Source of the DNA: Bacteroidaceae bacterium | GTDB lineage: Bacteria > Bacteroidota > Bacteroidia > Bacteroidales > Bacteroidaceae | NCBI GenBank assembly: GCA_045126595.1 | Contig: JBGVOS010000040.1 | Coordinates: 2,467-66,466, forward strand | Direction: 5' to 3' | DNA: 64,000 nucleotides | Shown: positions 1 through 64,000 of the stretch, in pieces | How the letters are laid out: each line of letters begins with the position of its first letter | Position numbering within the stretch: the first letter of the stretch is position 1 | The notes under the pieces: model-generated | Told to the model about the DNA's origin: nothing | The model's database searches: none | The model's input: only the letters and a program-made list of their open reading frames with translations | Translations under genes and position numbers: made by a program

Positions 1-411
1 TACAGGGATATTCTTGAGCGGGAGTGCATTACCTATCTCAGGGGCTGCATTCTCACCAGAAACGAGTGTCATACCAACTTGCAATCCGTTAGGAGCAATG
101 ATATATCTCTTTTCACCATCAGCGTAGAACAACAGAGCGATACGAGCCGAACGGTTCGGATCGTATTCAATTGTCTTAACCACTGCGGGAACACCGTCTT
201 TCTCTCTCTTGAAGTCGATGAATCTGAATTTTCTCTTGTGACCGCCACCCATGTAACGCATGGTCATCTTACCAACGTTGTTACGGCCGCCGGTTGAGTT
301 CTTACCACATACAAGAGATTTTTCTGGTACCGATGCAGTAATCTCTTCGAAGGTACCAATAGCTTTGTGTCTCTGCCCCGGTGTTGTGGGCTTAAATGTA
401 CGTACTGCCAT
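1..411 (-). CDS. rplB: 50S ribosomal protein L2, N-terminal part (gene runs off the window start)
   Basis: Own minus-strand translation from the ATG at 409-411 reads [17 protein letters not shown]..., the L2 N-terminus. It follows rplW in canonical S10-operon order. Confidence 0.93.
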
Positions 412-416
412 TTCTA

Positions 417-707
417 TTAAATATTGCTATAAAAATCAATTGTGTCGCCATCCTTGAGAGTTACGATTGCTTTCTTGTAAGCATTTGTACGACCCTTCAA
501 GAGGCCTGACTTTGTCCAACGTGCCTTATTCTTACCGGCATAACGGATTGTATTTACATCTACAACCGTTACATTGTACAAAGCCTCTACTTCGTTCTTA
601 ATCTCCACTTTGTTTGCTTCAGGACTTACAATGAATCCGAAACGATTTGACTTCTCAGTGATAGAAGTCATCTTCTCAGTTACTAAAGGTTTAACGATAA
701 TACCCAT
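417..707 (-). CDS. rplW: 50S ribosomal protein L23
   Basis: 96-aa [21 protein letters not shown]... with the typical L23 sequence and size. It sits between rplD and rplB. Confidence 0.95.
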
Positions 708-710
708 TTT

Positions 711-1349
711 TTAAGCCTCCTTATTCATTAAAGTTCCTTCGATAACAGCCAGCGCACTTTCAGTTACAACCATAGCGTCTGCATTCAATACTTGGTATGT
801 ATTCACAGCAGATGCTACAGCCATATCCTGACGCTGTATGTTACGTGCTGACAAATATACGTTTTTATTTGCTTCTGCCAAAACCATAAGCAACTTTTTA
901 TCAGCCACTTTGAGGTTTTTCAGCAATTCTACGTACTGCTTGGTCTTGGGAGCCTCGAAATTGAAATCTTCAACTACCAAAAGAGCGTTCTCCTGAGCCT
1001 TATAAGCCAATGCAGACTTACGAGCCAAGTTCTTCACTTTCTTGTTCAATTTGAAGCCATAATCACGGGGTTGGGGACCGAATACACGGGCACCACCTAC
1101 CAATACAGGAGAGTTGATATCACCACGACGAGCGCCGCCGCCACCCTTCTGACGACCGAGCTTACGTGTTGAACCTGAAATCTCACTTCTTTCTTTTGAC
1201 TTATGAGTACCCTGACGCTGGTTAGCCATATACTGCTTTACATCCAAGTAGATGGCGTGATCATTGGGCTCAATGCCGAAGATAGCATCGTTCAATACGA
1301 CCTTTCTTCCGGTGTCTTCACCTTTAATGTTATATACGCTAACTTCCAT
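711..1349 (-). CDS. rplD: 50S ribosomal protein L4
   Basis: 212-aa ORF with the L4 signature ...[27 protein letters not shown].... Operon position supports the call. Confidence 0.95.
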
Positions 1350-1966
1350 TATTTCTCAACAATTACGATTGAACCATTGTAACCGGGAACAGAACCCTTC
1401 ACTACGAGGAGGTTGTTCTCAGGAATTACCTTAATCACTTGCAGGTTATGGATTGTAACACGCTCGTTACCCATGTGACCGGCCATACGCATGCCCTTGA
1501 ATACCTTTGCGGGGTATGAACAAGCACCGATAGAACCCGGTTTACGAGCACGATTGTGCTGACCGTGAGTAGTCTGACCTACACCACCGAAACCATGTCT
1601 TTTAACAACGCCTTGGAAGCCCTTACCCTTTGATGTGCCCACTACAGATACATAATCAGCATCAGCGAACAGATCTACGGTGATAACGTCACCCAAGTTG
1701 TACTCTGTCTCAAAATTCTTGAACTCGGCCAAGTGTCTCTTGGGAGTTACACCAGCTTTCTTGAAGTGGCCCATGAGAGGAGCGCTTGTGTGCTTCTCCT
1801 TCTTGTCCTGGAAGCCTACCTGTACGGCAGCATAGCCATCCTTCTCAACACTCTTTACCTGTGTAACTGTACAAGGACCTACTTCGATAACAGTGCATGG
1901 AACATTCTTACCATCGGCACTGAAAACGGATGTCATTCCGATTTTTTTTCCTAATAATCCTGGCAT
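1349..1966 (-). CDS. rplC: 50S ribosomal protein L3
   Basis: 205-aa [18 protein letters not shown]...[15 protein letters not shown], the classic L3 sequence. Confidence 0.96.
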
Positions 1967-1996
1967 TTCAGTTAAATTTTAAATTGTTTGTTTTAA

Positions 1997-2302
1997 TCAC
2001 ACTTTGATTTCTACTTCCACTCCACTGGGCAACTCGAGCTTCATGAGCGCATCAACGGTCTTAGCTGTAGAGCTATAGATGTCGATGAGTCTCTTGTAAG
2101 AAGAGAGTTGGAACTGTTCACGTGACTTCTTGTTTACGAAAGTCGAACGGTTTACTGTAAAGATTCTCTTGTGTGTAGGCAAGGGGATAGGACCGCTAAC
2201 GATAGCACCTGTAGCCTTCACAGTCTTTACGATCTTCTCAGCTGACTTGTCAACCAAGTTGTGGTCGTAAGATTTCAGTTTAATTCTAATTTTTTGACTC
2301 AT
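1997..2302 (-). CDS. rpsJ: 30S ribosomal protein S10
   Basis: 101-aa [28 protein letters not shown]...SGPIPLPT, matching S10. Confidence 0.96.
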
Positions 2303-2342
2303 TAGTGTTTTAAGTTAATAATTATATAATATAATAAGGAAT

Positions 2343-2372
2343 GGCCGATTAAGAGTCATTCGCTAATCGGCC
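2343..2372 (-). terminator. Hairpin between fusA and rpsJ (attenuator/terminator-like)
   Basis: ggccgatta-12 nt loop-taatcggcc, a 9-bp stem. Confidence 0.35.
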
Positions 2373-2387
2373 TTTCCATTTTCATTT

Positions 2388-4505
2388 TTATACGAGGTCT
2401 GCACGTCCACCGTTCTCTTCGAGCACGGCCTTTGCAATCTGACGGCTTACTGCTGCGTGATGGTCGTAAGTCATGGTTGATGTAGCGCGACCAGAGGTGA
2501 TGCTACGGAGAGCGGTTACATAACCGAACATCTCTGCCAAGGGCACCTTAGCCTTTACTACACGAGCGCCTGAACGGCTGCTCTCCATACCCTCTACCTG
2601 ACCGCGACGCTTGTTCAGGTCACCGATAACGTCACCCATGTTCTCCTCGGGAGTAACAACCTCGAGACGCATGATGGGCTCCATGATCTGAGGAGCAGCC
2701 TTAGCGCATGCATTCTTGAAGGCCTGGATAGCGCAGATTTCGAATGACAGCTGGTCAGAGTCTACGGGGTGGAATGAACCATCGACGAGAGTAACCTTGA
2801 GTGAATCGAGGGGATAGCCACCGAGGATACCGTTACGCATAGCGGTCTGGAAGCCCTTCTGTACGGCGGGGATGAATTCGCTAGGAACGTTACCACCCTT
2901 CACCTCATTCACGAACTGAAGACCACCCTGTGTCCAATCCTCATCAACGGGACCAACCTTAACGATGATATCAGCGAACTTACCGCGACCACCTGACTGC
3001 TTCTTGTAAACCTCACGGAGCTCAACAGTCTGAGAGATTGCCTCCTTGTAGCTAACCTGGGGACGACCCTGGTTACACTCTACGTTGAACTCGCGCTTGA
3101 GACGGTCGATGATGATATCCAAGTGGAGCTCACCCATACCAGAGATTACGGTCTGACCAGTCTGCTCGTCGGTCTTAACGGTAAATGTGGGGTCCTCCTC
3201 GGCGAGCTTAGCCAAGCCGTTAGAGAGCTTGTCCACATCCTTCTGAGACTTGGGCTCTACAGCGATACCGATAACGGGATCGGGGAAGTCCATAGACTCG
3301 AGCATTACAGAGAGTGACTCATCGCAAAGAGTATCACCAGTGCGGATATCCTTGAAACCTACACCAGCACCGATATCACCGGCAGCGATGCAGTCAACGG
3401 GAGTCTGCTTGTTCGAGAACATCTGGAAGATACGTGATACGCGCTCCTTCTTACCAGAACGGGGGTTGTAAACGTATGAACCAGCGGTTACGCAACCAGA
3501 GTATACGCGGAAGAATACCAAACGACCTACATAGGGGTCAACGGCAATCTTAAATGCGAGGGCTGTGGTTTTCTCATCCTCCTGAGTCTTGAGCTCTACC
3601 ACGTCACCAGTAGAAGAGTCTGTGCACTCTACAGTAGGCTGGTCGATGGGTGAAGGCAAGAATGCGCAAACGTAGTCAAGCAAGGTCTGTACGCCCTTGT
3701 TCTTGAATGAAGAACCGCAGAGCATCGGAACGAGCTCCATCTTCAAGCAACCGATACGAGCACACTTGATGATCTCCTCCTCAGTTACTGAATCGGGATC
3801 GTCGAGGTACTTCATCATCACCTCGTCGTCGAACTCAGCTACCTTGTCGAGCAAGTTCTCACGCCATTTGATAGCCTCATCCATCATGTCAGCGGGAATC
3901 TCCTCTACAGAGTAGTCAGCACCCATGGTTTCATCGTGCCAGAGGATAGCCTTCATCTTGATAAGGTCAACTACACCCTTAAAGTTGAACTCAGCACCGA
4001 TAGGAATTACAACGGGGCAAGGATTAGCACCGAGAACGGTCTTCATCTGGTTTACCACGCTGTAGAAGTCAGCACCCTGACGGTCCATCTTATTTACATA
4101 AGCGATACGGGGTACGTTGTACTTATCAGCCTGACGCCATACAGTCTCCGACTGGGGCTCTACACCACCTACTGCACAGTAAGCAGCAACAGCACCATCA
4201 AGGATACGCAAGCAACGCTCTACCTCAGCGGTAAAGTCAACGTGTCCCGGGGTGTCGATAAGGTTGATCTTGTACTGAGTACCATTCCATTTCCAACGAG
4301 TGGTAGTAGCAGCCGATGTGATAGTGATACCACGCTCCTGCTCCTGAGCCATCCAGTCCATGGTAGCTGCACCATCGTGCACCTCACCAATCTTGTGAGT
4401 CAGACCGGTATAGAAAAGGATACGCTCTGATGTGGTAGTCTTACCAGCATCGATGTGCGCCATGATACCGATATTTCTCGTCAGTGATAAATCTTGTTTT
4501 GCCAT
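2388..4505 (-). CDS. fusA: Elongation factor G
   Basis: 705-aa ORF with G1 [17 protein letters not shown] and NKMD motifs. It lies downstream of rpsG. Confidence 0.97.
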
Positions 4506-4537
4506 TTATAAAACGTATTAAATAGTCCTTACCGAAA

Positions 4538-5014
4538 TTAGAATCTGAAGTGAGCGAATGCACGGTTAGCCTCAGCCATGCGGTGCATATCCTCCTTACG
4601 CTTGAAGGCACCACCCTGGTTGTTGAATGCATCGAGAATCTCAGAAGAGAGCTTGTCAGCCATGGTCTTACCACCACGCTTGCGAGCGTAGAGGATCATA
4701 TTCTTCATGCTGATAGACTCCTTACGGTCAGCGCGGATCTCAGTGGGCACCTGATAGGTAGCACCGCCGATACGACGTGACTTAACCTCAACTTGGGGAG
4801 TAATGTTATCAAGGGCTTTCTTCCAGATTTCGAGAGCAGAGAGCTCAGAATCAGACATTTTTGCCTTCACCTTGTCGAGTGAAGCGTAAAAGATCTCGTA
4901 AGAGATGTTCTTCTTACCATCGTACATGAGATGGTTAACGAACTTAGATACTTTTACATCGTTAAATACGGGATCCGGAAGGACCATACGTTTTTTTGGT
5001 TTTGCTTTTCTCAT
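4538..5014 (-). CDS. rpsG: 30S ribosomal protein S7
   Basis: 158-aa [28 protein letters not shown], matching S7. Confidence 0.96.
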
Positions 5015-5213
5015 TTCTTTCTTGAAAAGTTTTTGTTTTCGTTTGGGGCTGCATTTTTGTTTTCTTCAACACCCACTCTTGGGCATTTACTCAACCTTTA
5101 TAGCTTATCCAACAAACCAAAACGTAGTTAATTTACTGTGTTTTTAAGTTTTGAGGGCTTTAACCTCAGACTGCGCACTTACGCAGCCGCGTTGATCAAT
5201 AAGCTGTTATGGC

Positions 5214-5594
5214 TTACTTCTTAGCTTTGGGGCGCTTAGCACCGTACTTAGAACGACGCTGGAGACGGTTAGCAACACCGGCGGTATCCAATGTACCACG
5301 AACGATGTGATAACGTACACCAGGGAGGTCCTTCACACGACCACCGCGTACCAATACGATTGAGTGCTCCTGCAAGTTGTGGCCTTCACCGGGGATGTAA
5401 GAGTTAACTTCCTTCTGGTTTGTCAAGCGCACACGTGCTACTTTTCTCATTGCTGAGTTAGGCTTCTTAGGTGTAGTTGTGTACACACGAGTGCAAACAC
5501 CACGACGCTGGGGACAGCTGTCCAAAGCGGGTGATTTGCTCTTGTCTGCAAGCACCTGTCTGCCTTTTCTAACTAATTGTTGAATTGTTGGCAT
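5214..5594 (-). CDS. rpsL: 30S ribosomal protein S12
   Basis: 126-aa [15 protein letters not shown]...PKKPNSA.RKV.RVRL.N, matching S12. Confidence 0.96.
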
Positions 5595-5676
5595 TTTGTT
5601 AATTTTTAATTATTTATAGTTTAATATAGTTGTCTTTTTCATGCGAGCGGACACAGTCCACTCCATATTCGGGGTG

Positions 5677-5684
5677 CAAAGTTA
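5677..5684 (-). promoter_or_regulatory. Bacteroidetes -7 promoter box (TAnnTTTG, seen as CAAAgtTA) upstream of rpsL
   Basis: ggtgCAAAGTTAgtgg, 83 nt upstream of the rpsL ATG. Confidence 0.5.
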
Positions 5685-5802
5685 GTGGTTTTCTTCCGAT
5701 TGGCCAACTAATCTTGCTATTTTTTTCAAAGAAAATGTGTTGTATAACATTTTTAGTCGTAAGTGCATACCTTATAAAACGCAAGAATAAAGCAAAATTC
5801 AG

Positions 5803-5870
5803 CCGTGTCATCCTGAGCACAACGAAGAACCTTCAAGTCGCCGTTAAAGGCAATCCCGTTCAGGACTTAC
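5803..5870. repeat. REP/MITE-like palindromic element, degenerate copy (GTGTCATCCTGAGC...CGTTCAGGAC)
   Basis: The left arm gtgtcatcctgagcacaacgaagaacc matches the family consensus. The right arm is decayed. Confidence 0.55.
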
Positions 5871-5948
5871 AAAATACAATTGCGAGAAGCTTCACGCTGT
5901 TCAGCATGCATAGGTCTTTGAGCAGCACCTATATACTACCTTATTATA

Positions 5949-6830
5949 TCATTTATTTCTTTTTCTGCTCCAACGATTATGCGTCCACAGCCACATGTGA
6001 GGTTGTGCCTTGACGTCTTCTTCCAACATCTTCATATAGCTCTTGCTATAGCCATACTCATCGCCTTCGATGGGCTCTATCGGATGATACGTCAGTTCAT
6101 AGTATCCACGGCGCACACACTTCATGCTACCATATACAAAATGAGCATTGAGTTTGCGGCCCATACCCTCGCCCCCCGTAATAATCGGAGTATCCTGATT
6201 GAGAAAGTCCATCCACTCGGGTTCAGGCCTCCAAGGCGGACGTTGATCAGCAATGAGTCCGAGCAGAATCTGTTTACCCTCACGTACCCTTGTGATGATA
6301 TAGCGCAAGGCCTGCTTTTGAGGCACACCCACGGAATGGAAACGGCTACGCAACCGGAACATCAGCCTGTCCACCACCTTATCTTTAAGCGGATGATAGA
6401 TCTGCACGGCCTCAAGGTCGGGGTGTGACCACAGCGTGATAGAGATGACATATTCCCAGTTGCAGTGATGTCCCAAATAGAGGAAAATGGGGCGACCATC
6501 CTCTCGCAATTGCTCCACATACTCAGGATTCGTGAAGCAAAGACGACGCTTCATCTGCTTGTCTGAGATATGCATCAATTTGATTGTCTCTACCAAATAA
6601 TCACAGAAATGTCGGTAAAACCGCTTTTCTATCTCCACAATCTCCTGCTCCGGCTTCTCGGGGAAAGCGTTCATGAGATTCTTACGGGTGACCGTGCGAC
6701 GATACCCCACTATATAATATACTATAGGATAAAGCACACTACTCAGCGCATGCAACACCCAGTAGGGCCAAATGGCCAATGCCTTGACAGCCACAAACAG
6801 CAGACAATATTTGATTTTATCCTTCATCAT
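5949..6830 (-). CDS. Lipid A biosynthesis (LpxL/HtrB-type) lysophospholipid acyltransferase family protein
   Basis: 293-aa ORF with an N-terminal membrane anchor and an HHCNWE motif (the H(X)4[DE] acyltransferase box). The layout is that of late lipid A acyltransferases. Confidence 0.75.
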   Translation of the reverse strand: MMKDKIKYCLLFVAVKALAIWPYWVLHALSSVLYPIVYYIVGYRRTVTRKNLMNAFPEKPEQEIVEIEKRFYRHFCDYLVETIKLMHISDKQMKRRLCFTNPEYVEQLREDGRPIFLYLGHHCNWEYVISITLWSHPDLEAVQIYHPLKDKVVDRLMFRLRSRFHSVGVPQKQALRYIITRVREGKQILLGLIADQRPPWRPEPEWMDFLNQDTPIITGGEGMGRKLNAHFVYGSMKCVRRGYYELTYHPIEPIEGDEYGYSKSYMKMLEEDVKAQPHMWLWTHNRWSRKRNK

Positions 6831-6849
6831 TAACAGTCAATCGCCCTCG

Positions 6850-7374
6850 TCAATCGTTTTCCTCCTTATACCACGACGCATACATCAAGTATTGTCGTGC
6901 GATGCGTTGGTTGAGTTCTCGGCTCTGCTCGGGGTCCACCTTCTTGACAAACTTGGCCGGTACGCCGGCCCACAACTCATTGGGGCCAACAACAGTCCCC
7001 GAGGTTACCACAGCGCCAGCCGCCACGATAGCCCCCTCGCCCACCACCACATGGTCGAGCAGCGTAGAACCCATACCGATGAGTGCATTATCTTTCACCG
7101 CAGCGCCGTGAATGGTTACGTTATGCCCTACAGAGACGTTGTCACCAATCTCGATGGTCGACTTTTGGTACAGCGTATGCAACACACTGCCATCCTGTAT
7201 GTTCACCCCATTACCTATGCGTATGCTGTTGACATCGCCCCTCAGCACAGCACCAAACCAAATGCTACAGTCGCGGCCCATCACCACATCCCCAATGACG
7301 GCAGCATTGTCTGCCAAGTAGCAGTTCTCCCCTATCTCGGGTGTGAAGCCTCGTACCGATTTTATGATTGCCAT
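6850..7374 (-). CDS. Gamma-carbonic-anhydrase-like / hexapeptide-repeat (LbH) family protein
   Basis: Starts at the internal ATG (cat at 7372-7374) giving MAIIKSVRGFTPEIGENCYLADNAAVIGDV.... Left-handed beta-helix hexapeptide repeats run throughout. The longer 209-aa ORF-track version adds an implausible leader. Confidence 0.8.
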   Translation of the reverse strand: MAIIKSVRGFTPEIGENCYLADNAAVIGDVVMGRDCSIWFGAVLRGDVNSIRIGNGVNIQDGSVLHTLYQKSTIEIGDNVSVGHNVTIHGAAVKDNALIGMGSTLLDHVVVGEGAIVAAGAVVTSGTVVGPNELWAGVPAKFVKKVDPEQSRELNQRIARQYLMYASWYKEEND

Positions 7375-7516
7375 AATTGTTATATAAATAGGAGTGCGAA
7401 AATAGCGTAAAAGCATCTCTAATCCAAAAAAAACGGCATAAATTTTCGGCACAACAGCTATAGTTCTACTGATCAACAAAGGCTTTTCCCCTGACGGACA
7501 AAGAGAAAAAATCGTT

Positions 7517-7594
7517 CCTCCGCGGAGGTGATTTCGTCCCTCCGCGGAGGGGACAAGTTGTCTCCGCGAAGGGAATATAGAACCTCCGCGGAGA
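7517..7594. repeat. Four 12-nt palindromes CCTCCGCGGAGG phased exactly every 22 nt
   Basis: Cores at 7517, 7539, 7561 (tctccgcgaagg) and 7583 (cctccgcggaga), each followed by a unique 10-nt spacer. Confidence 0.85.
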
Positions 7595-7811
7595 GATGAA
7601 AAATTACAGCTACATCTTTTGAAAGTTGGTAGGCTGCGATATAGCTATCGCAGAGGGAGAAATCATAATTATTGCCAACAAGAATGACCGATACCCTCCG
7701 CAACGGGGTATCGGTCGATAACCACCATAGTTTCTGACAGTTACACAAAGCTACCGACACCTTGACTAAAAAAGCCTTTAGAAATAATATCGCAGTGGGG
7801 ACATTTACAGA

Positions 7812-8276
7812 CTACCCTACCCACCTTGCCACGCCCAACGCCGAGAGCAGCACGGTCGCATAGCGCAGGGTGCGCCCGATAATCATGGTGAGATTGGTGA
7901 GGATCGGGTTACTACGCATCATACCCAATGTGAGCAAGAGGGCATCGCCAATGATGGGGAGCCAGCAGAAGAAGCCCATCCATGCGCCCCAGCGCGTCAC
8001 CCAACGGCGAGTACGCTGCATGTATTGTTCCTTAATTTTGAATTTTCGTTGTACCCAATCGGGATTAGCCAACCGACCGAGGCAGTAGCACGAGATGCCA
8101 CCCAGGGTGTTGCCTACCGAAGCGGCGAGCAGCAGCATCCAAGGGTCTACGCCCACGGCAAGCAGGGCAATCATTACCGTCTCGCTGCTAAAGGCAATCA
8201 CACTGCCAGCCAAGAAGGCGGCGATGAACATACCCCAAGGGCCATAGCTGACGAGTACGTCAAAGAGTTGTTCCAT
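7812..8276 (-). CDS. YqaA/DedA-related small inner-membrane protein
   Basis: Begins MEQLFDVLVSYGPWGMFIAAFLAGSV.AFSSE... (cat at 8274-8276) and has 4 TM segments, a YqaA-like pattern. The upstream extension in the ORF track overlaps the preceding gene. Confidence 0.65.
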   Translation of the reverse strand: MEQLFDVLVSYGPWGMFIAAFLAGSVIAFSSETVMIALLAVGVDPWMLLLAASVGNTLGGISCYCLGRLANPDWVQRKFKIKEQYMQRTRRWVTRWGAWMGFFCWLPIIGDALLLTLGMMRSNPILTNLTMIIGRTLRYATVLLSALGVARWVG

Positions 8277-9192
8277 AAGTATAGCCAAGCGTGAGGAGCC
8301 AAGCAAATAACAGCACGACGAGGTAGATGTTCTTGGCCCGTGTAACATTGCGGGCAAAAAAGATTGAGCCAAGGAGCGAAACATAGAGCAACACGCCGGG
8401 GAACAACGCCGAATAGAATTTAGGGAACAGACAGAGAGTGATCAGAAGCAGCACAAGCAAGGCAATGAGCATGCGGAACCCCGCGCTGGCCTGCTGCCTC
8501 ATGGTACGGTCAAGTATTATCGTCACACTGCCCGGTACGGCCAGTAGCAAAGCCCACAGCAGTTGCGCCCAAAGCAAGGGGCCATCCAAAACCGGTGCTA
8601 CAGACACCGAAGGGAGTATCTCCCCGCAGCAATGGGTGATTAAGTCGGTCCGGTCAACAAGGAAAAGCACACTACCCGCCACCCAATAAGGCAGCAGCAA
8701 TCCCCAAAGGGCTGCAAAGAAGGTGCGCCCATGCAGCGATTCCATAAAAGCGCCACACAGCACCAAGCAAGGGAGTGTCAACAATAGCGAGGGAGCCAGC
8801 AGGCATTCCACCCCCACCAAAGCAAAAGCGAGGAAGTAGCGGCCCATAGCATTGCGGTCGCGGTAAGTGCGCAACAAGATGTAGCAGGCTGTGGGCAACA
8901 ACACCAGATGTACTGCATCCACTCCTACCGGAACCAACTGAGGAGCTATAGTACAGGCCATGAAGAAGAGTGTAGCAGACAAGCCACTCTTGACATCGCC
9001 AAACGAGAGTTCACGTTCCACCTTCACCGACAGCCAACCAACAAGGATACATAGCATCAGGCCGAGGCTGTCGGCTGCACCGATTCCCCCGCCCCATTCT
9101 ACAGCATGCATAACCCATGCAGCAATACACAACAAGGCGGCAATGTATGCTGCCGCCTTACTGTGTACGATGAAATGGACGATTTTCTTCAT
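8260..9192 (-). CDS. Polytopic membrane protein of unknown function
   Basis: 310-aa ORF with about 8-9 hydrophobic helices. It is packed tightly between purD and the YqaA-like gene. I recognise no family. Confidence 0.55.
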   Translation of the reverse strand: MKKIVHFIVHSKAAAYIAALLCIAAWVMHAVEWGGGIGAADSLGLMLCILVGWLSVKVERELSFGDVKSGLSATLFFMACTIAPQLVPVGVDAVHLVLLPTACYILLRTYRDRNAMGRYFLAFALVGVECLLAPSLLLTLPCLVLCGAFMESLHGRTFFAALWGLLLPYWVAGSVLFLVDRTDLITHCCGEILPSVSVAPVLDGPLLWAQLLWALLLAVPGSVTIILDRTMRQQASAGFRMLIALLVLLLITLCLFPKFYSALFPGVLLYVSLLGSIFFARNVTRAKNIYLVVLLFAWLLTLGYTYGTTL

Positions 9193-10463
9193 TACAGGAT
9201 GTCCTTACCTATATCGCTACGGCAATACATATCGGTAAAGTGCAGTGCCTGTGCATTTTTGAACGACATGGCCAACGCTTCGAGTTGGGTTTCGCCATAC
9301 GAGCTTACAGCGATGACGCGACCACCGTTGGTCACTACCTGTCCATCCTTCACGGTCGTTCCGGCATGGAAGAGGTAGCTTCCATCCACCTTATCAAAGC
9401 CGGTGATAGGATAACCCTTCTTGTAATCGCCGGGGTAGCCGCCCGATACAAGCATCACGCAGACAGCTGAGCGGGGATCAAACTCAATAGCACGCTCACC
9501 GAGGTTGCCCTGAGCCACACCTTCGAAGAGATCCACGATGTCACTCTTCAAGCGCAGCATCACGCTCTCGGTCTCGGGGTCACCCATACGCACGTTATAC
9601 TCGATCACCATCGGCTCGCCCTTCACATTGATGAGTCCGAAGAAAATGAAACCCTTGTAGTCGATACCCTCGGCAGCCAGGCCCTCCACAGTGGGACGCA
9701 CGATGCGCTCCTCTACCTTCTGCATCCACTCGGGAGTAGCAAACGGCACGGGAGAGATAGAGCCCATACCACCGGTATTGAGACCTGTGTCACCCTCACC
9801 AATGCGCTTGTAGTCCTTCGCCTCGGGCAGGAGCTTGTAGTGGGTACCGTCGGTGAGCACGAACACCGAGCACTCTACGCCACTGAGGAACTCCTCGATG
9901 ACCACGCTTGCCGAAGCCGAGCCGAACATACCGCCCAGCATCTCGCTGAGCTCCTTCTCGGCCTCCTCGATGGTGTCGAGGATGAGCACACCCTTACCAG
10001 CACAGAGGCCATCGGCCTTCAACACATAGGGAGCCTCAAGAGTGTGGAGGAAGGCGATACCCTCGTTCAGTGTATCTTGAGTAAAAGTCTGATAACGTGC
10101 TGTGGGAATGTTATGACGCATCATGAAAGCCTTGGCAAAATCCTTGCTGCCTTCGAGCGTAGCGCCCTCCTTGGAGGGACCGATAACGGGGATGTTCTTC
10201 AACTGCTCATCGTCGCGGAAGAAGTCGTAGACACCCTTCACCAACGGATCCTCGGGACCAACGACCACCATGTTTACATCGTTGGCAAGCACAAAGGCCT
10301 TGATACCCTCGAAGTCGGTAGCCGAGAGCGCTACGTTTTCACCCACCTCGCCCGTTCCGGCATTGCCGGGAGCAATAAACAATTTTTCTACTTTCGGACT
10401 CTGGCTAATCTTCCAAGCCAAGGCATGCTCGCGTCCTCCACTGCCTAATAATAATATCTTCAT
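9192..10463 (-). CDS. purD: Phosphoribosylamine--glycine ligase
   Basis: Starts [23 protein letters not shown] (cat at 10461-10463), the PurD N-terminus, with an ATP-grasp body. The 453-aa ORF-track version carries a 30-aa spurious extension. Confidence 0.93.
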
Positions 10464-10569
10464 ACGCTTTACTAATTCTATTTCGGGGAAATAAGCCATT
10501 TTTTCCTTAGCGATATACTCAGGAGCAAGATTTCTGATGCCGATTTCCATCATAATTCCTATTTATACA

Positions 10570-11976
10570 TTATTTATTATACTCTGCCACCTCAGCGATG
10601 CGCTTGGGGATATCGATATTGTCCATCTGTCCGGTGAAGCGCTCGGCGCCGTTACCCACGGCAAACACAGGAACATAGGCTGCCGTGTGACTACCCACGG
10701 GCCAACTTACCATAGCAATCTTATCAAGAATTCTTACCGCCAATGCAGCGATGGGCTCATCCATGTAATATAGGCTCTTGGCCATACGCACATCCTTATT
10801 GTTGGCAATAGAACGTTGGTACTCTTCAAGCAGCGCCTGCTCCTCTGAAGGACTGAGAGAGACAGTATCCCAAAAACCGAAATTCTCTTTCAACGCTTCA
10901 CGCATCTGATCCCACGTCACTTTATCCTTACTCTCGTGGCGCATTTGGTTGACCACACGAGAGAAGCCTACATGGCTGACCTTCTGTGCATACAACGTCG
11001 GGAAGTTCAGCGCATAACGGCCGTTACCGAGGGTAAGTCCACCCGTCTCATGATCGGCCGTAACCACAATCAAAGTCTCTTTGGGGTGCTTCTTGTAGAA
11101 TTCATAGGCTACCTGGATAGCCTTGTCAAAGTCAGCCACCTCATGAAATACCGTAGCGGCATCATTGGCATGGGCCGCATAGTCAATCTTACCTCCCTCG
11201 ACCATAAGGAAAAAGCCCTTACGATTATCCAACACCTCAATGGCTGCAGTGGTTATCTCGGCTAAAGAAAGATCATCTTCGGTCGCATCAATGGCATAGG
11301 GCAGTGTCTTTTCTACAGCACTCTTCTCTTGGATGAGAATAATCTTATTGCCACGATGTCCATTCCGGAATTTTTCATAACCTCGTATAATCTTATAATC
11401 GGCATCCTTAGCTACATCGTACAACTGTGGAGCCTTCTTGTCGTCACCGTTTATATTCTCCTCAAAGTCGCCACCGCCAAAGAAGTTATAGCCAGACTGC
11501 GCCAATTGCACACCAATCTCATAATAATCGTTGCGATTGGCCTGATGCGCATAGAAGGATGCAGGCGTAGCATGGTTGAGCGTCACACTGGTAGCAATGC
11601 CCACTCGTTTTCCTTGTTCCTTCGCCAAAGCCGCTATACTATTCAATTTGGCCACTTGATTGACCGCAAGGCCTATTGTACCATTCAAGGTCTTCTCACC
11701 ACAAGCAAGCGCCGTACCACCTGCTGCCGAGTCGGTCACATCACTATTGGCCGAAAAGCTGGTTGCCAAGCCAGTAAAGGGGAATCCCGTAAAACACAAA
11801 GGAGCCGCACCCAGAGAAGTTCCTTTCTGTCCAAGGAAATATTGGGTGCCCATCACATGATTAAGACTCATGCCATCACCAATAAAGTAAAATACATACT
11901 TAGGGGCCTTGGCTATTCCTGCCAAACAAAAGCATGCAAACAATAGAATGACTGATAATGTTCTCTTTTGTCTCAT
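10570..11976 (-). CDS. Alkaline phosphatase (PhoA family), secreted
   Basis: 468-aa ORF with a signal peptide. It has FIGDGMS and DVTDSAAGGTA (active-site Ser region) plus a TADHETGG motif. Confidence 0.88.
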   Translation of the reverse strand: MRQKRTLSVILLFACFCLAGIAKAPKYVFYFIGDGMSLNHVMGTQYFLGQKGTSLGAAPLCFTGFPFTGLATSFSANSDVTDSAAGGTALACGEKTLNGTIGLAVNQVAKLNSIAALAKEQGKRVGIATSVTLNHATPASFYAHQANRNDYYEIGVQLAQSGYNFFGGGDFEENINGDDKKAPQLYDVAKDADYKIIRGYEKFRNGHRGNKIILIQEKSAVEKTLPYAIDATEDDLSLAEITTAAIEVLDNRKGFFLMVEGGKIDYAAHANDAATVFHEVADFDKAIQVAYEFYKKHPKETLIVVTADHETGGLTLGNGRYALNFPTLYAQKVSHVGFSRVVNQMRHESKDKVTWDQMREALKENFGFWDTVSLSPSEEQALLEEYQRSIANNKDVRMAKSLYYMDEPIAALAVRILDKIAMVSWPVGSHTAAYVPVFAVGNGAERFTGQMDNIDIPKRIAEVAEYNK

Positions 11977-12036
11977 AGTGGTATTATTTAAAGTTATGTG
12001 TCAATTCTTATAACTCACCAATAATGCAAGCAGATA

Positions 12037-13005
12037 TCAATATGCCGTCGCCTTGAGGTTAAGTCCAGTAGTTTCTTCGAGGTTAAAAAGCAGATTCATA
12101 TTATGTACCGCCTGTCCGCTAGTACCCTTCAACAAGTTGTCGATGCACGAGGTGATGAGCAGTATATCGCCATGCTTCTCCAAGTGTATCAGACACTTGT
12201 TGGTATTGATTACCTGCTTTAAGTCGATATTGTCCGGTGTCACGTGTGTAAACGAGTCCTTGGCATAGTAGTCAGTATACAGTTGCGTGAGTTCCTCTAC
12301 GGCCACCTTGTTCTTCACCATGATGGTACAGAAGATACCGCGCGTGAAGTTACCGCGATAGGGTACAAAGTGGATGTTCGCCTTGAAACTGCTCTGCAAC
12401 TGCTCCAACGACTCGCGTATCTCAGGCAGATGCTGGTGCACGAAGGGCTTGTAGATGCTCACATTGTCGTTGCGCCAGCTGAAGGTAGTCTGCGACGAGG
12501 CCTTGTGACCCGTACCCGTACTGCCGATAATGGCATGCACATAGATATCATCGCCCAACATAAGGTTCTTGGCCAAGGGCAGCAAGCCCAGCGTGATGCA
12601 GGTGGCAAAGTTACCGGGATTAGCCACGTAGCGGCTCTTGCAGATGGCGCGACGATTCAGTTCAGGCAAGCCGTAGATAAATTCCTTGTCGTTGTCCTTG
12701 AGCCGATAATTACGCGAGAAGTCAATGATTTTCAGTCTCTCGGGAATCTCATGCGTCTCCATAAACTGACGGCTCTCCTCGGCTGTGGTGATGAGGAAGA
12801 GCAGGTCTATCTTGTCCAGCTCGGGCTCTTCGGAGAACTCCAGTTCCGTCTCGCCATAAAGTCCGCGATGCACCTCGTGAATCTTCTGTCCACTGTTGCC
12901 ACGTCCCGTGATGAACATGAGCTGCACATCGGGGTGATTGAGCAAAAGGCGGATAAGTTCACCACCGGTGAATCCAGCACCTTCAATAATTCCTGTCTTT
13001 ATCAT
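12037..13005 (-). CDS. argC: N-acetyl-gamma-glutamyl-phosphate reductase
   Basis: 322-aa ORF with an N-terminal GAGFTGGELIRLL Rossmann motif, the PGNFATC catalytic Cys region and C-terminal DNL.KG.SGQAV.NMN. Confidence 0.9.
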   Translation of the reverse strand: MIKTGIIEGAGFTGGELIRLLLNHPDVQLMFITGRGNSGQKIHEVHRGLYGETELEFSEEPELDKIDLLFLITTAEESRQFMETHEIPERLKIIDFSRNYRLKDNDKEFIYGLPELNRRAICKSRYVANPGNFATCITLGLLPLAKNLMLGDDIYVHAIIGSTGTGHKASSQTTFSWRNDNVSIYKPFVHQHLPEIRESLEQLQSSFKANIHFVPYRGNFTRGIFCTIMVKNKVAVEELTQLYTDYYAKDSFTHVTPDNIDLKQVINTNKCLIHLEKHGDILLITSCIDNLLKGTSGQAVHNMNLLFNLEETTGLNLKATAY

Positions 13006-13490
13006 AGTCTGTTTAATATTTCTGTTTCAGGGACGACACCCATGCGTTCCAATTCCAGCAACACATCCTGCTTTGTATACCCCTCCTTTATAATAAGGAA
13101 TATAGTATCGTATCCCGCCACCGTGCCTAATACGGACTTCAACCCGCCCCGGTCAATGTCCGCAGCGATGCCCGCAGCATACCCTGGGCGCGTCTTCATC
13201 ACCGCGACATTCGACGAGAAGGCTATCGACACGAAAGCTTCCGCCAACGGCACATTGCCAGTCGCACCATTGCGATTGCGCAGAGGGCTGTCGGGCAACA
13301 GGTAGATGCACTCACCGCCTGGCACTACCTCCTTCGTCACCTCCAACTCCTTGAGGTCCCGCGAGAGGGTAGCCTGCGTACACTCATAGCCAAGTGCTGT
13401 GAGCCGCCCCAGCAGTTCATCCTGACTGCCGATGCGCTCGCCCGCAATGATGATGCGGATGGCACTGAGTCTACTGTGTTTGTTCTTCAT
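13002..13490 (-). CDS. argR: Arginine repressor
   Basis: Starts MKNKHSRLSAIRIIIAGERIGSQDELL..L...G...TQATLSRDLKEL (cat at 13488-13490). It overlaps argC by 4 nt. Confidence 0.85.
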   Translation of the reverse strand: MKNKHSRLSAIRIIIAGERIGSQDELLGRLTALGYECTQATLSRDLKELEVTKEVVPGGECIYLLPDSPLRNRNGATGNVPLAEAFVSIAFSSNVAVMKTRPGYAAGIAADIDRGGLKSVLGTVAGYDTIFLIIKEGYTKQDVLLELERMGVVPETEILNRL

Positions 13491-13506
13491 CGGTTTATTA
13501 TCATTT

Positions 13507-13590
13507 CTGTCATCCTGAACGAAGAGAGGAATCTCGCGTTGGAACATCGCCAAACACACTACGAGATTTCTCACTTTGCCCGAAAATAAC
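13507..13590. repeat. REP/MITE-like palindromic element (family copy, opposite arm order)
   Basis: tgtcatcctgaacgaagagaggaatctcgcg ... cgagatttctcactttgcccg, immediately upstream of argR. Confidence 0.6.
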
Positions 13591-13612
13591 AAAGCAAAGT
13601 TTTATTTAGCCA

Positions 13613-14728
13613 TCACGCCTCCTCCGAAGAGTTCGACATGAGGTATGCCTTGATGAAGCCATCAATCTTGCCGTCCATCACCCCACCTACATCCGAGGTC
13701 TGGTGTCCTGTGCGGTGGTCCTTCACGCGGCGGTCATCGAAAACGTAGCTGCGTATCTGCGAGCCCCACTCGATCTTTTTCTTTCCAGCCTCCACCTTGG
13801 CCTGCTCCTCCATACGGTGCTGCAGTTCGCGGTCATAGAGTTGTGAACGGAGCAGTCGCAAGGCGTTCTCCTTGTTCTTGGGTTGGTCACGGGTCTCGGT
13901 GTTTTCAATCATAATCTCCTCCTGCACACCGGTGTAGGGGTCGGTATATTGGTAGCGCAGACGCACGCCCGACTCCACCTTGTTCACGTTCTGACCACCG
14001 GCACCGCCGCTTCGGAATGTATCCCACGAGAGCAGGGCGGGGTTGATCTCAATTTCTATACTGTCATCGATGAGCGGTGTCACAAATACCGATGCAAATG
14101 AGGTCATGCGTTTGCCTTGGGCATTATAGGGAGATACGCGCACGAGGCGGTGCACACCGTTCTCGCTCTTCAGGTAACCATAGGCGAAGGGGCCTTCAAG
14201 CTCCATCGTCACGGTCTTGATGCCCGCCTCATCACCATCCTGCAGGGTAGAGATGCGGAGGTTGTAGCCATTGGTCTCGGCCCAGCGCATATACATACGC
14301 ATCAGCATTGATGCCCAATCCTGCGCTTCGGTACCACCGGCACCGGCATTGATCTTGAGCACGCAGTCCATATTGTCGGCCTCCTCGCGGAGCATATTCT
14401 TCAACTCCAGCTCCTCGATGGCCTCCAAGGCGGCAGCATAGGCTGCATCGAGTTCGGCTTCGGTGATGAGTTCATCCTTGCAGAACTCGAAGGCCACCTC
14501 CACCTCATCGGCAAGGCTCTTCACCTTCTTGTAGCCATCAATCCACGCCTGCAGCTCCTTCACCTTCTTCATCTGCGCCTCGGCCTTCTTGGCATCGTCC
14601 CAGAATCCAGGCACCTGCGTGCGCAACTGCTCTTCCTCTACCTGTATCTGCTTATCCTCAATGGCTAAATAGCGGTTCAGCGCCTCAGTGCGCTCTTTAA
14701 TATCTTTCAGTTGGTCTAATGTAATCAT
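13613..14728 (-). CDS. prfB: Peptide chain release factor 2
   Basis: Single uninterrupted 371-aa ORF with GGQ (SGGAGGQNVNKVES) and the RF2-type recognition loop, which here reads SPY. Confidence 0.93.
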   Translation of the reverse strand: MITLDQLKDIKERTEALNRYLAIEDKQIQVEEEQLRTQVPGFWDDAKKAEAQMKKVKELQAWIDGYKKVKSLADEVEVAFEFCKDELITEAELDAAYAAALEAIEELELKNMLREEADNMDCVLKINAGAGGTEAQDWASMLMRMYMRWAETNGYNLRISTLQDGDEAGIKTVTMELEGPFAYGYLKSENGVHRLVRVSPYNAQGKRMTSFASVFVTPLIDDSIEIEINPALLSWDTFRSGGAGGQNVNKVESGVRLRYQYTDPYTGVQEEIMIENTETRDQPKNKENALRLLRSQLYDRELQHRMEEQAKVEAGKKKIEWGSQIRSYVFDDRRVKDHRTGHQTSDVGGVMDGKIDGFIKAYLMSNSSEEA

Positions 14729-14749
14729 CTGTCTTTAAGTTTTAATGTA

Positions 14750-14757
14750 CAAAGGTA
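14750..14757 (-). promoter_or_regulatory. -7 promoter box upstream of prfB
   Basis: gtaCAAAGGTAgtg, 22 nt from the start. A TTTG (-33-like) lies about 20 nt further upstream. Confidence 0.5.
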
Positions 14758-15024
14758 GTGTAAGGCGAGAGAAATATCAAATTTCAACGAGTGAATATAA
14801 TGAAATAGTTAACTTTTTCCATTACTGAGCGAGGTAGAAATTCAACAGGGTTAAATTTATTTGAATATTTCCGTGCCACAGTCCAATTTCAAAGCTTGAC
14901 AATAAGCATTAAAGGTAATACAGCTGACACTTGAGCGAAAGTCAAACCTGTTTGTGTCTTTCAGTAAGCGAAAAGGAAGAAAATGAGGTTTAGTAAGACA
15001 ATCCTTCTGAGAAGGACAAGATAC

Positions 15025-15059
15025 TTTAAGAGGGTACACCATGGTGCGCCCTCTTAAAG
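15025..15059 (-). terminator. Inverted repeat downstream of nadB
   Basis: ctttaagagggtacacc at ggtgcgccctcttaaag, a ~16-bp arm with 2 mismatches. Confidence 0.45.
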
Positions 15060-15081
15060 TATCAGCCAGTCTGTCACCAAC

Positions 15082-16647
15082 CTACTTCTTCGGATAATCG
15101 ATGGTATAGTGCAGGCCGCGGCTCTCCTTGCGTTCCATAGCCTGACGAGTGATGAGGTAACCCACATTAATCATGTTGCGCAACTCACACAGTTCGCGGG
15201 TGGCCTTGCTGCGCTTGAAGAGAGCTTCGGTCTCTTCGTAGAGGATATCGAGACGATTCCAAGCACGTTTCAAGCGAGTATTGCTGCGTACAATGCCCAC
15301 GTAGGCCTCCATGATCTGGTTCACCTCCTTCATGCTCTGGGTGATGAGCACGCGTTCCTCAGTCGAGATGGTCCCCTCGTCGTTCCATTCGGGAATGTCG
15401 TCATTATAGTCATAACGCTCCAATACGCTCAGAGCATGCTTGGCTGCCGCGTCAGCATAGACGACAGCTTCAAGCAATGAGTTGGAGGCAAGACGGTTGC
15501 CACCATGCAGACCGGTGCATGAACACTCACCGAGAGCATAGAGGCGGCGTATGCTGCTCTGTCCGTCGAGATCGACCGTGATGCCACCGCAGAGGTAGTG
15601 TGCGGCAGGCGCTACAGGTATATAGTCCTTGGTGATGTCGATACCGATGGAAAGGCACTTCTTGTATATATTAGGGAAGTGCGCCTTAGTCTCCTCGGGG
15701 TCTTTGTGGGTAACATCAAGGTATACATGCTCTTCACCGCGAGTCTTCATCTCATTGTCGATGGCACGTGCCACAATGTCGCGCGGAGCGAGCGAAAGAC
15801 GCGAGTCATATTTGTGCATGAACTCCTTGCCGTCCTTAGTACGCAGCACGCCCCCATAGCCACGCATGGCCTCGGTGATGAGGTATGCTGGACGGCTGCC
15901 GGGGCAGAACAGCGCCGTGGGGTGGAACTGGATGAACTCCATATCCTTGACCGCTCCCTTGGCACGGTACACCATGGCGATGCCGTCGCCCGTAGCCACA
16001 AGAGGATTAGTGGTCTGCCCGTACACCGCCTCGCAACCGCCCGTGGCCATCACGGTGACACGCGACAGGAAGGTGTCGACAACACCCGTCTCCTCATCAA
16101 GCACGTAGGCGCCGTAACAGCGGATGCCCGAAGTATGGCGCGTGATGATGATACCCATATGGTGCTGGGTGATAATCTCGACGGCAAAGTGATTGGTAAA
16201 AATCTCAATATTGGGATGCGCCTTGACGGCCTCGATGAGTGAGGTCTGTATCTCGGCACCGGTATTGTCCTTGTGATGCAGGATACGGAACTCCGAGTGA
16301 CCGCCCTCCTTGTGTAAGTCAAACTCACCCTGCTCGTTCTTGTCGAAGTCGACACCCCAGCGGATGAGTTCCTGAATTTGTGCAGGACCGCCCTTGACCA
16401 CTTTCTCTACGGCAGCGGGGTCGCTGATGTAGTCGCCAGCAATCATCGTATCTTCGATGTGCTTTTCAAAATTATCTACCTTGAGGTTAGTCACCGAGGC
16501 GATGCCTCCCTGTGCATAATAGGTGTTGGCCTCTTCGAGACCAGCTTTGCAGATAAGGGCAACTTTGCCCTTGTGTGCCACCTTGAGCGCGAAACTCATA
16601 CCGGCCAGTCCCGAGCCGATAACGAGGAAGTCGTATTTGTGTACCAT
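15082..16647 (-). CDS. nadB: L-aspartate oxidase
   Basis: Starts MVHKYDFLVIGSGLAGMS (cat at 16645-16647), an FAD dinucleotide fold. The body resembles succinate dehydrogenase/fumarate reductase flavoproteins and ends ...RGLHYT.DYP. Confidence 0.9.
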   Translation of the reverse strand: MVHKYDFLVIGSGLAGMSFALKVAHKGKVALICKAGLEEANTYYAQGGIASVTNLKVDNFEKHIEDTMIAGDYISDPAAVEKVVKGGPAQIQELIRWGVDFDKNEQGEFDLHKEGGHSEFRILHHKDNTGAEIQTSLIEAVKAHPNIEIFTNHFAVEIITQHHMGIIITRHTSGIRCYGAYVLDEETGVVDTFLSRVTVMATGGCEAVYGQTTNPLVATGDGIAMVYRAKGAVKDMEFIQFHPTALFCPGSRPAYLITEAMRGYGGVLRTKDGKEFMHKYDSRLSLAPRDIVARAIDNEMKTRGEEHVYLDVTHKDPEETKAHFPNIYKKCLSIGIDITKDYIPVAPAAHYLCGGITVDLDGQSSIRRLYALGECSCTGLHGGNRLASNSLLEAVVYADAAAKHALSVLERYDYNDDIPEWNDEGTISTEERVLITQSMKEVNQIMEAYVGIVRSNTRLKRAWNRLDILYEETEALFKRSKATRELCELRNMINVGYLITRQAMERKESRGLHYTIDYPKK

Positions 16648-16676
16648 AGCAATGTTGGTAAATACTATATTAAATG

Positions 16677-16684
16677 CAAAATTA
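16677..16684 (-). promoter_or_regulatory. -7 promoter box upstream of nadB
   Basis: tgCAAAATTAgtg, 30 nt from the start. Confidence 0.55.
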
Positions 16685-16829
16685 GTGCAAGGCGAATGAA
16701 ATATCAAATTTATTTGGATTTTTCCGTGCCGCCTAAATACAAAACATGACAACAAACTAAAGTTAGTGCAAAAAAACTTAAAAAAGCACTTTTTATACCT
16801 ATATATAATAGCTATTAAATTTTTTTACC

Positions 16830-16837
16830 TACTTTTG
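16830..16837 (+). promoter_or_regulatory. -7 promoter box (TActTTTG) upstream of topA
   Basis: ccTACTTTTGcg, 30 nt upstream of the ATG at 16867. Confidence 0.55.
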
Positions 16838-16866
16838 CGCCCAAATTTTGAAGCCACGTTGAAATT

Positions 16867-19194
16867 ATGCAAAAGAATCTGGTGATAGTGGAGTCGCCTG
16901 CCAAGGCGAAAACGATAGAGAAGTTCTTGGGTAAGGACTATAAGGTAATGTCAAGTTTCGGTCATATACGCGACCTGAAGAAGAAGGATTTCAGCATCGA
17001 CACGCAGACCTTCGCGCCTACCTACGAGATACCTACCGATAAGAAAAAGGTGGTGGATGACCTGCGCAAAGCTGCCGACAAAGCCGAGATGGTATGGCTC
17101 GCATCCGATGAAGACCGCGAGGGAGAGGCCATTAGCTGGCACCTGTATGAGGTGCTGGGACTGACACCGGATAAAACGAAACGTATCGTATTCCACGAGA
17201 TTACCAAAGATGCCATTGTCAATGCCATACAGCATCCGCGTGAGATTGACATCAATCTGGTGAATGCACAACAGGCACGCCGCGTGCTCGACCGCATCGT
17301 GGGCTTCAAACTCTCGCCCGTACTGTGGAAGAAGGTGAAGCCATCGCTCTCGGCAGGCCGTGTGCAGTCGGTGGCCGTAAGGCTCATCGTGGAGCGCGAA
17401 CGTGAGATTGCAGCATTCATCCCCGAAGCTGCCTACCGCGTAGTAGCCGTGTTCCTCGTTCCCGACAGTAACGGCAACACCGTGGAACTGAAAGCCGAGT
17501 TGGGCACCCGCTTCAAGGAGAAGAGTGAGGCCGAGGCCTTCCTGCAATCGTGCAAGGAGACTACGTTCACCATCGAGGGCGTAGAGACCGAGCCCATGCT
17601 GCGCTACCCTGCAGCCCCCTTCACAACCTCAACCTTGCAGCAGGAGGCTGCCCGCAAACTGGGTTTCTCGGTGTCACAAACGATGACCATCGCGCAGCGA
17701 CTCTACGAGTCGGGACAGATTACCTACATGCGTACCGACTCTACCAACCTCTCCACCCTCTGCCTCGGTGCCAGCAAAAAGGCCATCATTGAGAACATGG
17801 GTGCAGAGTACCACAAGGCACGCAACTTCAAGACCAAGACCAAGGGCGCACAGGAGGCTCACGAAGCCATACGCCCCACCTATATGGACCGCCAGACGAT
17901 AGAGGGCACCGCGGCAGAGCGTCGACTCTACGAACTCATCTGGAAGCGCACCATCGCCTCACAGATGGCCGACGCACAGATTGAGAAGACCATCGTAACC
18001 ATCAGCATGAGCGGTTCGCCCTATACCTTCACCGCTACCGGTGAAGTGGTCAAGTTTGACGGTTTCCTCCGTGTATACCGCGAGACCTCGAGCGACGATA
18101 CCGAAGACAATCAGGAAAGTAACATGTTGCCCCCCTTGCATCGCGGACAGCAGCTCAGCTACACCGAGGTGACCGCTACCGAACGGTATACCCAACAGCC
18201 CCGACGCTACAACGAGGCCAGCCTCGTGCACAAGCTCGAAGAGCTGGGCATAGGACGCCCGTCAACCTACGCGCCTACCATCAGCACCATACAGAACCGC
18301 GACTACGTAGTCAAGGAGGACCGCCCCGGCCAGGAGCGTACCATCAACGTACTGAAATTCAAAAACGGCAAGCTCACCGACAAGCAGACTCGCGAGACCT
18401 ACGGCAAGGAGAAAGCCCGCCTTGTACCTACTGATGTAGGTACCGTGGTGAACGACTTCCTTACCGTCAACTTCCCCCAAGTACTCGACTATACCTTCAC
18501 AGCTACCGTTGAGAAGGAGTTCGACGAGGTAGCCGAAGGACAGAAGCCCTGGAACGGAGTCATCGGGGCATTCTACAAGGATTTTTCACCGCTCATCGAG
18601 CAGACCATGACTGCCAAGCAAGAGTATAAGGTGGGCGAACGCATCCTCGGCACCGACCCCAAGAGCGGTCGCCAGGTATCAGTAAAGATTGGTCGTTTCG
18701 GTCCTGTTGTACAGGTAGGCTTAGCCTCCGACACCGAGAAGCCCCGCTTCGCACAGTTGCAGAAGGGACAATCACTCGACACCATTACATTGGACGAAGC
18801 ATTGGAACTCTTTGCCCTGCCCCGCACACTCGGTGAATACGAGAGCACACCGCTCGTGGTCAACGTGGGCCGTTTCGGTCCATACGTACAATTGGGTAAG
18901 CAGTACGTGAGCCTGCCCGCAGGCACTGACCCCATGGCTATCACCTTGGAAGAGGGTATAGAGCTCATCGAGAAGAAGCGTCAGTTTGAGCAGCAACGCC
19001 AGATCAAGACCTTTGCAGAGAATCCCGACGTAGAGATTCTCAACGGCCGCTACGGTCCCTACATCGCCATGAGTGGCAAGAACTACAAGATACCCGCAGG
19101 CACCGACCCCGCCTCACTCGACCTCGCCGCCTGCATGGCCATCATCGAGAAGGCTGCCGAGAAACCGGCTTCACCACGCAGACGAAAGAAATAA
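16867..19194 (+). CDS. topA: DNA topoisomerase I
   Basis: 775-aa ORF with a Toprim N-terminus (LVIVESPAKAKTIEKFLG), the active-site Tyr region (ITYMRTDST) and C-terminal GRFGPY repeats. Confidence 0.96.
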   Translation: MQKNLVIVESPAKAKTIEKFLGKDYKVMSSFGHIRDLKKKDFSIDTQTFAPTYEIPTDKKKVVDDLRKAADKAEMVWLASDEDREGEAISWHLYEVLGLTPDKTKRIVFHEITKDAIVNAIQHPREIDINLVNAQQARRVLDRIVGFKLSPVLWKKVKPSLSAGRVQSVAVRLIVEREREIAAFIPEAAYRVVAVFLVPDSNGNTVELKAELGTRFKEKSEAEAFLQSCKETTFTIEGVETEPMLRYPAAPFTTSTLQQEAARKLGFSVSQTMTIAQRLYESGQITYMRTDSTNLSTLCLGASKKAIIENMGAEYHKARNFKTKTKGAQEAHEAIRPTYMDRQTIEGTAAERRLYELIWKRTIASQMADAQIEKTIVTISMSGSPYTFTATGEVVKFDGFLRVYRETSSDDTEDNQESNMLPPLHRGQQLSYTEVTATERYTQQPRRYNEASLVHKLEELGIGRPSTYAPTISTIQNRDYVVKEDRPGQERTINVLKFKNGKLTDKQTRETYGKEKARLVPTDVGTVVNDFLTVNFPQVLDYTFTATVEKEFDEVAEGQKPWNGVIGAFYKDFSPLIEQTMTAKQEYKVGERILGTDPKSGRQVSVKIGRFGPVVQVGLASDTEKPRFAQLQKGQSLDTITLDEALELFALPRTLGEYESTPLVVNVGRFGPYVQLGKQYVSLPAGTDPMAITLEEGIELIEKKRQFEQQRQIKTFAENPDVEILNGRYGPYIAMSGKNYKIPAGTDPASLDLAACMAIIEKAAEKPASPRRRKK

Positions 19195-19200
19195 CCGATT

Positions 19201-19725
19201 ATGACTCGTCTCTTCCTCCTCGGCTTCATGGCCGCCGGTAAGACCACCTTGGGCAAGGCCCTAGCCCGCGACCTCGGTTTGCAGTTCATCGACCTCGACC
19301 ACTACATCGAGAACCGTTACCACTGCACAGTGTCGCAACTCTTTGCCGAACGTGGCGAGGAGGCCTTCCGCCAGATAGAACGCAACCTGTTGCACGAAGT
19401 GGCCGAGTTTGAGGACATCGTCATCTCCACCGGTGGTGGTACTCCTTGCTTCTTCGACAACATGGAGTACATGAACTCTATGGGCACCACCGTATTCCTC
19501 GACGCATCGGTCGATGTCATCCATACCCGCCTCACCATAGCCCGCGTGCAGCGCCCCTTGGTAAAGGGTAAGACTGCCGAGGAACTGCGCCAGTACATCA
19601 CTGACATGCTCACTCACCGTCTTCCCTATTACAGCCAAGCCGCCCACACTTTCTGCGCCAATCATTTGGAAAACGCCGAGCAGATAGAGCTATCTGTAAA
19701 GCAATTCAAAGAAGAAATTCTATAA
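19201..19725 (+). CDS. aroK: Shikimate kinase
   Basis: 174-aa ORF with the P-loop GFMAAGKTTLGK and the typical aroK length. Confidence 0.9.
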   Translation: MTRLFLLGFMAAGKTTLGKALARDLGLQFIDLDHYIENRYHCTVSQLFAERGEEAFRQIERNLLHEVAEFEDIVISTGGGTPCFFDNMEYMNSMGTTVFLDASVDVIHTRLTIARVQRPLVKGKTAEELRQYITDMLTHRLPYYSQAAHTFCANHLENAEQIELSVKQFKEEIL

Positions 19726-19784
19726 TATATCCATTGAGCGTGACAAAAAGTGGTAGCAATATATGCCAATTCAAAAAAATGGCT

Positions 19785-19792
19785 TATATTTG
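19785..19792 (+). promoter_or_regulatory. -7 promoter box (TAtaTTTG) upstream of the Lrp/AsnC gene, inside an 11-bp inverted repeat
   Basis: cttATATTTGctaccact. The inverted repeat is agtggtagcaa (19749-19759) / ttgctaccact (19790-19800). Confidence 0.5.
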
Positions 19793-19828
19793 CTACCACT
19801 TTCATTTAGCCAAAAAAGAATATCTGAT

Positions 19829-20296
19829 ATGATGGAAAAGATTGACGAATTAGATAAGAAGATATTGGACATCATCTCACGCAATGCCCGCGTCCCCTTC
19901 AAGGATGTTGCCGACGAATGTGGCGTATCGCGCGCAGCCATACACCAGCGTGTACAGCGCATGGTAGACCTTGGAGTCATCAGTGGGTCGGGCTACAATG
20001 TCAACCCTAAGAAGTTAGGATTCCACACTTGCACCTACGTGGGCTTGAACCTTGCCAAAGGCTCGATGTACAAGGAAGCCGTGGAGGAACTGAAAAAGAT
20101 CCCCGAAATCGTAGAGGCACACTTCACTACAGGGCCCTACAGCGTCATCGTGAAACTCTATGCCCGCGACAATGAGCACCTGATGAACCTACTCAACGAG
20201 CGCATACAGGAGATACCCGGTGTGATGAACACGGAAACCATGATTTCGCTCGATCAGAGCATCAAGAAGGAGATACCTATCACCATAGAAAATTAA
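19829..20296 (+). CDS. Lrp/AsnC family transcriptional regulator
   Basis: Starts at the ATG at 19829 giving MMEKIDELDKKILDIISRNARVPFKDVADECGVSRAAIHQRV, an AsnC-type HTH plus RAM domain. A TAtaTTTG box lies 37 nt upstream. Confidence 0.88.
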   Translation: MMEKIDELDKKILDIISRNARVPFKDVADECGVSRAAIHQRVQRMVDLGVISGSGYNVNPKKLGFHTCTYVGLNLAKGSMYKEAVEELKKIPEIVEAHFTTGPYSVIVKLYARDNEHLMNLLNERIQEIPGVMNTETMISLDQSIKKEIPITIEN

Positions 20297-20301
20297 GGCC
20301 T

Positions 20302-22065
20302 ATGCCACAATACGACATGGAAGAGGGATATGCAGCGCTGCATTCCTCTTTTCCTATATATAAGCGCCGCCCCATCATCGGTATCACGGGTAATTACGAT
20401 GCCGGCAAGTGTACCCTGCTCGAAGGGTACTACCGCTCGGTACTCGAGGCAGGAGGTATGCCACTTATCATCCCTCCCACCGACGACACCGATGCCATGC
20501 TGAGCCTGCTCGACCGTGTGGACGGAATCATTCTATCGGGTGGAGGCGATATCAATCCGCTCTATCTCGGCGAAGAGCCCATTCGCGAACTCAGTTCGGT
20601 AAACCCTGCCCGCGACTGGCACGAACTGATGCTCGTACGCCTTGCGGCCAACCGGCAAATACCTATCCTTGGCATTTGTCGCGGCATACAGATGATGACG
20701 GCTGCGCTCGGGGGGAAATTGTACCAAGACATCTACAAGGAAGCCTCGGCTACACTGAAGCATAGTCAAGATACTGAACGCCATGTGTGCACACACACCG
20801 TGCACATCACGAAAGAGAGTTTGCTATACAAAATTTTCGGCACTGAGGTGCTGCCTGTCAACTCTTTCCACCACCAGGCTGTGAAGGAGGCTGCACCAGG
20901 CTTTGCCGTTTCGGCGCTCTCGCCCGACGGACTCATCGAAGCTGTAGAGAGCACCCACTATAAGTCGATGATTGGCGTGCAGTGGCACCCCGAGTGTATG
21001 ATCCTCGGCAGCGACCGTTCCATGATGCCGCTCTTCGATTGGATGGTGAGCGAGGCACGCTCCTTTGCCGAGGCACGCGAGCTGCACAACCGGCTGCTCA
21101 CCCTCGACACGCACTGCGACACCCCGATGAAGTTTGACCAGCAAATACGCTTCGACCAGCGCGACCCGCGTATTCTCGTAGACCTACATAAGATGACCGA
21201 AGGTCGCCTCGACGCCACCATCATGGTGGCCTATCTGCGCCAGTTGGAGCGCGACAAGGCGTCGCTTGATGCAGCCTTTGCCAAGGCCGACCGTCTGCTC
21301 TCCGAGATAGAGACGATGGTGGCACAGAGTGCCGAGAGCGTAGGCATCGCCTACACACCCGACGACCTGTACCGACTGAAACGCGAGGGGCGCCGCGCCC
21401 TGATGTTGGGTATAGAGAACGGCTACGCCATAGGTGACGACATCAGCCGTGTGGAATATTTCCGCCGACGGGGCGTAGTGTACATGACGCTATGTCACAA
21501 CGGCGACAACGACCTGTGCGACTCGGCACGGGGCAACGCCGAGCATGGCGGACTGAGCGCTTTGGGGCGCGCAGTCATCGATGAGATGAATCGCGTAGGC
21601 ATGATGGTGGACCTCTCGCATGCTGCTGAGAGCAGTTTCTACCAGGCCACCGAGGTAAGCCGTACGTCCATCGTATGCAGCCACTCATCAGCACGTGCCC
21701 TCTGTGACCATCCGCGTAACCTCACCGACGACCAGTTGCGTGCACTCGCGGCCTCGGGTGGTGTGGTGCAGACCTGCCTCTACGACGGCTTCCTCCGCAA
21801 AGAGGGAGGCGCTACCATAGAGGATGCCGTACGCCACATCTGCCACATGGTAGACGTAGCGGGTATCAACCACGTGGGCATAGGCACCGACTTTGATGGT
21901 GATGGAGGTATTATCGGCTGTGCCGATGCCTCGGAGATCATTAACCTCACCCGCCGACTACGCGCCGAAGGCTTCACCGAACAAGATATAGAGAAACTAT
22001 GGGGCGGCAACTTCCTCCGTGTGATGAGAATAGTACAAGCCTCATCGTCCTTATCTGCACTGTAA
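20302..22065 (+). CDS. Fusion protein: class-I glutamine amidotransferase / peptidase C26 (gamma-glutamyl hydrolase-like) N-domain + M19 (renal-type) dipeptidase C-domain
   Basis: The N-half has GICRGIQMM (nucleophile Cys) and GVQWHPE (His/Glu). The C-half has LDTHCDTP, GIENG, LCHNGDN, DLSH, CSHSS and GIGTDFDG, the M19 zinc-ligand pattern. Confidence 0.85.
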   Translation: MPQYDMEEGYAALHSSFPIYKRRPIIGITGNYDAGKCTLLEGYYRSVLEAGGMPLIIPPTDDTDAMLSLLDRVDGIILSGGGDINPLYLGEEPIRELSSVNPARDWHELMLVRLAANRQIPILGICRGIQMMTAALGGKLYQDIYKEASATLKHSQDTERHVCTHTVHITKESLLYKIFGTEVLPVNSFHHQAVKEAAPGFAVSALSPDGLIEAVESTHYKSMIGVQWHPECMILGSDRSMMPLFDWMVSEARSFAEARELHNRLLTLDTHCDTPMKFDQQIRFDQRDPRILVDLHKMTEGRLDATIMVAYLRQLERDKASLDAAFAKADRLLSEIETMVAQSAESVGIAYTPDDLYRLKREGRRALMLGIENGYAIGDDISRVEYFRRRGVVYMTLCHNGDNDLCDSARGNAEHGGLSALGRAVIDEMNRVGMMVDLSHAAESSFYQATEVSRTSIVCSHSSARALCDHPRNLTDDQLRALAASGGVVQTCLYDGFLRKEGGATIEDAVRHICHMVDVAGINHVGIGTDFDGDGGIIGCADASEIINLTRRLRAEGFTEQDIEKLWGGNFLRVMRIVQASSSLSAL

Positions 22066-22101
22066 TCTCCAATTCAGTATTCAAAAATCAGAAATCAAGA
22101 T

Positions 22102-23334
22102 ATGTATTCATTAAAAGAACTCTACCGCATAGGCCACGGTCCCTCAAGTAGTCACACGATGGGTCCGCGCAATGCCGCCACACAATTCCTCGCGCGCAAT
22201 GCCGAGGCTGTACGCTTCGAAGTAACCCTCTATGGTAGCCTTGCCGCCACAGGAAAGGGACATATGACCGACGCTGCCATCCTCGAGGTGCTGGGCGAGG
22301 AGCGTACCACCATCGTTTGGGAACCCAAGCAGTTCCTCCCCTTCCACCCCAATGGGATGAAGTTCCGCGCACTGGATGCCGTTGGCGAGCGCACTGCCGA
22401 GTGGACCGTCTTCAGCGTGGGCGGAGGCGCCTTGGCCGAAGAGGGACAAGCCCCCATTGAGCACAAGCAGGTGTACACGATGAACACTGCCACCGAGATA
22501 TTATCATGGTGTATCTCTACGGGCAAGAGCTACTGGGAATATGTGGAGGAGTGCGAAGGCCCCGAGATATGGGACTATCTGCGCGAGGTGTGGCACACGA
22601 TGAAGGAGGCCGTACAGCGCGGTCTTGAGCAAGAAGGTGTACTACCTGGCCCGCTCGCCCTTCGCCGCAAGGCTGCCGTATACTATGTACGAGCCGAAGG
22701 TTACCAGCAGTCGATGCGCACACGCGGTCTGCTCTTTGCCTATGCTTTGGCAGTGAGCGAGGAGAATGCTGCCGGTGGAGAGATTGTCACGGCCCCCACC
22801 TGTGGTTCATGCGGCGTACTTCCTGCGGTGCTCTACCACCTGTACAAGTCGCGCAACTTCTCCGAGCAACGCATCATACGCGCCTTGGCTACAGCCGGAC
22901 TCTTCGGTAATATCGTCAAGACCAATGCCTCCATCTCAGGAGCCGAGGTGGGTTGTCAAGGCGAGGTAGGTGTTGCCTGTGCCATGGCCGCAGCAGCTGC
23001 TGCCCAACTCTTTGGCGGACTCCCCTCACAGATTGAGTATGCTGCTGAGATGGGTCTCGAGCATCACCTTGGTCTCACCTGCGACCCCGTATGCGGACTC
23101 GTACAGATTCCCTGTATCGAGCGCAATGCCTATGCTGCAGCGCGTGCCATGGACGCCAATTCATACGCCATGTTTACTGATGGTGTGCACCGCGTATCAT
23201 TTGATAAGGTGGTAGAGGTGATGAAGAAGACCGGACATGACCTACCCTCACTCTACAAGGAGACCTCCGAAGGTGGCCTCGCCCAAGACTACAAGCAGAT
23301 GTGGGGTAATGAGCATAATACAATGTATTTTTAG
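22102..23334 (+). CDS. sdaA: L-serine ammonia-lyase (Fe-S dependent, single-chain)
   Basis: 410-aa ORF. The N-terminus LYRIGHGPSSSHTMGP and the later TAPTCGSCGV motif match L-serine dehydratase. Confidence 0.9.
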   Translation: MYSLKELYRIGHGPSSSHTMGPRNAATQFLARNAEAVRFEVTLYGSLAATGKGHMTDAAILEVLGEERTTIVWEPKQFLPFHPNGMKFRALDAVGERTAEWTVFSVGGGALAEEGQAPIEHKQVYTMNTATEILSWCISTGKSYWEYVEECEGPEIWDYLREVWHTMKEAVQRGLEQEGVLPGPLALRRKAAVYYVRAEGYQQSMRTRGLLFAYALAVSEENAAGGEIVTAPTCGSCGVLPAVLYHLYKSRNFSEQRIIRALATAGLFGNIVKTNASISGAEVGCQGEVGVACAMAAAAAAQLFGGLPSQIEYAAEMGLEHHLGLTCDPVCGLVQIPCIERNAYAAARAMDANSYAMFTDGVHRVSFDKVVEVMKKTGHDLPSLYKETSEGGLAQDYKQMWGNEHNTMYF

Positions 23335-23342
23335 AAATAAAA

Positions 23343-23367
23343 AAGGAGTTGGGTATCCCAACTCCTT
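23343..23367. terminator. Bidirectional intrinsic terminator between convergent sdaA and tex
   Basis: aaggagttggg-tat-cccaactcctt, an 11-bp perfect stem flanked by an A-run on the 5' side and T-rich sequence on the 3' side. Confidence 0.75.
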
Positions 23368-23373
23368 CTTTAT

Positions 23374-25491
23374 TTACACATCCTTCATCGAAAGACTGAT
23401 GCGCTTACGCCCATAATCCACTTCGAGTACACGCACCGTGACGTGCTGATGTACCGACACGACAGTGGTGGGGTCAGAAACAAAGCGATTGGCGAGCTGC
23501 GATACATGTACCAGGCCGTTCTCCTTGACACCTATATCCACGAAACAGCCAAAGTTGGTGACGTTGGTCACAATACCGGGAAGCACCATACCCGCCTTCA
23601 CATCGTCAATCGTGCGGATGCGCTCGTCAAAGCTCCACACCTCGATGGCCTCGCGCGGGTCGCGACCGGGCTTCTCCAGTTCGCTTAGAATATCTTGCAA
23701 GGTAGGCAAACCTACAGCATCGCTTATATACCTGTTTATATCTATCTGTGCACGGCGCTTGTCATCGGCAATGAGTTCGGCGACCGAACAGCCGAGGTCC
23801 TTAGCCATCTGCTCCACAAGGCGATAACGCTCGGGGTGTACGGCCGAGTTGTCGAGCGGGTTCTTGGCATCGGGGATACGCAGGAAGCCTGCCGACTGCT
23901 CAAAGCTCTTCTCGCCCATGCGAGGCACACGTTTGAGTTCACTGCGCGAAGCGAAGGCTCCATGCTCGGCACGGTAGTCCACGATGTTCTGCGCCAGCGT
24001 GGCATTGAGTCCCGACACATAGGTGAGGAGATGTTTGCTCGCCGTGTTCACATTCACACCCACGGAGTTTACACAACTCTCCACAGTGCGGTCCAGCGAC
24101 GATTTCAGTTCATTCTGGTTCACATCGTACTGGTACTGCCCTACTCCGATGGATTTGGGGTCAATCTTTACGAGCTCGGCCAAGGGGTCCATCAGGCGAC
24201 GACCGATAGAGACGGCACCACGCACCGTAACATCATAGTCGGGGAACTCATCGCGCGCCACCTTCGAAGCCGAGTAGATGGAAGCACCATCCTCGCTCAC
24301 CACGAAGACCTGCAGCGGGCGGTCGTAACGCTGCGAGGTGACAAACTGCTCAGTCTCACGGCTGGCCGTACCGTTACCAATGGATATGGCCTCTATCTTG
24401 TACTGCTCCACCAGGCGTGTCAGCTTGCGAGCAGCGCCAGCATAGTCCGACTTGGGCGGATGGGGAAATATCGTTTCATTATGCAGCAGATTGCCCTGCG
24501 CATCAAGACACACCACCTTACATCCCGTACGGTAACCGGGGTCAATGGCAAGCACACGCTTCTGCCCGAGGGGCGGCGCCAGCAACAGCTGCTTGAGGTT
24601 AGCTGCAAACACACGGATTGCCTCCTCGTCGGCCTTCTGTTTGGAACTGTTGGCATACTCCGTTTCGATGGAAGGACGCAACAATCGCTTGTAGCCATCC
24701 TTCACCGCCAGGGATATCTGCTCGGCACACTCACCATGGCTACGCACAAATTGACGTTCGAGACGTTCTATAGCTACTGTGTCATCGGCAGGAACAATGC
24801 TCACCCGCAGGAATCCCTCGTTCTCGCCACGGCGGATGGCCAGCATGCGGTGCGATGAGCAACGCGAGAGCGGTTCGCTCCAGTCAAAGTAGTCACGGAA
24901 TTTGTCGGCCTCGGCCTCCTTGCCTGCAACGACCTTGGAGGTGATGCGTGCCTCGCGAGCAAAGATGTTACGCACGGCATTGCGTGATCGCTCGCTCTCG
25001 TTCACCCACTCGGCAATAATGTCGCGTGCACCCTGCAGCGCCTCATCCACATCCTTCACCTCGCCCTTGACAAAGCGCATGGCCATAGACTCCACCCCAC
25101 CAGCGTTCTGTGCCATGAGCATCTTGGCCAGCGGCTCCAGTCCCTTGCCACGCGCCACCTCGGCACGCGTGCGACGCTTGGGCTTATAAGGGAGATAGAT
25201 ATCTTCCAGTTCGGTAGCATCCATACACTTGGCGATGCGCAAGCGCAGTTCATCGGTCATCTTTCCCTGCTCCTCGATGGTAGCCAGCACCGTCTCCTTG
25301 CGCTTCTCCAACTCCACGAGCTTCTTGTGTGCCGTGTCGATAGCGGCAATCTGCACCTCATCAAGTCCTCCCGTCGCCTCCTTGCGGTAGCGGCTGATGA
25401 AGGGGATGGTGGCCCCCTCGACGAGCAACTTTAATGTATTGGCCACTGCCTGCTCGGAGAGATTGAGGGTTTGGGATATATATTTGTTCAT
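23374..25491 (-). CDS. tex: Tex-like transcription accessory protein (YqgF/HHH/S1 domains)
   Basis: Starts MNKYISQTLNLSEQAVANTLKLLVEGATIPFISRYRKEATGGLDE (cat at 25489-25491). The C-terminal S1 domain contains GIVTNVTNFGCFVDIG. Confidence 0.92.
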   Translation of the reverse strand: MNKYISQTLNLSEQAVANTLKLLVEGATIPFISRYRKEATGGLDEVQIAAIDTAHKKLVELEKRKETVLATIEEQGKMTDELRLRIAKCMDATELEDIYLPYKPKRRTRAEVARGKGLEPLAKMLMAQNAGGVESMAMRFVKGEVKDVDEALQGARDIIAEWVNESERSRNAVRNIFAREARITSKVVAGKEAEADKFRDYFDWSEPLSRCSSHRMLAIRRGENEGFLRVSIVPADDTVAIERLERQFVRSHGECAEQISLAVKDGYKRLLRPSIETEYANSSKQKADEEAIRVFAANLKQLLLAPPLGQKRVLAIDPGYRTGCKVVCLDAQGNLLHNETIFPHPPKSDYAGAARKLTRLVEQYKIEAISIGNGTASRETEQFVTSQRYDRPLQVFVVSEDGASIYSASKVARDEFPDYDVTVRGAVSIGRRLMDPLAELVKIDPKSIGVGQYQYDVNQNELKSSLDRTVESCVNSVGVNVNTASKHLLTYVSGLNATLAQNIVDYRAEHGAFASRSELKRVPRMGEKSFEQSAGFLRIPDAKNPLDNSAVHPERYRLVEQMAKDLGCSVAELIADDKRRAQIDINRYISDAVGLPTLQDILSELEKPGRDPREAIEVWSFDERIRTIDDVKAGMVLPGIVTNVTNFGCFVDIGVKENGLVHVSQLANRFVSDPTTVVSVHQHVTVRVLEVDYGRKRISLSMKDV

Positions 25492-25518
25492 AAATACCAA
25501 CATTTATATATATATTAG

Positions 25519-25603
25519 CCGCGCTGTCATCCTGAGCTACGCGAAGAATCTCCCAAAATTGTATCTATGAGATTCTTCACATTCGTTCAGAATGACAGCG
25601 CGG
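25519..25603. repeat. REP/MITE-like palindromic element, cleanest copy
   Basis: ccgcgctgtcatcctgagctacgcgaagaatctc / gagattcttcacattcgttcagaatgacagcgcgg forms an ~85-nt imperfect hairpin between tex and hisS. Confidence 0.8.
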
Positions 25604-25626
25604 TGTATTCGATTTAACAGGTTTAA

Positions 25627-26991
25627 TTATTCCTTCACTATAACAATAAGTTCGTCGATGGTGAGTGCACTTTGCTCGCCGGTGACCATATTCTTCACTG
25701 AGAGCTGACCGCTCTGCATCTCGCTCTCGCCCACCATCACGACGTAGGGGATAGCGTGGTCGTTGGCAAAGGACATCTGCTTCTTCATCTTCACGCTGTC
25801 GGGGTAGAGCTCAGCAGCGATGCCTGCGGCACGAAGCTTGGCCACAAGGGGAAGGCAGTAGGCGGCCTCGGCAGTGCCGAAGTTGACAAACATCACCTGA
25901 GTGCCGCGTGCTGCGCTCTTGGGATAGAGGTCGAGCTGGTTGAGCACGTCGTAGATACGGTCGGCACCGAAGGAGATACCTACACCTGACACACCGGGCA
26001 TACCGAAGATGCCGGTGAGGTTATCGTAACGACCACCGCCCGAGATACTACCAATCTGCACGTCGAGTGCCTTCACCTCAAAGATGGTACCGGTGTAGTA
26101 GTTGAGTCCGCGAGCCAAAGTAAGGTCTACCTCCACCTCGTTCTTGATATCGAGGTGCGTGAGGCTGTCGAGCACAAGCTCCATCTCGTCTACGCCCTTG
26201 AGGCCCGTCTCGCTGGCAGCAAGCACGGTGCGCAGGGTAGCCAGCTTGCTGCGGTTGTCGCCGCTGAGCTGGATGATGGGCTGCAGGGTCTCAATAGCCT
26301 CGGCAGGAATACCCTTCTCGGCGAGCTCGGCATTCACATTGTCGAGCCCTATCTTGTCGAGTTTGTCGATGGCTACGGTGATATCTACAATCTTGTCGGC
26401 CTGACCGATGATTTCGGCAATACCGGTGAGGATCTTGCGGTTGTTCATCTTGATACTCACGCGGATACCAAACTTCTGGTATACGGCATCAATCATCTGC
26501 ACGAGGTCCACCTCATTAAGCAGTGAGTCACTGCCTACAACATCGGCGTCGCACTGATAGAACTCACGGTAACGGCCCTTCTGCGGACGGTCGGCACGCC
26601 ATACAGGCTGTATCTGGAAACGCTTGAAGGGGAACGAAAGTTCGTCGCGGTGAGCCACCACATAGCGTGCAAAGGGCACGGTGAGGTCGTAGCGCAAGCC
26701 CTTCTCGCACACCTTAGCCGCGAGCTTCAGGGCATTGCGCTCGAGCAGGTCTTCATCGGACACCTTGCCGAAGCAGTCGCCCGAGTTAAGTATCTTGAAC
26801 AGCAGCTTGTCGCCCTCCTCGCCATACTTGCCCATAAGCGTAGAGAAGTTCTCCATCGCAGGAGTCTCGATGGGCTGGAAGCCGAAGGTGTAGAACACCT
26901 CACGGATAGTATCGAATATATAATTGCGCTTCGCCATCTCGGCAGGCGAGAAGTCGCGTGTACCTTTAGGAATACCGGGTTTTGTTGCCAT
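25627..26991 (-). CDS. hisS: Histidine--tRNA ligase
   Basis: 454-aa ORF with class-II aaRS motifs ([39 protein letters not shown]). Confidence 0.95.
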
Positions 26992-27019
26992 TGTTGTTTT
27001 GCATTATGTAATTATGGTG

Positions 27020-27027
27020 CAAAAGTA
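27020..27027 (-). promoter_or_regulatory. -7 promoter box upstream of hisS
   Basis: gtgCAAAAGTAc, 29 nt from the start. Confidence 0.55.
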
Positions 27028-27061
27028 CAAAAAAAGTCGCGTCCGACAAACGGACGCGACC
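27028..27061 (-). terminator. Intrinsic terminator of the T9SS cargo gene
   Basis: gtcgcgtccg-acaaa-cggacgcgac, a 10-bp perfect stem followed on the minus strand by a T7 run (aaaaaaa at 27029-27035). Confidence 0.8.
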
Positions 27062-27086
27062 TTATTATAAGACAGAATGGAAGGAT

Positions 27087-30000
27087 TTACTTAACAAGTA
27101 CCTTTTTGCCATTTACGATATAGATACCAGGAGCGGTAACTGCCTCGATGCGGCGACCGAAGAGATCGTAGATACCCTGCATAGCAGGAGCTTCAACCTT
27201 AACATCCTCGATATCGGTAGTAAACGGATTGAACTCGCTCTGTACCTCATTCTTCTTGATAAGTTCAAGTTTCCAGTCGTCAGCACCCATCCATGTTCCG
27301 TTGAACTGATCCTTTCCGTGGAGAGCCTTATCTGCAGAGAAACCAATCTTGAGATAGTGACCGGTAACCTCAATGTTATCAATTACATGCCATGACCAAC
27401 CATAACCTGTACCCAAGCCTGTTTCTGCATCAGGACGAGCCATGAAGTAAGGATATTCCTCAATAAGTTCGACTTCCTCTGCGGTAGGACGATCGGCAGC
27501 TTCCCATGCGAGGCTGTCTTCTGTCCAGATCTCACCACGCCAAGCGCCATAGTTCTTCACCTCAAGAGTTCTTGTGGTTTCATAGTCCACATGCTTTGAG
27601 GGAGCAGCAAAGATATATGCGCCACTACCGTCTGTACGGGCAGCTACAATGAGTTTGTAAGTACCATCAGGAATACCGATCAACTCTTGATAGAATGTAG
27701 CATTCATAGTGCCAGCATTGGGATGCCAAGCATCCAAGTATGCATTGGTAACACCACCTACATTGCTGTAGTGCTCATTGTTGTTGGTACCACAGTTCTG
27801 TGCGTTGTTCTTCAAGATAGTCCAACCAGCGAGGTCCTCACCTTCAACAGTTTCGATTGTGGGGTTAGTAATCAGATAAGTTACATTGCCCTCCTCAACC
27901 TCACGATTCATATTGTTAGATTGTTTCAGAGCCTCAAGCTTAGACTGGAGTTCGGAAGTAGCATCATTAGTATACTCTACGGTGCACAATGAAGCGAGCA
28001 ATACCTCTACTTGTGGCATAACAATTTCACTGGTGAAGTACTCTACATACTTAGCCTCGATGGGCTCGGCAGTATCCTTTATTATCAACTCGGCATCTCT
28101 CAAGGCAGCAGCATAGCTTGCATAGGCCTGGAGCTGTGAGTTCATAGCAGAGAATGCGTTATGAGTAGTAGTATCTGATGCTAGAATTACATCGGCCAAT
28201 GCAACAACAGCGTCAGAGAACTTGAATACATCAACACACTCTTCATAGCCATCGCGATTGCGGAGGGTGTCAAGACGGCCATAATAGCCATCATAGAAGT
28301 TCTCAGTAGCAGTTATCACCTCTGCCCAAGCTGAAAGAACGGGGTTCACAACAGCACAAGCCTCGGCATAGTTGCCAGCCTCGGCAACGGGAGTAGCCTG
28401 CTGCAAAGCAGCGTTCAGCTCAGTCTTCTCGCTGGGAAGCATTATCGCAACGCCTTCGGTAGCCTTAGTCTTCACGCTCTGCCATGCAGCCTTCAAGTGC
28501 TCCTCAGAAGCGGGGCCATGGTAGTAAAGCTTGAAGTTGGTAGCCTGGAACCAAGCCTCTGAATTGCTACCACCCTTAGATGATGCAGCACCGATGGTGA
28601 GTGTACCATCAACAACTACAGCAAAATCGTTTGTGGTCAAGGTTGTCCACTCGTAGCTATCCCATCCTTCAGCAGTGAGGAAGTCAGAAGTTGCCGTATT
28701 GGCACCAGCAGCATATACATGCTGGTCGGTAGCATAGTTGGTTTGAGTAATCATCTCGGCGCTAACCTTATAGAGACCATTGGGCAAGCCGGTCAATGTC
28801 TGGTGTACATCCACAGATGTGATTCCCCAACCCCAGAGGTTAACACCCTGACGGTTGGCACCACCCTCTTCTGCAGGACGGCAACCACCATTCCACTGGT
28901 CGGTACCACCACCTACTACAGACCAAGTCCACTCACCCTTCTGCTCAAAGTTAGGATTGGGAACAAATACGGTATAGTCAGCAGCAATCTCGGGAGTAGC
29001 CTTCTGTGACATGTAGTATTCCTTAACACCTGCATCAAGCTTAACCTTCAGCTCCTGCAATGCCTCATAAGTATTCTCTTCACACTCGGGATCGAAATAG
29101 GTCTCAGCCTCTTCAATCAAATCCCACAAAGCTTCTTTACCATCAAAGTCAAGAGGAATCAAGTCATTCTTCATGTAGTTAACCTGAGTCTTCAACTCTG
29201 CAAACAAATCAACAGCATCCAAAGTCTCGTTCCACAAAGAGTCAAGGGCAATGATTACAGCATCTACCTCCTCGTCAGAGAATGCGTCTTCTTCGGCGTA
29301 TGCCTCATACTCGTACAAGAACTCATCGACCTTCATCCATGCAGCATAAGGGATCTTATCACCGTTCTTGGCAATATAGTCTCTGACAGATGCAATCTTT
29401 CCTGCAAGGTTCACGCTGGGGAAGTTACCATAGTAATACAACTTGAAGTCACGGAATGTACACCATGAAGCGCCTCTATGGTTGGTGTTAACCAAACCAA
29501 TCTTCAATGTTCCGTCAAATACGATTACTTCAAGCTTATTCTCTGTATAGTAGTTTGCATCTTCCAGTGAATTGAAAGAATTGAACGCTTCATTGGTAGA
29601 AACACGCATATTCACGTAGCCGTTCAACACCTGATTATTGGTAACGCCCATCTCTGAAGCCGTATACTTGTAAAGAGACAAGAGCGGAGTCGATGCATTG
29701 TTGGCATACAGCTTGGCTGTGATGTTCTCGGTACCTGCAGCGTATGCATTACCGCTATCGTTTCCTGCTTCGCGGTAGAAACCTTGCACCATAACCACAT
29801 ACTTACCGTTAGGTATACCGGTGAACTCTTGATACATATCAAAGTCACAGTCATAGAACTCCATCACTTCATATTCCAAGCCAGGCTTAGAACCTTGCCA
29901 TCCATCGCTATTCTTACGCAATGTCGGGTTGGTCATATACTTCTCTGTAACGTCAAATGCGATATCACCAGTAGCAATAGACATCTGATACTCAAAGAGG

Positions 30001-30893
30001 GTTTCATTCAAAGCCTCAATCTCGGCCAAAGCACCGGCTGCATCCAAAAGACCGTCATCATACTTCTCCTGAGCCGCATCGGCTGCATCAATCAGTTCAT
30101 CAGCACCATACTCATCAGCTTTTGCGAAAATATCATCAATCTTCAAGATAAGCTGTTCGTAGGCCTCAACACAGACAGTGGCATCAGCCTTCTGCTGCTT
30201 CATTTTTGTCCACAGAGTATTAGCAGCAGCGAAATCGGTCACTGTCTCAATGACCGCGATAGAAGCCTCAATCTCCACCTTCAGTGCTGCCGACATGAAG
30301 TTATCTGTCAAAGCAGTAAGGTCCTCGGCCAAGAGTGCCATCTCATCTTTAGCCCACATAGTCTTGGCAGCATCTTCGGTGTCAGCAATATACTGCATAA
30401 CGCGAACATTGTCCCACGCAGCCCAGTTAACGTTTCCAGACTTGATGCGATAACCGATAGTCAGCGTCCCATTGGTAACGACTGTAGCTACAGCATATTC
30501 CGTAGGAGGATTGGTGTTGGTTGTTGTTACAGCAACCTCATCTGCATTTGCATAGATTACCACACCCGAGGGCACAACAGTACCGTCGCTCTGCTTCACC
30601 GCGTGGGCCAAAGCCTTAACGGCATAAACTCCGTTGGGAACCTCAATGGTTTGTGACCATTCAAGGTCGCTAAGGTTCTGGTCAGAACTAATCCAGTTCT
30701 CCATAAAACTGGTTGCATTGTAACCGTAGCTCGCTGCAGTGGCAGCAATCTTCACGCCACCAGTGGTAGTCCAACCGTCGGTACCACTCTCAAAGTCAGG
30801 ATTGACCAACAGACTTGTAACGTCCGTGCCATACTGAGCTTTCACCACCAGAGCCATCAGAAGGCTCATTGCCAATAAAGTAATTTTCTTCAT
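27087..30893 (-). CDS. Large secreted T9SS cargo protein with four CBM-like beta-sandwich modules separated by helical linkers
   Basis: Signal peptide MKKITLLAMSLLMALVVKAQ. The C-terminus ...GIYDLFGRRIEAVTAPGIYIVNGKKVLVK is a type-A Por/T9SS sorting domain. Four internal modules share the NP.[FI]E..GW, [IVL]P[ND]G.Y and GTL.IG motifs. Confidence 0.85.
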   Translation of the reverse strand: MKKITLLAMSLLMALVVKAQYGTDVTSLLVNPDFESGTDGWTTTGGVKIAATAASYGYNATSFMENWISSDQNLSDLEWSQTIEVPNGVYAVKALAHAVKQSDGTVVPSGVVIYANADEVAVTTTNTNPPTEYAVATVVTNGTLTIGYRIKSGNVNWAAWDNVRVMQYIADTEDAAKTMWAKDEMALLAEDLTALTDNFMSAALKVEIEASIAVIETVTDFAAANTLWTKMKQQKADATVCVEAYEQLILKIDDIFAKADEYGADELIDAADAAQEKYDDGLLDAAGALAEIEALNETLFEYQMSIATGDIAFDVTEKYMTNPTLRKNSDGWQGSKPGLEYEVMEFYDCDFDMYQEFTGIPNGKYVVMVQGFYREAGNDSGNAYAAGTENITAKLYANNASTPLLSLYKYTASEMGVTNNQVLNGYVNMRVSTNEAFNSFNSLEDANYYTENKLEVIVFDGTLKIGLVNTNHRGASWCTFRDFKLYYYGNFPSVNLAGKIASVRDYIAKNGDKIPYAAWMKVDEFLYEYEAYAEEDAFSDEEVDAVIIALDSLWNETLDAVDLFAELKTQVNYMKNDLIPLDFDGKEALWDLIEEAETYFDPECEENTYEALQELKVKLDAGVKEYYMSQKATPEIAADYTVFVPNPNFEQKGEWTWSVVGGGTDQWNGGCRPAEEGGANRQGVNLWGWGITSVDVHQTLTGLPNGLYKVSAEMITQTNYATDQHVYAAGANTATSDFLTAEGWDSYEWTTLTTNDFAVVVDGTLTIGAASSKGGSNSEAWFQATNFKLYYHGPASEEHLKAAWQSVKTKATEGVAIMLPSEKTELNAALQQATPVAEAGNYAEACAVVNPVLSAWAEVITATENFYDGYYGRLDTLRNRDGYEECVDVFKFSDAVVALADVILASDTTTHNAFSAMNSQLQAYASYAAALRDAELIIKDTAEPIEAKYVEYFTSEIVMPQVEVLLASLCTVEYTNDATSELQSKLEALKQSNNMNREVEEGNVTYLITNPTIETVEGEDLAGWTILKNNAQNCGTNNNEHYSNVGGVTNAYLDAWHPNAGTMNATFYQELIGIPDGTYKLIVAARTDGSGAYIFAAPSKHVDYETTRTLEVKNYGAWRGEIWTEDSLAWEAADRPTAEEVELIEEYPYFMARPDAETGLGTGYGWSWHVIDNIEVTGHYLKIGFSADKALHGKDQFNGTWMGADDWKLELIKKNEVQSEFNPFTTDIEDVKVEAPAMQGIYDLFGRRIEAVTAPGIYIVNGKKVLVK

Positions 30894-31019
30894 GGTTTTG
30901 TGTGTTTAGTTGTTAATAATAAGTTGGTTATTTAATATTTATTGTATTGTCTGTGTGTTTGGTTATTTTACTGAAATAACCAAACTATTCCTAGGAATAG
31001 TTTGGTTACAATTATTATT

Positions 31020-31265
31020 TTAATCTCTGCGTCCCATATAAATCATTACATAATATACCAAGGTTGCCAACGAGCTGAGGGCAGCCACCACGTAGGTGTA
31101 GGCTGCCGAGCGCAGAGCGCTCTCGGCATCGCGATGGGTATAGTGCGTAGTGATGCCGGCACGATCGAGCCATGCGAGGGCACGCTTGCTGGCGTTAATC
31201 TCCACAGGCAGGGTGATGAAGCTGAACAGAGAGATTCCTATAAATATAATCCAAATCAGGCTCAT
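31020..31265 (-). CDS. Possible small two-helix membrane protein
   Basis: 81-aa ORF with hydrophobic N- and C-terminal helices, co-oriented immediately downstream of purA. No family recognised; the call is weak. Confidence 0.4.
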   Translation of the reverse strand: MSLIWIIFIGISLFSFITLPVEINASKRALAWLDRAGITTHYTHRDAESALRSAAYTYVVAALSSLATLVYYVMIYMGRRD

Positions 31266-31359
31266 TGTTTCTTTATTTCCTATATATTACAACGATTTCT
31301 CTTCGTCTAATGTTTCGCTTCAGCAACTACCGAGGCATCCCGCGCTAACTACCGCGCTA

Positions 31360-32628
31360 TCAGTCGTTATAACGCTCGATGGTCTGATCGCGGTCGGGGC
31401 CTACAGAAACAATCTTGATGGGCACCTCCAACTCTTCTTCGAGGAACGAGAGATAGTTATTGAACTCCTCGGGGAACTCGTCCTCTGAGGTCATCTTCGT
31501 CATATCGCACTGCCAGCCGGGAAGCTCTGCATATACGGGTTCTACCTCGCCTTCGATTGAGTAGGGGAACTCCTCGGTCTCCACGCCATTGATGCGGTAG
31601 GCTACACAGGCCTTGATGGTCTCGAAGGTATCGAGCACGTCGCTCTTCATCATGATGAGGTGAGTAACGCCATTGACCATAATAGAATACTTCAATGCTA
31701 CGAGGTCAATCCATCCGCAACGACGCTTACGGCCAGTAACGGAGCCGAACTCGTGACCGAGGGTACAGAGCTTGTCGCCTGTCTCGTCGAACAGCTCGGT
31801 GGGGAAAGGACCGCTACCTACACGTGTACAGTAGGCCTTCATGATACCGTATACGTTGCCCACCTTGTTGGGGGCTACGCCGAGACCCGAACAAGCACCG
31901 GCACAGATGGTGTTTGAAGAGGTCACGAAGGGATATGAGCCGAAGTCGATGTCGAGCATGGTGCCCTGTGCACCTTCGCAGAGGACGCTCTTCTCGGCCT
32001 TGAGGAGTTTGTTAATCTCGTGCTCGCTGTCCACCAAGGGGAACTGACGGAGATAGTCGATACCAGCCAGCCACTCCTTCTCAATCTCGGTGATGTCGTA
32101 CTCGAAGTTCATGCTCTTCAAGATTTCCTCGTGGCGTGCCTTGGCCTTGGCATACACCTCGTCGAAGTTCTCGAGGATGTCACCTACGCGCAGACCGTTG
32201 CGGCTCACCTTGTCGGTATAGGTAGGGCCGATACCCTTACCTGTGGTACCAACCTTGGCATCGCCCTTAGCTGCCTCGTAAGCGGCGTCGAGCACACGGT
32301 GGGTAGGCATGATGAGGTGTGCCTTCTTGGAGATATGGAGACGCTCCTTCAAGGGGTGGCCCGAAGCCTCGAGTGCCTCGGCCTCAGCCTTAAACAATGC
32401 GGGGTCGAGCACTACACCGTTACCAATGATATTCACCTTGTCGCCCTGGAAGATACCGGAAGGGATTGAGCGAAGCACATACTTCTGTCCCTCGAACTCA
32501 AGGGTGTGACCCGCATTGGGACCGCCCTGGAAACGGGCTACCACATCGTAGCGCGGAGTAAGCACATCCACTACCTTACCTTTACCTTCATCGCCCCACT
32601 GGAGGCCTAACAATACATCTACTTTCAT
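31360..32628 (-). CDS. purA: Adenylosuccinate synthase
   Basis: 422-aa ORF with LGLQWGDEGKGKVVD (P-loop) and GTTGKGIGP motifs. Confidence 0.96.
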   Translation of the reverse strand: MKVDVLLGLQWGDEGKGKVVDVLTPRYDVVARFQGGPNAGHTLEFEGQKYVLRSIPSGIFQGDKVNIIGNGVVLDPALFKAEAEALEASGHPLKERLHISKKAHLIMPTHRVLDAAYEAAKGDAKVGTTGKGIGPTYTDKVSRNGLRVGDILENFDEVYAKAKARHEEILKSMNFEYDITEIEKEWLAGIDYLRQFPLVDSEHEINKLLKAEKSVLCEGAQGTMLDIDFGSYPFVTSSNTICAGACSGLGVAPNKVGNVYGIMKAYCTRVGSGPFPTELFDETGDKLCTLGHEFGSVTGRKRRCGWIDLVALKYSIMVNGVTHLIMMKSDVLDTFETIKACVAYRINGVETEEFPYSIEGEVEPVYAELPGWQCDMTKMTSEDEFPEEFNNYLSFLEEELEVPIKIVSVGPDRDQTIERYND

Positions 32629-32635
32629 GATTATG

Positions 32636-33142
32636 TTATTTATCGTTTTTTTGTTCTTTCAACAGTTCTTTCAACTTACGTTCTTTGGCCTCCTTGCGGC
32701 GCTTGGCAGCCATGCACTTGGAGCAAGTGCCATACATGTACAACGAAGTATGCGCAATGGAGAATCCCTTACTATGGGCGTTCTCAATGACCTGACGCAA
32801 CTTCTCGTCGCGCACCTCGGTCACACTGCCACACGACATACAGATACGATGAAAGTGAGTAGTCATATTGAATGACTTCTCATACTGCGAACTGTTGTCA
32901 AACTTGTGGCGGATTACCAGATGGGCGTCAGTGAGCAGCTCCATGGTATTGTAGAGCGTGGCACGGCTCACATGGAACTTGCTGGCATTCATGATGTCAA
33001 GCAGCTCTTCCATTGTGAAATGGCCCTCTATGGAGTAGATAGTGTCAAGGATAGCAAAACGCTCTTGCGTCTTGCGAAGTCCTTTGTTTTGCAGGTATTG
33101 TTCAAAGGTACTGCGAACGGTTTCCTTAACCTTATCTACCAT
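32636..33142 (-). CDS. fur: Fur family transcriptional repressor
   Basis: Starts MVDKVKETVRSTFEQYLQNKGLRKTQERFAILD (cat at 33140-33142). It has CxxC...CxxC metal sites (CMSCG, CSKC) and a Lys-rich C-terminal tail. Confidence 0.85.
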   Translation of the reverse strand: MVDKVKETVRSTFEQYLQNKGLRKTQERFAILDTIYSIEGHFTMEELLDIMNASKFHVSRATLYNTMELLTDAHLVIRHKFDNSSQYEKSFNMTTHFHRICMSCGSVTEVRDEKLRQVIENAHSKGFSIAHTSLYMYGTCSKCMAAKRRKEAKERKLKELLKEQKNDK

Positions 33143-33172
33143 AATAATGCACACTACACATAAAGTAGCAAG

Positions 33173-33180
33173 CAAAGATA
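33173..33180 (-). promoter_or_regulatory. -7 promoter box upstream of fur
   Basis: agCAAAGATAaa, 31 nt from the start. Confidence 0.5.
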
Positions 33181-33262
33181 AATATTATTATTGAAAAAAC
33201 TCAACAAATAGGGAATTATTTGTTGAGTTTAACGCATATTTAATCGGATGCAGACAATTCGT

Positions 33263-33724
33263 TCAGCGCACAGCCTCGACAATCTCATCGGGCACCTCGC
33301 TTACACGCACGAACTTTTGCACATCTGCGGGATCGTCCTTGGCTGTCCAGACCATCGACTCCTTATACAAGTCGGTGACAACATATTCGTGCGCCCATGC
33401 ACCCTGTTCATAGTCATATACGCCACTGACAATATCGCCCACTCGCCAGTCTTCCTCAACCTTGTAAGTACCGGTAGACAGCACGGAATACATAGAACCC
33501 GTATTCTGGTACATCTCGAACGTGAGCTTGCGGTCGAGCACAAGATATACATAAGTGCTGTCGGCAAGAGGAGCGCCGTTCCACTCCGAGAGCTGCCATG
33601 TACCTTCGAGGTTATAGGGATTGACCTTCAAGGCAGGCACTGTAGTGTCAATAGGGTCGTCACAGGCAGTAAACAGAGCTACTGCGAGTATCATCAGCAG
33701 GTTGGTTATCTTTTTCATATTCAT
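33263..33724 (-). CDS. Lipocalin-like lipoprotein
   Basis: Lipobox LFTAC at the N-terminus and a GTWQLSEW motif typical of small lipocalin-like Bacteroidetes lipoproteins. Confidence 0.6.
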   Translation of the reverse strand: MNMKKITNLLMILAVALFTACDDPIDTTVPALKVNPYNLEGTWQLSEWNGAPLADSTYVYLVLDRKLTFEMYQNTGSMYSVLSTGTYKVEEDWRVGDIVSGVYDYEQGAWAHEYVVTDLYKESMVWTAKDDPADVQKFVRVSEVPDEIVEAVR

Positions 33725-33725
33725 T

Positions 33726-34538
33726 CTATAATTCTTGTTTTGTTTTCTTCTCTATTATCAGTTGCAAGGTACGCTCTGATGGTTTACCACTCACTCCTTC
33801 GATGAGCAGCGAAGCGCGAATCGTACCGTCCTTTTTCGGCAGCTTGTCCACATCGATAGTGATGACCAAGTCAGCCTCTTCGCCCGGCGCAATCACAGCA
33901 GGTTCTGTATGGAACGTAACATAAGGCGGAAGCAGACGTGAGGAAAGGTGCAAAGGCCTGTCCCCGCTATTGGCACAGAGCACACGCATCGAGGGCTTTC
34001 CATGTGCAGGCAAGTCAGTAAAGTGCACCTCCTTACGCTTCACACGCAACGCCCCCATCGCATGGGGCAAGTGTCGCCACTCATCGGCATCCACCACCTC
34101 GCCATAGAGCGAGAGACGGGCCATAGGCTGGCGATCGTAGCCTTCGAGATAGACAAAAGCGTCCACATCGATCGTGCCCGGACGGTTCTTGGGGTTATAG
34201 GTAAGGGTTACCGCAACCTCTCCATTCGGAGCAATGGCCATGGTGTCAAACGCCGCGACGGTGCATCCGCATGTGGTACGTACCCGGCTGATGCGCTGCA
34301 CCATGTTGCTCATGTTGCGCAAGCGGAAGGTGCGGCTCACGGCAACATCGGTTTCCCTCATCTTGCCCAAGTCGTACGACACGTTGTCGGCACGCAATAT
34401 CTTGCTACCCTCAGCATGCAGCGTAGGATGCACGAGAGAGTCTATCTGTGCACGGGACAGATTGCGCACCGGCACTTGCGCACCGGCAACAGCCGAGGCC
34501 CATAGCACACAAGCCAATATGTAGACTCTACGATTCAC
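33726..34538 (-). CDS. DUF1573 domain-containing secreted protein
   Basis: Signal peptide plus FRLRN....I.RVRTTCGCT, the DUF1573 signature (CGC). Confidence 0.7.
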   Translation of the reverse strand: MNRRVYILACVLWASAVAGAQVPVRNLSRAQIDSLVHPTLHAEGSKILRADNVSYDLGKMRETDVAVSRTFRLRNMSNMVQRISRVRTTCGCTVAAFDTMAIAPNGEVAVTLTYNPKNRPGTIDVDAFVYLEGYDRQPMARLSLYGEVVDADEWRHLPHAMGALRVKRKEVHFTDLPAHGKPSMRVLCANSGDRPLHLSSRLLPPYVTFHTEPAVIAPGEEADLVITIDVDKLPKKDGTIRASLLIEGVSGKPSERTLQLIIEKKTKQEL

Positions 34539-34577
34539 CTATCAGTCAATATTGTATTACTTTTACTCCAATGCTTC

Positions 34578-34668
34578 TGTCATTTTGAGCGCAGCGAAAA
34601 ATCTCGTAGTGTGCGGTGAGAGTCACCAAGTCCCAGCGAGGGATCCTTCACTTCGTTCAGGATGACAC
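34578..34668. repeat. REP/MITE-like palindromic element
   Basis: tgtcattttgagcgcagcgaaaaatctcg ... cgagggatccttcacttcgttcaggatgaca, between the S8 peptidase and DUF1573 genes. Confidence 0.75.
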
Positions 34669-34694
34669 ACTCCCTGAACAATTTTATCAGCAAT

Positions 34695-36797
34695 TTACAT
34701 CCAACCATTGCCACCAGCCTTGCGTACGGTGATTGCAACGACATGCTTCGCTCCTCCATTAACGGTTATTGTAGCGATTGTCGTTCCGTTTGCAATGCCA
34801 GTAACGACCAATTGGGTATCATCCACAATCTTGACCGCAGCGACCTCAGTGGCAGCATGGGCAAGTCCTACGACATAGGTCAGGCTCTCGCCATTCACAA
34901 AGAACTTGGCGAGGTCAATTGTCTGCGTTTCACCCGGCGCTACCGTAACATTAGGTATGCGCATATCGCTTCCCGCGGGCTTGCCATTGGCATTAGGAGC
35001 AGAACCGTCAATCGCACGCAACAACGCACCGGCATCGATGAGCCTACCCATCTTACCACGATAGTCGTTGAGGTTCATCTGCACGGTAGAATATCCGGCC
35101 GAAGAATGGTTGTAGTGATAAATCTTGGTTTGGTTTGTATACCTGCTATCCAGGTCACGGGCGGTCGACTTCATCAGTTCGACAAACTCCTCTGCCTTGA
35201 AGTGGCGACGTAACTTGACCGCATACGACAGGCCGAGCGCTGCCACGCCCGACACGTGGGGACAGCTCATCGAAGTGCCTTCATAGTATCCATAAGCCTC
35301 TTTTCCGTTGACTACAAGCGTAGAAAGGATGCCGCCATTGGGTTTATCCATCTCCAGACCCTCATTATCCGTCAAGGGAACACCATAATACTCGGTATCC
35401 CCACCAGGAGCAGAGAAATCCACCTCCACGCCATAGTCCGTGTAGCACGCAGGAGTATAGTCCGCAGCAATAGCAGCAACGCTCAAACACTTCGAGTAGG
35501 CCGAGGGGAAAGCCGGCATAGCCGAATACTCATTGCCGGCAGCAAAGATGGCAATACCACCCTCGATGACTCCGTTGGGCGAACCGGCATTATGGATGAA
35601 GTAGTCGATAGCATCCTTCTCCAAGGGATAGAGACCACCCCACTCCTCTTCAGAAGCAGGGCCAGGAGTGAATCCCTGCATCATATTGGCCAACGAACTA
35701 TTGTAACCCCAGCTGCACTGGATGATGACCGCACCATTGTCGGCCGCGTACTTGATAGCACGCGCCTCCTGGGCAAGCGATACAGAGTACTGTCCGTCAA
35801 TAACCTGACACGACATGATGCGCACGCCAGTTCCCGGCTGTCCGTTACCGCCGGCAACACCACATACACCCTTACCATTGCCATTGACAGCCGCGATAGT
35901 ACCGGCCACGTGGGTTCCATGGCCCGTGTCGTAAGTCTCCGACCAGCAGATGATAGGCGTATTCTTCACAAAGTTGTATCCATAGCGGTCACCGGCATAA
36001 CCGTTTCCGTCAGCATCCTCCTTAGAGCCTAAGGTTTCGGCCTCATTCACCCACATATTGTCACGAAGGTCAGAGTGACTCCACATCACGCCCTCATCGA
36101 GCACAGCCACGATGATAGAAGGGTCGCCAGCCTCGGGATAGATACCCCAGGCCTCCTGACAGTTCACATCAGCACCCACCTCAATGGGGGCCCATTCCTG
36201 TGCAAAGTTCAAGGAATCCACGTAGCTTCCATAGTTGACATAACCCCACTGATAGGGCAGACCAGGGTCATTGAACTGTCCCGCTGCACTACGCGATGCC
36301 GCATTGAATCGCTCGCTGCTGAGAGTCACAGGCTTGCGAGAGGGCTTATCCACACGCTTCAGCGTCGTATTGCACTGGATCTTGGAGATTTCTCCCAACT
36401 GCTTGAGGCTGCTTACTGCCACCTTGAGGTCGGTTGTCTTGTCGAAACGCACGATATACCAGAGATGCATACCGTTGGCACGGGCACGCTCCTCATGACG
36501 CGGGTCTACGGGAAAGACACGCTCCAGTTCATAGCCTCCGAGAATGCGCAACACCTCATCCGTTGAGGGGATGCCGCTGCGAGTCATTGCAGGAGCCGCC
36601 TCCTCGGCCATCTGGTCAAGGATATCAGTCATCTCAGGTACAAATTTGATAAGCAACTCACCCTCAGCCGCATCTTCAGGAATGAAGATGTCAGTAGTTC
36701 CCGTCTCTATTCCACCGCCCTGCACTGGCAACTCCATGTCATTACAAGCGGTAACAAACAGCCCTATAAAGAGGGCATATATCCAATATTTTCTCAT
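34695..36797 (-). CDS. S8 (subtilisin-like) serine peptidase lipoprotein with C-terminal Ig-like domain
   Basis: Lipobox FVTAC. The catalytic triad motifs are VAVLDEGV (Asp), HGTHVAGTIAA (His) and GTSMSCPHVSGVAAL (Ser). The C-terminal ~90 aa resemble a Big_2 domain. Confidence 0.9.
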   Translation of the reverse strand: MRKYWIYALFIGLFVTACNDMELPVQGGGIETGTTDIFIPEDAAEGELLIKFVPEMTDILDQMAEEAAPAMTRSGIPSTDEVLRILGGYELERVFPVDPRHEERARANGMHLWYIVRFDKTTDLKVAVSSLKQLGEISKIQCNTTLKRVDKPSRKPVTLSSERFNAASRSAAGQFNDPGLPYQWGYVNYGSYVDSLNFAQEWAPIEVGADVNCQEAWGIYPEAGDPSIIVAVLDEGVMWSHSDLRDNMWVNEAETLGSKEDADGNGYAGDRYGYNFVKNTPIICWSETYDTGHGTHVAGTIAAVNGNGKGVCGVAGGNGQPGTGVRIMSCQVIDGQYSVSLAQEARAIKYAADNGAVIIQCSWGYNSSLANMMQGFTPGPASEEEWGGLYPLEKDAIDYFIHNAGSPNGVIEGGIAIFAAGNEYSAMPAFPSAYSKCLSVAAIAADYTPACYTDYGVEVDFSAPGGDTEYYGVPLTDNEGLEMDKPNGGILSTLVVNGKEAYGYYEGTSMSCPHVSGVAALGLSYAVKLRRHFKAEEFVELMKSTARDLDSRYTNQTKIYHYNHSSAGYSTVQMNLNDYRGKMGRLIDAGALLRAIDGSAPNANGKPAGSDMRIPNVTVAPGETQTIDLAKFFVNGESLTYVVGLAHAATEVAAVKIVDDTQLVVTGIANGTTIATITVNGGAKHVVAITVRKAGGNGWM

Positions 36798-36849
36798 ACG
36801 CTATTATAGTTCTCTATTTCGTAAAACCCTAAAAAAATCAAACAATCTG

Positions 36850-36857
36850 CAAAGATA
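36850..36857 (-). promoter_or_regulatory. -7 promoter box upstream of the S8 peptidase gene
   Basis: ctgCAAAGATAcg, 53 nt from the start. Confidence 0.5.
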
Positions 36858-37024
36858 CGAAAAACGAGCGAATAAATAGAATATCAATGAGGGAAAATTC
36901 ATTTTCACACATTGATAGTCATTTATTCCCAGCGAGCGACGAGTATCTTCATGTGCTAACATAAAGATACGAAAAAGCGAGCAGATCAATCAGATGTCAA
37001 TGCAAGAGACTTAACCATACAACA

Positions 37025-37054
37025 AGAGGGCGCACCGGTTTCGATGCGCCCTCT
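37025..37054 (-). terminator. Hairpin downstream of ompA-family gene
   Basis: agagggcgca-10 nt-tgcgccctct, a 10-bp perfect stem 24 nt after the stop. Confidence 0.6.
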
Positions 37055-37077
37055 TTCTATAGTTCTTGGTTTATCTC

Positions 37078-38316
37078 TTAGAAATCACCGCGAGTGATTA
37101 CCGCACGGCTCAGCGCAGGATCATCGTAGAACATATTCTCTACGCCGCCCTTATACTCTACGCGGAGCTGTTCAGGATTAACTCCGAACTCCTTCACGAG
37201 ACAGTTGTAAACAGCCTCAGCACGCTCCTTACTCAAGCGGTCGTTGATGGTCTTGTTACCTGTAGCCGCATCAGCATAACCAGTGATAGTGTATACCACA
37301 CTTGAATCACACTGCTTGATAACCTCAGCCAACAGACCCAAGTTAGCACGAGCCTCCTTAGAGAGATTGCTCTTATTGATCTTGAAGGTAACGAGGTTAG
37401 GAGCAACAACGGCAAGCTTCTTCGCAGCAGCGGCAGCCTTCTCTTCGTTGCAATCCTCGAGAGCCTTCTGCAGTGCCTCATTGTCACGGCTCAGCTGATC
37501 CATCTGCTCACGCAATGCGTTGATTGCACGGTTGTCGTAACGTACGATGGTCTTGCTACGATCCCATGTGTTGCCACCAATCTTCCATACCAAGTTGGCT
37601 GTTGCTGAGAGCAAGCCCTCGCCATAGCGACCACCATCCTCGCCATCAAAACGGTCCTGTACATAACCACCGCGAATATCGATGTTCAAATCCAGGAGAC
37701 GGTTCAAGCGGAACTGGTTGATCAAACCAATGTTTGCACTCACCTCACGGCCAGGAGTGAGCCCAGTCTGCAATCTGTCCGCATCCTCCAATACCGTAGC
37801 CCAACCAAGGCCAAAATAAGGAATGATGTTATACACACGCTCCTCTTTGAAGCCACAGCAAAGGTTGGTCATGTTAAGCATGACATCTACATGCAAGTTC
37901 ATGTAGTTAAACTCTTGGTAGCTCAAATAATAACCTGCATAGGGCTTCTCTTCAATCAACTCGCCAGTCGAATAAGCACCCTGTGTAGCACCTTTAATGG
38001 TCAGTCCGCTAAACATACCACGGACACCAATACCTGGCGTAAACCACTTACCCACTGCTACATCAAATGCGGGGCTGATACGGTTCTTCCACAGCAACTG
38101 ACGATTGTGGTCTCCGAAATAGGTTTGCGCACCACCGCCGATGCTCAAGAACCAGTTCTTCCAGAAGCTATTGGTTTGCACGCTATAGCCCTTCGAGTCG
38201 TTATAGTATACCTCATCGGTAAAATCCTCGGGAGCAGCTCCTGTTGTTGTGATATCGTCAGCAAACGCCGCCATACCCATTACCGCCAAAGCGGCTGTCA
38301 ATAAATACTTTTTCAT
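37078..38316 (-). CDS. OmpA family outer-membrane protein
   Basis: Signal peptide, a beta-barrel-like N-half, a coiled linker and a C-terminal OmpA peptidoglycan-binding domain (ITGYADAATG....N..LS..RA..V). Confidence 0.88.
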   Translation of the reverse strand: MKKYLLTAALAVMGMAAFADDITTTGAAPEDFTDEVYYNDSKGYSVQTNSFWKNWFLSIGGGAQTYFGDHNRQLLWKNRISPAFDVAVGKWFTPGIGVRGMFSGLTIKGATQGAYSTGELIEEKPYAGYYLSYQEFNYMNLHVDVMLNMTNLCCGFKEERVYNIIPYFGLGWATVLEDADRLQTGLTPGREVSANIGLINQFRLNRLLDLNIDIRGGYVQDRFDGEDGGRYGEGLLSATANLVWKIGGNTWDRSKTIVRYDNRAINALREQMDQLSRDNEALQKALEDCNEEKAAAAAKKLAVVAPNLVTFKINKSNLSKEARANLGLLAEVIKQCDSSVVYTITGYADAATGNKTINDRLSKERAEAVYNCLVKEFGVNPEQLRVEYKGGVENMFYDDPALSRAVITRGDF

Positions 38317-38356
38317 ATTCTACGTTTTATTATGTTTCTTGTTAATAAATTCGGTG

Positions 38357-38364
38357 CAAAGATA
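38357..38364 (-). promoter_or_regulatory. -7 promoter box upstream of ompA-family gene
   Basis: gtgCAAAGATAag, 41 nt from the start. Confidence 0.55.
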
Positions 38365-38403
38365 AGTTATTGAAATGTAAAAAAGATGTTTTCGGTCTAT
38401 TTT

Positions 38404-40800
38404 TTATGCTTTACGCCACAACCCCCTACGTTTGCGTTTTTTGTTGTTCCCGTAGCCATAGCCATAACCGTAACCATAGCCGTAGCCATAGCCGTAGCCA
38501 TAGCCATAGCCGTATTTACGTTTACGTGGATCACCGCCATTGAGAATCAAGGCCATATTGTTCAGTTTCTTACTGTCATAGAGGTTTTGCAGGTCGGGCA
38601 GCTGACGCTTGTCAAGTTTGCCAATACGTACCACAAACATCGTCAAGTCAGCAATGCGATTGGCGATACTTGCATCGGCCACGATTCCCACAGGCACACT
38701 ATCAGCAATGATATAGTCGTATCGTTTGCGCAATTCAGCAAACAGCATCTCCAGTCGGTCGCTCATCAGCAGTTCAGCCGGGTTCGGAGCCACTGTACCC
38801 GCTTGCACGATATCCACGCGTTCACACACATGGTCCGGATGTATGAGTTCGTCTACCGTCAGTGTCGGGTCGGCAAGGTAATTGGTTACGCCCAATTTCC
38901 CTCTTCGTCCATGTCCCGTAAGCGTACCCTTACGCAAGTCGAGGTCCACCATGCACACCTTCTTGTTGGCAAATATCAAGCTCATCGCCAGATTACGGGT
39001 GATAAACGTTTTACCCGCACTCTCATTGAACGAGGTGAGCGTGATAACCTTCATCTTCGGGTCACCCTTAATCATAAAGGCCATGTTCGTACGCAAGATA
39101 CGGAACGCCTCCGAGAGCATGTCGGTACCCTCTTCCCGCACCACAATCGGTGTTTTGTGCTTCTTGTTGGCCTTCACCGTCTCGGTATCTACGGGAATCT
39201 CGCCCAAGAAAGGCATATTCACCTCATTCTCTATATCCTTATAATTATGTACGCGTGTGTCAAGGAAGAGTATCATGAGGAAGATAACCGCCGGTATGGC
39301 GATACCCACCAGGATACCCACCAGGATAATACGATTGCGCGAGGGGGCTATGGGCGACATGCTACCCTCGGCACTGTCGATAATCCACGCATTGTCATTC
39401 ACCATCGCCTGCGACAAGGCATTCTCTTCGCGTTTGTTGAGCAAGAACATGTACAGGCTCTCCTTGATCTTCTGCTGACGCTCGATAGAGAGCATCTGCT
39501 TCTGCTTGGTAGGTATGCTCTGCACGCGGGTTTGTGCCGCGTTCTCCCTTCTTTGCGCCTCATCCAGTCTCACATCCAGGCTCACGATCATATTGTCCAC
39601 CGCACTGATGATGCTCTGTCTCATCGCCTTCAACGAACCGTTCAACTCCTCCACGATAGGGTTGCGCTCGCTGCTCTCATCCAACAGCTTGTCGCGTTTC
39701 AGCTTCGTCGTGTTGTACTGCATGATCTGGCTCTCGATATTCATATCGCTGATGCCCGTGTTGGCCGGTATCAGGTCGGCGCTCTTCGAGTTATCCGTCA
39801 GGTACTCCTTGATGTATCGTGCCACCTGCAGTTGCGTCTTGGTCTCCATCACCTCTGAGCTGTACTTTTGCGACTCGCTCGAGTACTGTCCTGCCGCAGA
39901 GCTCAGGTCGATGATCTGGTTCTCCTTCTTGAAGCTGACGATTTCGTCCTCCACGCCACCAAGTTCCTTCTCAATCACCGCCAGACGTCCATTGATAAAG
40001 TCGGTGGTATTCTGCACCATCAGGTTCTTGTCGTCTACCGCCTGGTCGTTATACACCACCACCATGGTGTTCAAGATATTCTGTGCACGCAGTGCATTGT
40101 TATCCTTCAATGCCAACTTCAGGATAGAGCCCTCCTCAGACTCCTGACGGATACCGACAGCCGCTCTATAGCGGTCGGCCACCCATTCGAGGGGTATCTT
40201 CTCCACCTTTACAGCCTCGCCATACCACGACTCCCCATAGTGTGCCGTAGGTGCAATCACCACCTTCTGCCCATGCAGTGTAATGGTATCGTTCACCTTG
40301 AGGGTATACACTTGCGTATCCTCCGCTCCCGCCAGATGCGACACCTCGATGGTATTCTCATCGACCGGAGTGACGGTGAATGTAGCGTAGCTGTTCTGCA
40401 TCGCCTCGGGGAAGGCCACGCTGACAGGCGAGTTGGTATACAGTTCAATCCAGCGGAACTTAATCTTCGTCAGGTAGTTGACGTTCGCCTTGGTACGACG
40501 CACCGTCTCGCGCATCAACTTCTTGGAGCGGAACTGCAGGATCTCGTTCGTCACGTTCACCTTGTTCACCAAGTTGTCATAGCGGTCAAATCCAGCCGAA
40601 TAGGTATTCTTATTGGCGGGGTCCTTGATGATTACCGTAGCCGACTGGTAATAGGTAAACGGAGTATGCGCATACTTCAAGTAGGCATATCCTCCGCACA
40701 ACATCACCGACAACACAAACCACGGCCACTTCGAGAGAAGATAAAAGAACAGGTCCAAGATATTCAATCCCTGTTCCCTATTGTTGTTCGCCTTATTCAT
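38404..40800 (-). CDS. Polysaccharide co-polymerase / BY-type tyrosine autokinase (Wzc/GumC-like) with (YG)11 C-terminal tyrosine cluster
   Basis: 798-aa ORF with Wzz-type N-terminal TM and periplasmic coiled regions. It has Walker A SFNESAGKTF, Walker A'/B (VDLDLRKG, IIADSVP) and a C-terminal YGYG... tail followed by a basic tail. Confidence 0.9.
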   Translation of the reverse strand: MNKANNNREQGLNILDLFFYLLSKWPWFVLSVMLCGGYAYLKYAHTPFTYYQSATVIIKDPANKNTYSAGFDRYDNLVNKVNVTNEILQFRSKKLMRETVRRTKANVNYLTKIKFRWIELYTNSPVSVAFPEAMQNSYATFTVTPVDENTIEVSHLAGAEDTQVYTLKVNDTITLHGQKVVIAPTAHYGESWYGEAVKVEKIPLEWVADRYRAAVGIRQESEEGSILKLALKDNNALRAQNILNTMVVVYNDQAVDDKNLMVQNTTDFINGRLAVIEKELGGVEDEIVSFKKENQIIDLSSAAGQYSSESQKYSSEVMETKTQLQVARYIKEYLTDNSKSADLIPANTGISDMNIESQIMQYNTTKLKRDKLLDESSERNPIVEELNGSLKAMRQSIISAVDNMIVSLDVRLDEAQRRENAAQTRVQSIPTKQKQMLSIERQQKIKESLYMFLLNKREENALSQAMVNDNAWIIDSAEGSMSPIAPSRNRIILVGILVGIAIPAVIFLMILFLDTRVHNYKDIENEVNMPFLGEIPVDTETVKANKKHKTPIVVREEGTDMLSEAFRILRTNMAFMIKGDPKMKVITLTSFNESAGKTFITRNLAMSLIFANKKVCMVDLDLRKGTLTGHGRRGKLGVTNYLADPTLTVDELIHPDHVCERVDIVQAGTVAPNPAELLMSDRLEMLFAELRKRYDYIIADSVPVGIVADASIANRIADLTMFVVRIGKLDKRQLPDLQNLYDSKKLNNMALILNGGDPRKRKYGYGYGYGYGYGYGYGYGYGYGNNKKRKRRGLWRKA
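38449..38514 (-). repeat. Hexanucleotide microsatellite (GCCRTA)11 encoding (YG)11 of the tyrosine kinase tail
   Basis: Counted directly: cccgta gccata gccata accgta accata gccgta gccata gccgta gccata gccata gccgta. Confidence 0.9.
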
Positions 40801-40898
40801 TGCGTATTATTATTTCGTTTTTGTTATTAAAGGTTATGAAGGAGAATTAAGGTCAGTCAAAGCATTTCACCCACCAATTTCACTTGGTCCATCGTTAA

Positions 40899-41702
40899 TC
40901 ACTTCAACTGATTCATCCACCACATCATCGAGGTCACAGTTGATGCCACACTGAGCATCAATGTACCATATTGCAGTATCCTATCTTCCGAATCTTTCTT
41001 CTTGAACTTAGGTTCTACATAGACGATATCGTTCTGCTGCAGGTAGAAGCAGGGCGATTCAAACAGGTCCTTGCTACGCAGGTCATGGAAGAACACCTGT
41101 CTCGTCTCTCCCATCTCACGTATCACGGCCACCCGATTGATGGCAGCATTGGGAGCCAAGTCCCCCGCATTAGCAATCGCCTCCAGCAGTGTTACCCGGT
41201 CTCCATCGGCCGTCTTCACACCATTACTACCCACAGCACCCAACACTGTATACTTGAAGTTCATGATATCCACCATCACCAGGGGATTGTTGATATACCC
41301 TCCATCGATGATTCGATTCTTTATCAAGTCTGTCACTTCGCTGATCGTGAGTCCCTCCACATGCAGTGTACCCAGCATGGGGAAGTCGATATTCCCCTCA
41401 ATATCCACTCGGTATCCCTTCTCCTTCATGCTCGGAGCCGATGTCGACACTCTGCCATCTTCACCCACATTGTATGCACCAGCCTGGATATTGAAGGGAA
41501 CCGCCAACTCCGGGTTCTTGCTCGACACTACGATGCTCAACTTATCGTCACGATGCACCACGGGGTCATGCTTCTGCTCGATAGGATAGAACTGTCCCAT
41601 CTCCATATCTTGCAGATAGACAAACTTTTTGCGTGAAGCACATGATGACATTGCCATCACCGCTACCAGCATCAGCAGTATATTCTTCGTCTTGTTTTTC
41701 AT
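40899..41702 (-). CDS. Polysaccharide export outer-membrane lipoprotein (Wza family)
   Basis: Lipobox MSSCAS, a Poly_export-type N-domain (...KLSIVVSS.NPEL..PFN) and an SLBB-like region. Confidence 0.88.
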   Translation of the reverse strand: MKNKTKNILLMLVAVMAMSSCASRKKFVYLQDMEMGQFYPIEQKHDPVVHRDDKLSIVVSSKNPELAVPFNIQAGAYNVGEDGRVSTSAPSMKEKGYRVDIEGNIDFPMLGTLHVEGLTISEVTDLIKNRIIDGGYINNPLVMVDIMNFKYTVLGAVGSNGVKTADGDRVTLLEAIANAGDLAPNAAINRVAVIREMGETRQVFFHDLRSKDLFESPCFYLQQNDIVYVEPKFKKKDSEDRILQYGTLMLSVASTVTSMMWWMNQLK

Positions 41703-41745
41703 CTCGTTACAATTACTATTTATATAAATACAGTATACGAATTTG

Positions 41746-41753
41746 CAAAATTA
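41746..41753 (-). promoter_or_regulatory. -7 promoter box upstream of wza (internal promoter for wza-wzc)
   Basis: ttgCAAAATTAgtg, 44 nt from the start. Confidence 0.5.
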
Positions 41754-41840
41754 GTGTTTTTTAGCGAAATATCTGTTTTTTATAGTAAAAAAGATGAAAG
41801 TTTAACATTGAATGATTAATGGTTAACGATTAACGAAGAC

Positions 41841-41905
41841 TCTAAACACTAAACACTAAACCCTAAACACTAAACACTAAACACTAAACACTAAACACTA
41901 AACCC
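41841..41905. repeat. Heptamer array (CTAAACA/CTAAACC)~9
   Basis: ctaaacactaaacactaaaccctaaacactaaacactaaacactaaacactaaacactaaaccc. It contains the stop codon and last codons of the HprK-like gene. Confidence 0.9.
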
Positions 41906-42760
41906 ATTTCCACAAACCACCACCGCTTCCCTATCGGGCCGGCATGCCATCTTCCCTATCGTCACATGCTCGGCGAGCCAGATGAGTTTGTCACATAGGG
42001 CAGCATATAGTCGCTTGTCCTGTTTGATTACGGCACACCCGGGTACCAATGCGATGAATGCCTCCACTCCAGTTAACGTATGGAACTGGTTTACAGGCGC
42101 CTGCTCCAGTCGCACGACACCTCCTATCGGATAGCACACATCCTTATAGCAGGGTGTCTTGCCACTCCAGGGCGAGCCATACACGTATGCCCTCCCCTCC
42201 TTGACTCGCAGGATAGGGTTATCATCGTTAATATGTTCGGTTCCCGCGATATGCTGCAGCCATAGCGCCGCATGCGTACTCTTTCCCGTTCCGCTCTTGC
42301 CGAGAAACAGGTATCCCTTCCCTTTATATGCTACCGCCGAGGCATGTATACCTATTCCCTCCCGATGCAATATCGCCTGAGAGAATACGATGCGCAGCAT
42401 CGAGCACAACATCTGCCCCACGTAAGGGTCTTCCCACTGCATCGCCGCCTTCACGTAGCTGAACTCCCTATCGGCTATCAGCGTATGGGTCAGTGGCGCC
42501 AGTTCATGATGCGCCTCTATACAATAGCCATGCTCCGTACTCCACACCTTCACACACCCCATATCGTTCACCGACTCGTCGAGCAACACCGCTCCCTCGC
42601 CACGCTCTACGGCCGTTGCCGTAGCATCGAATCGGAAGAGAAGAGATCCGTCACTCTCGCCACAATATACAAAGCCACGGAACGAAGGCAACAACTCTCC
42701 CTCGTCCATGCCTTGTGGCAGTACCACATCGAATCGATAATCAGCGACTTTGTAGTTCAT
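41891..42760 (-). CDS. HprK-related (HPr kinase C-terminal-like) P-loop kinase
   Basis: 289-aa ORF with the P-loop LFLGKSGTGKSTHAAL in the HprK C-domain context. It belongs to a cassette with PqqD-like and nucleotidyltransferase genes. The last 6 codons and the stop lie in a heptamer array. Confidence 0.7.
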   Translation of the reverse strand: MNYKVADYRFDVVLPQGMDEGELLPSFRGFVYCGESDGSLLFRFDATATAVERGEGAVLLDESVNDMGCVKVWSTEHGYCIEAHHELAPLTHTLIADREFSYVKAAMQWEDPYVGQMLCSMLRIVFSQAILHREGIGIHASAVAYKGKGYLFLGKSGTGKSTHAALWLQHIAGTEHINDDNPILRVKEGRAYVYGSPWSGKTPCYKDVCYPIGGVVRLEQAPVNQFHTLTGVEAFIALVPGCAVIKQDKRLYAALCDKLIWLAEHVTIGKMACRPDREAVVVCGNGFSV

Positions 42761-42816
42761 AGAAGGGATGAAGGGTTACAGGGGGAAGGGTTACGGGTTA
42801 CAGGGGGAAGGGAACT
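42761..42816. repeat. G-rich degenerate array (GAAGGGTTACRGG)
   Basis: agaagggatgaagggttacagggggaagggttacgggttacagggggaagggaac, immediately upstream of the HprK-like start codon. Confidence 0.8.
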
Positions 42817-42825
42817 TCCGCATTC

Positions 42826-43088
42826 GTGTCATCTCGAGAGCATCGAGAGATCTCGCAAAGTTCGTGTCAGTGAGTCCAAAGTAACTTTTGCAGCGAATGT
42901 AGCCGAACTAAATGCAAGGCACTAAAAGGAGTTGGTGTTTTCATAGCCCCAGCGCGGGAGAAGTGCTAAAGCACACTCCTCAGGGGAGATAAACCTCCCT
43001 TTGTCGTCAATGCGGAGCGCTCGGCTAGTCCGAGAACCGACGCTATCATACCGCGTCGGCGGTGCTCCGCTTTGTCGAGATGACAGAC
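42826..43088. repeat. Long (263-bp) member of the same family with terminal inverted repeats GTGTCATCTCGAG / TCGAGATGACAGAC and a structured insert
   Basis: The left end gtgtcatctcgagagcatcgagagatctcgcaaag is nearly identical to the left end of the copy at 60029. The right end is ctttgtcgagatgacagac. It lies between the HprK-like and NTase genes. Confidence 0.7.
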
Positions 43089-43108
43089 TGTCCCTTAATC
43101 CCATAACG

Positions 43109-43150
43109 CTACACACTAAACTCTAAACACTACACACTACACACTACACA
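43109..43150. repeat. Heptamer array (CTAAACT/CTACACA)
   Basis: ctacacactaaactctaaacactacacactacacactacaca. It overlaps the NTase stop codon. Confidence 0.85.
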
Positions 43151-44217
43151 TTCCCAACAGCCAACCGAAGCACCATCCACCAAGCCTCCTTGCGTGCATA
43201 TCGCCATGCAAAGCCCCTTCTGCGCCAGAAGGCCAGCAACGTCTGCCCCTTGCGTCGCCATCCACGCAGCTCGGTGTTATGTTGTGCCTGATGTTGACCG
43301 AAGTTACCTCCTTCGCCAATGATGGTCTCCAAGGGAGCTGTATCCTCTTTATCGAGGTCAGCATAAGGCTGCAAATTCTCGGGGAGCCCGATATATTTCA
43401 CCAGATAGGCATGCAGCAATCGGCTCCACCGCTCCATGCCCGCCTCGGCATACACCTCGCGCAACTGCGCAAGCTTGATCTTATCTTGTACTTTATAATA
43501 GGTACGCGCGATATCACACAACTGACGAAGCCCCACCCCTGCCCCTACGGCATGCTTCATGATATGTGCGTTCTGCATCAGCAGGTTGAGGGTCGGCATA
43601 GGCACCCTCATCGCAGGACGTCCCGTGTCATCGTCTTCGAGCTGTTCGCCCCTCCATATGATGGTCAGGTCATCGGCATAGCGTTTCTTGGACGGTGTAG
43701 CGATATCCACCATCACAGCATGGTGCTCGATGGCCACTCCCTGGAATGTATAACACAGGCTACCGTCGGCATGTACCTCACAGGCCATGCCCGCTGCCCG
43801 CACGACCTCTGCCGCCTTCTTCCTCTCCTCGACGTAGAAGTACAGGTCAATGTCGCCACACTCCCTGCATAGTGGTGCCTCATACATCGCAGCCACCCCC
43901 TGCCCCTTCATCACGATGGGATGCAGGCCACGCTGCTCAAGCCGTTGCAGCAATGCCGCCAGTGCCGCATTCGCCTGTCGGTTGTTCCGCTCTATGCGGT
44001 CGACCTCGGCCACCCAGGGGAGCAGTATCTGCATCGGGGGCATCAGCGCCTCGGGCAACAGACCGATACCTCGATATACAGTTCCCGTCACCGTCTGCCT
44101 GCGCGCCTCCTTGAGCAGTTGGGTCCACTCCTCGTCACTGAGCGGAAATAGCGCCAGCTCCTCTATGGGCTGCTCCCATAGTCCTGCTCTCAATAATATA
44201 AATAGAGCCGTCTCCAC
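43144..44217 (-). CDS. Uncharacterised nucleotidyltransferase family protein (pol-beta-fold; NTP_transf_5-like)
   Basis: 357-aa ORF with ...MKGQGVA..Y..P..RECGDIDLYF, a GDxD-type NTase motif. Its architecture is that of the NTase found beside PqqD/HprK-like genes. Confidence 0.65.
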   Translation of the reverse strand: METALFILLRAGLWEQPIEELALFPLSDEEWTQLLKEARRQTVTGTVYRGIGLLPEALMPPMQILLPWVAEVDRIERNNRQANAALAALLQRLEQRGLHPIVMKGQGVAAMYEAPLCRECGDIDLYFYVEERKKAAEVVRAAGMACEVHADGSLCYTFQGVAIEHHAVMVDIATPSKKRYADDLTIIWRGEQLEDDDTGRPAMRVPMPTLNLLMQNAHIMKHAVGAGVGLRQLCDIARTYYKVQDKIKLAQLREVYAEAGMERWSRLLHAYLVKYIGLPENLQPYADLDKEDTAPLETIIGEGGNFGQHQAQHNTELRGWRRKGQTLLAFWRRRGFAWRYARKEAWWMVLRLAVGNV

Positions 44218-44221
44218 TCTT

Positions 44222-44249
44222 CCGTTAACCGCTAACCGTTAACCGTTAG
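44222..44249. repeat. Heptamer array (CCGTTAA/CCGCTAA)x4
   Basis: ccgttaaccgctaaccgttaaccgttag. It encodes the PqqD C-terminus GLTVNG* on the minus strand. Confidence 0.85.
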
Positions 44250-44504
44250 CCCAAACTCTCTCCACTCCTCTAACATTACCGCCACATCGTGGACAGCCTG
44301 TTCGCGTGCCACGTCATACTCCTCGCACAGGTAGTCCACCATCTCCCCGTCCGTGAACTCGCGTCCCTCGAAGGCCTGCCACAGCGTCGCTGCCGTCTCG
44401 TTCAGGGTATATACGTCCACCATATTTACCTGTTCGGTGTCGGCATCCACGATCATATAGTTGCTGCCCATCTTGCGCAGCATCAAATTCTCTTTCAGTT
44501 TCAT
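44232..44504 (-). CDS. PqqD-family (RRE-type peptide-binding) small protein
   Basis: 90-aa ORF: ...YTLNETAATLWQAFEGREFTDGEMVDYLCEEYDVAREQAVHDVAVMLEEWREFGL, the PqqD-like winged-helix pattern. Confidence 0.75.
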   Translation of the reverse strand: MKLKENLMLRKMGSNYMIVDADTEQVNMVDVYTLNETAATLWQAFEGREFTDGEMVDYLCEEYDVAREQAVHDVAVMLEEWREFGLTVNG

Positions 44505-44513
44505 ATCTATTAA

Positions 44514-44633
44514 GTGTGTAGGGTGTAGAGTGTAGGGTGTAGGGTGTAGAGTTTAGGGTGTAGAGTAGCTCCGCGATGTAATTCCTCCGGATAACAGCAC
44601 TAAACTCTAAACTTTAAACACTAAACTCTAAAC
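44514..44633. repeat. Inverted pair of heptamer half-arrays (GTGTAGG/GTTTAGG ... spacer ... CTAAACT)
   Basis: G-arm at 44514-44567, 30-nt spacer, C-arm at 44598-44633. It fills the gap between the GT4 stop and the PqqD start. Confidence 0.85.
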
Positions 44634-45733
44634 TTTTTATATATCTCCAATGCCCCCGCTATCATCCGTTCCTTGACGAAAAGCTTCTCGTAGCGCAGTC
44701 GTGCTCCCGTGGCATACACCTCGTAGGCATCGCGATCCTTGGTGATGGCCAGTATGGCCTCGGCTATCTCCTTGGCCTCTTCGGGCGTCACGTTGAGTCC
44801 CGATATGCCATGCTCGTTCACCCACGACGTGCCGCTCCCCGGTATGCGTGTCGCTATCACCGGCCTGCCACAGCTCATCGCCTCTATCTGTACGATGCCG
44901 AAGGCCTCGGTCTTCTGCACCGAGGAGAGCACAAACAATTCGCTCGCCGTGTAGTAGGCCGGCAGCTCCTCGTCCTTGACAAACCCGAGGAGCTTCACCT
45001 TCTCCTCCAGGTGCAGCTTCTCAATCAGCGCCTGATGCTCCTCTCTCAAGGGTCCCGTACCTCCTATCACGATCACATAGTCGTCGGGGAGGTATTGGGC
45101 TGCCTCTATCAAGTATTTATATCCTTTATAGTGCACCAGTCGTCCCAGCGAGAACACCATCTTACGTCCGCGATACACCTCGCGCAGCCGCTGTGCCCCC
45201 TCGATGTCGGCGGGCATCTCGTCCACGCCGATGGGCAGGTATGTCACCTTGTGCTGCACCTCGCGCAGGTCCTCCGACTCCTTCACGTAGATGGGCGTGG
45301 TTCCCACGATCAGGTCGGCACGGCGGATGAGCCACTTCTGGAACGGACGGTACAACTCCATCAACCGTTTCTGTCGTATGATATCGCTGTGCCAGTGCAA
45401 CACCACCTTACCGCGGTATCCCGAGAAGAAGAGCGCCATGCACGCCATCGGGTCGGGGTGATGCACATGGATGATGTCATACTTGTTACATATCCTCCAC
45501 AGCGTCGTTATCATCGACGGAGCGATCATTGTGCCTGCTACCTCCATCCAGGTGTGGCAGCACATCAGCTTCGCCCGTTCCCCTACCGTGAGGGTACTTC
45601 CCTTTCCCTTGACCGATGCACACAGCATATCACATTCTATGCCCTGCTTGTCGAGTCCTTCCATCAGGTCATACTCCACCTTCTCTACTCCACCCTTGAT
45701 GGGATAGAATTTACCTAATTGTAGTATTTTCAT
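44621..45733 (-). CDS. Glycosyltransferase family 4
   Basis: 370-aa ORF with a GT-B fold and the EAFGIVQIEAMSCGRPVIAT (E-X7-E) motif. Confidence 0.88.
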   Translation of the reverse strand: MKILQLGKFYPIKGGVEKVEYDLMEGLDKQGIECDMLCASVKGKGSTLTVGERAKLMCCHTWMEVAGTMIAPSMITTLWRICNKYDIIHVHHPDPMACMALFFSGYRGKVVLHWHSDIIRQKRLMELYRPFQKWLIRRADLIVGTTPIYVKESEDLREVQHKVTYLPIGVDEMPADIEGAQRLREVYRGRKMVFSLGRLVHYKGYKYLIEAAQYLPDDYVIVIGGTGPLREEHQALIEKLHLEEKVKLLGFVKDEELPAYYTASELFVLSSVQKTEAFGIVQIEAMSCGRPVIATRIPGSGTSWVNEHGISGLNVTPEEAKEIAEAILAITKDRDAYEVYATGARLRYEKLFVKERMIAGALEIYKKFRV

Positions 45734-45743
45734 TCTTGTAATG

Positions 45744-45837
45744 TTGAAGGGTTAAAGGTAAGAGGTTAAGGGTGAAGGGTGAATGAATAACCGCTAATCC
45801 GCTAACCGCTAACCACTAACCTGTAACCTTTAACCGT
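45744..45837. repeat. Inverted pair of half-arrays (GGTTAAG/GGTGAAG then CCGCTAA/CCTTTAA)
   Basis: gttgaagggttaaaggtaagaggttaagggtgaagggtgaatg | aataaccgctaatccgctaaccgctaaccactaacctgtaacctttaaccg. The outer ends (gggttaaaggt / acctttaaccg) are nearly complementary (10 of 11 positions). Confidence 0.85.
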
Positions 45838-47048
45838 TTATATAAATCCAGATACTCCGCATAGCGTTCCTCCTTCTTGAAGTGCGCCAGTGCGTAGTTG
45901 CGGCATCGTGATTGATAGTAATCCTTTCCTTTCGCTCTTATGGCGCGTGCAGCACGCAGCAATCCCTCCACATCGCCCTGTTCTACGATAATCCCCGTAT
46001 CGGGTGTTATCACCTCGATGCTACCTCCCGTGCGATAGGTCACCACAGGCGTACCGCAGGCTATGGCCTCCATGTTCACCGTGGGGTAGTTGTCCTGCCA
46101 TGTAGGGTTGATGAAGGCATCGGCAGCAGCATACAACTCGGCCAGTTGGCGTATGTTCTCCGTGCGTGCTATCGCCACGATACCCGGCGGCAACATCGCC
46201 TTCTGCTCCTCCTTGATGCCCACGAGCACGATTACCTCATCCTCGTTGAGCATGGGGGCCATGCGTATGAAATCGTCCAATCCCTTCTCTCTGCTCCAAA
46301 TGCTGGCGAGGCCCAGCAAGATATGCTTCCCTTGCAATCCATACTTCCCCTTTACCGCCTCCGTATCGTATATATTGAATACCTCCGTATCGATACCATT
46401 GTGTATCACCTCATAGTGATAGTCCTTCAGGAACGAGTGCTGCATCTCCTCTCTCATCCATTCCGAAACCGTAACAATGGTAAACAGTTCCTTGGGTATT
46501 GAAGTGAATGCCTCCCGTTTATCGCGGAAGTTCTGTCGCGAGCGGTCGATGAGATAACTTGTCGGGAACTCCCTCCTCTGTGGGCAATTGTGACATTCCT
46601 TCTTCCACTTGTCACACCCCGCAAATGAGTAGTGATAGCAATGTCCCGTATAGAGCCAGCAGTCATGCACCGTCCACACCACGGGGATACGCGCCTCGGC
46701 GAGGTATTCAAACAGTATCTTATAGTTCAGGAAATAGCCGTGTATATTATGTATATGGATGATATCGGGCTCTATGCGCTTGATCTCCTTGATAAATTCT
46801 CGTGTGGCACGGTTCGAGGCCAGGCCATGACGGTCGAGACAACGGGTCACCACCCCATGCCATACCGTGCTCCACCTGTTACCCACCGGGATAGCCTTCA
46901 CGTTGCATTCCCTCATGCCATCGCGTCCCTTGCTATAGGCGATATAGCACTCCCATCCGTGCTGTGTAGCCAGCTCCGCAATCTCCTGCATGATACGTCC
47001 CGTCGACGTGTTCTGCCTGATTACCGGATTGATCTGAAGTAATTTCAT
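45816..47048 (-). CDS. Glycosyltransferase family 4
   Basis: 410-aa ORF with the IIHIHNIHGYF N-domain and a C-domain ending ...NYPTVNMEAIACGTPVVTY. Confidence 0.85.
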   Translation of the reverse strand: MKLLQINPVIRQNTSTGRIMQEIAELATQHGWECYIAYSKGRDGMRECNVKAIPVGNRWSTVWHGVVTRCLDRHGLASNRATREFIKEIKRIEPDIIHIHNIHGYFLNYKILFEYLAEARIPVVWTVHDCWLYTGHCYHYSFAGCDKWKKECHNCPQRREFPTSYLIDRSRQNFRDKREAFTSIPKELFTIVTVSEWMREEMQHSFLKDYHYEVIHNGIDTEVFNIYDTEAVKGKYGLQGKHILLGLASIWSREKGLDDFIRMAPMLNEDEVIVLVGIKEEQKAMLPPGIVAIARTENIRQLAELYAAADAFINPTWQDNYPTVNMEAIACGTPVVTYRTGGSIEVITPDTGIIVEQGDVEGLLRAARAIRAKGKDYYQSRCRNYALAHFKKEERYAEYLDLYKRLKVTG

Positions 47049-47146
47049 TCTAGATAATACGAAGAGCAGTTACGCTGCACGAAGATAGCCGAAGGCTATA
47101 CGAAAGGCAGCTTGCTACACGAAAACAACTGAAGATGCACGAAGAC
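47049..47146. repeat. Array of ~20-nt units: short hairpin + (T)ACGAARA
   Basis: Examples: gcagttacgctgc-acgaaga, tagccgaaggcta-tacgaaa. It lies 3' of the four-helix-bundle gene. Confidence 0.85.
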
Positions 47147-47518
47147 TTATTGTTTCCTTAAGGTTCTAATCAATCGACTTAGTTGGCACTCGATAGAAAT
47201 AACCTTTGAGTTTAATACCCTATAGTTCTCGTCGTCAAGGTATCCTATTTCATGAGATATCAGCAGTTGTGTCTCTACTTCATAGGCCGACCCTAATGCG
47301 ATATCCAAGAAATGGGCAAATTCTGTATCCGATGGTCTTGAAGCCCCTTCAGCAATGTTGGATGGTATAGATACGGCTGCTCGTTGAAGTTGGTCGCATA
47401 TACCTTTTTTCTCAAACCAAGGCATCGCACTTGTTTGCTTATACATCGCGACAGATAGCATCACGGCATCATGCCACACTGGATACTCTTTAAAATTACG
47501 AGCTTTCTTTCCCTTCAT
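47147..47518 (-). CDS. Four-helix-bundle protein (23S rRNA intervening-sequence protein / Avd-like family)
   Basis: Starts at the ATG (cat at 47516-47518) giving MKGKKARNFKEYPVWHDAVMLSV..Y.... The motif QLQRAAVSIPSNIAEG and ...AYEVETQLLIS are the family signature. The ORF-track version begins at an upstream GTG. Confidence 0.85.
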   Translation of the reverse strand: MKGKKARNFKEYPVWHDAVMLSVAMYKQTSAMPWFEKKGICDQLQRAAVSIPSNIAEGASRPSDTEFAHFLDIALGSAYEVETQLLISHEIGYLDDENYRVLNSKVISIECQLSRLIRTLRKQ

Positions 47519-47715
47519 TCTTTCGTCATCGTGCACGCTTATGTGCTTTTGTTATATTTCGCAGTTGCAAGCGGCTTTCCCCTTATTATTTTCGTATAGC
47601 CTTTGCTGTCCTTCGTGGCGGCCTACCGCCCTTCGTACACACTTTGTGTGTTATCGTTCACGCTTGTGTACCATCGTGAAGCTATCTTCGTTTTCGTACA
47701 GCTATGCTGTTTTGG
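47519..47715. repeat. Array of ~20-nt units in the opposite orientation: TTCGT(A) + variable hairpin
   Basis: cttcgt-GGCGGcctaCCGCC, cttcgt-ACACACtttGTGTGT, ttcgt-ACAGCtatGCTGT, ttcgt-AGCCACtgcGTGGCT, TTCACG..CGTGAA. Confidence 0.88.
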
Positions 47716-48870
47716 TTATATTTCGTAGCCACTGCGTGGCTTTAACCGTTCAAATAAGGAAATCCACTTTTTCATCACCGCCTCCTCCGAGTAGGTATCT
47801 ACTACCTGGCGGGCATTCATGCCCATCTCTTGGCGGAGAGCCTCATCACTCATGAGCAGCATCATGGCATCGGCCAGTCCTGGGATATCGCCATTGGGTA
47901 CGATGAGGCCATTCTTTCCGTGGTCGATGATATCGCGCGGTCCACATTTGAAGTCGAAGGACACTACAGGCAGTCCACATGCCATGGCCTCTATCATCAC
48001 CATGGGGAATCCCTCGTAGTTGCTGCTCATCACGAGCATGCTGCTGCGCGTATACTCCTCTCCGATGTTCTTTGTCGGTGCATGGATGGCACAGGTTGCC
48101 GCTATGCCATAGTCCTTGATGCGCTGCTCGAGCATCTCTTGCCATTCTCCTTGGCCGTAGATGTCGAGGTGCCAGTCATGGTTTTGCTCCGTCTGTTGCA
48201 CTATGCGCCATGCCTCGATGAGGCGGTCGAAACCCTTCTGGTAGTCGAGACGCCCCACGGCAATCACCCGCTTGGCACGTCCATCGGCATAGCGGCTGCT
48301 CGTCATCATCGCCGCATTGGGTATCACCTCGATGTTGGGGATGTTGCCCCACATCTGGGCATCCTCTTCGGTGAGCACCACGAAGCGGTCGAACTTCCTC
48401 ACTAAACTCTCATCCATCTTCGCCCGCATCTTATCGGCCATTCCCATCAGCCCCGTACGGTTATATTGATGATGGAATAGTTTGCTCTGATGTAGCTCCA
48501 TCACCTTCTTGCTCCCATCCTTCAGGCTGGGCACGAAGGAGCATTCCCCTGGGTAGAAGCAGTCTACGATATCGGGCTTTATCTGGCTCAGCAATGCCCT
48601 CAGCCTTTTCTTGTGAAGTCGTCGCTTGCAAATATATCCGCAGAACTTTTTCAGGAACGGCTTCCCATTATCATCCGAGTAGTTGACATCCAAGTCCACC
48701 ATCTTCACCCCCTCGGGGAACGGATAGAACGGCACACGTCCATGCTGGTCGGTCGTCACCACGGTGATGTCCCAGTGCAACTGCTCCACCAGGTAACGCA
48801 CCTTATTGAGCAGTACCCTCTCCATCCCCCCAGGGTTATATATTGAGCAAATGCAGTATACAATCTTCAT
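47716..48870 (-). CDS. Glycosyltransferase family 4
   Basis: 384-aa ORF with the GGMERV N-terminal motif and the EGFPMVMIEAMACGLPVVSFD C-domain. Confidence 0.88.
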   Translation of the reverse strand: MKIVYCICSIYNPGGMERVLLNKVRYLVEQLHWDITVVTTDQHGRVPFYPFPEGVKMVDLDVNYSDDNGKPFLKKFCGYICKRRLHKKRLRALLSQIKPDIVDCFYPGECSFVPSLKDGSKKVMELHQSKLFHHQYNRTGLMGMADKMRAKMDESLVRKFDRFVVLTEEDAQMWGNIPNIEVIPNAAMMTSSRYADGRAKRVIAVGRLDYQKGFDRLIEAWRIVQQTEQNHDWHLDIYGQGEWQEMLEQRIKDYGIAATCAIHAPTKNIGEEYTRSSMLVMSSNYEGFPMVMIEAMACGLPVVSFDFKCGPRDIIDHGKNGLIVPNGDIPGLADAMMLLMSDEALRQEMGMNARQVVDTYSEEAVMKKWISLFERLKPRSGYEI

Positions 48871-49055
48871 ATTTTTTTATGATTTTTCGTATAGCAAGGC
48901 TATTTTCGTTACACGTCAGCGTGTATTTCGTACAACCATAGGTCGTTTTCGTGTTGGATGCGCTCTTCGTACAGCAAAGCAAGTTATCGTCTTCGTTTTT
49001 CGTTATCGTACACGCTTGCGTGTTTTCGTCAATCGTTAACCGCTAACCGTTTATC
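48871..49055. repeat. TTCGT(A)+hairpin array followed by CCGTTAA-type heptamers
   Basis: ttcgt-ATAGCaagGCTAT, ttcgtt-ACACGtcagCGTGT, ttcgt-ACAACCataGGTCGT, atcgt-ACACGCttGCGTGT, then aatcgttaaccgctaaccg, which encodes the Wzy C-terminus RLAVND*. Confidence 0.85.
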
Positions 49056-50336
49056 CGCCTCCTCATTCTCCTCCCTACTTATCAGCAGGAATGGGGCGAA
49101 TACGAGGAACACGTCGGTCGATACCTTAAACCAACCTGCCATATTTACAGCCAGGAAGAGTAGGAACAGCATGCTCTGTGCTGGGAATTTCTTCATGCAG
49201 CTTTGTGTTATAGCGATGAAGAAAGCTATGAAGGACATTAACCCGAAGATGCCAAAATAGAATATAAATCGAAGGTAGCCAACATCTGTGCCCATATAGT
49301 ATCCTCCAACTATTTCTCCTGTGTAATACGGATCATTCCTAGGACTCATCATATATCCATCACCTATCATCCAAGTCTTAAAGTTGTCTGGAAATACATA
49401 CATATCCATGAGAATGTTATTGGAGTGTACTTCCCACTTACCTTTTTCTGCCAAACTGAAGAAGCCTTCGAAGGCAAAGCGTGTGTTGGCACGGAAGTTC
49501 GGGTTGGTGTTATATAACGGTACGATGATGAACAGTGCTACCACTATGACTCCTACCAGCCAAGTCCACAGATACCTGTTCTCTTTTCCTGCAGTTTTGT
49601 TTTGCTTGAACAGCGAATATATCCAATACAGCAATGCCAAACCCACTCCTACCGTTGTTGTTCGGGCTATCATATTACCCACCAAGCCAATGATGACGAA
49701 GCATACAAGGTATATCCAGATATAGTTTTTTCGTGTGGTGCTGGCAATGCGACTGGTGATATAGGCAATGGCGCATAGCACGGTAGAGAAGCGTAGTCCG
49801 GCAACATCTAATCCTGCCCCAATACCATAGAGCCGATGTGATTTGTTCATCAAACTTGTATCCACAAATCCAAACCCTGACACATAGGTGTTAATGAATG
49901 CTTTAAAGGCAGGGATGGAATCCATCATCAGTGCTGATATGCATTGTGCCGTACATACCGCTATCAGGTAGTTGCATACCAATTCTACAGATATATAGCC
50001 GTGCAACGCCCGCATAAAGGTTACTACCACATAGGCACCGCTGAGCCATACCCACATACTCACGATGTAGGTGGCATAGGTGTAGTCGCGCGTTTCATTA
50101 TAGGTAACAGCAATCAGCCCAATAAAAGAGACTAAGACAGCAATGAGAGAATACCTAAAAATAGCACTGTCCACATAGGGTTTTCTCTGCTGTGCCAATC
50201 GAACAATGAGTATCACCAACCCGAATCCGGCCATAGCCATCTTGGTATTGACACCAGGGAGAAAGGTAAACTCAATGGGAAAGAAATAAAAACTGACCAT
50301 CACTCCCATCAGGATGGTCATTAGGAATTTTATCAT
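49029..50336 (-). CDS. Wzy-type O-antigen/capsule polymerase-like polytopic membrane protein
   Basis: 435-aa ORF with about 10-11 TM helices and one large hydrophilic loop (residues ~290-345). Position among the GTs supports the call. AT-rich. Confidence 0.6.
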   Translation of the reverse strand: MIKFLMTILMGVMVSFYFFPIEFTFLPGVNTKMAMAGFGLVILIVRLAQQRKPYVDSAIFRYSLIAVLVSFIGLIAVTYNETRDYTYATYIVSMWVWLSGAYVVVTFMRALHGYISVELVCNYLIAVCTAQCISALMMDSIPAFKAFINTYVSGFGFVDTSLMNKSHRLYGIGAGLDVAGLRFSTVLCAIAYITSRIASTTRKNYIWIYLVCFVIIGLVGNMIARTTTVGVGLALLYWIYSLFKQNKTAGKENRYLWTWLVGVIVVALFIIVPLYNTNPNFRANTRFAFEGFFSLAEKGKWEVHSNNILMDMYVFPDNFKTWMIGDGYMMSPRNDPYYTGEIVGGYYMGTDVGYLRFIFYFGIFGLMSFIAFFIAITQSCMKKFPAQSMLFLLFLAVNMAGWFKVSTDVFLVFAPFLLISREENEEADKRLAVND

Positions 50337-51292
50337 CTATAAACAACGTTATTCAATACCCAATTATATAACTTTACTAGCCAATATTGTTTCTTGGCCG
50401 CCAACCACTGCACATAACGGGTTCTGGTAGATACAATCTTATTTTGTAGGATATACCTGTTCGCCTCAGGATACCATGCCTCCCAACGAGCAAACTGCCC
50501 GGCGATAAGGAACGGGAGCTTCACATCCAGTTTGAAGAAGGCGAGTTCTTGGGCAATCTCCTCACCCAACATACCCTCCATATAATTCACGATGCGTGCT
50601 ACATTATACTGTAGCTCTTGCAAATGACGCTCCGAATAGGTTTGACTGAAGGCATTCGTGTTTGTCTTCACATAATGATAATAGGCCTTAGGTACATAGG
50701 CTATTCTCTTGGCATGAGCAAAGAGTATCATCATTGTCATATCCTCGCCCATACCATATCCCGAGGGGAATTCTATACCATTGTCGGTATATAGCGAGCG
50801 GCGAACCAGCTTGTTCCATACATTGTATTTCATGCCTCCGCTTAGCATCGCTTTCAGTGCCTCCATAGGGGTGCTGAACCATGGTTGCTTCATGTAGCGC
50901 TCATTCTCTGCAAAGGTGAGGTACCAGTCGCACCACACGATATCGGCATCCTGTGTCTTGGCTGCATGGTATAGTTCTTCCAGCATGGTGAGCTCCACAT
51001 AGTCATCGCTGTCACAATGGAAGATGTATTCCCCCGTAGCTAACGTTAGTCCCGTATTGCGTGCTGCAGGCAGTCCCTTGTTCTCTTCATGGTGAACGAT
51101 GCGCACCTGCTCTTTCCGTTCTGGATAACGAGCCACTACCTCTTCAAGTATCTGTATGCTACGATCAGGCGTAGCATCATCCACAAAGATATACTCCACT
51201 TCACGGAGCGTTTGCTCCATGAGTGTGGTAGCACATCGCTCGATGAATGTCTCTACCTTATATATAGGTATAACAACAGATATATAGTTCAT
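50333..51292 (-). CDS. Glycosyltransferase family 2
   Basis: ISVVIPIYKVE.FIERC..TL..QT....EYIFVDDATPD...; the acidic motif is DSDD. Confidence 0.88.
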   Translation of the reverse strand: MNYISVVIPIYKVETFIERCATTLMEQTLREVEYIFVDDATPDRSIQILEEVVARYPERKEQVRIVHHEENKGLPAARNTGLTLATGEYIFHCDSDDYVELTMLEELYHAAKTQDADIVWCDWYLTFAENERYMKQPWFSTPMEALKAMLSGGMKYNVWNKLVRRSLYTDNGIEFPSGYGMGEDMTMMILFAHAKRIAYVPKAYYHYVKTNTNAFSQTYSERHLQELQYNVARIVNYMEGMLGEEIAQELAFFKLDVKLPFLIAGQFARWEAWYPEANRYILQNKIVSTRTRYVQWLAAKKQYWLVKLYNWVLNNVVYR

Positions 51293-52269
51293 TAGAATAA
51301 GACTTTTATGATTTTTTTCTCCCTAAATACTATAGCTATAGCAGAGATAGATAAGGTAAATAATATACTATAAATGTATGCTGCTAGTGAAGGCATATTG
51401 GGGAGAAATATTCTAAATATGGCTATGGGTATCATATGTGTCAGAAATATGATAGTACTTGCCATTCTCGCATTCTCGGCTATTCCTTTGAATTTGTCGC
51501 TTACTTTAATCGAGAGGATTATTTTGAAAAAAGAATATGAAACGACTAAAGATGCGATTCGAATGCCGTAATTACTTGTAATTGTTCCTAAGATAAATAA
51601 GACAATATAACAATATGTTGAAGATTTCTGTTGTTTATACAATGCAATCAGTCCTCCGATCATTATATATGCAAAACCAACAAAAAAGCCATTTCTAGTT
51701 GTCTTAAAAAGCTTAAAGTAGAAGGTTGAGAAACAATTTTCATCATAGACTTGCATATAATCCAATCCTATGCCGGTTAGATACAAAAATATAGCAATTG
51801 TAAATATCTTGCTGAAGTGTAGATTACTCATCATAATTAGGCAAATTCCTCCAGTTATCATCGCTAGTAAATACCAAAGAGGCCAGGATAAGTAATTCTC
51901 TCCAACAAGTGTGAAATTTCGTAGGAAAATTAGTAAAGACTTCAAAAAAGGTGTTTCTTCTGTATAAAAGCCATATATGGTAAATGGTAGGTATATTAGT
52001 GTCCAAACAATGTATAGTCGTAGTGATTTTTGTATAAAGGAGTTGATTCTTTTAACTTTCTCAGGTTGGGGAATATCAATGATTTTTCTCCAGAGCAAAA
52101 AACCGGATGTTACAAAGAAGAATGGTACAGCTTGAGGATAGACGATGTTTGTAAGCAAGTAGTTTAGATACTCATTCTGACAACTTCTTTCTGGATGAGC
52201 ATGTATGGCTACCACGACAAGTGCCATAAAGAATTTTATGAAGTCCAGTATGTAGTAACTTTTAACCAT
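51292..52269 (-). CDS. Acyltransferase-3 family membrane O-acyltransferase
   Basis: Starts MVKSYYILDFIKFFMALVVVAIHAHP (cat at 52267-52269) and has about 10 TM segments. This is the typical acyltransferase_3 N-terminus. Confidence 0.7.
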   Translation of the reverse strand: MVKSYYILDFIKFFMALVVVAIHAHPERSCQNEYLNYLLTNIVYPQAVPFFFVTSGFLLWRKIIDIPQPEKVKRINSFIQKSLRLYIVWTLIYLPFTIYGFYTEETPFLKSLLIFLRNFTLVGENYLSWPLWYLLAMITGGICLIMMSNLHFSKIFTIAIFLYLTGIGLDYMQVYDENCFSTFYFKLFKTTRNGFFVGFAYIMIGGLIALYKQQKSSTYCYIVLFILGTITSNYGIRIASLVVSYSFFKIILSIKVSDKFKGIAENARMASTIIFLTHMIPIAIFRIFLPNMPSLAAYIYSILFTLSISAIAIVFREKKIIKVLF

Positions 52270-52313
52270 AGTCTCCTTTGATAGATTATTCTTAGAACTC
52301 TCACCACATACCT

Positions 52314-53252
52314 CTAACCTTTCTTCCTGCCATATACAAAGTAGCGTACCAATATCTTGATGCGTTTCCAAAGTGATAGTTGGTCAAGTTCGTTTTGTTT
52401 GTTATTGTAGAAATCGAAATAGAACTTTTTGTCAAAAAAAGGGGACTTACGATAGTATTCCCACCATATGTCGTAGTTGACGCAAAACTCTTTCCAGGGT
52501 TTAGGACCATTGTAGTGTACTATACCATAGTTTAATGCATGTTTAATCTCTTCTTCTGTAAAGAACCTTAGCATTTCATTCTTGCGTGTTACTAAGAGTT
52601 CAGTTAAATAGTTTGTAAGACAGAATGCAGGCGATAGTGCCTTGATTTTTCCATAACAAGCAATGTTGATAATATCCATGTCTTGCTGGTGAAAATCTCT
52701 TTTCGCTAATTCTCTGAATTTAGGGATAATATTGTCTTCTATTATCTTCTTGGAGTTAATAACCAGATTCCCGGAATAGAAATGCCCATATTTATGATCG
52801 ATGCCTAATTTTTTTTTGATGTATTTTTGGACTTCAGGTCGCAAGGCTGAGCCATTGTCTACACCTGCCATATAGTAATCTGATATGTCAATATTGAAGT
52901 ATTGGGCTAAATCCTCTCTAAAGATGACATCCACATCGGAATATAAAATCTTGTCATACTCTGGAATTAGTTCGGGCGCTAATAGCCTATAATAAGCTGT
53001 TGTTGTTATGCCTCTAATTTCGTATGCATTGATGAATTCGTTACTTACTTTTCGGTAAGTAATCTTGTGATTGGGATATGTTTTGGATAATTCAGTTAGG
53101 CGGGAATCTTGAAAATCATATTTATCAGAGTGCAAAATGAAAATATCGTAGAACGTTGTAGGATGTGCGTTCCGAAGTAAGGATGAGATGCATACACCTG
53201 CGGGCAATAATAGTTTCTCGTCAAATGTGAATAAAATAGGAACAACGTTCAT
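52314..53252 (-). CDS. Glycosyltransferase family 8
   Basis: VPILFTFDEKLLLPAGV.ISSLL.N, ...YYRLL.PELIP and the DxD motif YSDVDVIF. Confidence 0.85.
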   Translation of the reverse strand: MNVVPILFTFDEKLLLPAGVCISSLLRNAHPTTFYDIFILHSDKYDFQDSRLTELSKTYPNHKITYRKVSNEFINAYEIRGITTTAYYRLLAPELIPEYDKILYSDVDVIFREDLAQYFNIDISDYYMAGVDNGSALRPEVQKYIKKKLGIDHKYGHFYSGNLVINSKKIIEDNIIPKFRELAKRDFHQQDMDIINIACYGKIKALSPAFCLTNYLTELLVTRKNEMLRFFTEEEIKHALNYGIVHYNGPKPWKEFCVNYDIWWEYYRKSPFFDKKFYFDFYNNKQNELDQLSLWKRIKILVRYFVYGRKKG

Positions 53253-53254
53253 GA

Positions 53255-54064
53255 TTACCAGATTTTTATATTTGTGTCCGCAATATGATTCTCAATGTTG
53301 TCGGGAATTTTCATATAGTCGTTTCCGTATAGCCTTTTTAAGTATGCATCGCAGTCCTTAGGAGCATTGAATTCATGGCCTTCGAATGACAATTTACATA
53401 AAGGAAAAATCTCTTCTAATTTTTTTTCTTCGTTTAAGAATCCCACTCCGTATGTGTAGTGTATCATACCTTTATTAAATGATGGTGATATGAATCGTAA
53501 GAGAGGAAATACAATTTTTGTTAATAGATTGTAGTTAAATCTGAATGCTTGGCCTGTCTTGCTCTTCTCAACAACACCTAGGCACATGCGATTGTAGCAT
53601 ACTGATGCTATTTTTGAGAATATTTTATATGTAGGTTCTAATGGAAATATGTCAATAAAGGCTCCTTTGTACTCGAAGTGCTTATTGAATACACACTTTT
53701 CTTCTATATAGCTGTTTGTGTCCCTGACTTTGGCATACAGATATACGTATCCCGAATCGGTATCGGTTGTTTGCAATACATATTCTCGTGGTAACTCTTT
53801 GGGGAGAATATCTAATAATTTCAGATAATCTTCGCGCAAGAGTTCAATGTCGATGTCGTCGTCCCAAGGTATGAATCCGCCATGTCTGATTGCTCCTAGC
53901 AATGTTCCACTACTAAGCCAATAAGGAATATCATGCTTTTTACAGATGGCATCTACAGACTTTAATATTTCTAACATGCGAAGTTGTAGATTCCTTAAGG
54001 CAGAACCCTCAGGGTTATAAGTCTCCTTGAGTCTTTCTGTTTGCATATCCATATGAGTGAGCAA
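53255..54064 (-). CDS. LicD family phosphotransferase
   Basis: LRMLEILKSVDAICKKHDIPYWLSSGTLLGAIRHGGFIPWDDDIDIEL is the LicD signature. The exact start (M1, M5 or M7) is uncertain. Confidence 0.85.
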   Translation of the reverse strand: MLTHMDMQTERLKETYNPEGSALRNLQLRMLEILKSVDAICKKHDIPYWLSSGTLLGAIRHGGFIPWDDDIDIELLREDYLKLLDILPKELPREYVLQTTDTDSGYVYLYAKVRDTNSYIEEKCVFNKHFEYKGAFIDIFPLEPTYKIFSKIASVCYNRMCLGVVEKSKTGQAFRFNYNLLTKIVFPLLRFISPSFNKGMIHYTYGVGFLNEEKKLEEIFPLCKLSFEGHEFNAPKDCDAYLKRLYGNDYMKIPDNIENHIADTNIKIW

Positions 54065-54077
54065 GCTGTGAATATTC

Positions 54078-54917
54078 TTAATCTATTTTATTAGGGAAGT
54101 GCTTGATAAATCTGGCACTTTTATGAAAAATGGCAATACATCGCAGAGCGCATGCTACTAATGTATATGTGGGTCTTTTGTAGTTCCTCTTTCTGAGTTC
54201 AATAAATAATTTGTCGTAATATGTATCTCCATATAATTCGCCTTCTTTGCTTCTCCCGTAGTCAAGGCGTATTCTTTGCGGTATCAATTCCTCAAGAACG
54301 TGTTTGTACTCTAACTCTGACAAAGTTCGATTCTGTGCACTGAATCCTGTGATGTCATAATTGACAATAATCGTGTTTATATGTTTGTATGAGCAATTCT
54401 CCAAAATCAGTGCTTGTAGAAAGAATTTTCTATCGGCAACAATTTTTAAAGACTCGTCATACATGTATTTTCTCATCAGTGATGTACGAATGAAAGCACA
54501 TTGATGACATATACTTGAATTGTATAATGTGTCAAAGGTTATTTCATTAGGGGCTTCTTTCGTCTCTCCCAACCAGGTGTCTCCACATACGATGTCGCTT
54601 CCTTTGGATAGGCAGATGAAATTCGCAATAACCTGTTCGGAATAAAAGCAATCGCCAGAATTCATGAAAATACAATACTCTCCATGTGCCCTTTCGATAC
54701 CTTTATTCATGGCGTTGTAAATGCCTTTGTCTGGCTCACTTATCCAATAGTCAATTTTGTCTGTATGGCTTTTGATGACCTCGACACTGCCATCAGTAGA
54801 TGCTCCATCAATAATAATAAACTCAAAATCTTTGGATGTTTGGTTTATGGTGCTGGCTATTGTCTTTTCTAAGCCTTCTTTATTGTTATAGTTAATGGTG
54901 ATTACAGAAACTTTCAT
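54078..54917 (-). CDS. Glycosyltransferase family 2
   Basis: MKVSVITINYNNKEGLEKTI.S...QT..DFEFIIIDGASTDGS. Confidence 0.88.
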   Translation of the reverse strand: MKVSVITINYNNKEGLEKTIASTINQTSKDFEFIIIDGASTDGSVEVIKSHTDKIDYWISEPDKGIYNAMNKGIERAHGEYCIFMNSGDCFYSEQVIANFICLSKGSDIVCGDTWLGETKEAPNEITFDTLYNSSICHQCAFIRTSLMRKYMYDESLKIVADRKFFLQALILENCSYKHINTIIVNYDITGFSAQNRTLSELEYKHVLEELIPQRIRLDYGRSKEGELYGDTYYDKLFIELRKRNYKRPTYTLVACALRCIAIFHKSARFIKHFPNKID

Positions 54918-54925
54918 CGTTGTTG

Positions 54926-55630
54926 TTACTCTTGTTGCAATACCTGTTTCAGTTTGTTTATATCACAAAACAATTCGCTGTTTTCTTTCAGCCATTCAAT
55001 GGGCATGTCCCACCATTTTTTTTCTAATAAGAATTGGATAGTTTCTTTGTCGTATCTGTATTTAATGACTTTAGCTGGAACTCCACCGACAATAGCATAA
55101 GGTGGGACGTCCTTTGTGACAACTGCTCCAGCGAGAACTACCGCGCCGTCTCCGATGGTTAATCCTCCAACAAAAAATGCTCCTTGCCCAATCCAACAAT
55201 CATTCCCAATAGATATAGGTGCACGCATTTCATCAAACATTTGTTCTTTTGCAAAAGTAGCTCCCGATTGCTTTCGTAAAGAGAAAAACATGGGTGATGT
55301 TGTTGCATAGGGGGCTTCTATAGGATGCACGCCTTGTGCGTTTTTAACATCTGCAGCAATGGAGGTGAATCGGCCAATATTTCCAATGATGGAGCAGTCG
55401 TTACATATGTATGTACCGTACCCCATGTTGCCACTGAATTTTGTGCGATCTCCAATGGCGTTAGCTCCTTCAAAGGTTGAGGTGGTATCTATATAGGTTG
55501 TTGTGTTGAAGCGTACTTTTCCCCACCATTTAAGCTTTAGTCTCCAATAGTCGGCAATCCCTCGAATGGTTGTCGTGATGGATCTATAAATTAGTGCGCA
55601 TAGGGCCTTAAACATTAGGAATATTCTCAT
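54926..55630 (-). CDS. Hexapeptide-repeat O-acetyltransferase (XAT / Vat-CatB-like)
   Basis: LbH repeats IGNDCWIGQGAFFVGGLTIGDGAVVLAGAVVTKDVPPYAIVGGVPAKVI with a C-terminal KKWWD tail. The start is uncertain and overlaps the upstream GT2 end. Confidence 0.8.
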   Translation of the reverse strand: MRIFLMFKALCALIYRSITTTIRGIADYWRLKLKWWGKVRFNTTTYIDTTSTFEGANAIGDRTKFSGNMGYGTYICNDCSIIGNIGRFTSIAADVKNAQGVHPIEAPYATTSPMFFSLRKQSGATFAKEQMFDEMRAPISIGNDCWIGQGAFFVGGLTIGDGAVVLAGAVVTKDVPPYAIVGGVPAKVIKYRYDKETIQFLLEKKWWDMPIEWLKENSELFCDINKLKQVLQQE

Positions 55631-56498
55631 GGCGTAGAACTTTGTTGTAGAATTGATAAATACGATCTTTCCATCTTTTGAATCTGCGAATCTTGCAATC
55701 TAACCAAGCATATATCTTGTAACCTTTGTAACGCTTGTCCAATTCTTCGCTGCATTCATGGTATAATCCGTAACCTTCGTTTAGTTTTGTTCCCAACTCC
55801 ATTTTTTCCCAAAAAGATTTATTTTTAAAATCCATGTGGAAAATATAGTCTTTATTCCAATCTTTGCATTTTGCACTTAAGCCTCTTTCTTTGATGTCAT
55901 AAACCATTACGCACTCATTTGTGTAAGCTAGCTTATGTTGCCGCAAAAGTTTGAATATAGCCTCAAGGTCTTCGTATCGGGAGAACTCTTCGTTGTATAG
56001 ACTATTGTTCATAATAGAGCGTTTGTACAATGTAGTCCCTGCGCATAAACAAATAGAATGAAAATACCATGCGCGAAAGTTGTTACTTACAATGCCATTT
56101 TTCCATCGGTTGCATACGACTTTCCGCTCAACATCTTCTGTATAGAAATTTGCATGAGAAATAGGCACGCAATACTTATTGGCTGCTCCTATAAGTATGT
56201 CTAAAGCTTTGGGAAGAAAATAATCATCAGAGTCTAAAAATATAATCCATTCACCTCTGCTTTCCTTTATACCTTTGTTGCGGGCTGTGCTTGCACCCCC
56301 ATTCTCCTTATGGAATACTCGTACACGAGAGTCCTTCCCTGCATATTCATCACAGATAGCACCCGAAGAGTCGGTGCTGCCATCATCGACCAGTAGCAAC
56401 TCAAAGTCGGTATAGGTTTGGCCCAGGATGCTATCGATGCAGCGATGGAGATATTTCTCGGTATTGTAGACGGGGACGATGACTGAAATTATTGGCAT
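55608..56498 (-). CDS. Glycosyltransferase family 2
   Basis: Starts MPIISVIVPVYNTEKYLHRCIDSILGQTYTDFELLLVDDGSTD (cat at 56496-56498); DSDD motif. Confidence 0.88.
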   Translation of the reverse strand: MPIISVIVPVYNTEKYLHRCIDSILGQTYTDFELLLVDDGSTDSSGAICDEYAGKDSRVRVFHKENGGASTARNKGIKESRGEWIIFLDSDDYFLPKALDILIGAANKYCVPISHANFYTEDVERKVVCNRWKNGIVSNNFRAWYFHSICLCAGTTLYKRSIMNNSLYNEEFSRYEDLEAIFKLLRQHKLAYTNECVMVYDIKERGLSAKCKDWNKDYIFHMDFKNKSFWEKMELGTKLNEGYGLYHECSEELDKRYKGYKIYAWLDCKIRRFKRWKDRIYQFYNKVLRHENIPNV

Positions 56499-56732
56499 GA
56501 TTATAATGATGAACGAAAACACGCTTGCGTGTGATTAACGGTGAGCGGTGAGTGGTTAAAGGTTAAGGGGACAGCTTTGCTGTCGGGGTTAGGGGTTATG
56601 GGTAAGTAGTTAGTGGAGTCGCTGGTGCGAACGAAGACAGCTCCGCTGTACGAAGATATAATAAACGAAGATAACCGGAGGCTGTACGAAAACGGGAACA
56701 CGCGGAGCGGGTGATTTACGGTTAACGGAATA
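56499..56732. repeat. Mixed array (GGTGAGC/GGTTAAG heptamers, then hairpin+ACGAAGA units)
   Basis: gattaacggtgagcggtgagtggttaaaggttaagggg...acgaagaCAGCtccGCTGtacgaagatataataaacgaaga.... It separates the GT2 gene from darG. Confidence 0.85.
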
Positions 56733-57800
56733 TCAAATCATTTTATTCTGATTCAGATGATCAACAATCAATGAGATGTATTTGCTACCAGTGTAAATGC
56801 GTTGTTTGCGAGAGTTCCATGCAGATATATTATCGTTAATATACTCAATAAAAGAAACTTTATCTGAAATATCACAACGCGAGGCTGATTGCTCTTCGTT
56901 CAATATGTAATCAACCGTTGACAATAACTCCAACGAGTAGTTGGAATAATATCCACGCAGAAAGTCTTTCGTACGATTGGCAATATCACGATACGTCTTG
57001 TTCTCTGGTGATTCGAGGTACGATGTGATATACTGGGCTGTGTCATCAAGCAGCCAGAGGGCATCGAACGGCTTGTTCTGCATCCCTACCATCCCCTTGA
57101 TATAACTGCCGTTAAGATAATAGAGTACATGGGCAATCTTACCACCTGAATATGGGCCATAATATCCGCGAGTAAACTCAATCTTGAATATGTCTTTTGC
57201 TCCAAGACGTTGAAGGAAATATACAATCTTCTCCGCCGCAAAAACTGAAATAAACTCACCATACGACACCATATCGCATAACACATCAAGGAGCATTGCA
57301 CGAGCAGGAGTCAACTTTACGCGTTCTTCCTTCATCTTCTCCACAATAGCCATAGAAGGTTCATATATACGGATATCGCAGTCAAGATCACCCAGTGAAT
57401 CGATAATCATCTTTTTTACACGAGACCAGTCAAGGCCTCCATTATGAGAGCCAAGAGGGGGGATAGCTATGGAACGTATACCTAATTCCTGTATCTTGCT
57501 TCTCAAAGCGATAAGTCCTGATTCTATATATGCATATTCTGATGGTTTGCGCCAAGTGGTCTTGGTCGGGAAATTGATGATCAGTTTATCCCCATCAAGG
57601 CGCTTGTTCTCTGTGATGAGAAGCTGGCCTACGGTCAACATACCCTCTTTACAGGCTCTGCGATAGATGCTATAGTTCTCCGGAAAACGCTCCTTGAACT
57701 GCAACGCAATACCCTTACCCATAACCCCTACAGTATTCACCGTATTTACCAAGGCTTGGGCATCATCCATGAGCAAATCGCCTTTTATATAGGTAATCAT
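56733..57800 (-). CDS. darG: DarG-type macrodomain antitoxin (ADP-ribosyl-DNA glycohydrolase + C-terminal DarT-binding domain)
   Basis: The N-terminal macrodomain is ITYIKGDLL...ALVNTVNTVGVMGKGIALQFKERFP...IAIPPLGSHNGGL. It lies 2 nt downstream of darT. Confidence 0.85.
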   Translation of the reverse strand: MITYIKGDLLMDDAQALVNTVNTVGVMGKGIALQFKERFPENYSIYRRACKEGMLTVGQLLITENKRLDGDKLIINFPTKTTWRKPSEYAYIESGLIALRSKIQELGIRSIAIPPLGSHNGGLDWSRVKKMIIDSLGDLDCDIRIYEPSMAIVEKMKEERVKLTPARAMLLDVLCDMVSYGEFISVFAAEKIVYFLQRLGAKDIFKIEFTRGYYGPYSGGKIAHVLYYLNGSYIKGMVGMQNKPFDALWLLDDTAQYITSYLESPENKTYRDIANRTKDFLRGYYSNYSLELLSTVDYILNEEQSASRCDISDKVSFIEYINDNISAWNSRKQRIYTGSKYISLIVDHLNQNKMI

Positions 57801-57802
57801 AA

Positions 57803-58414
57803 TCAGTAATAATAATCTGAGTTAACAACAATTAGATTAACATCGATACCATAATGAATCAACCTTTGTTTAGCCAGTTCATTATAGACAACATATCCAC
57901 AGATATAGTTTGGCGAAAGCGCGTTCCTAATCAACAATTCTGCCTCTTTACGTCGTTTAAGGTCTGTATCTGTTTCGCTAATCCAATACTTTGCGTAAAC
58001 CTCATCATAAGAAACGATACTGTTTATCTCAGTAAGCTTGTCGTGTGTATAGAAATCCGTGAGTGCACTTAACGCATGCCCATCAGTAAAAAGACATTCA
58101 ACATTATCAGCTATCAACTCTTCTATTTTTATCACACAATATACTATGTCTTCTGGATTCTGCTTTTCCACCCCATTATATCCATGCTGAATAACATATA
58201 GCATCACCGAACGTGGACCAAAATAAAATGGAATATACTGCGCCAAATCATACCCCTTTATCTTCGTAGCCCTTTTCCCTATAACCTCTCTGTCACCTAT
58301 AGACTTATAGGTAGAACTAGCAAATTCTGAGCCAGGAAGCACAAAACCCGTTTCACTGATATAAGGGATATTATCAATGTGGGTGATTCTGAATCCGTAA
58401 CGTATTTTATTCAC
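57803..58414 (-). CDS. darT: DarT (DUF4433) ssDNA ADP-ribosyltransferase toxin
   Basis: FRITHIDNIPYI, YIPFYFGPRSVMLYVI, FTDGHA and RRKEAELLI align motif-for-motif with characterised DarT (YHITHIDNL / VPFYFCPRSPMLYAI / FTDRHA / KKQAEFLV) as I recall it. Confidence 0.88.
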   Translation of the reverse strand: MNKIRYGFRITHIDNIPYISETGFVLPGSEFASSTYKSIGDREVIGKRATKIKGYDLAQYIPFYFGPRSVMLYVIQHGYNGVEKQNPEDIVYCVIKIEELIADNVECLFTDGHALSALTDFYTHDKLTEINSIVSYDEVYAKYWISETDTDLKRRKEAELLIRNALSPNYICGYVVYNELAKQRLIHYGIDVNLIVVNSDYYY

Positions 58415-58496
58415 TACGGTTAAGGGTGTGGTAGTTAAGGATGAGCACTGAAAGGACAGCCGGAGTCTGGGATTAACGTGTAAATGATTAATGCTC
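58415..58496. repeat. Short array-type spacer (GGTTAAG-like) between darT and the DUF3791 gene
   Basis: cggttaagggtgtggtagttaaggatgagc ... gattaacgtgtaaatgattaatg. Confidence 0.6.
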
Positions 58497-58715
58497 TCAA
58501 CCCATAACGCCGGTCAATAATTCGTGCTCAAGGAACGAATATACATATTTCGGACTCTGATAATACAAACCTGTGTTCTTGTCGCGAAGTTTTATGTAGG
58601 TGTCCGAGGTATATACCGTATCTATGGCCTCTTGAAAGGATAGATTTCTCTTTTCCATAAGTAGCGTGGTCAATTCCGCTGCTATGTACTCTACCATATA
58701 TTCTATGTCGTTCAT
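58497..58715 (-). CDS. DUF3791-like small protein
   Basis: 72-aa ORF overlapping the upstream gene by 4 nt (ATGA). It is the partner type that usually accompanies DUF3990. The family assignment is from memory. Confidence 0.6.
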   Translation of the reverse strand: MNDIEYMVEYIAAELTTLLMEKRNLSFQEAIDTVYTSDTYIKLRDKNTGLYYQSPKYVYSFLEHELLTGVMG

Positions 58716-59185
58716 AGTTTAGATAAGTGTGAAATGGATCTCTCTGTTCCGAAAAAGTACTGAAAGGTTATACCCTTGAAGTATTTTATCCGATGAAGGA
58801 ACTCTCCCATGTCTATGCTCCCTTCTGTCAACTTCTGCATTTGGAGTCCAATCTTGTCGTTGGCTATCGGACCGTATATCACATCATACTCATCTTGCAA
58901 AAATTCGGATTCTTCTCTGTTTTTGAATACAAATTTTGCCCATTCTTCTGAATATGAATCAAAGGATAGGTATCGCAATGTGCCATCCGATAGTTTGCGT
59001 TCGTCAAAACTGAATGAAGTGACTATAGGAGTGCCACCCAATGCCATGGTACGTAGGGAAGCCATTTGCTCGGCCTGCTGTAAATCGGCAGACAGGTAAA
59101 AACCTCTTCCAAAATCCTTGAAAGGTTTTGATTTTAGCAACTCTATATTGTTTATTTCAACGTTGCTGCCATGATAAAGTATCAT
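58712..59185 (-). CDS. DUF3990-like protein with PARP-like H-Y-E motifs (candidate ADP-ribosyltransferase fold)
   Basis: 157-aa ORF with LYHGS (res 3-7), GRGFYLSAD (26-34) and DEYDVIYG (98-105). It has 4-nt overlaps with both neighbours. Confidence 0.65.
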   Translation of the reverse strand: MILYHGSNVEINNIELLKSKPFKDFGRGFYLSADLQQAEQMASLRTMALGGTPIVTSFSFDERKLSDGTLRYLSFDSYSEEWAKFVFKNREESEFLQDEYDVIYGPIANDKIGLQMQKLTEGSIDMGEFLHRIKYFKGITFQYFFGTERSISHLSKL

Positions 59186-59409
59186 ACGATGCCTCCTCCT
59201 TGACGTTTCATATAATTGACTAGCATATCCATCGCATCAGAAAAACTAAGAGTATGCATGATGTCATAATGCTTGTCTACCATATCTACTCCTCCATAAC
59301 GCTTCACATAGCGATATGACTGTAGTACGTTCAAATTATGCCACTTGGCGAAGTGTGATATGAGTGACATCAGATATTCTGCCTTGTCTCTAATTATAGA
59401 TCTTTCCAT
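59182..59409 (-). CDS. DUF3791-like small protein
   Basis: 75-aa ORF containing ...YDIMHTLSFSDAMDMLVNYMKRQGG. It is the first gene of a translationally coupled three-gene operon. Confidence 0.6.
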   Translation of the reverse strand: MERSIIRDKAEYLMSLISHFAKWHNLNVLQSYRYVKRYGGVDMVDKHYDIMHTLSFSDAMDMLVNYMKRQGGGIV

Positions 59410-59470
59410 ACGATATTTATATTCATAGGCAAAGTAACAAATAATTTAGTTGACCTCCTATGCTTTTAAC

Positions 59471-59854
59471 CATTTTTGAGGATACGATTAACGAGTAACG
59501 AAGACAGCTGCGCTATACGATGATATAATAAACGAAGATAGCCGGAGGTTGTACGAAGAGCGACAAGCGCTACGAAAATAGCCTTTGGCTATACGAAAAT
59601 ACTAAACAGTACGATGGGTTATTGTTTTCTTAGGGTTCTTATCAATCGGCTTAGCTGACACTCTATAGAGGTGACAGACGAATTTAAGGCTTCATAGCCT
59701 TCGTACTGCCTCGGCAGTATTTGTTATCGTTATTATTGCTTTTCGTGCATCGTGCGCGCTTTGCGTGCCTTCGTACAGCTTTAGCTGTCTTTGTAGCGGA
59801 TCACCGCTCTTCGTGCACTCCGTGCCTTCGTTGTCACTTTGCTCGCAAAGTGAC
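59471..59854. repeat. ACGAAGA-array | four-helix-bundle gene remnant | TTCGT-array, ending in a 10-bp perfect hairpin
   Basis: The left part contains ...aacgaagacagctgcgctatacgatgatataataaacgaaga...TAGCCtttGGCTAtacgaaaa. The right part contains cttcgt-ACTGCCtcGGCAGT, cttcgt-ACAGCTttAGCTGT, cttcgt-GCACtccGTGC and GTCACTTTGCtcGCAAAGTGAC. Confidence 0.85.
59619..59675 (-). pseudogene. 3'-terminal remnant of a second four-helix-bundle (Avd-like) gene
   Basis: ttattgttttcttagggttcttatcaatcggcttagctgacactctataga matches ttattgtttccttaaggttctaatcaatcgacttagttggcactcgataga at 47147-47197, roughly 85% identity by eye. It would encode ...SIECQLSRLIRTLRKQ*. The rest of the ORF is missing. Confidence 0.7.
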
Positions 59855-60028
59855 ATACCTCTGGGGCTTAGACTAATTCATAATCGCATAAGAATCAGCC
59901 TATTAGATAGCAACAGCGTGTTAATTTCTCTATGCATAAGAGAAGTTTGGTGTAAAGATACGTGTTTATATTTGATTTTCATACTTTTTAACGATTTATT
60001 TTGAGGGGAAGGGTGAGCAGCCGCGTTC

Positions 60029-60158
60029 GTGTCATCTCGAGCGAATGCGAGAGATCTCGTAAAGTCTCTTGAAATATAATCTCCAGTCCCAGCGTGAGAT
60101 CCTTGACTTCAGCCCCTTCGGGCGTCGACCTAAAGGTTCACTTCGTTCAGGATGACAC
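60029..60158. repeat. REP/MITE-like palindromic element (130 bp)
   Basis: gtgtcatctcgagcgaatgcgagagatctcgtaaag ... gtcccagcgtgagatcc ... cacttcgttcaggatgacac. The internal gtcccagcg.gagatcc segment is shared with the copy at 34578. Confidence 0.75.
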
Positions 60159-60174
60159 GGAGAGCCCCTACCTC

Positions 60175-60236
60175 CTTAACCCTTCACCTTTTAACCCTTA
60201 ACCTTTAACCCTTCACCTTTAACCCTTAACCCTTTC
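60175..60236. repeat. C-orientation GGTTAAG/GGTGAAG-type array
   Basis: cttaacccttcaccttttaacccttaacctttaacccttcacctttaacccttaaccctttc, abutting the VirE-like stop codon. Confidence 0.85.
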
Positions 60237-60237
60237 A

Positions 60238-62454
60238 TCACTCCAAAGCGCTGAGGCGGGCGGTCTCCTGCTGGCGTAGCTTGATGTCGGTGTGGGTGAG
60301 CAGGATGACATTCCATCCACGTATGTTGTCATGACGGCGGGGCTGGTAGCCCAGGCGGTTCATCCAGATGGCGATGGTGCGCGGCAGGAGTGGGGTCTTC
60401 ACACCGATGTTGATGGTCTCGATGATACGTGTGGCGGTGTAGAACTCGCCCACCTCGTGCGGCTCGGGACGGCGGAAGTAGGTCTGTATGAGCTCACACT
60501 CCATGTTGGGTTCCTCGAAGTGGTGGTTGTGGCACTCGAGCTCGGCATTCTCCTCGGCGGTAAACCAATAGGGGAATCCTTCACACCATAGGGCATAGGC
60601 CTGGGCATAGAGGCCCTCGTAGGGGATGGGATGATCGTAGGGCGAGTCGATGCTGTCGACCATGAAGGGGAGCCAGCGACGGTTGCCGGTGAGGTCGGTG
60701 AGGAAGCGGGGGTTGTTGCCCGTGGCACAGAACGAGGCGATATGTTCGCGACGCTCGCGGTAACGGGCATAGGCGGCACGCTCGTTCACCGAAGGGTCGG
60801 TGGTGAGGGCCTTGAGCTGGTTGAGCGCGCGAGGCTTCAGGTTGTCGAGCTCCTCGAGGGCGATGAGGGCCATCTCGGTGAGCTCCAGACGGTCGTCCCT
60901 GTCCATGCGATGGGCAAAGTTGCGGGCCGAGAAGTAATCGCGCAGCACGGGAGGTAGCAGGTGGCGCATGAAGGTACTCTTGAAGATACCTTGCGAACCG
61001 ATATAGGTGAGTATCTCGTGGTTGGTCTTGTCGGGATCGAACCATGCCGCCACCATGCCTACAAACCACTTCCTGAAGTAGCGGTTGTGCATCTCCTGCG
61101 AGCAGCCGGTGACATGGACGCGAGAGGCGAGCTCTTCGATGTAGTCGTATCCATCCCACGGGGAAAGGCTGGTCATATACTCGCGCATGGGGTGGTACTC
61201 GGGGTAGAAATCGCTCTCGATGATGATGTAGAGGTCGGAGAGACGCAGCCTACGGCCGGTGTCGAGGGAGAAGGCGCGGTAGAGCGAGTGGACGTGGCGG
61301 TCGGTGAGCTCGGACCATAGTAACGATGACGAAAACGAAGACGAAGACTTTTTCTCCAATTTATCATCGTTATGGTCATCGTACAGCTCTTGGGCGGTGG
61401 TGGCTGGCGGTGGACAATGGGTACCTATCTCCCACTTGCGACTGATGACGTTGTGGCGTATGCGGACCTCCTTCTGGGTGAGGTAGTCCTGTATCTCGGC
61501 TACCGTGGCACAGCTGTCTTTCTTCTCACGAGGCAACTGCCGAGTGGCATGCTCGGTGGTCTGCTGGTAGCAGGAGCGGACGATGGAGGCGACGTCGTTG
61601 CCCGCAGCGGCATAGTCGGTAAAGCGGGCAAGGGCCCATGCCGTACAGTCGGTCTCGGACACTCCGTAGCGGTTCATCAGGTAGCAGGCCTGCGAGATGT
61701 AGCGGTTGTGCTCGCCGGGGATGTAGCATACGCCACGGCGCTCCAGCTGCTCGCAGACATGCGACTCGGCAGCCTCGGCCGTACGCACCTGGCGTGGACG
61801 ACCCGAAGGGCGCTTGGCCTCGAGCTGCACCTCGAAGGGCACAGCAGCAGGGTTGTAATGGAGCGTGGGATCATAGGCGGCGCCCGACAGACGGGTGGCA
61901 TTCTTGCACAAGGGGTCGGTGGCAAGGCCGGTGAGGGTCTCGTAGTAGGCGTTGACCTGAAGGAAGGCGGACTTGTACTCGGGGAATGAGGAGCGGTGAA
62001 CGGGAAACGGGGAGGGGGCAGCGGGGAGCGGATGAGCGGTTAGAGGGTGAGCGGATGAGGGGTGAGCGGGGAGCGTATACCGCGCCACGACACGCACGCC
62101 CTGTCCCGAGATGGTGGTATAGGCAAGCAGGGTGTGGGGGTCGTGGCCGACGAGCGTCAACACGCGCGGCATATCGTCGGGCGACACGTGGTCGATATCG
62201 ACGAGGGTGAGCCCGGTGAAGGCGGCGATATGGTCCTTGCGCTTGCCACCCTCGAAGCGTACGGCCACGCTGAAGCAGGGCATGCGGCGTTTGTAATGCT
62301 GGGCACCGGCCTTATCGCCGATACTGCGATAGTAGCGGTGCTTGTCGGTGAGGTCACGTAGCGAAGCGTCGGTGCGCATCATCTCTACCAGAGCGTCGAG
62401 CTCGATGGGCATGGGGGACTCGTCGGTCCACCCGTTGAAAAGGGATAGTTGCAT
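60238..62454 (-). CDS. VirE/primase-like protein (BT4734-type N-terminal domain + VirE P-loop domain)
   Basis: 738-aa ORF. The N-terminus ...MPCFSVAVRFEGGKRKDHIAAFTGLTLVDIDH is typical of the BT4734-like domain. The C-half resembles virulence-associated protein E. Two low-complexity in-frame inserts are present. Confidence 0.75.
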   Translation of the reverse strand: MQLSLFNGWTDESPMPIELDALVEMMRTDASLRDLTDKHRYYRSIGDKAGAQHYKRRMPCFSVAVRFEGGKRKDHIAAFTGLTLVDIDHVSPDDMPRVLTLVGHDPHTLLAYTTISGQGVRVVARYTLPAHPSSAHPLTAHPLPAAPSPFPVHRSSFPEYKSAFLQVNAYYETLTGLATDPLCKNATRLSGAAYDPTLHYNPAAVPFEVQLEAKRPSGRPRQVRTAEAAESHVCEQLERRGVCYIPGEHNRYISQACYLMNRYGVSETDCTAWALARFTDYAAAGNDVASIVRSCYQQTTEHATRQLPREKKDSCATVAEIQDYLTQKEVRIRHNVISRKWEIGTHCPPPATTAQELYDDHNDDKLEKKSSSSFSSSLLWSELTDRHVHSLYRAFSLDTGRRLRLSDLYIIIESDFYPEYHPMREYMTSLSPWDGYDYIEELASRVHVTGCSQEMHNRYFRKWFVGMVAAWFDPDKTNHEILTYIGSQGIFKSTFMRHLLPPVLRDYFSARNFAHRMDRDDRLELTEMALIALEELDNLKPRALNQLKALTTDPSVNERAAYARYRERREHIASFCATGNNPRFLTDLTGNRRWLPFMVDSIDSPYDHPIPYEGLYAQAYALWCEGFPYWFTAEENAELECHNHHFEEPNMECELIQTYFRRPEPHEVGEFYTATRIIETINIGVKTPLLPRTIAIWMNRLGYQPRRHDNIRGWNVILLTHTDIKLRQQETARLSALE

Positions 62455-62457
62455 GGA

Positions 62458-62768
62458 GGTTAGGGTTTAGGGTTTAGGGTTTAGAGTTTAGTGTTTAGGG
62501 TGTAGGGTTTAGGGTGTAGGGTGTAGGGTGTAGAGTGTAGAGTTTAGTGTTTAGGGTGTAGGGTGTAGGGTTTAGGGTTTAGGGTGTAGAGTTTAGAGTT
62601 TAGGGTTTAGTGTTTAGAGGTTAGGGGGTAGGGTTTAGAGGTTAGGGTTTAGTGTTTAGGGTTTAGAGTTTAGTGTTTAGGGTGTAGGGTGTAGGGTTTA
62701 GGGGTTAGTGTTTAGGGGTTAGGGTTTAGGGACCGTTAACCGTTAACCGCTCACCGCTCACCGTTAAT
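62458..62768. repeat. ~270-bp degenerate heptamer array (TTTAGGG/TGTAGGG/TTTAGAG/TTTAGTG, roughly 40 units) followed by CCGTTAA/CCGCTCA heptamers
   Basis: Read directly from the sequence. It begins 4 nt upstream of the VirE-like start codon. It includes runs such as GGGtgtaGGGtttaGGGtgtaGGGtgtaGGG. Confidence 0.92.
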
Positions 62769-62881
62769 CACTCCAAAGGTAGGGGGAATATTTCAGGGGC
62801 GTTACCCCATATGTGGGGCAATAACTTTATATTTGCCAACATCTTTTTAGAATCATTAACAAATAAACGCTGCACACACGT

Positions 62882-63143
62882 ATGAAACTTACTCATCCCT
62901 GCCCGCTGGGCACCTTTATCGTAGGGGAGCGCATGGCGCTCGGCTGCCCTGTCAAGACCTTCTGCCGCGAATGTGGTATCACCGTGAAGACCTATTACCG
63001 TCTGTTGGGGGGAAAAAGCTACGCTCACGAGCTATGCTAAGGTAATAGACTACCTATACTATGCCCACCAACCGGACGAACGGGCCAACTTTGCCATGGC
63101 ATTCGTGAGGGCTTTCATGCCACTGCGCCACGGCTGCCACTAA
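62882..63143 (+). pseudogene. Small HTH-like gene interrupted by a frameshift in a G6A5 homopolymer tract
   Basis: The frame from the ATG at 62882 gives MKLTHPCPLGTFIVGERMALGCPVKTFCRECGITVKTYYRLLGGKSYAHELC* (stop at 63038). The +1 frame continues from the tract at 63007-63017 as ...GEKATLTSYAKVIDYLYYAHQPDERANFAMAFVRAFMPLRHGCH* (stop at 63141). One fewer G fuses them. A TAtaTTTG box sits at 62828-62835. Confidence 0.45.
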
Positions 63144-63284
63144 CTTTTACACCCCTTATAGGGAGAAAATAAATATCAATATATAATAGTATCACGATAT
63201 ATACCTATTATATCGACTATAGGGAGTCGCCCCGCGCGGGCCGACCGTGGCGTTGTGGCAGGGAAGCGGGGAGCGGGGAACGGC

Positions 63285-63390
63285 CCCTACACCCTAACCC
63301 CTAAACACTACACACTAAACCCTACACACTAAACCCTAAACCCTAAACACTAAACTCTAAACCCTAAACTCTAAACACTACACGCTAAAC
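63285..63390. repeat. Heptamer array in the opposite (CCCTAAA/CACTAAA/CACTACA) orientation
   Basis: cctacaccctaacccctaaacactacacactaaaccctacacactaaaccctaaaccctaaacactaaactctaaaccctaaactctaaacactacacgctaaac. It is inverted relative to 62458-62731. Confidence 0.9.
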
Positions 63391-63403
63391 AAAAAAAACA
63401 ATG

Positions 63404-63497
63404 GAGTGAACGCCGAAAATCACTCTACTGCTTTTCGGAAAACAATAGAGTGAACTTCAAAAATCAGTAGAGTGATTTTTAGAAAACATTAGAGCGA
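63404..63497. repeat. Iteron-like GAGTGA motifs phased at 22 nt
   Basis: GAGTGA at 63404, 63448 and 63470, and GAGCGA at 63492. An inverted copy (tcactc) sits at 63420-63425. Each lies in a shared context aacaatRgagtgaac / gtagagtgat / ttagagcgat. Confidence 0.7.
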
Positions 63498-63500
63498 TTT

Positions 63501-63707
63501 TCACGGCTCGCCCAGGTACTCGAAGATAATCTGTACCTGACGACGGGTGAGGCGGCGCGAGGCACGCTGGTAGCCCACGCGCTCGAGGGCGGGCAGCAGG
63601 CCGTGGGCCGAAGTGATGTACTTGTGTAACAGGCGCAGGGCCGAGGAGCGCGGGGCACCAGGGAAGTAGAGCTGGGCAAGGTCGCTCTTGGTTAATGATT
63701 GTATCAT
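63501..63707 (-). CDS. DUF4248 domain-containing protein
   Basis: 68-aa ORF ...LTKSDLAQLYFPGAPRSSALRLLHKYI......L.ALERVGY....R.LT.RQV..IFEYLGEP, the DUF4248 pattern commonly found next to VirE-like genes at Bacteroidales capsule loci. Confidence 0.75.
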   Translation of the reverse strand: MIQSLTKSDLAQLYFPGAPRSSALRLLHKYITSAHGLLPALERVGYQRASRRLTRRQVQIIFEYLGEP

Positions 63708-63852
63708 CTGTGAACCTACTTTTACCCTATAAAATTACAAAAAAATTGCGAGACGAGCAACGGATAAGAACTTTATTTTCAACAATTTCAAAAGTAATCT
63801 ACAGAACTTACGTTATCTCTCATCTGCGGAACGAGAGGGTGATAGGATGTAG

Positions 63853-63940
63853 TACCTTTGCAATAGAAATAAAGAGGGTAACACCTCTTTTGAGTCCTTG
63901 GCCAGGACTTGTAATGTGGGCGCCCACATTACTTTCTATT
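63853..63940 (+). ncRNA. Candidate small RNA: TAccTTTG box, three consecutive hairpins, the last followed by TTTCTATT
   Basis: Box at 63853-63860. Hairpins are aaagagg/cctcttt (63871-63890), agtcc..ggact (63893-63909) and the 22-nt palindrome gtaatgtgggcgcccacattac (63911-63932). No convincing ORF covers this region. Confidence 0.3.
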
Positions 63941-64000
63941 GTGAGTAACGGCTGCGCCTCGGCATAATTCATGCAAGCATGATTCTGCTCTCGGCTTGCT

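Follow-up and report, generated by a model that had tools for sequence, protein, structure and literature searches.

Tandem repeats with a seven-nucleotide unit have been described from several bacterial groups. The GGGAATC and GGGGA(C/T)T heptamers of Xanthomonas and Nostoc are G-rich on one strand, intergenic and mostly situated between co-oriented ORFs, with the G-rich strand antisense at up to 50 bp upstream of an ORF, or sense at up to 50 bp after a stop codon, which is sometimes overlapped; they also occur as inverted pairs and, at sites that are conserved, vary widely in length and sequence from one close relative to another (Rehm et al. 2015, PMC4692102). The TAACTGA heptamers reported by MacGregor (2015) from Beggiatoaceae, cyanobacteria and Bacteroidetes, as well as the cyanobacterial STRR, lie 'forward' a few nucleotides upstream of starts and reversed after stops, with several heptamers per intergenic region, relatives without repeats at the same site, and contigs that break in the repeats; in the Bacteroidetes genera Gramella and Aequorivita such arrays reach 43 copies (PMC4679880). 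According to the account given in PMC4679880 of the survey of long simple sequence repeats (LSSR) of prokaryotes by Mrazek et al. (2007), the heptanucleotide is the commonest unit in the 5-11 nt class, and polymerase slippage was the proposed origin. In the Bacteroidales, the BrickBuilt repeat of P. gingivalis is an intergenic tandem repeat with a MITE-like structure and an association with promoter activity (PMC4596501). Literature searches returned nothing specific on heptamer repeats in Bacteroidales, and only plant and algal telomere papers for TTTAGGG.

Here we describe heptamer arrays in a Bacteroidales polysaccharide/accessory locus from an uncultured gut Bacteroidaceae, contained in a 64-kb window (64,000 nucleotides, the whole stretch of DNA that was analysed). 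The taxon was assigned from TopA, 93% identical to its counterpart in a "MAG Bacteroidaceae bacterium". The longest, a tract of about 270 bp, is a real, fast-changing 7-base microsatellite, and belongs to the already described class of bacterial heptamer repeats. It has in common with the Rehm repeats the 7-nt unit, the G-richness of one strand, the intergenic position, mostly between co-oriented ORFs, the orientation and distance relative to starts and stops (including overlapped stop codons), the inverted pairing and the variation between close relatives. The differences are that the unit is KKTAGDG, with GGG in only about half of the units, that copies number up to 39 here versus 26 there, without the four-unit preference, that within the 64-kb window the arrays are confined to the accessory polysaccharide/defence region whereas the Rehm repeats are genome-wide, that the phylum is Bacteroidota, which does not use Shine-Dalgarno sequences, and that G-quadruplexes (G4) were shown in vitro for the Rehm repeats whereas here they are predicted from motifs (PMC4692102). 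The orientation, the several heptamers per intergenic region, the relatives without repeats at the same site and the broken contigs of the MacGregor heptamers are also found here, although the unit is different and forms a mosaic of at least eight variants, the arms are paired and inverted, and the strain alleles can be compared directly (PMC4679880). With the LSSR, the array shares the heptanucleotide period and the non-coding location, being made of head-to-tail 7-nt units far beyond chance length; membership is by definition only, and the survey, as recounted in PMC4679880, gives no mechanism or strand rule. BrickBuilt differs in its 23-nt unit, its defined leader and tail subunits, and its multiple identical copies per genome (PMC4596501).

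In the explanation that we consider probable, a hypermutable microsatellite with a heptanucleotide unit occupies the transcribed 5' leader of a BT4734_N/VapE-like gene, and the likeliest consequence of its length would be a tuning of this downstream gene. The locus constitutes a natural allelic series (0, 4, 15-21, 28 and 39 units) with nearly identical flanks, in a phylum that makes no use of Shine-Dalgarno sequences. In gut Bacteroidaceae, arrays of this kind also interrupt the short-read assembly of polysaccharide loci; they may pass for contaminating plant telomeres, and inflate G4-motif counts with no sign of G4 as a selected feature.

Structure and setting of the main array

The main array (62458..62731) consisted of 39 tandem heptamers in the TAG register, counted from 62458, with the consensus KKTAGDG on the plus strand, or CHCTAMM when read in the direction of the VapE-like gene; no G occurred on the minus strand. 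Tandem Repeats Finder (TRF) delimited it at 62460-62731, with period 7, 38.9 copies, 84% matches and a score of 334, so the telomere-like heptamer array reported in the first-pass annotation is real. Period 7 was the only enriched period in a simple autocorrelation scan, with 9 runs versus 0-1 at periods 5, 6, 8 and 9, and the signal is therefore not due to chance. Exact TTTAGGG units accounted for 13 of the 39, GGG being present in 25 and absent in 14, which does not agree with the identity to the plant telomere unit that had been described. The KKTAGDG family was a mosaic of at least eight variants, with unit positions 3, 4, 5 and 7 never varying in more than 190 units. Nor can such an array be called very unusual in a bacterial chromosome, as had been stated, since among the long simple sequence repeats of prokaryotes those with a heptanucleotide unit are reported to be the most frequent, and G-rich heptamer arrays that follow the same rule of position and strand have been published (PMC4679880, PMC4692102).

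The gap between the main array and the ATG (62452-62454, minus strand) of the VapE-like gene was 3-5 nt, close to the four nucleotides given initially. This gene (60238..62454, minus strand, 738 aa), for which the array would be the leader, encodes a BT4734-like_N plus VapE-like (PrimPol/helicase-like) protein according to Pfam and to NCBIfam (PrimPol_Db, E=1.8e-9). On its other side, the array did not fill the whole space up to the divergent gene, as had been proposed: it was joined directly to a second heptamer block, (ACCGTTA/ACCGCTC)x5 (62732..62767, plus strand; TRF), kept in the related assemblies L002, L019 and L026, after which about 115 bp of unique promoter DNA preceded a small divergent ORF of 52 aa (62882..63040, plus strand, from the ORF list). 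This ORF was 49/52 identical in L002 and was called as a gene in L002, L019 and L020; its earlier description as a helix-turn-helix (HTH) gene reflects a likeness by eye only, as no significant match to an HTH or any other family was obtained in Pfam or NCBIfam.

Beyond the small ORF, a (GGGGAGC)x3 block (63261..63283, plus strand; TRF), the inverted counterpart of the 62732-62767 block, was followed by a distal array of 15 KKTAGDG units (63285..63392, minus strand). The latter was inverted with respect to the main array, in accordance with the first-pass annotation (TRF, 63285-63390, 15.1 copies), and the best arm pair between both arrays was 123 nt long with 83% complementarity. Repeats of 22/44 bp with hairpins and an A8/T8 run (63395..63503; TRF), 83% conserved in L002, were located between the distal array and the stop codon of a DUF4248 gene (63501..63707, minus strand; Pfam E=1.3e-20), and are probably the 3' end region of that gene.

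Candidate promoters and predicted leader

A pattern search detected a candidate Bacteroidetes -7 box for the VapE-like gene, TACCTTTG (62774..62781, minus strand), identical in L002, L019 and L026, and another for the divergent 52-aa ORF, TATATTTG (62828..62835, plus strand), conserved in L002, L019, L026 and L004. No -33 TTTG element was seen for the VapE-like candidate promoter, and the 8-nt -7 box motif occurred 45 times in the window versus 31 expected. Between the two divergent boxes there was a palindrome, CCCCAtatgTGGGG (62805..62818), a possible operator, included in a 35-bp block that was 86% conserved in the distant relative L004, in which a TATATTTG box was followed by repeat blocks and then by the ATG. 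A sigma-70 promoter and terminator scan, which is not applicable to Bacteroidetes promoters, gave background level only.

No promoter can be placed inside the array on the coding-sense strand, because its 280-nt run without G makes a TAnnTTTG box impossible; the array would thus be transcribed, as a structure-free, C/A-rich 5' leader. Slippage control of the two divergent promoters, one of the roles suggested originally, was not supported, since both candidate boxes (62781-62774 minus, 62828-62835 plus) lie outside the array, which is downstream of the putative VapE promoter, in the leader, and not between promoter elements. The locus resembles the contingency loci of Haemophilus and Neisseria in having a hypermutable tandem repeat beside a gene in a surface-polysaccharide region. 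The repeats of contingency loci have units of 1-5 nt and are found within ORFs or between the -35 and -10 elements. Here the array lies outside the ORF, downstream of the candidate -7 box (62781-62774) and upstream of the ATG (62454), and a phase-variation repeat was rejected.

Judging from the candidate box at 62781-62774, transcription of the VapE-like gene would most likely start just downstream of it, at about 62767. The mRNA would open with heptamers that contain G, over about 36 nt, and continue with (CNCUAMM)39, over about 277 nt, up to 3-5 nt before the AUG. This latter RNA is without G, and therefore has no secondary structure and can include no AUG, GUG or UUG. The minimum free energy of the leader RNA (proximal 146 nt) was 0 kcal/mol, the last 277 nt contained 44% C and 0% G, and the 319-nt leader had no AUG, no UUG and three GUG, all in the first 36 nt or so, with stops in all frames. 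Where initiation proceeds without Shine-Dalgarno sequences, RNA structure and the avoidance of AUG around the start codon tune it (PMC6847099), and a leader free of start codons would be compatible with such start selection in Bacteroidota.

The likeliest effect of array length would be a quantitative tuning of the downstream gene. The rut sites of Rho are defined as unstructured RNA, rich in C and poor in G, of 80 nt or more, in which YC dimers are spaced by 9-13 nt (PMC6144790), and the array resembles them in sequence only: 16 start sites of [(YC)N9-13]6 were counted in the 319-nt leader, every second unit giving (YC)N12. A long, unstructured, C-rich and G-free leader might thus act as a Rho loading site, in which case a longer array would be expected to produce more premature termination. 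Rho-dependent tuning by array length is nevertheless speculative, given that the Rho rules come from E. coli and that the N-terminal insertions of Bacteroidetes Rho may change its specificity (PMC6144790).

Variation between strains

No exact match to the VapE protein of the window is on record; its comparison with genome contigs yielded a single distant locus (37% identity), without arrays, and a scan of metagenome contigs yielded eight loci only. The main array was present at the same site in five other independent assemblies (L002, L003, L021, L026 and L027). Between flanks that were 93-98% identical, the proximal site contained 0, 17, 28, 39 and 39 units, and the distal site 0, 4, 15, 15, 20 and 21 units, so that close relatives have unequal numbers of units at one and the same site, as in the Rehm repeats; the length variation among related strains implied by the first reading was thereby borne out. 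The order of the units was scrambled between alleles, except for an anchored 'kfc' end, and one allele had a kfckfc duplication. The inverted proximal and distal arrays were present together or absent together. L019 and L020 were without KKTAGDG arrays and still had the core 62768-63260; at the same site, the L019 no-array allele had a 54-nt G-free leader built of other heptamers. Short-read contigs often broke in the arrays, as seen in L021, L024 and L025, which stop inside an array or next to one.

Replication slippage or unequal exchange would rapidly alter copy number and unit order, and the length of the leader would in consequence lie between about 95 and about 313 nt, depending on the strain. 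Any effect of the array must be dispensable, because strains with 0 and with 39 units both exist. Slippage alone does not explain the invariance of unit positions 3, 4, 5 and 7, the accessory-only location within the window (7/13 versus 0/18 intergenic gaps, see below), or the joint presence and absence of the inverted arrays.

Distribution and orientation of heptamer arrays

Period-7 arrays of several units occupied 7 of the 13 accessory intergenic gaps of the 64-kb window, versus none of the 18 in the adjacent housekeeping region, and covered 23% of the accessory intergenic bp. All the arrays of the window but one were intergenic, and array sizes in the locus varied between 3 and 39 units, four being no more favoured than other sizes. 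Four of them (41842-41903, 43105-43150, 44516-44563 and 44600-44634) belonged to the same unit family as the main array, confirming the smaller arrays annotated near 41841, 43109 and 44514-44633. The first, (CTAAACA)x8.9 (41842..41903, plus strand; TRF), overlaps the stop codon of a 289-aa gene, whose TAG is supplied by a repeat unit, and (AACACTA/CACACTA)x6.6 (43105..43150, plus strand; TRF) overlaps the stop codon of an NTP_transf_5 gene. The other two, (GTGTAGG)x6.9 and (CTAAACT)x5, constitute with their 36-bp spacer an intercistronic inverted pair (44516..44634, plus strand; TRF), predicted to form an mRNA hairpin (fold z=-2.9); a second intercistronic pair, (TGAAGGG)x5.6 and (TAACCGC)x6.9 (45745..45836, plus strand; TRF), had a fold z of -3.7. 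The (CCTTAAC)x8.6 array (60174..60234, plus strand), 3 nt after the VapE stop codon and G-rich in sense, belongs to an array-core-array unit (60003-60229) that was absent from L003. Unrelated heptamers (GAAGGGT, TTAACGG, CCTTAAC, TTAATCA) were found at equivalent positions.

A strand rule holds at the locus and in unrelated contigs. In this lineage, opposite-strand genes in L002 included, all of the real start-proximal arrays (10/10) were C-rich in sense, and 8 of the 11 stop-proximal calls were G-rich in sense, the exceptions adjoining doubtful ORFs. In an independent set of 70 IMG/VR contigs, the arrays at starts were C-rich in 28 cases versus G-rich in 7, and those at stops were G-rich in 42 versus C-rich in 27 (Fisher P=8e-5), with 126 of 136 arrays outside ORFs; the non-coding bias and the orientation at starts and stops are those of the Rehm repeats. 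For the TAACTGA repeats, those of Bacteroidetes included, the same orientation and a similar variation in length among strains have been reported (PMC4679880). The rule does not simply reflect general leader composition, because the housekeeping leaders of the window were A/T-rich, with G about equal to C, and not specifically G-poor versus C. Selection at the mRNA level may filter orientation, so that the sense strand of the retained arrays is rich in C/A ahead of starts and in G/U past stops, and an intercistronic hairpin would arise where both arms fall within one intergenic gap.

Alternative explanations

The plus strand, which is the VapE template, carries G3 runs that could fold into DNA G-quadruplexes and pause RNA polymerase or the replisome, thereby regulating the gene or raising local instability, an explanation that we find rather improbable. 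The two runs of five G3 tracts with 4-nt loops indicated by the first-pass annotation (62498-62528 and 62554-62584) were present, together with one run of four (62680-62704), G4Hunter scores reached 1.8 in 25-nt windows (40% of them at 1.2 or above), every array-bearing allele kept at least one run of at least four GGG units, and GGGNATC heptamer repeats form G4 in vitro (PMC4692102). However, several observations argue against G4 as a selected property: unit position 6 may be G, A or T and GGG is not conserved, being missing in 14 of the 39 units; the same-family arrays at 41842, 43105 and 44600 have 0-1 GGG units; G3 tracts are missing from other arrays of the locus (GTTAAGG, TTAACGG, TGTTTAG); shuffled units give as many runs of at least four, and as long a longest run (P=0.40 and 0.90, respectively); and L019 and L020 have no array. 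Both diverging transcripts are copied from the G-rich strand, which is therefore absent from the RNA and is not the non-template strand that is displaced. That the array could form G-quadruplexes looks incidental, and would be a by-product of the unit sequence. A role as recombination substrate, whether for an on/off switch in which homologous recombination inverts the promoter segment 62768-63260, or as portable homology for gene-cassette exchange, is unlikely as well. The 123-nt arms with 83% complementarity do flank a segment with two divergent -7 boxes, and MacGregor suggested a rearrangement role for the long arrays of Gramella (PMC4679880), but the small ORF had the same orientation relative to its neighbours in 7/7 assemblies (window, L002, L019, L020, L021, L026 and L027), which show the majority form only and could hide a rare inversion, and no recombinase gene or domain was found among the neighbouring genes scanned. 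An inverton of the Bacteroides type was rejected on these grounds, and the recombination role envisaged at the outset lost its support. Strain homology also broke at arrays (the L003 upstream flank, the 58492-59851 module, the 60003-60229 unit and L002 14338), although breakpoints beside arrays are expected by default because arrays fill most intergenic gaps of the locus, and repeat-flanked regions were more stable, not less, in the study of Rehm et al. (PMC4692102).

The invariant xxTAGxG / CxCUAxx core might instead be a sequence-specific, cooperative track for a single-stranded nucleic-acid-binding protein (of the cold-shock/S1/OB type or other) that marks or regulates accessory transcripts. 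This idea, which we regard as doubtful, draws on the invariance of 4/7 unit positions in more than 190 units from assemblies whose VapE proteins are only 61-72% identical, on the limitation of the arrays to the accessory region with a strict strand rule, and on the heptamer-binding regulator proposed by MacGregor, CspB binding one protein per heptamer (PMC4679880); no candidate binding protein was identified, however, many unrelated heptamers occur at equivalent positions, L019 swaps in another family at the same site, and the invariance could stem from a few founder variants shuffled by slippage. In a wider and equally doubtful scheme, the arrays, far from being passive microsatellites, would be a length-programmable regulatory layer peculiar to the polysaccharide/defence loci that these Bacteroidaceae exchange horizontally, in which the invariant CxCUAxx of G-free leaders would be read every 7 nt by Rho or by a dedicated single-strand-binding factor, slippage would set, strain by strain, the transcription reaching each accessory gene, and the complementary G/U-rich arrays after stops would mask tracts inside operons. 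It is very unlikely that the inverted arrays bound a mobile element, as terminal inverted repeats of a MITE-like insertion or as a transposition by-product. In favour of this, every copy of a repeated core (42806-43105 and 60016-60170 in the window, 7712-7845 in L002) stands between two heptamer blocks, one G-rich and the other C-rich, one of these bracketed units is polymorphic for presence/absence, and P. gingivalis has in BrickBuilt a MITE with a minisatellite inside it (PMC4596501). Against it, the core 62768-63260 is single-copy in all the sequence compared and persists in L019 and L020 without KKTAGDG arrays, no target-site duplication was visible at the L003 empty site, and the bracketing heptamer units differ between copies of one core. 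An assembly artefact, or contaminating plant or algal telomere DNA, can be dismissed with near certainty. TTTAGGG is the plant telomere unit, and the short-read contigs L021, L024 and L025 end in or beside arrays, but in six independent assemblies the same bacterial genes enclose an array whose flanks are unique at either end, so that an artefact, which the first-pass annotation had kept in mind, is excluded by the five further placements, and only 13/39 units are TTTAGGG. A telomere repeat is found at the end of a linear replicon and has a uniform unit. In the six assemblies the array is flanked by bacterial genes at either end and thus internal; its units are not uniform, and it was rejected as a telomere repeat.

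Other sequence features

A search of the whole window against Rfam returned nothing at the gathering threshold, and with relaxed thresholds the core at 59950-60260 gave noise only, its RNA folding no better than shuffled sequences (z=-0.05). Unlike 62768-63260, the short core at 60016-60170 shows MITE-like behaviour. The period-7 signal observed inside the VapE gene (61990-62075) is a different thing, and corresponds to an in-frame 15-bp repeat.

Genomic setting

Up to 38 kb the window carries housekeeping genes (EF-G, PurD, TopA, Tex, HisS and PurA). TopA shares 93% identity with proteins recorded as MAG Bacteroidaceae bacterium, and the DNA comes from an uncultured Bacteroidaceae lineage. 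A Bacteroidales-type polysaccharide locus occupies the minus strand from 38.4 kb on, with Wzc-like and Wza-like genes, many glycosyltransferases, LicD and an acyltransferase. DarT/macro, DUF3990/DUF3791 and a 738-aa gene with BT4734-like_N and VapE-like domains and a weak PrimPol match (the VapE-like gene; 60238-62454, minus strand) sit upstream of the polysaccharide genes, and a DUF4248 gene was recognized by domain match at 63501-63707. An Rfam search of the whole window gave no match.

Defence-type genes (DarT with a macro-domain partner, and DUF3990/DUF3791) separate the VapE-like gene from the glycosyltransferases, at 56733-59409 and, in the metagenome-derived assembly L002, at 12589-15507. 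The DUF3990/DUF3791 module (58492-59851) is missing in L002, where a TIR_2 gene stands in its place, and in a second such assembly, L003. The coding sequence for the PrimPol-like N-terminal domain contains an in-frame 15-bp repeat (61990-62075; AHPSS/AHPLT in the protein) whose copy number varies, giving VapE-like proteins of 738 aa (window), 714 aa (L002) and 724 aa (L003).

Structure and distribution of the heptamer arrays

The main array comprises 39 head-to-tail heptamers at 62458-62731 (Tandem Repeats Finder: 62460-62731, period 7, 38.9 copies, 84% matches, score 334), and its edge lies 3-5 nt from the ATG of the VapE-like gene (62452-62454, minus strand). The unit is K-K-T-A-G-D-G, with positions 3, 4, 5 and 7 invariant and positions 1, 2 and 6 variable; the first-pass annotation was right about a long heptamer array, but the exact plant telomere unit that it named, TTTAGGG, makes up just 13 of the 39 units. 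A second heptamer block (ACCGTTA/ACCGCTC, five copies, 62732-62767) abuts the array without a gap, and about 115 bp of unique DNA then intervenes before the small divergent ORF (52 aa, 62882-63040, plus strand), up to which the array had been said to extend. The inverted array of the same unit family was found as described (63285-63390, 15.1 copies), with (GGGGAGC)x3 ahead of it (63261-63283); inverted arms pair best over 123 nt, with 83% complementarity.

Between this distal array and the DUF4248 stop codon, 22/44-bp tandem repeats with CACTCTACTG/CAGTAGAGTG hairpins (63395-63503) end in a T8 run in the DUF4248 sense; these repeats, also retained in L002, L019 and L024, are probably the DUF4248 3' end or terminator region.

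An autocorrelation scan of the window yielded nine runs at period 7 and at most one at any of the periods 5, 6, 8 and 9, so the periodicity is specific and not an effect of composition. The accessory region has 13 intergenic segments; period-7 arrays occur in 7 of these and cover 23% of the intergenic bases there. The housekeeping region has 18 intergenic segments (3654 bp), all free of such arrays. Other units in the window are CTAAACA, GTGTAGG, CCGTTAA, TAACCGC, TGAAGGG, CCTTAAC and GGAGCGG. Heptamer arrays also stand between successive members of a trio within the polysaccharide locus (41891-44504), formed by a PqqD-like gene, an NTP_transf_5 nucleotidyltransferase and a 289-aa gene with a weak PEPCK/HPr-kinase-like match.

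The arrays adjoin or overlap start and stop codons, and a repeat unit provides the 289-aa gene with its TAG stop at 41891. Read along the coding strand of the neighbouring gene, start-side arrays are C-rich and G-free, and stop-side arrays are G-rich. In the window and related loci, all ten real start-proximal arrays were C-rich and 8 of the 11 stop-proximal calls were G-rich, the exceptions adjoining doubtful ORFs. Genes on opposite strands, 2 kb apart in L002, also keep this rule, which therefore tracks the orientation of genes rather than the direction of replication. C-rich and G-rich arrays that share one gap are complementary and form predicted mRNA hairpins (fold z=-2.9 and -3.7).

An independent set of 70 unrelated IMG/VR contigs with at least five units of xxTAGxG gave the same strand preference: 126 of 136 arrays lay outside ORFs, start-proximal arrays were C-rich in sense by 28:7 and stop-proximal arrays G-rich by 42:27 (Fisher P=8e-5). 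These viral or prophage contigs (L028-L097) range in GC from 0.27 to 0.69, several high-GC ones bearing 4-9 separate arrays each. Their arrays are mostly uniform in unit, in contrast to the mosaic main array of the window, and the largest has 101 copies of GTTAGAG, in L052 (examples: L052 4143-4853, L045 8743-9234).

Variation among strains

Assemblies of the same locus were found through VapE-like homologues and exact matches to the DUF4248 and 52-aa proteins; all are independent metagenome assemblies, and their flanks match the window at 93-98% identity. Against this background, array length varied widely, as the first-pass annotation had envisaged. The proximal site held 39 units in the window and in L026, 28 in L003, 17 in L002, at least 17 in L021 (contig end) and none in L019 and L020, while the distal site held 15 in the window, L021 and L025, 20 in L002, 21 in L027, 4 in L024 and none in L019 and L020. 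The two 39-unit proximal alleles are identical at only 12 of 39 units. Spelled out variant by variant, the distal alleles share the first three units beside the T8 run and have scrambled interiors, and one allele had this anchored three-unit block duplicated. Judged from these alleles, the array is a repeat in which gain and loss of units and blocks far outpace mutation of the flanks.

At the proximal site L019 carries other C-rich heptamers, (CCCCTTC)(ACCTTTC), giving a 54-nt G-free leader, and CTAAACA-type arrays reach the ATG in the distant relatives L009 and L004 (72% and 61% protein identity). Other relatives have short arrays of different heptamers at VapE, DUF4248 or HU-HIG gene starts, and relatives at 51-53% identity had no array. 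Taken together, these comparisons indicate that the array is real, old as a feature of its position, and extremely unstable in detail.

Candidate promoters and the predicted leader

A candidate Bacteroidetes -7 box (consensus TAnnTTTG) for the VapE-like gene, TACCTTTG, lies directly upstream of the repeat blocks (62781-62774, minus strand), and a second candidate, TATATTTG, would serve the 52-aa ORF (62828-62835, plus strand). Exactly between them is the palindrome CCCCAtatgTGGGG (62805-62818), which may be an operator, possibly for the product of the 52-aa ORF. Both boxes are kept in L002, L019 and L026; a 35-bp block with the palindrome is conserved even in L004, where the order of box, repeat blocks and ATG matches the window. 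At the main array the minus strand runs for 280 nt without a G, so no TAnnTTTG box is possible there, and we infer that the array must be transcribed as leader. Control of promoter spacing by copy number is excluded by the position of the array relative to the boxes.

Over its last 277 nt the predicted leader contains 44% C, 38% A, 17% U and no G, and its proximal 146 nt have an MFE of 0 kcal/mol. AUG, GUG and UUG are all impossible in the G-free tract, and stops occur in all three frames. Given the inversion of the arrays and the divergence of the promoters, each transcript would contain the C-rich form and have the G-rich strand as its template. The G-rich strand is again the template at 42765-42812, just ahead of the start of the minus-strand 289-aa gene, where seven G3 tracts on the plus strand, in GAAGGGT/TACAGGG units, form the longest G4-type run of the window.

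Interpretation of the arrays

These sequence data best support reading the array as a heptanucleotide microsatellite that is driven by slippage and sits within a transcribed leader, with selection at the mRNA level acting as a filter on its orientation. In Bacteroidetes, which initiate without Shine-Dalgarno pairing, mRNA structure tunes initiation and sequences near the start avoid AUG (PMC6847099); a G-free leader would offer neither structure nor an alternative start codon. The working definition of a Rho loading site asks for an unstructured tract, rich in C and poor in G, that is 80 nt or longer and has YC dimers spaced by 9-13 nt (PMC6144790). (CCCUAAA)n provides (YC)N12 from every second unit, and the predicted leader contains 16 start sites of [(YC)N9-13]6. 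Since the leader matches this definition, we propose, speculatively, that Rho-dependent attenuation makes expression of the VapE-like gene, and possibly that of following genes, depend on array length; within operons, a preceding G/U-rich arm might pair with short C-rich tracts and mask them. Strains with 0 and with 39 units both exist, so such an effect cannot be essential.

A G4-dependent role had also been suggested. The two runs of five G3 tracts reported earlier were confirmed (62498-62528 and 62554-62584), a further run has four tracts (62680-62704), and similar repeats form G4 in vitro (PMC4692102). At the motif level, however, nothing indicates that G4 is the maintained property: unit position 6 varies between G, A and T, same-family arrays at 41842, 43105 and 44600 contain 0-1 GGG units, and other unit families have no G3 tract whatever. 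When the 39 units were shuffled, G4-capable runs equalled the observed ones in number and length (P=0.40 and 0.90), and the G-rich strand would be absent from both the RNA and the displaced non-template strand. A factor binding the heptad in a sequence-specific manner is possible, because four unit positions are invariant, although no candidate was found and equivalent sites also hold unrelated heptamers.

One form of the suggested recombination role is inversion of the segment between the arrays (62768-63260). Homology breakpoints between strains do coincide with arrays, but this is expected anyway, since arrays occupy most gaps in the locus; none of seven consensus assemblies had the inverted form and no recombinase gene was found nearby, leaving at most a rare inversion. 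A MITE origin of the same segment does not fit, as it is single-copy and remains where the arrays are missing. That reading suits another small core, TTCGTGTCATCTCGAG...GAGATCTCG...GACTTCAGCCCCTTCGGGCGTCGACCTAAAGGTTC...GATGACAC, found at 42806-43105 and 60016-60170 and in L002 at 7712-7845, always flanked by heptamer blocks, G-rich to the left and C-rich to the right, the units differing per copy. Its presence is polymorphic, the whole unit at 60003-60229 being missing in L003; the core had no Rfam match, and its RNA fold was not exceptional.

Relation to known heptamer repeats

Rehm et al. described GGGAATC/GGGGAYT repeats in Xanthomonas and Nostoc that are intergenic, mostly with co-oriented ORFs on both sides, transcribed, and variable between Xcc and Xac (PMC4692102). 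MacGregor reported TAACTGA arrays directly upstream of start codons and in reverse orientation after a stop, multi-heptamer assemblages and arrays of up to 43 copies in Bacteroidetes, and contigs that break in the repeats (PMC4679880). According to the Mrazek survey as cited by MacGregor, heptanucleotide repeats are the most abundant class of long SSRs, for which polymerase slippage was proposed as origin (PMC4679880). The window array shares the features of this class that could be tested, and differs from the published repeats in unit, variant mosaic, size, phylum and, within this window, apparent confinement to accessory DNA; it thus adds another member to a known class, and the locus provides a series of natural alleles on which the function of such repeats can be tested.

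Modular leaders were also observed, at 59480-59620 in the window and in the related loci L004 (150-290) and L012 (8532-8619), where TTAACC or ACGAAGA alternates with small hairpins roughly every 21 nt (3 x 7). The stems vary in sequence with complementarity kept, which suggests modular repeats that preserve structure and are related to the heptamer arrays.
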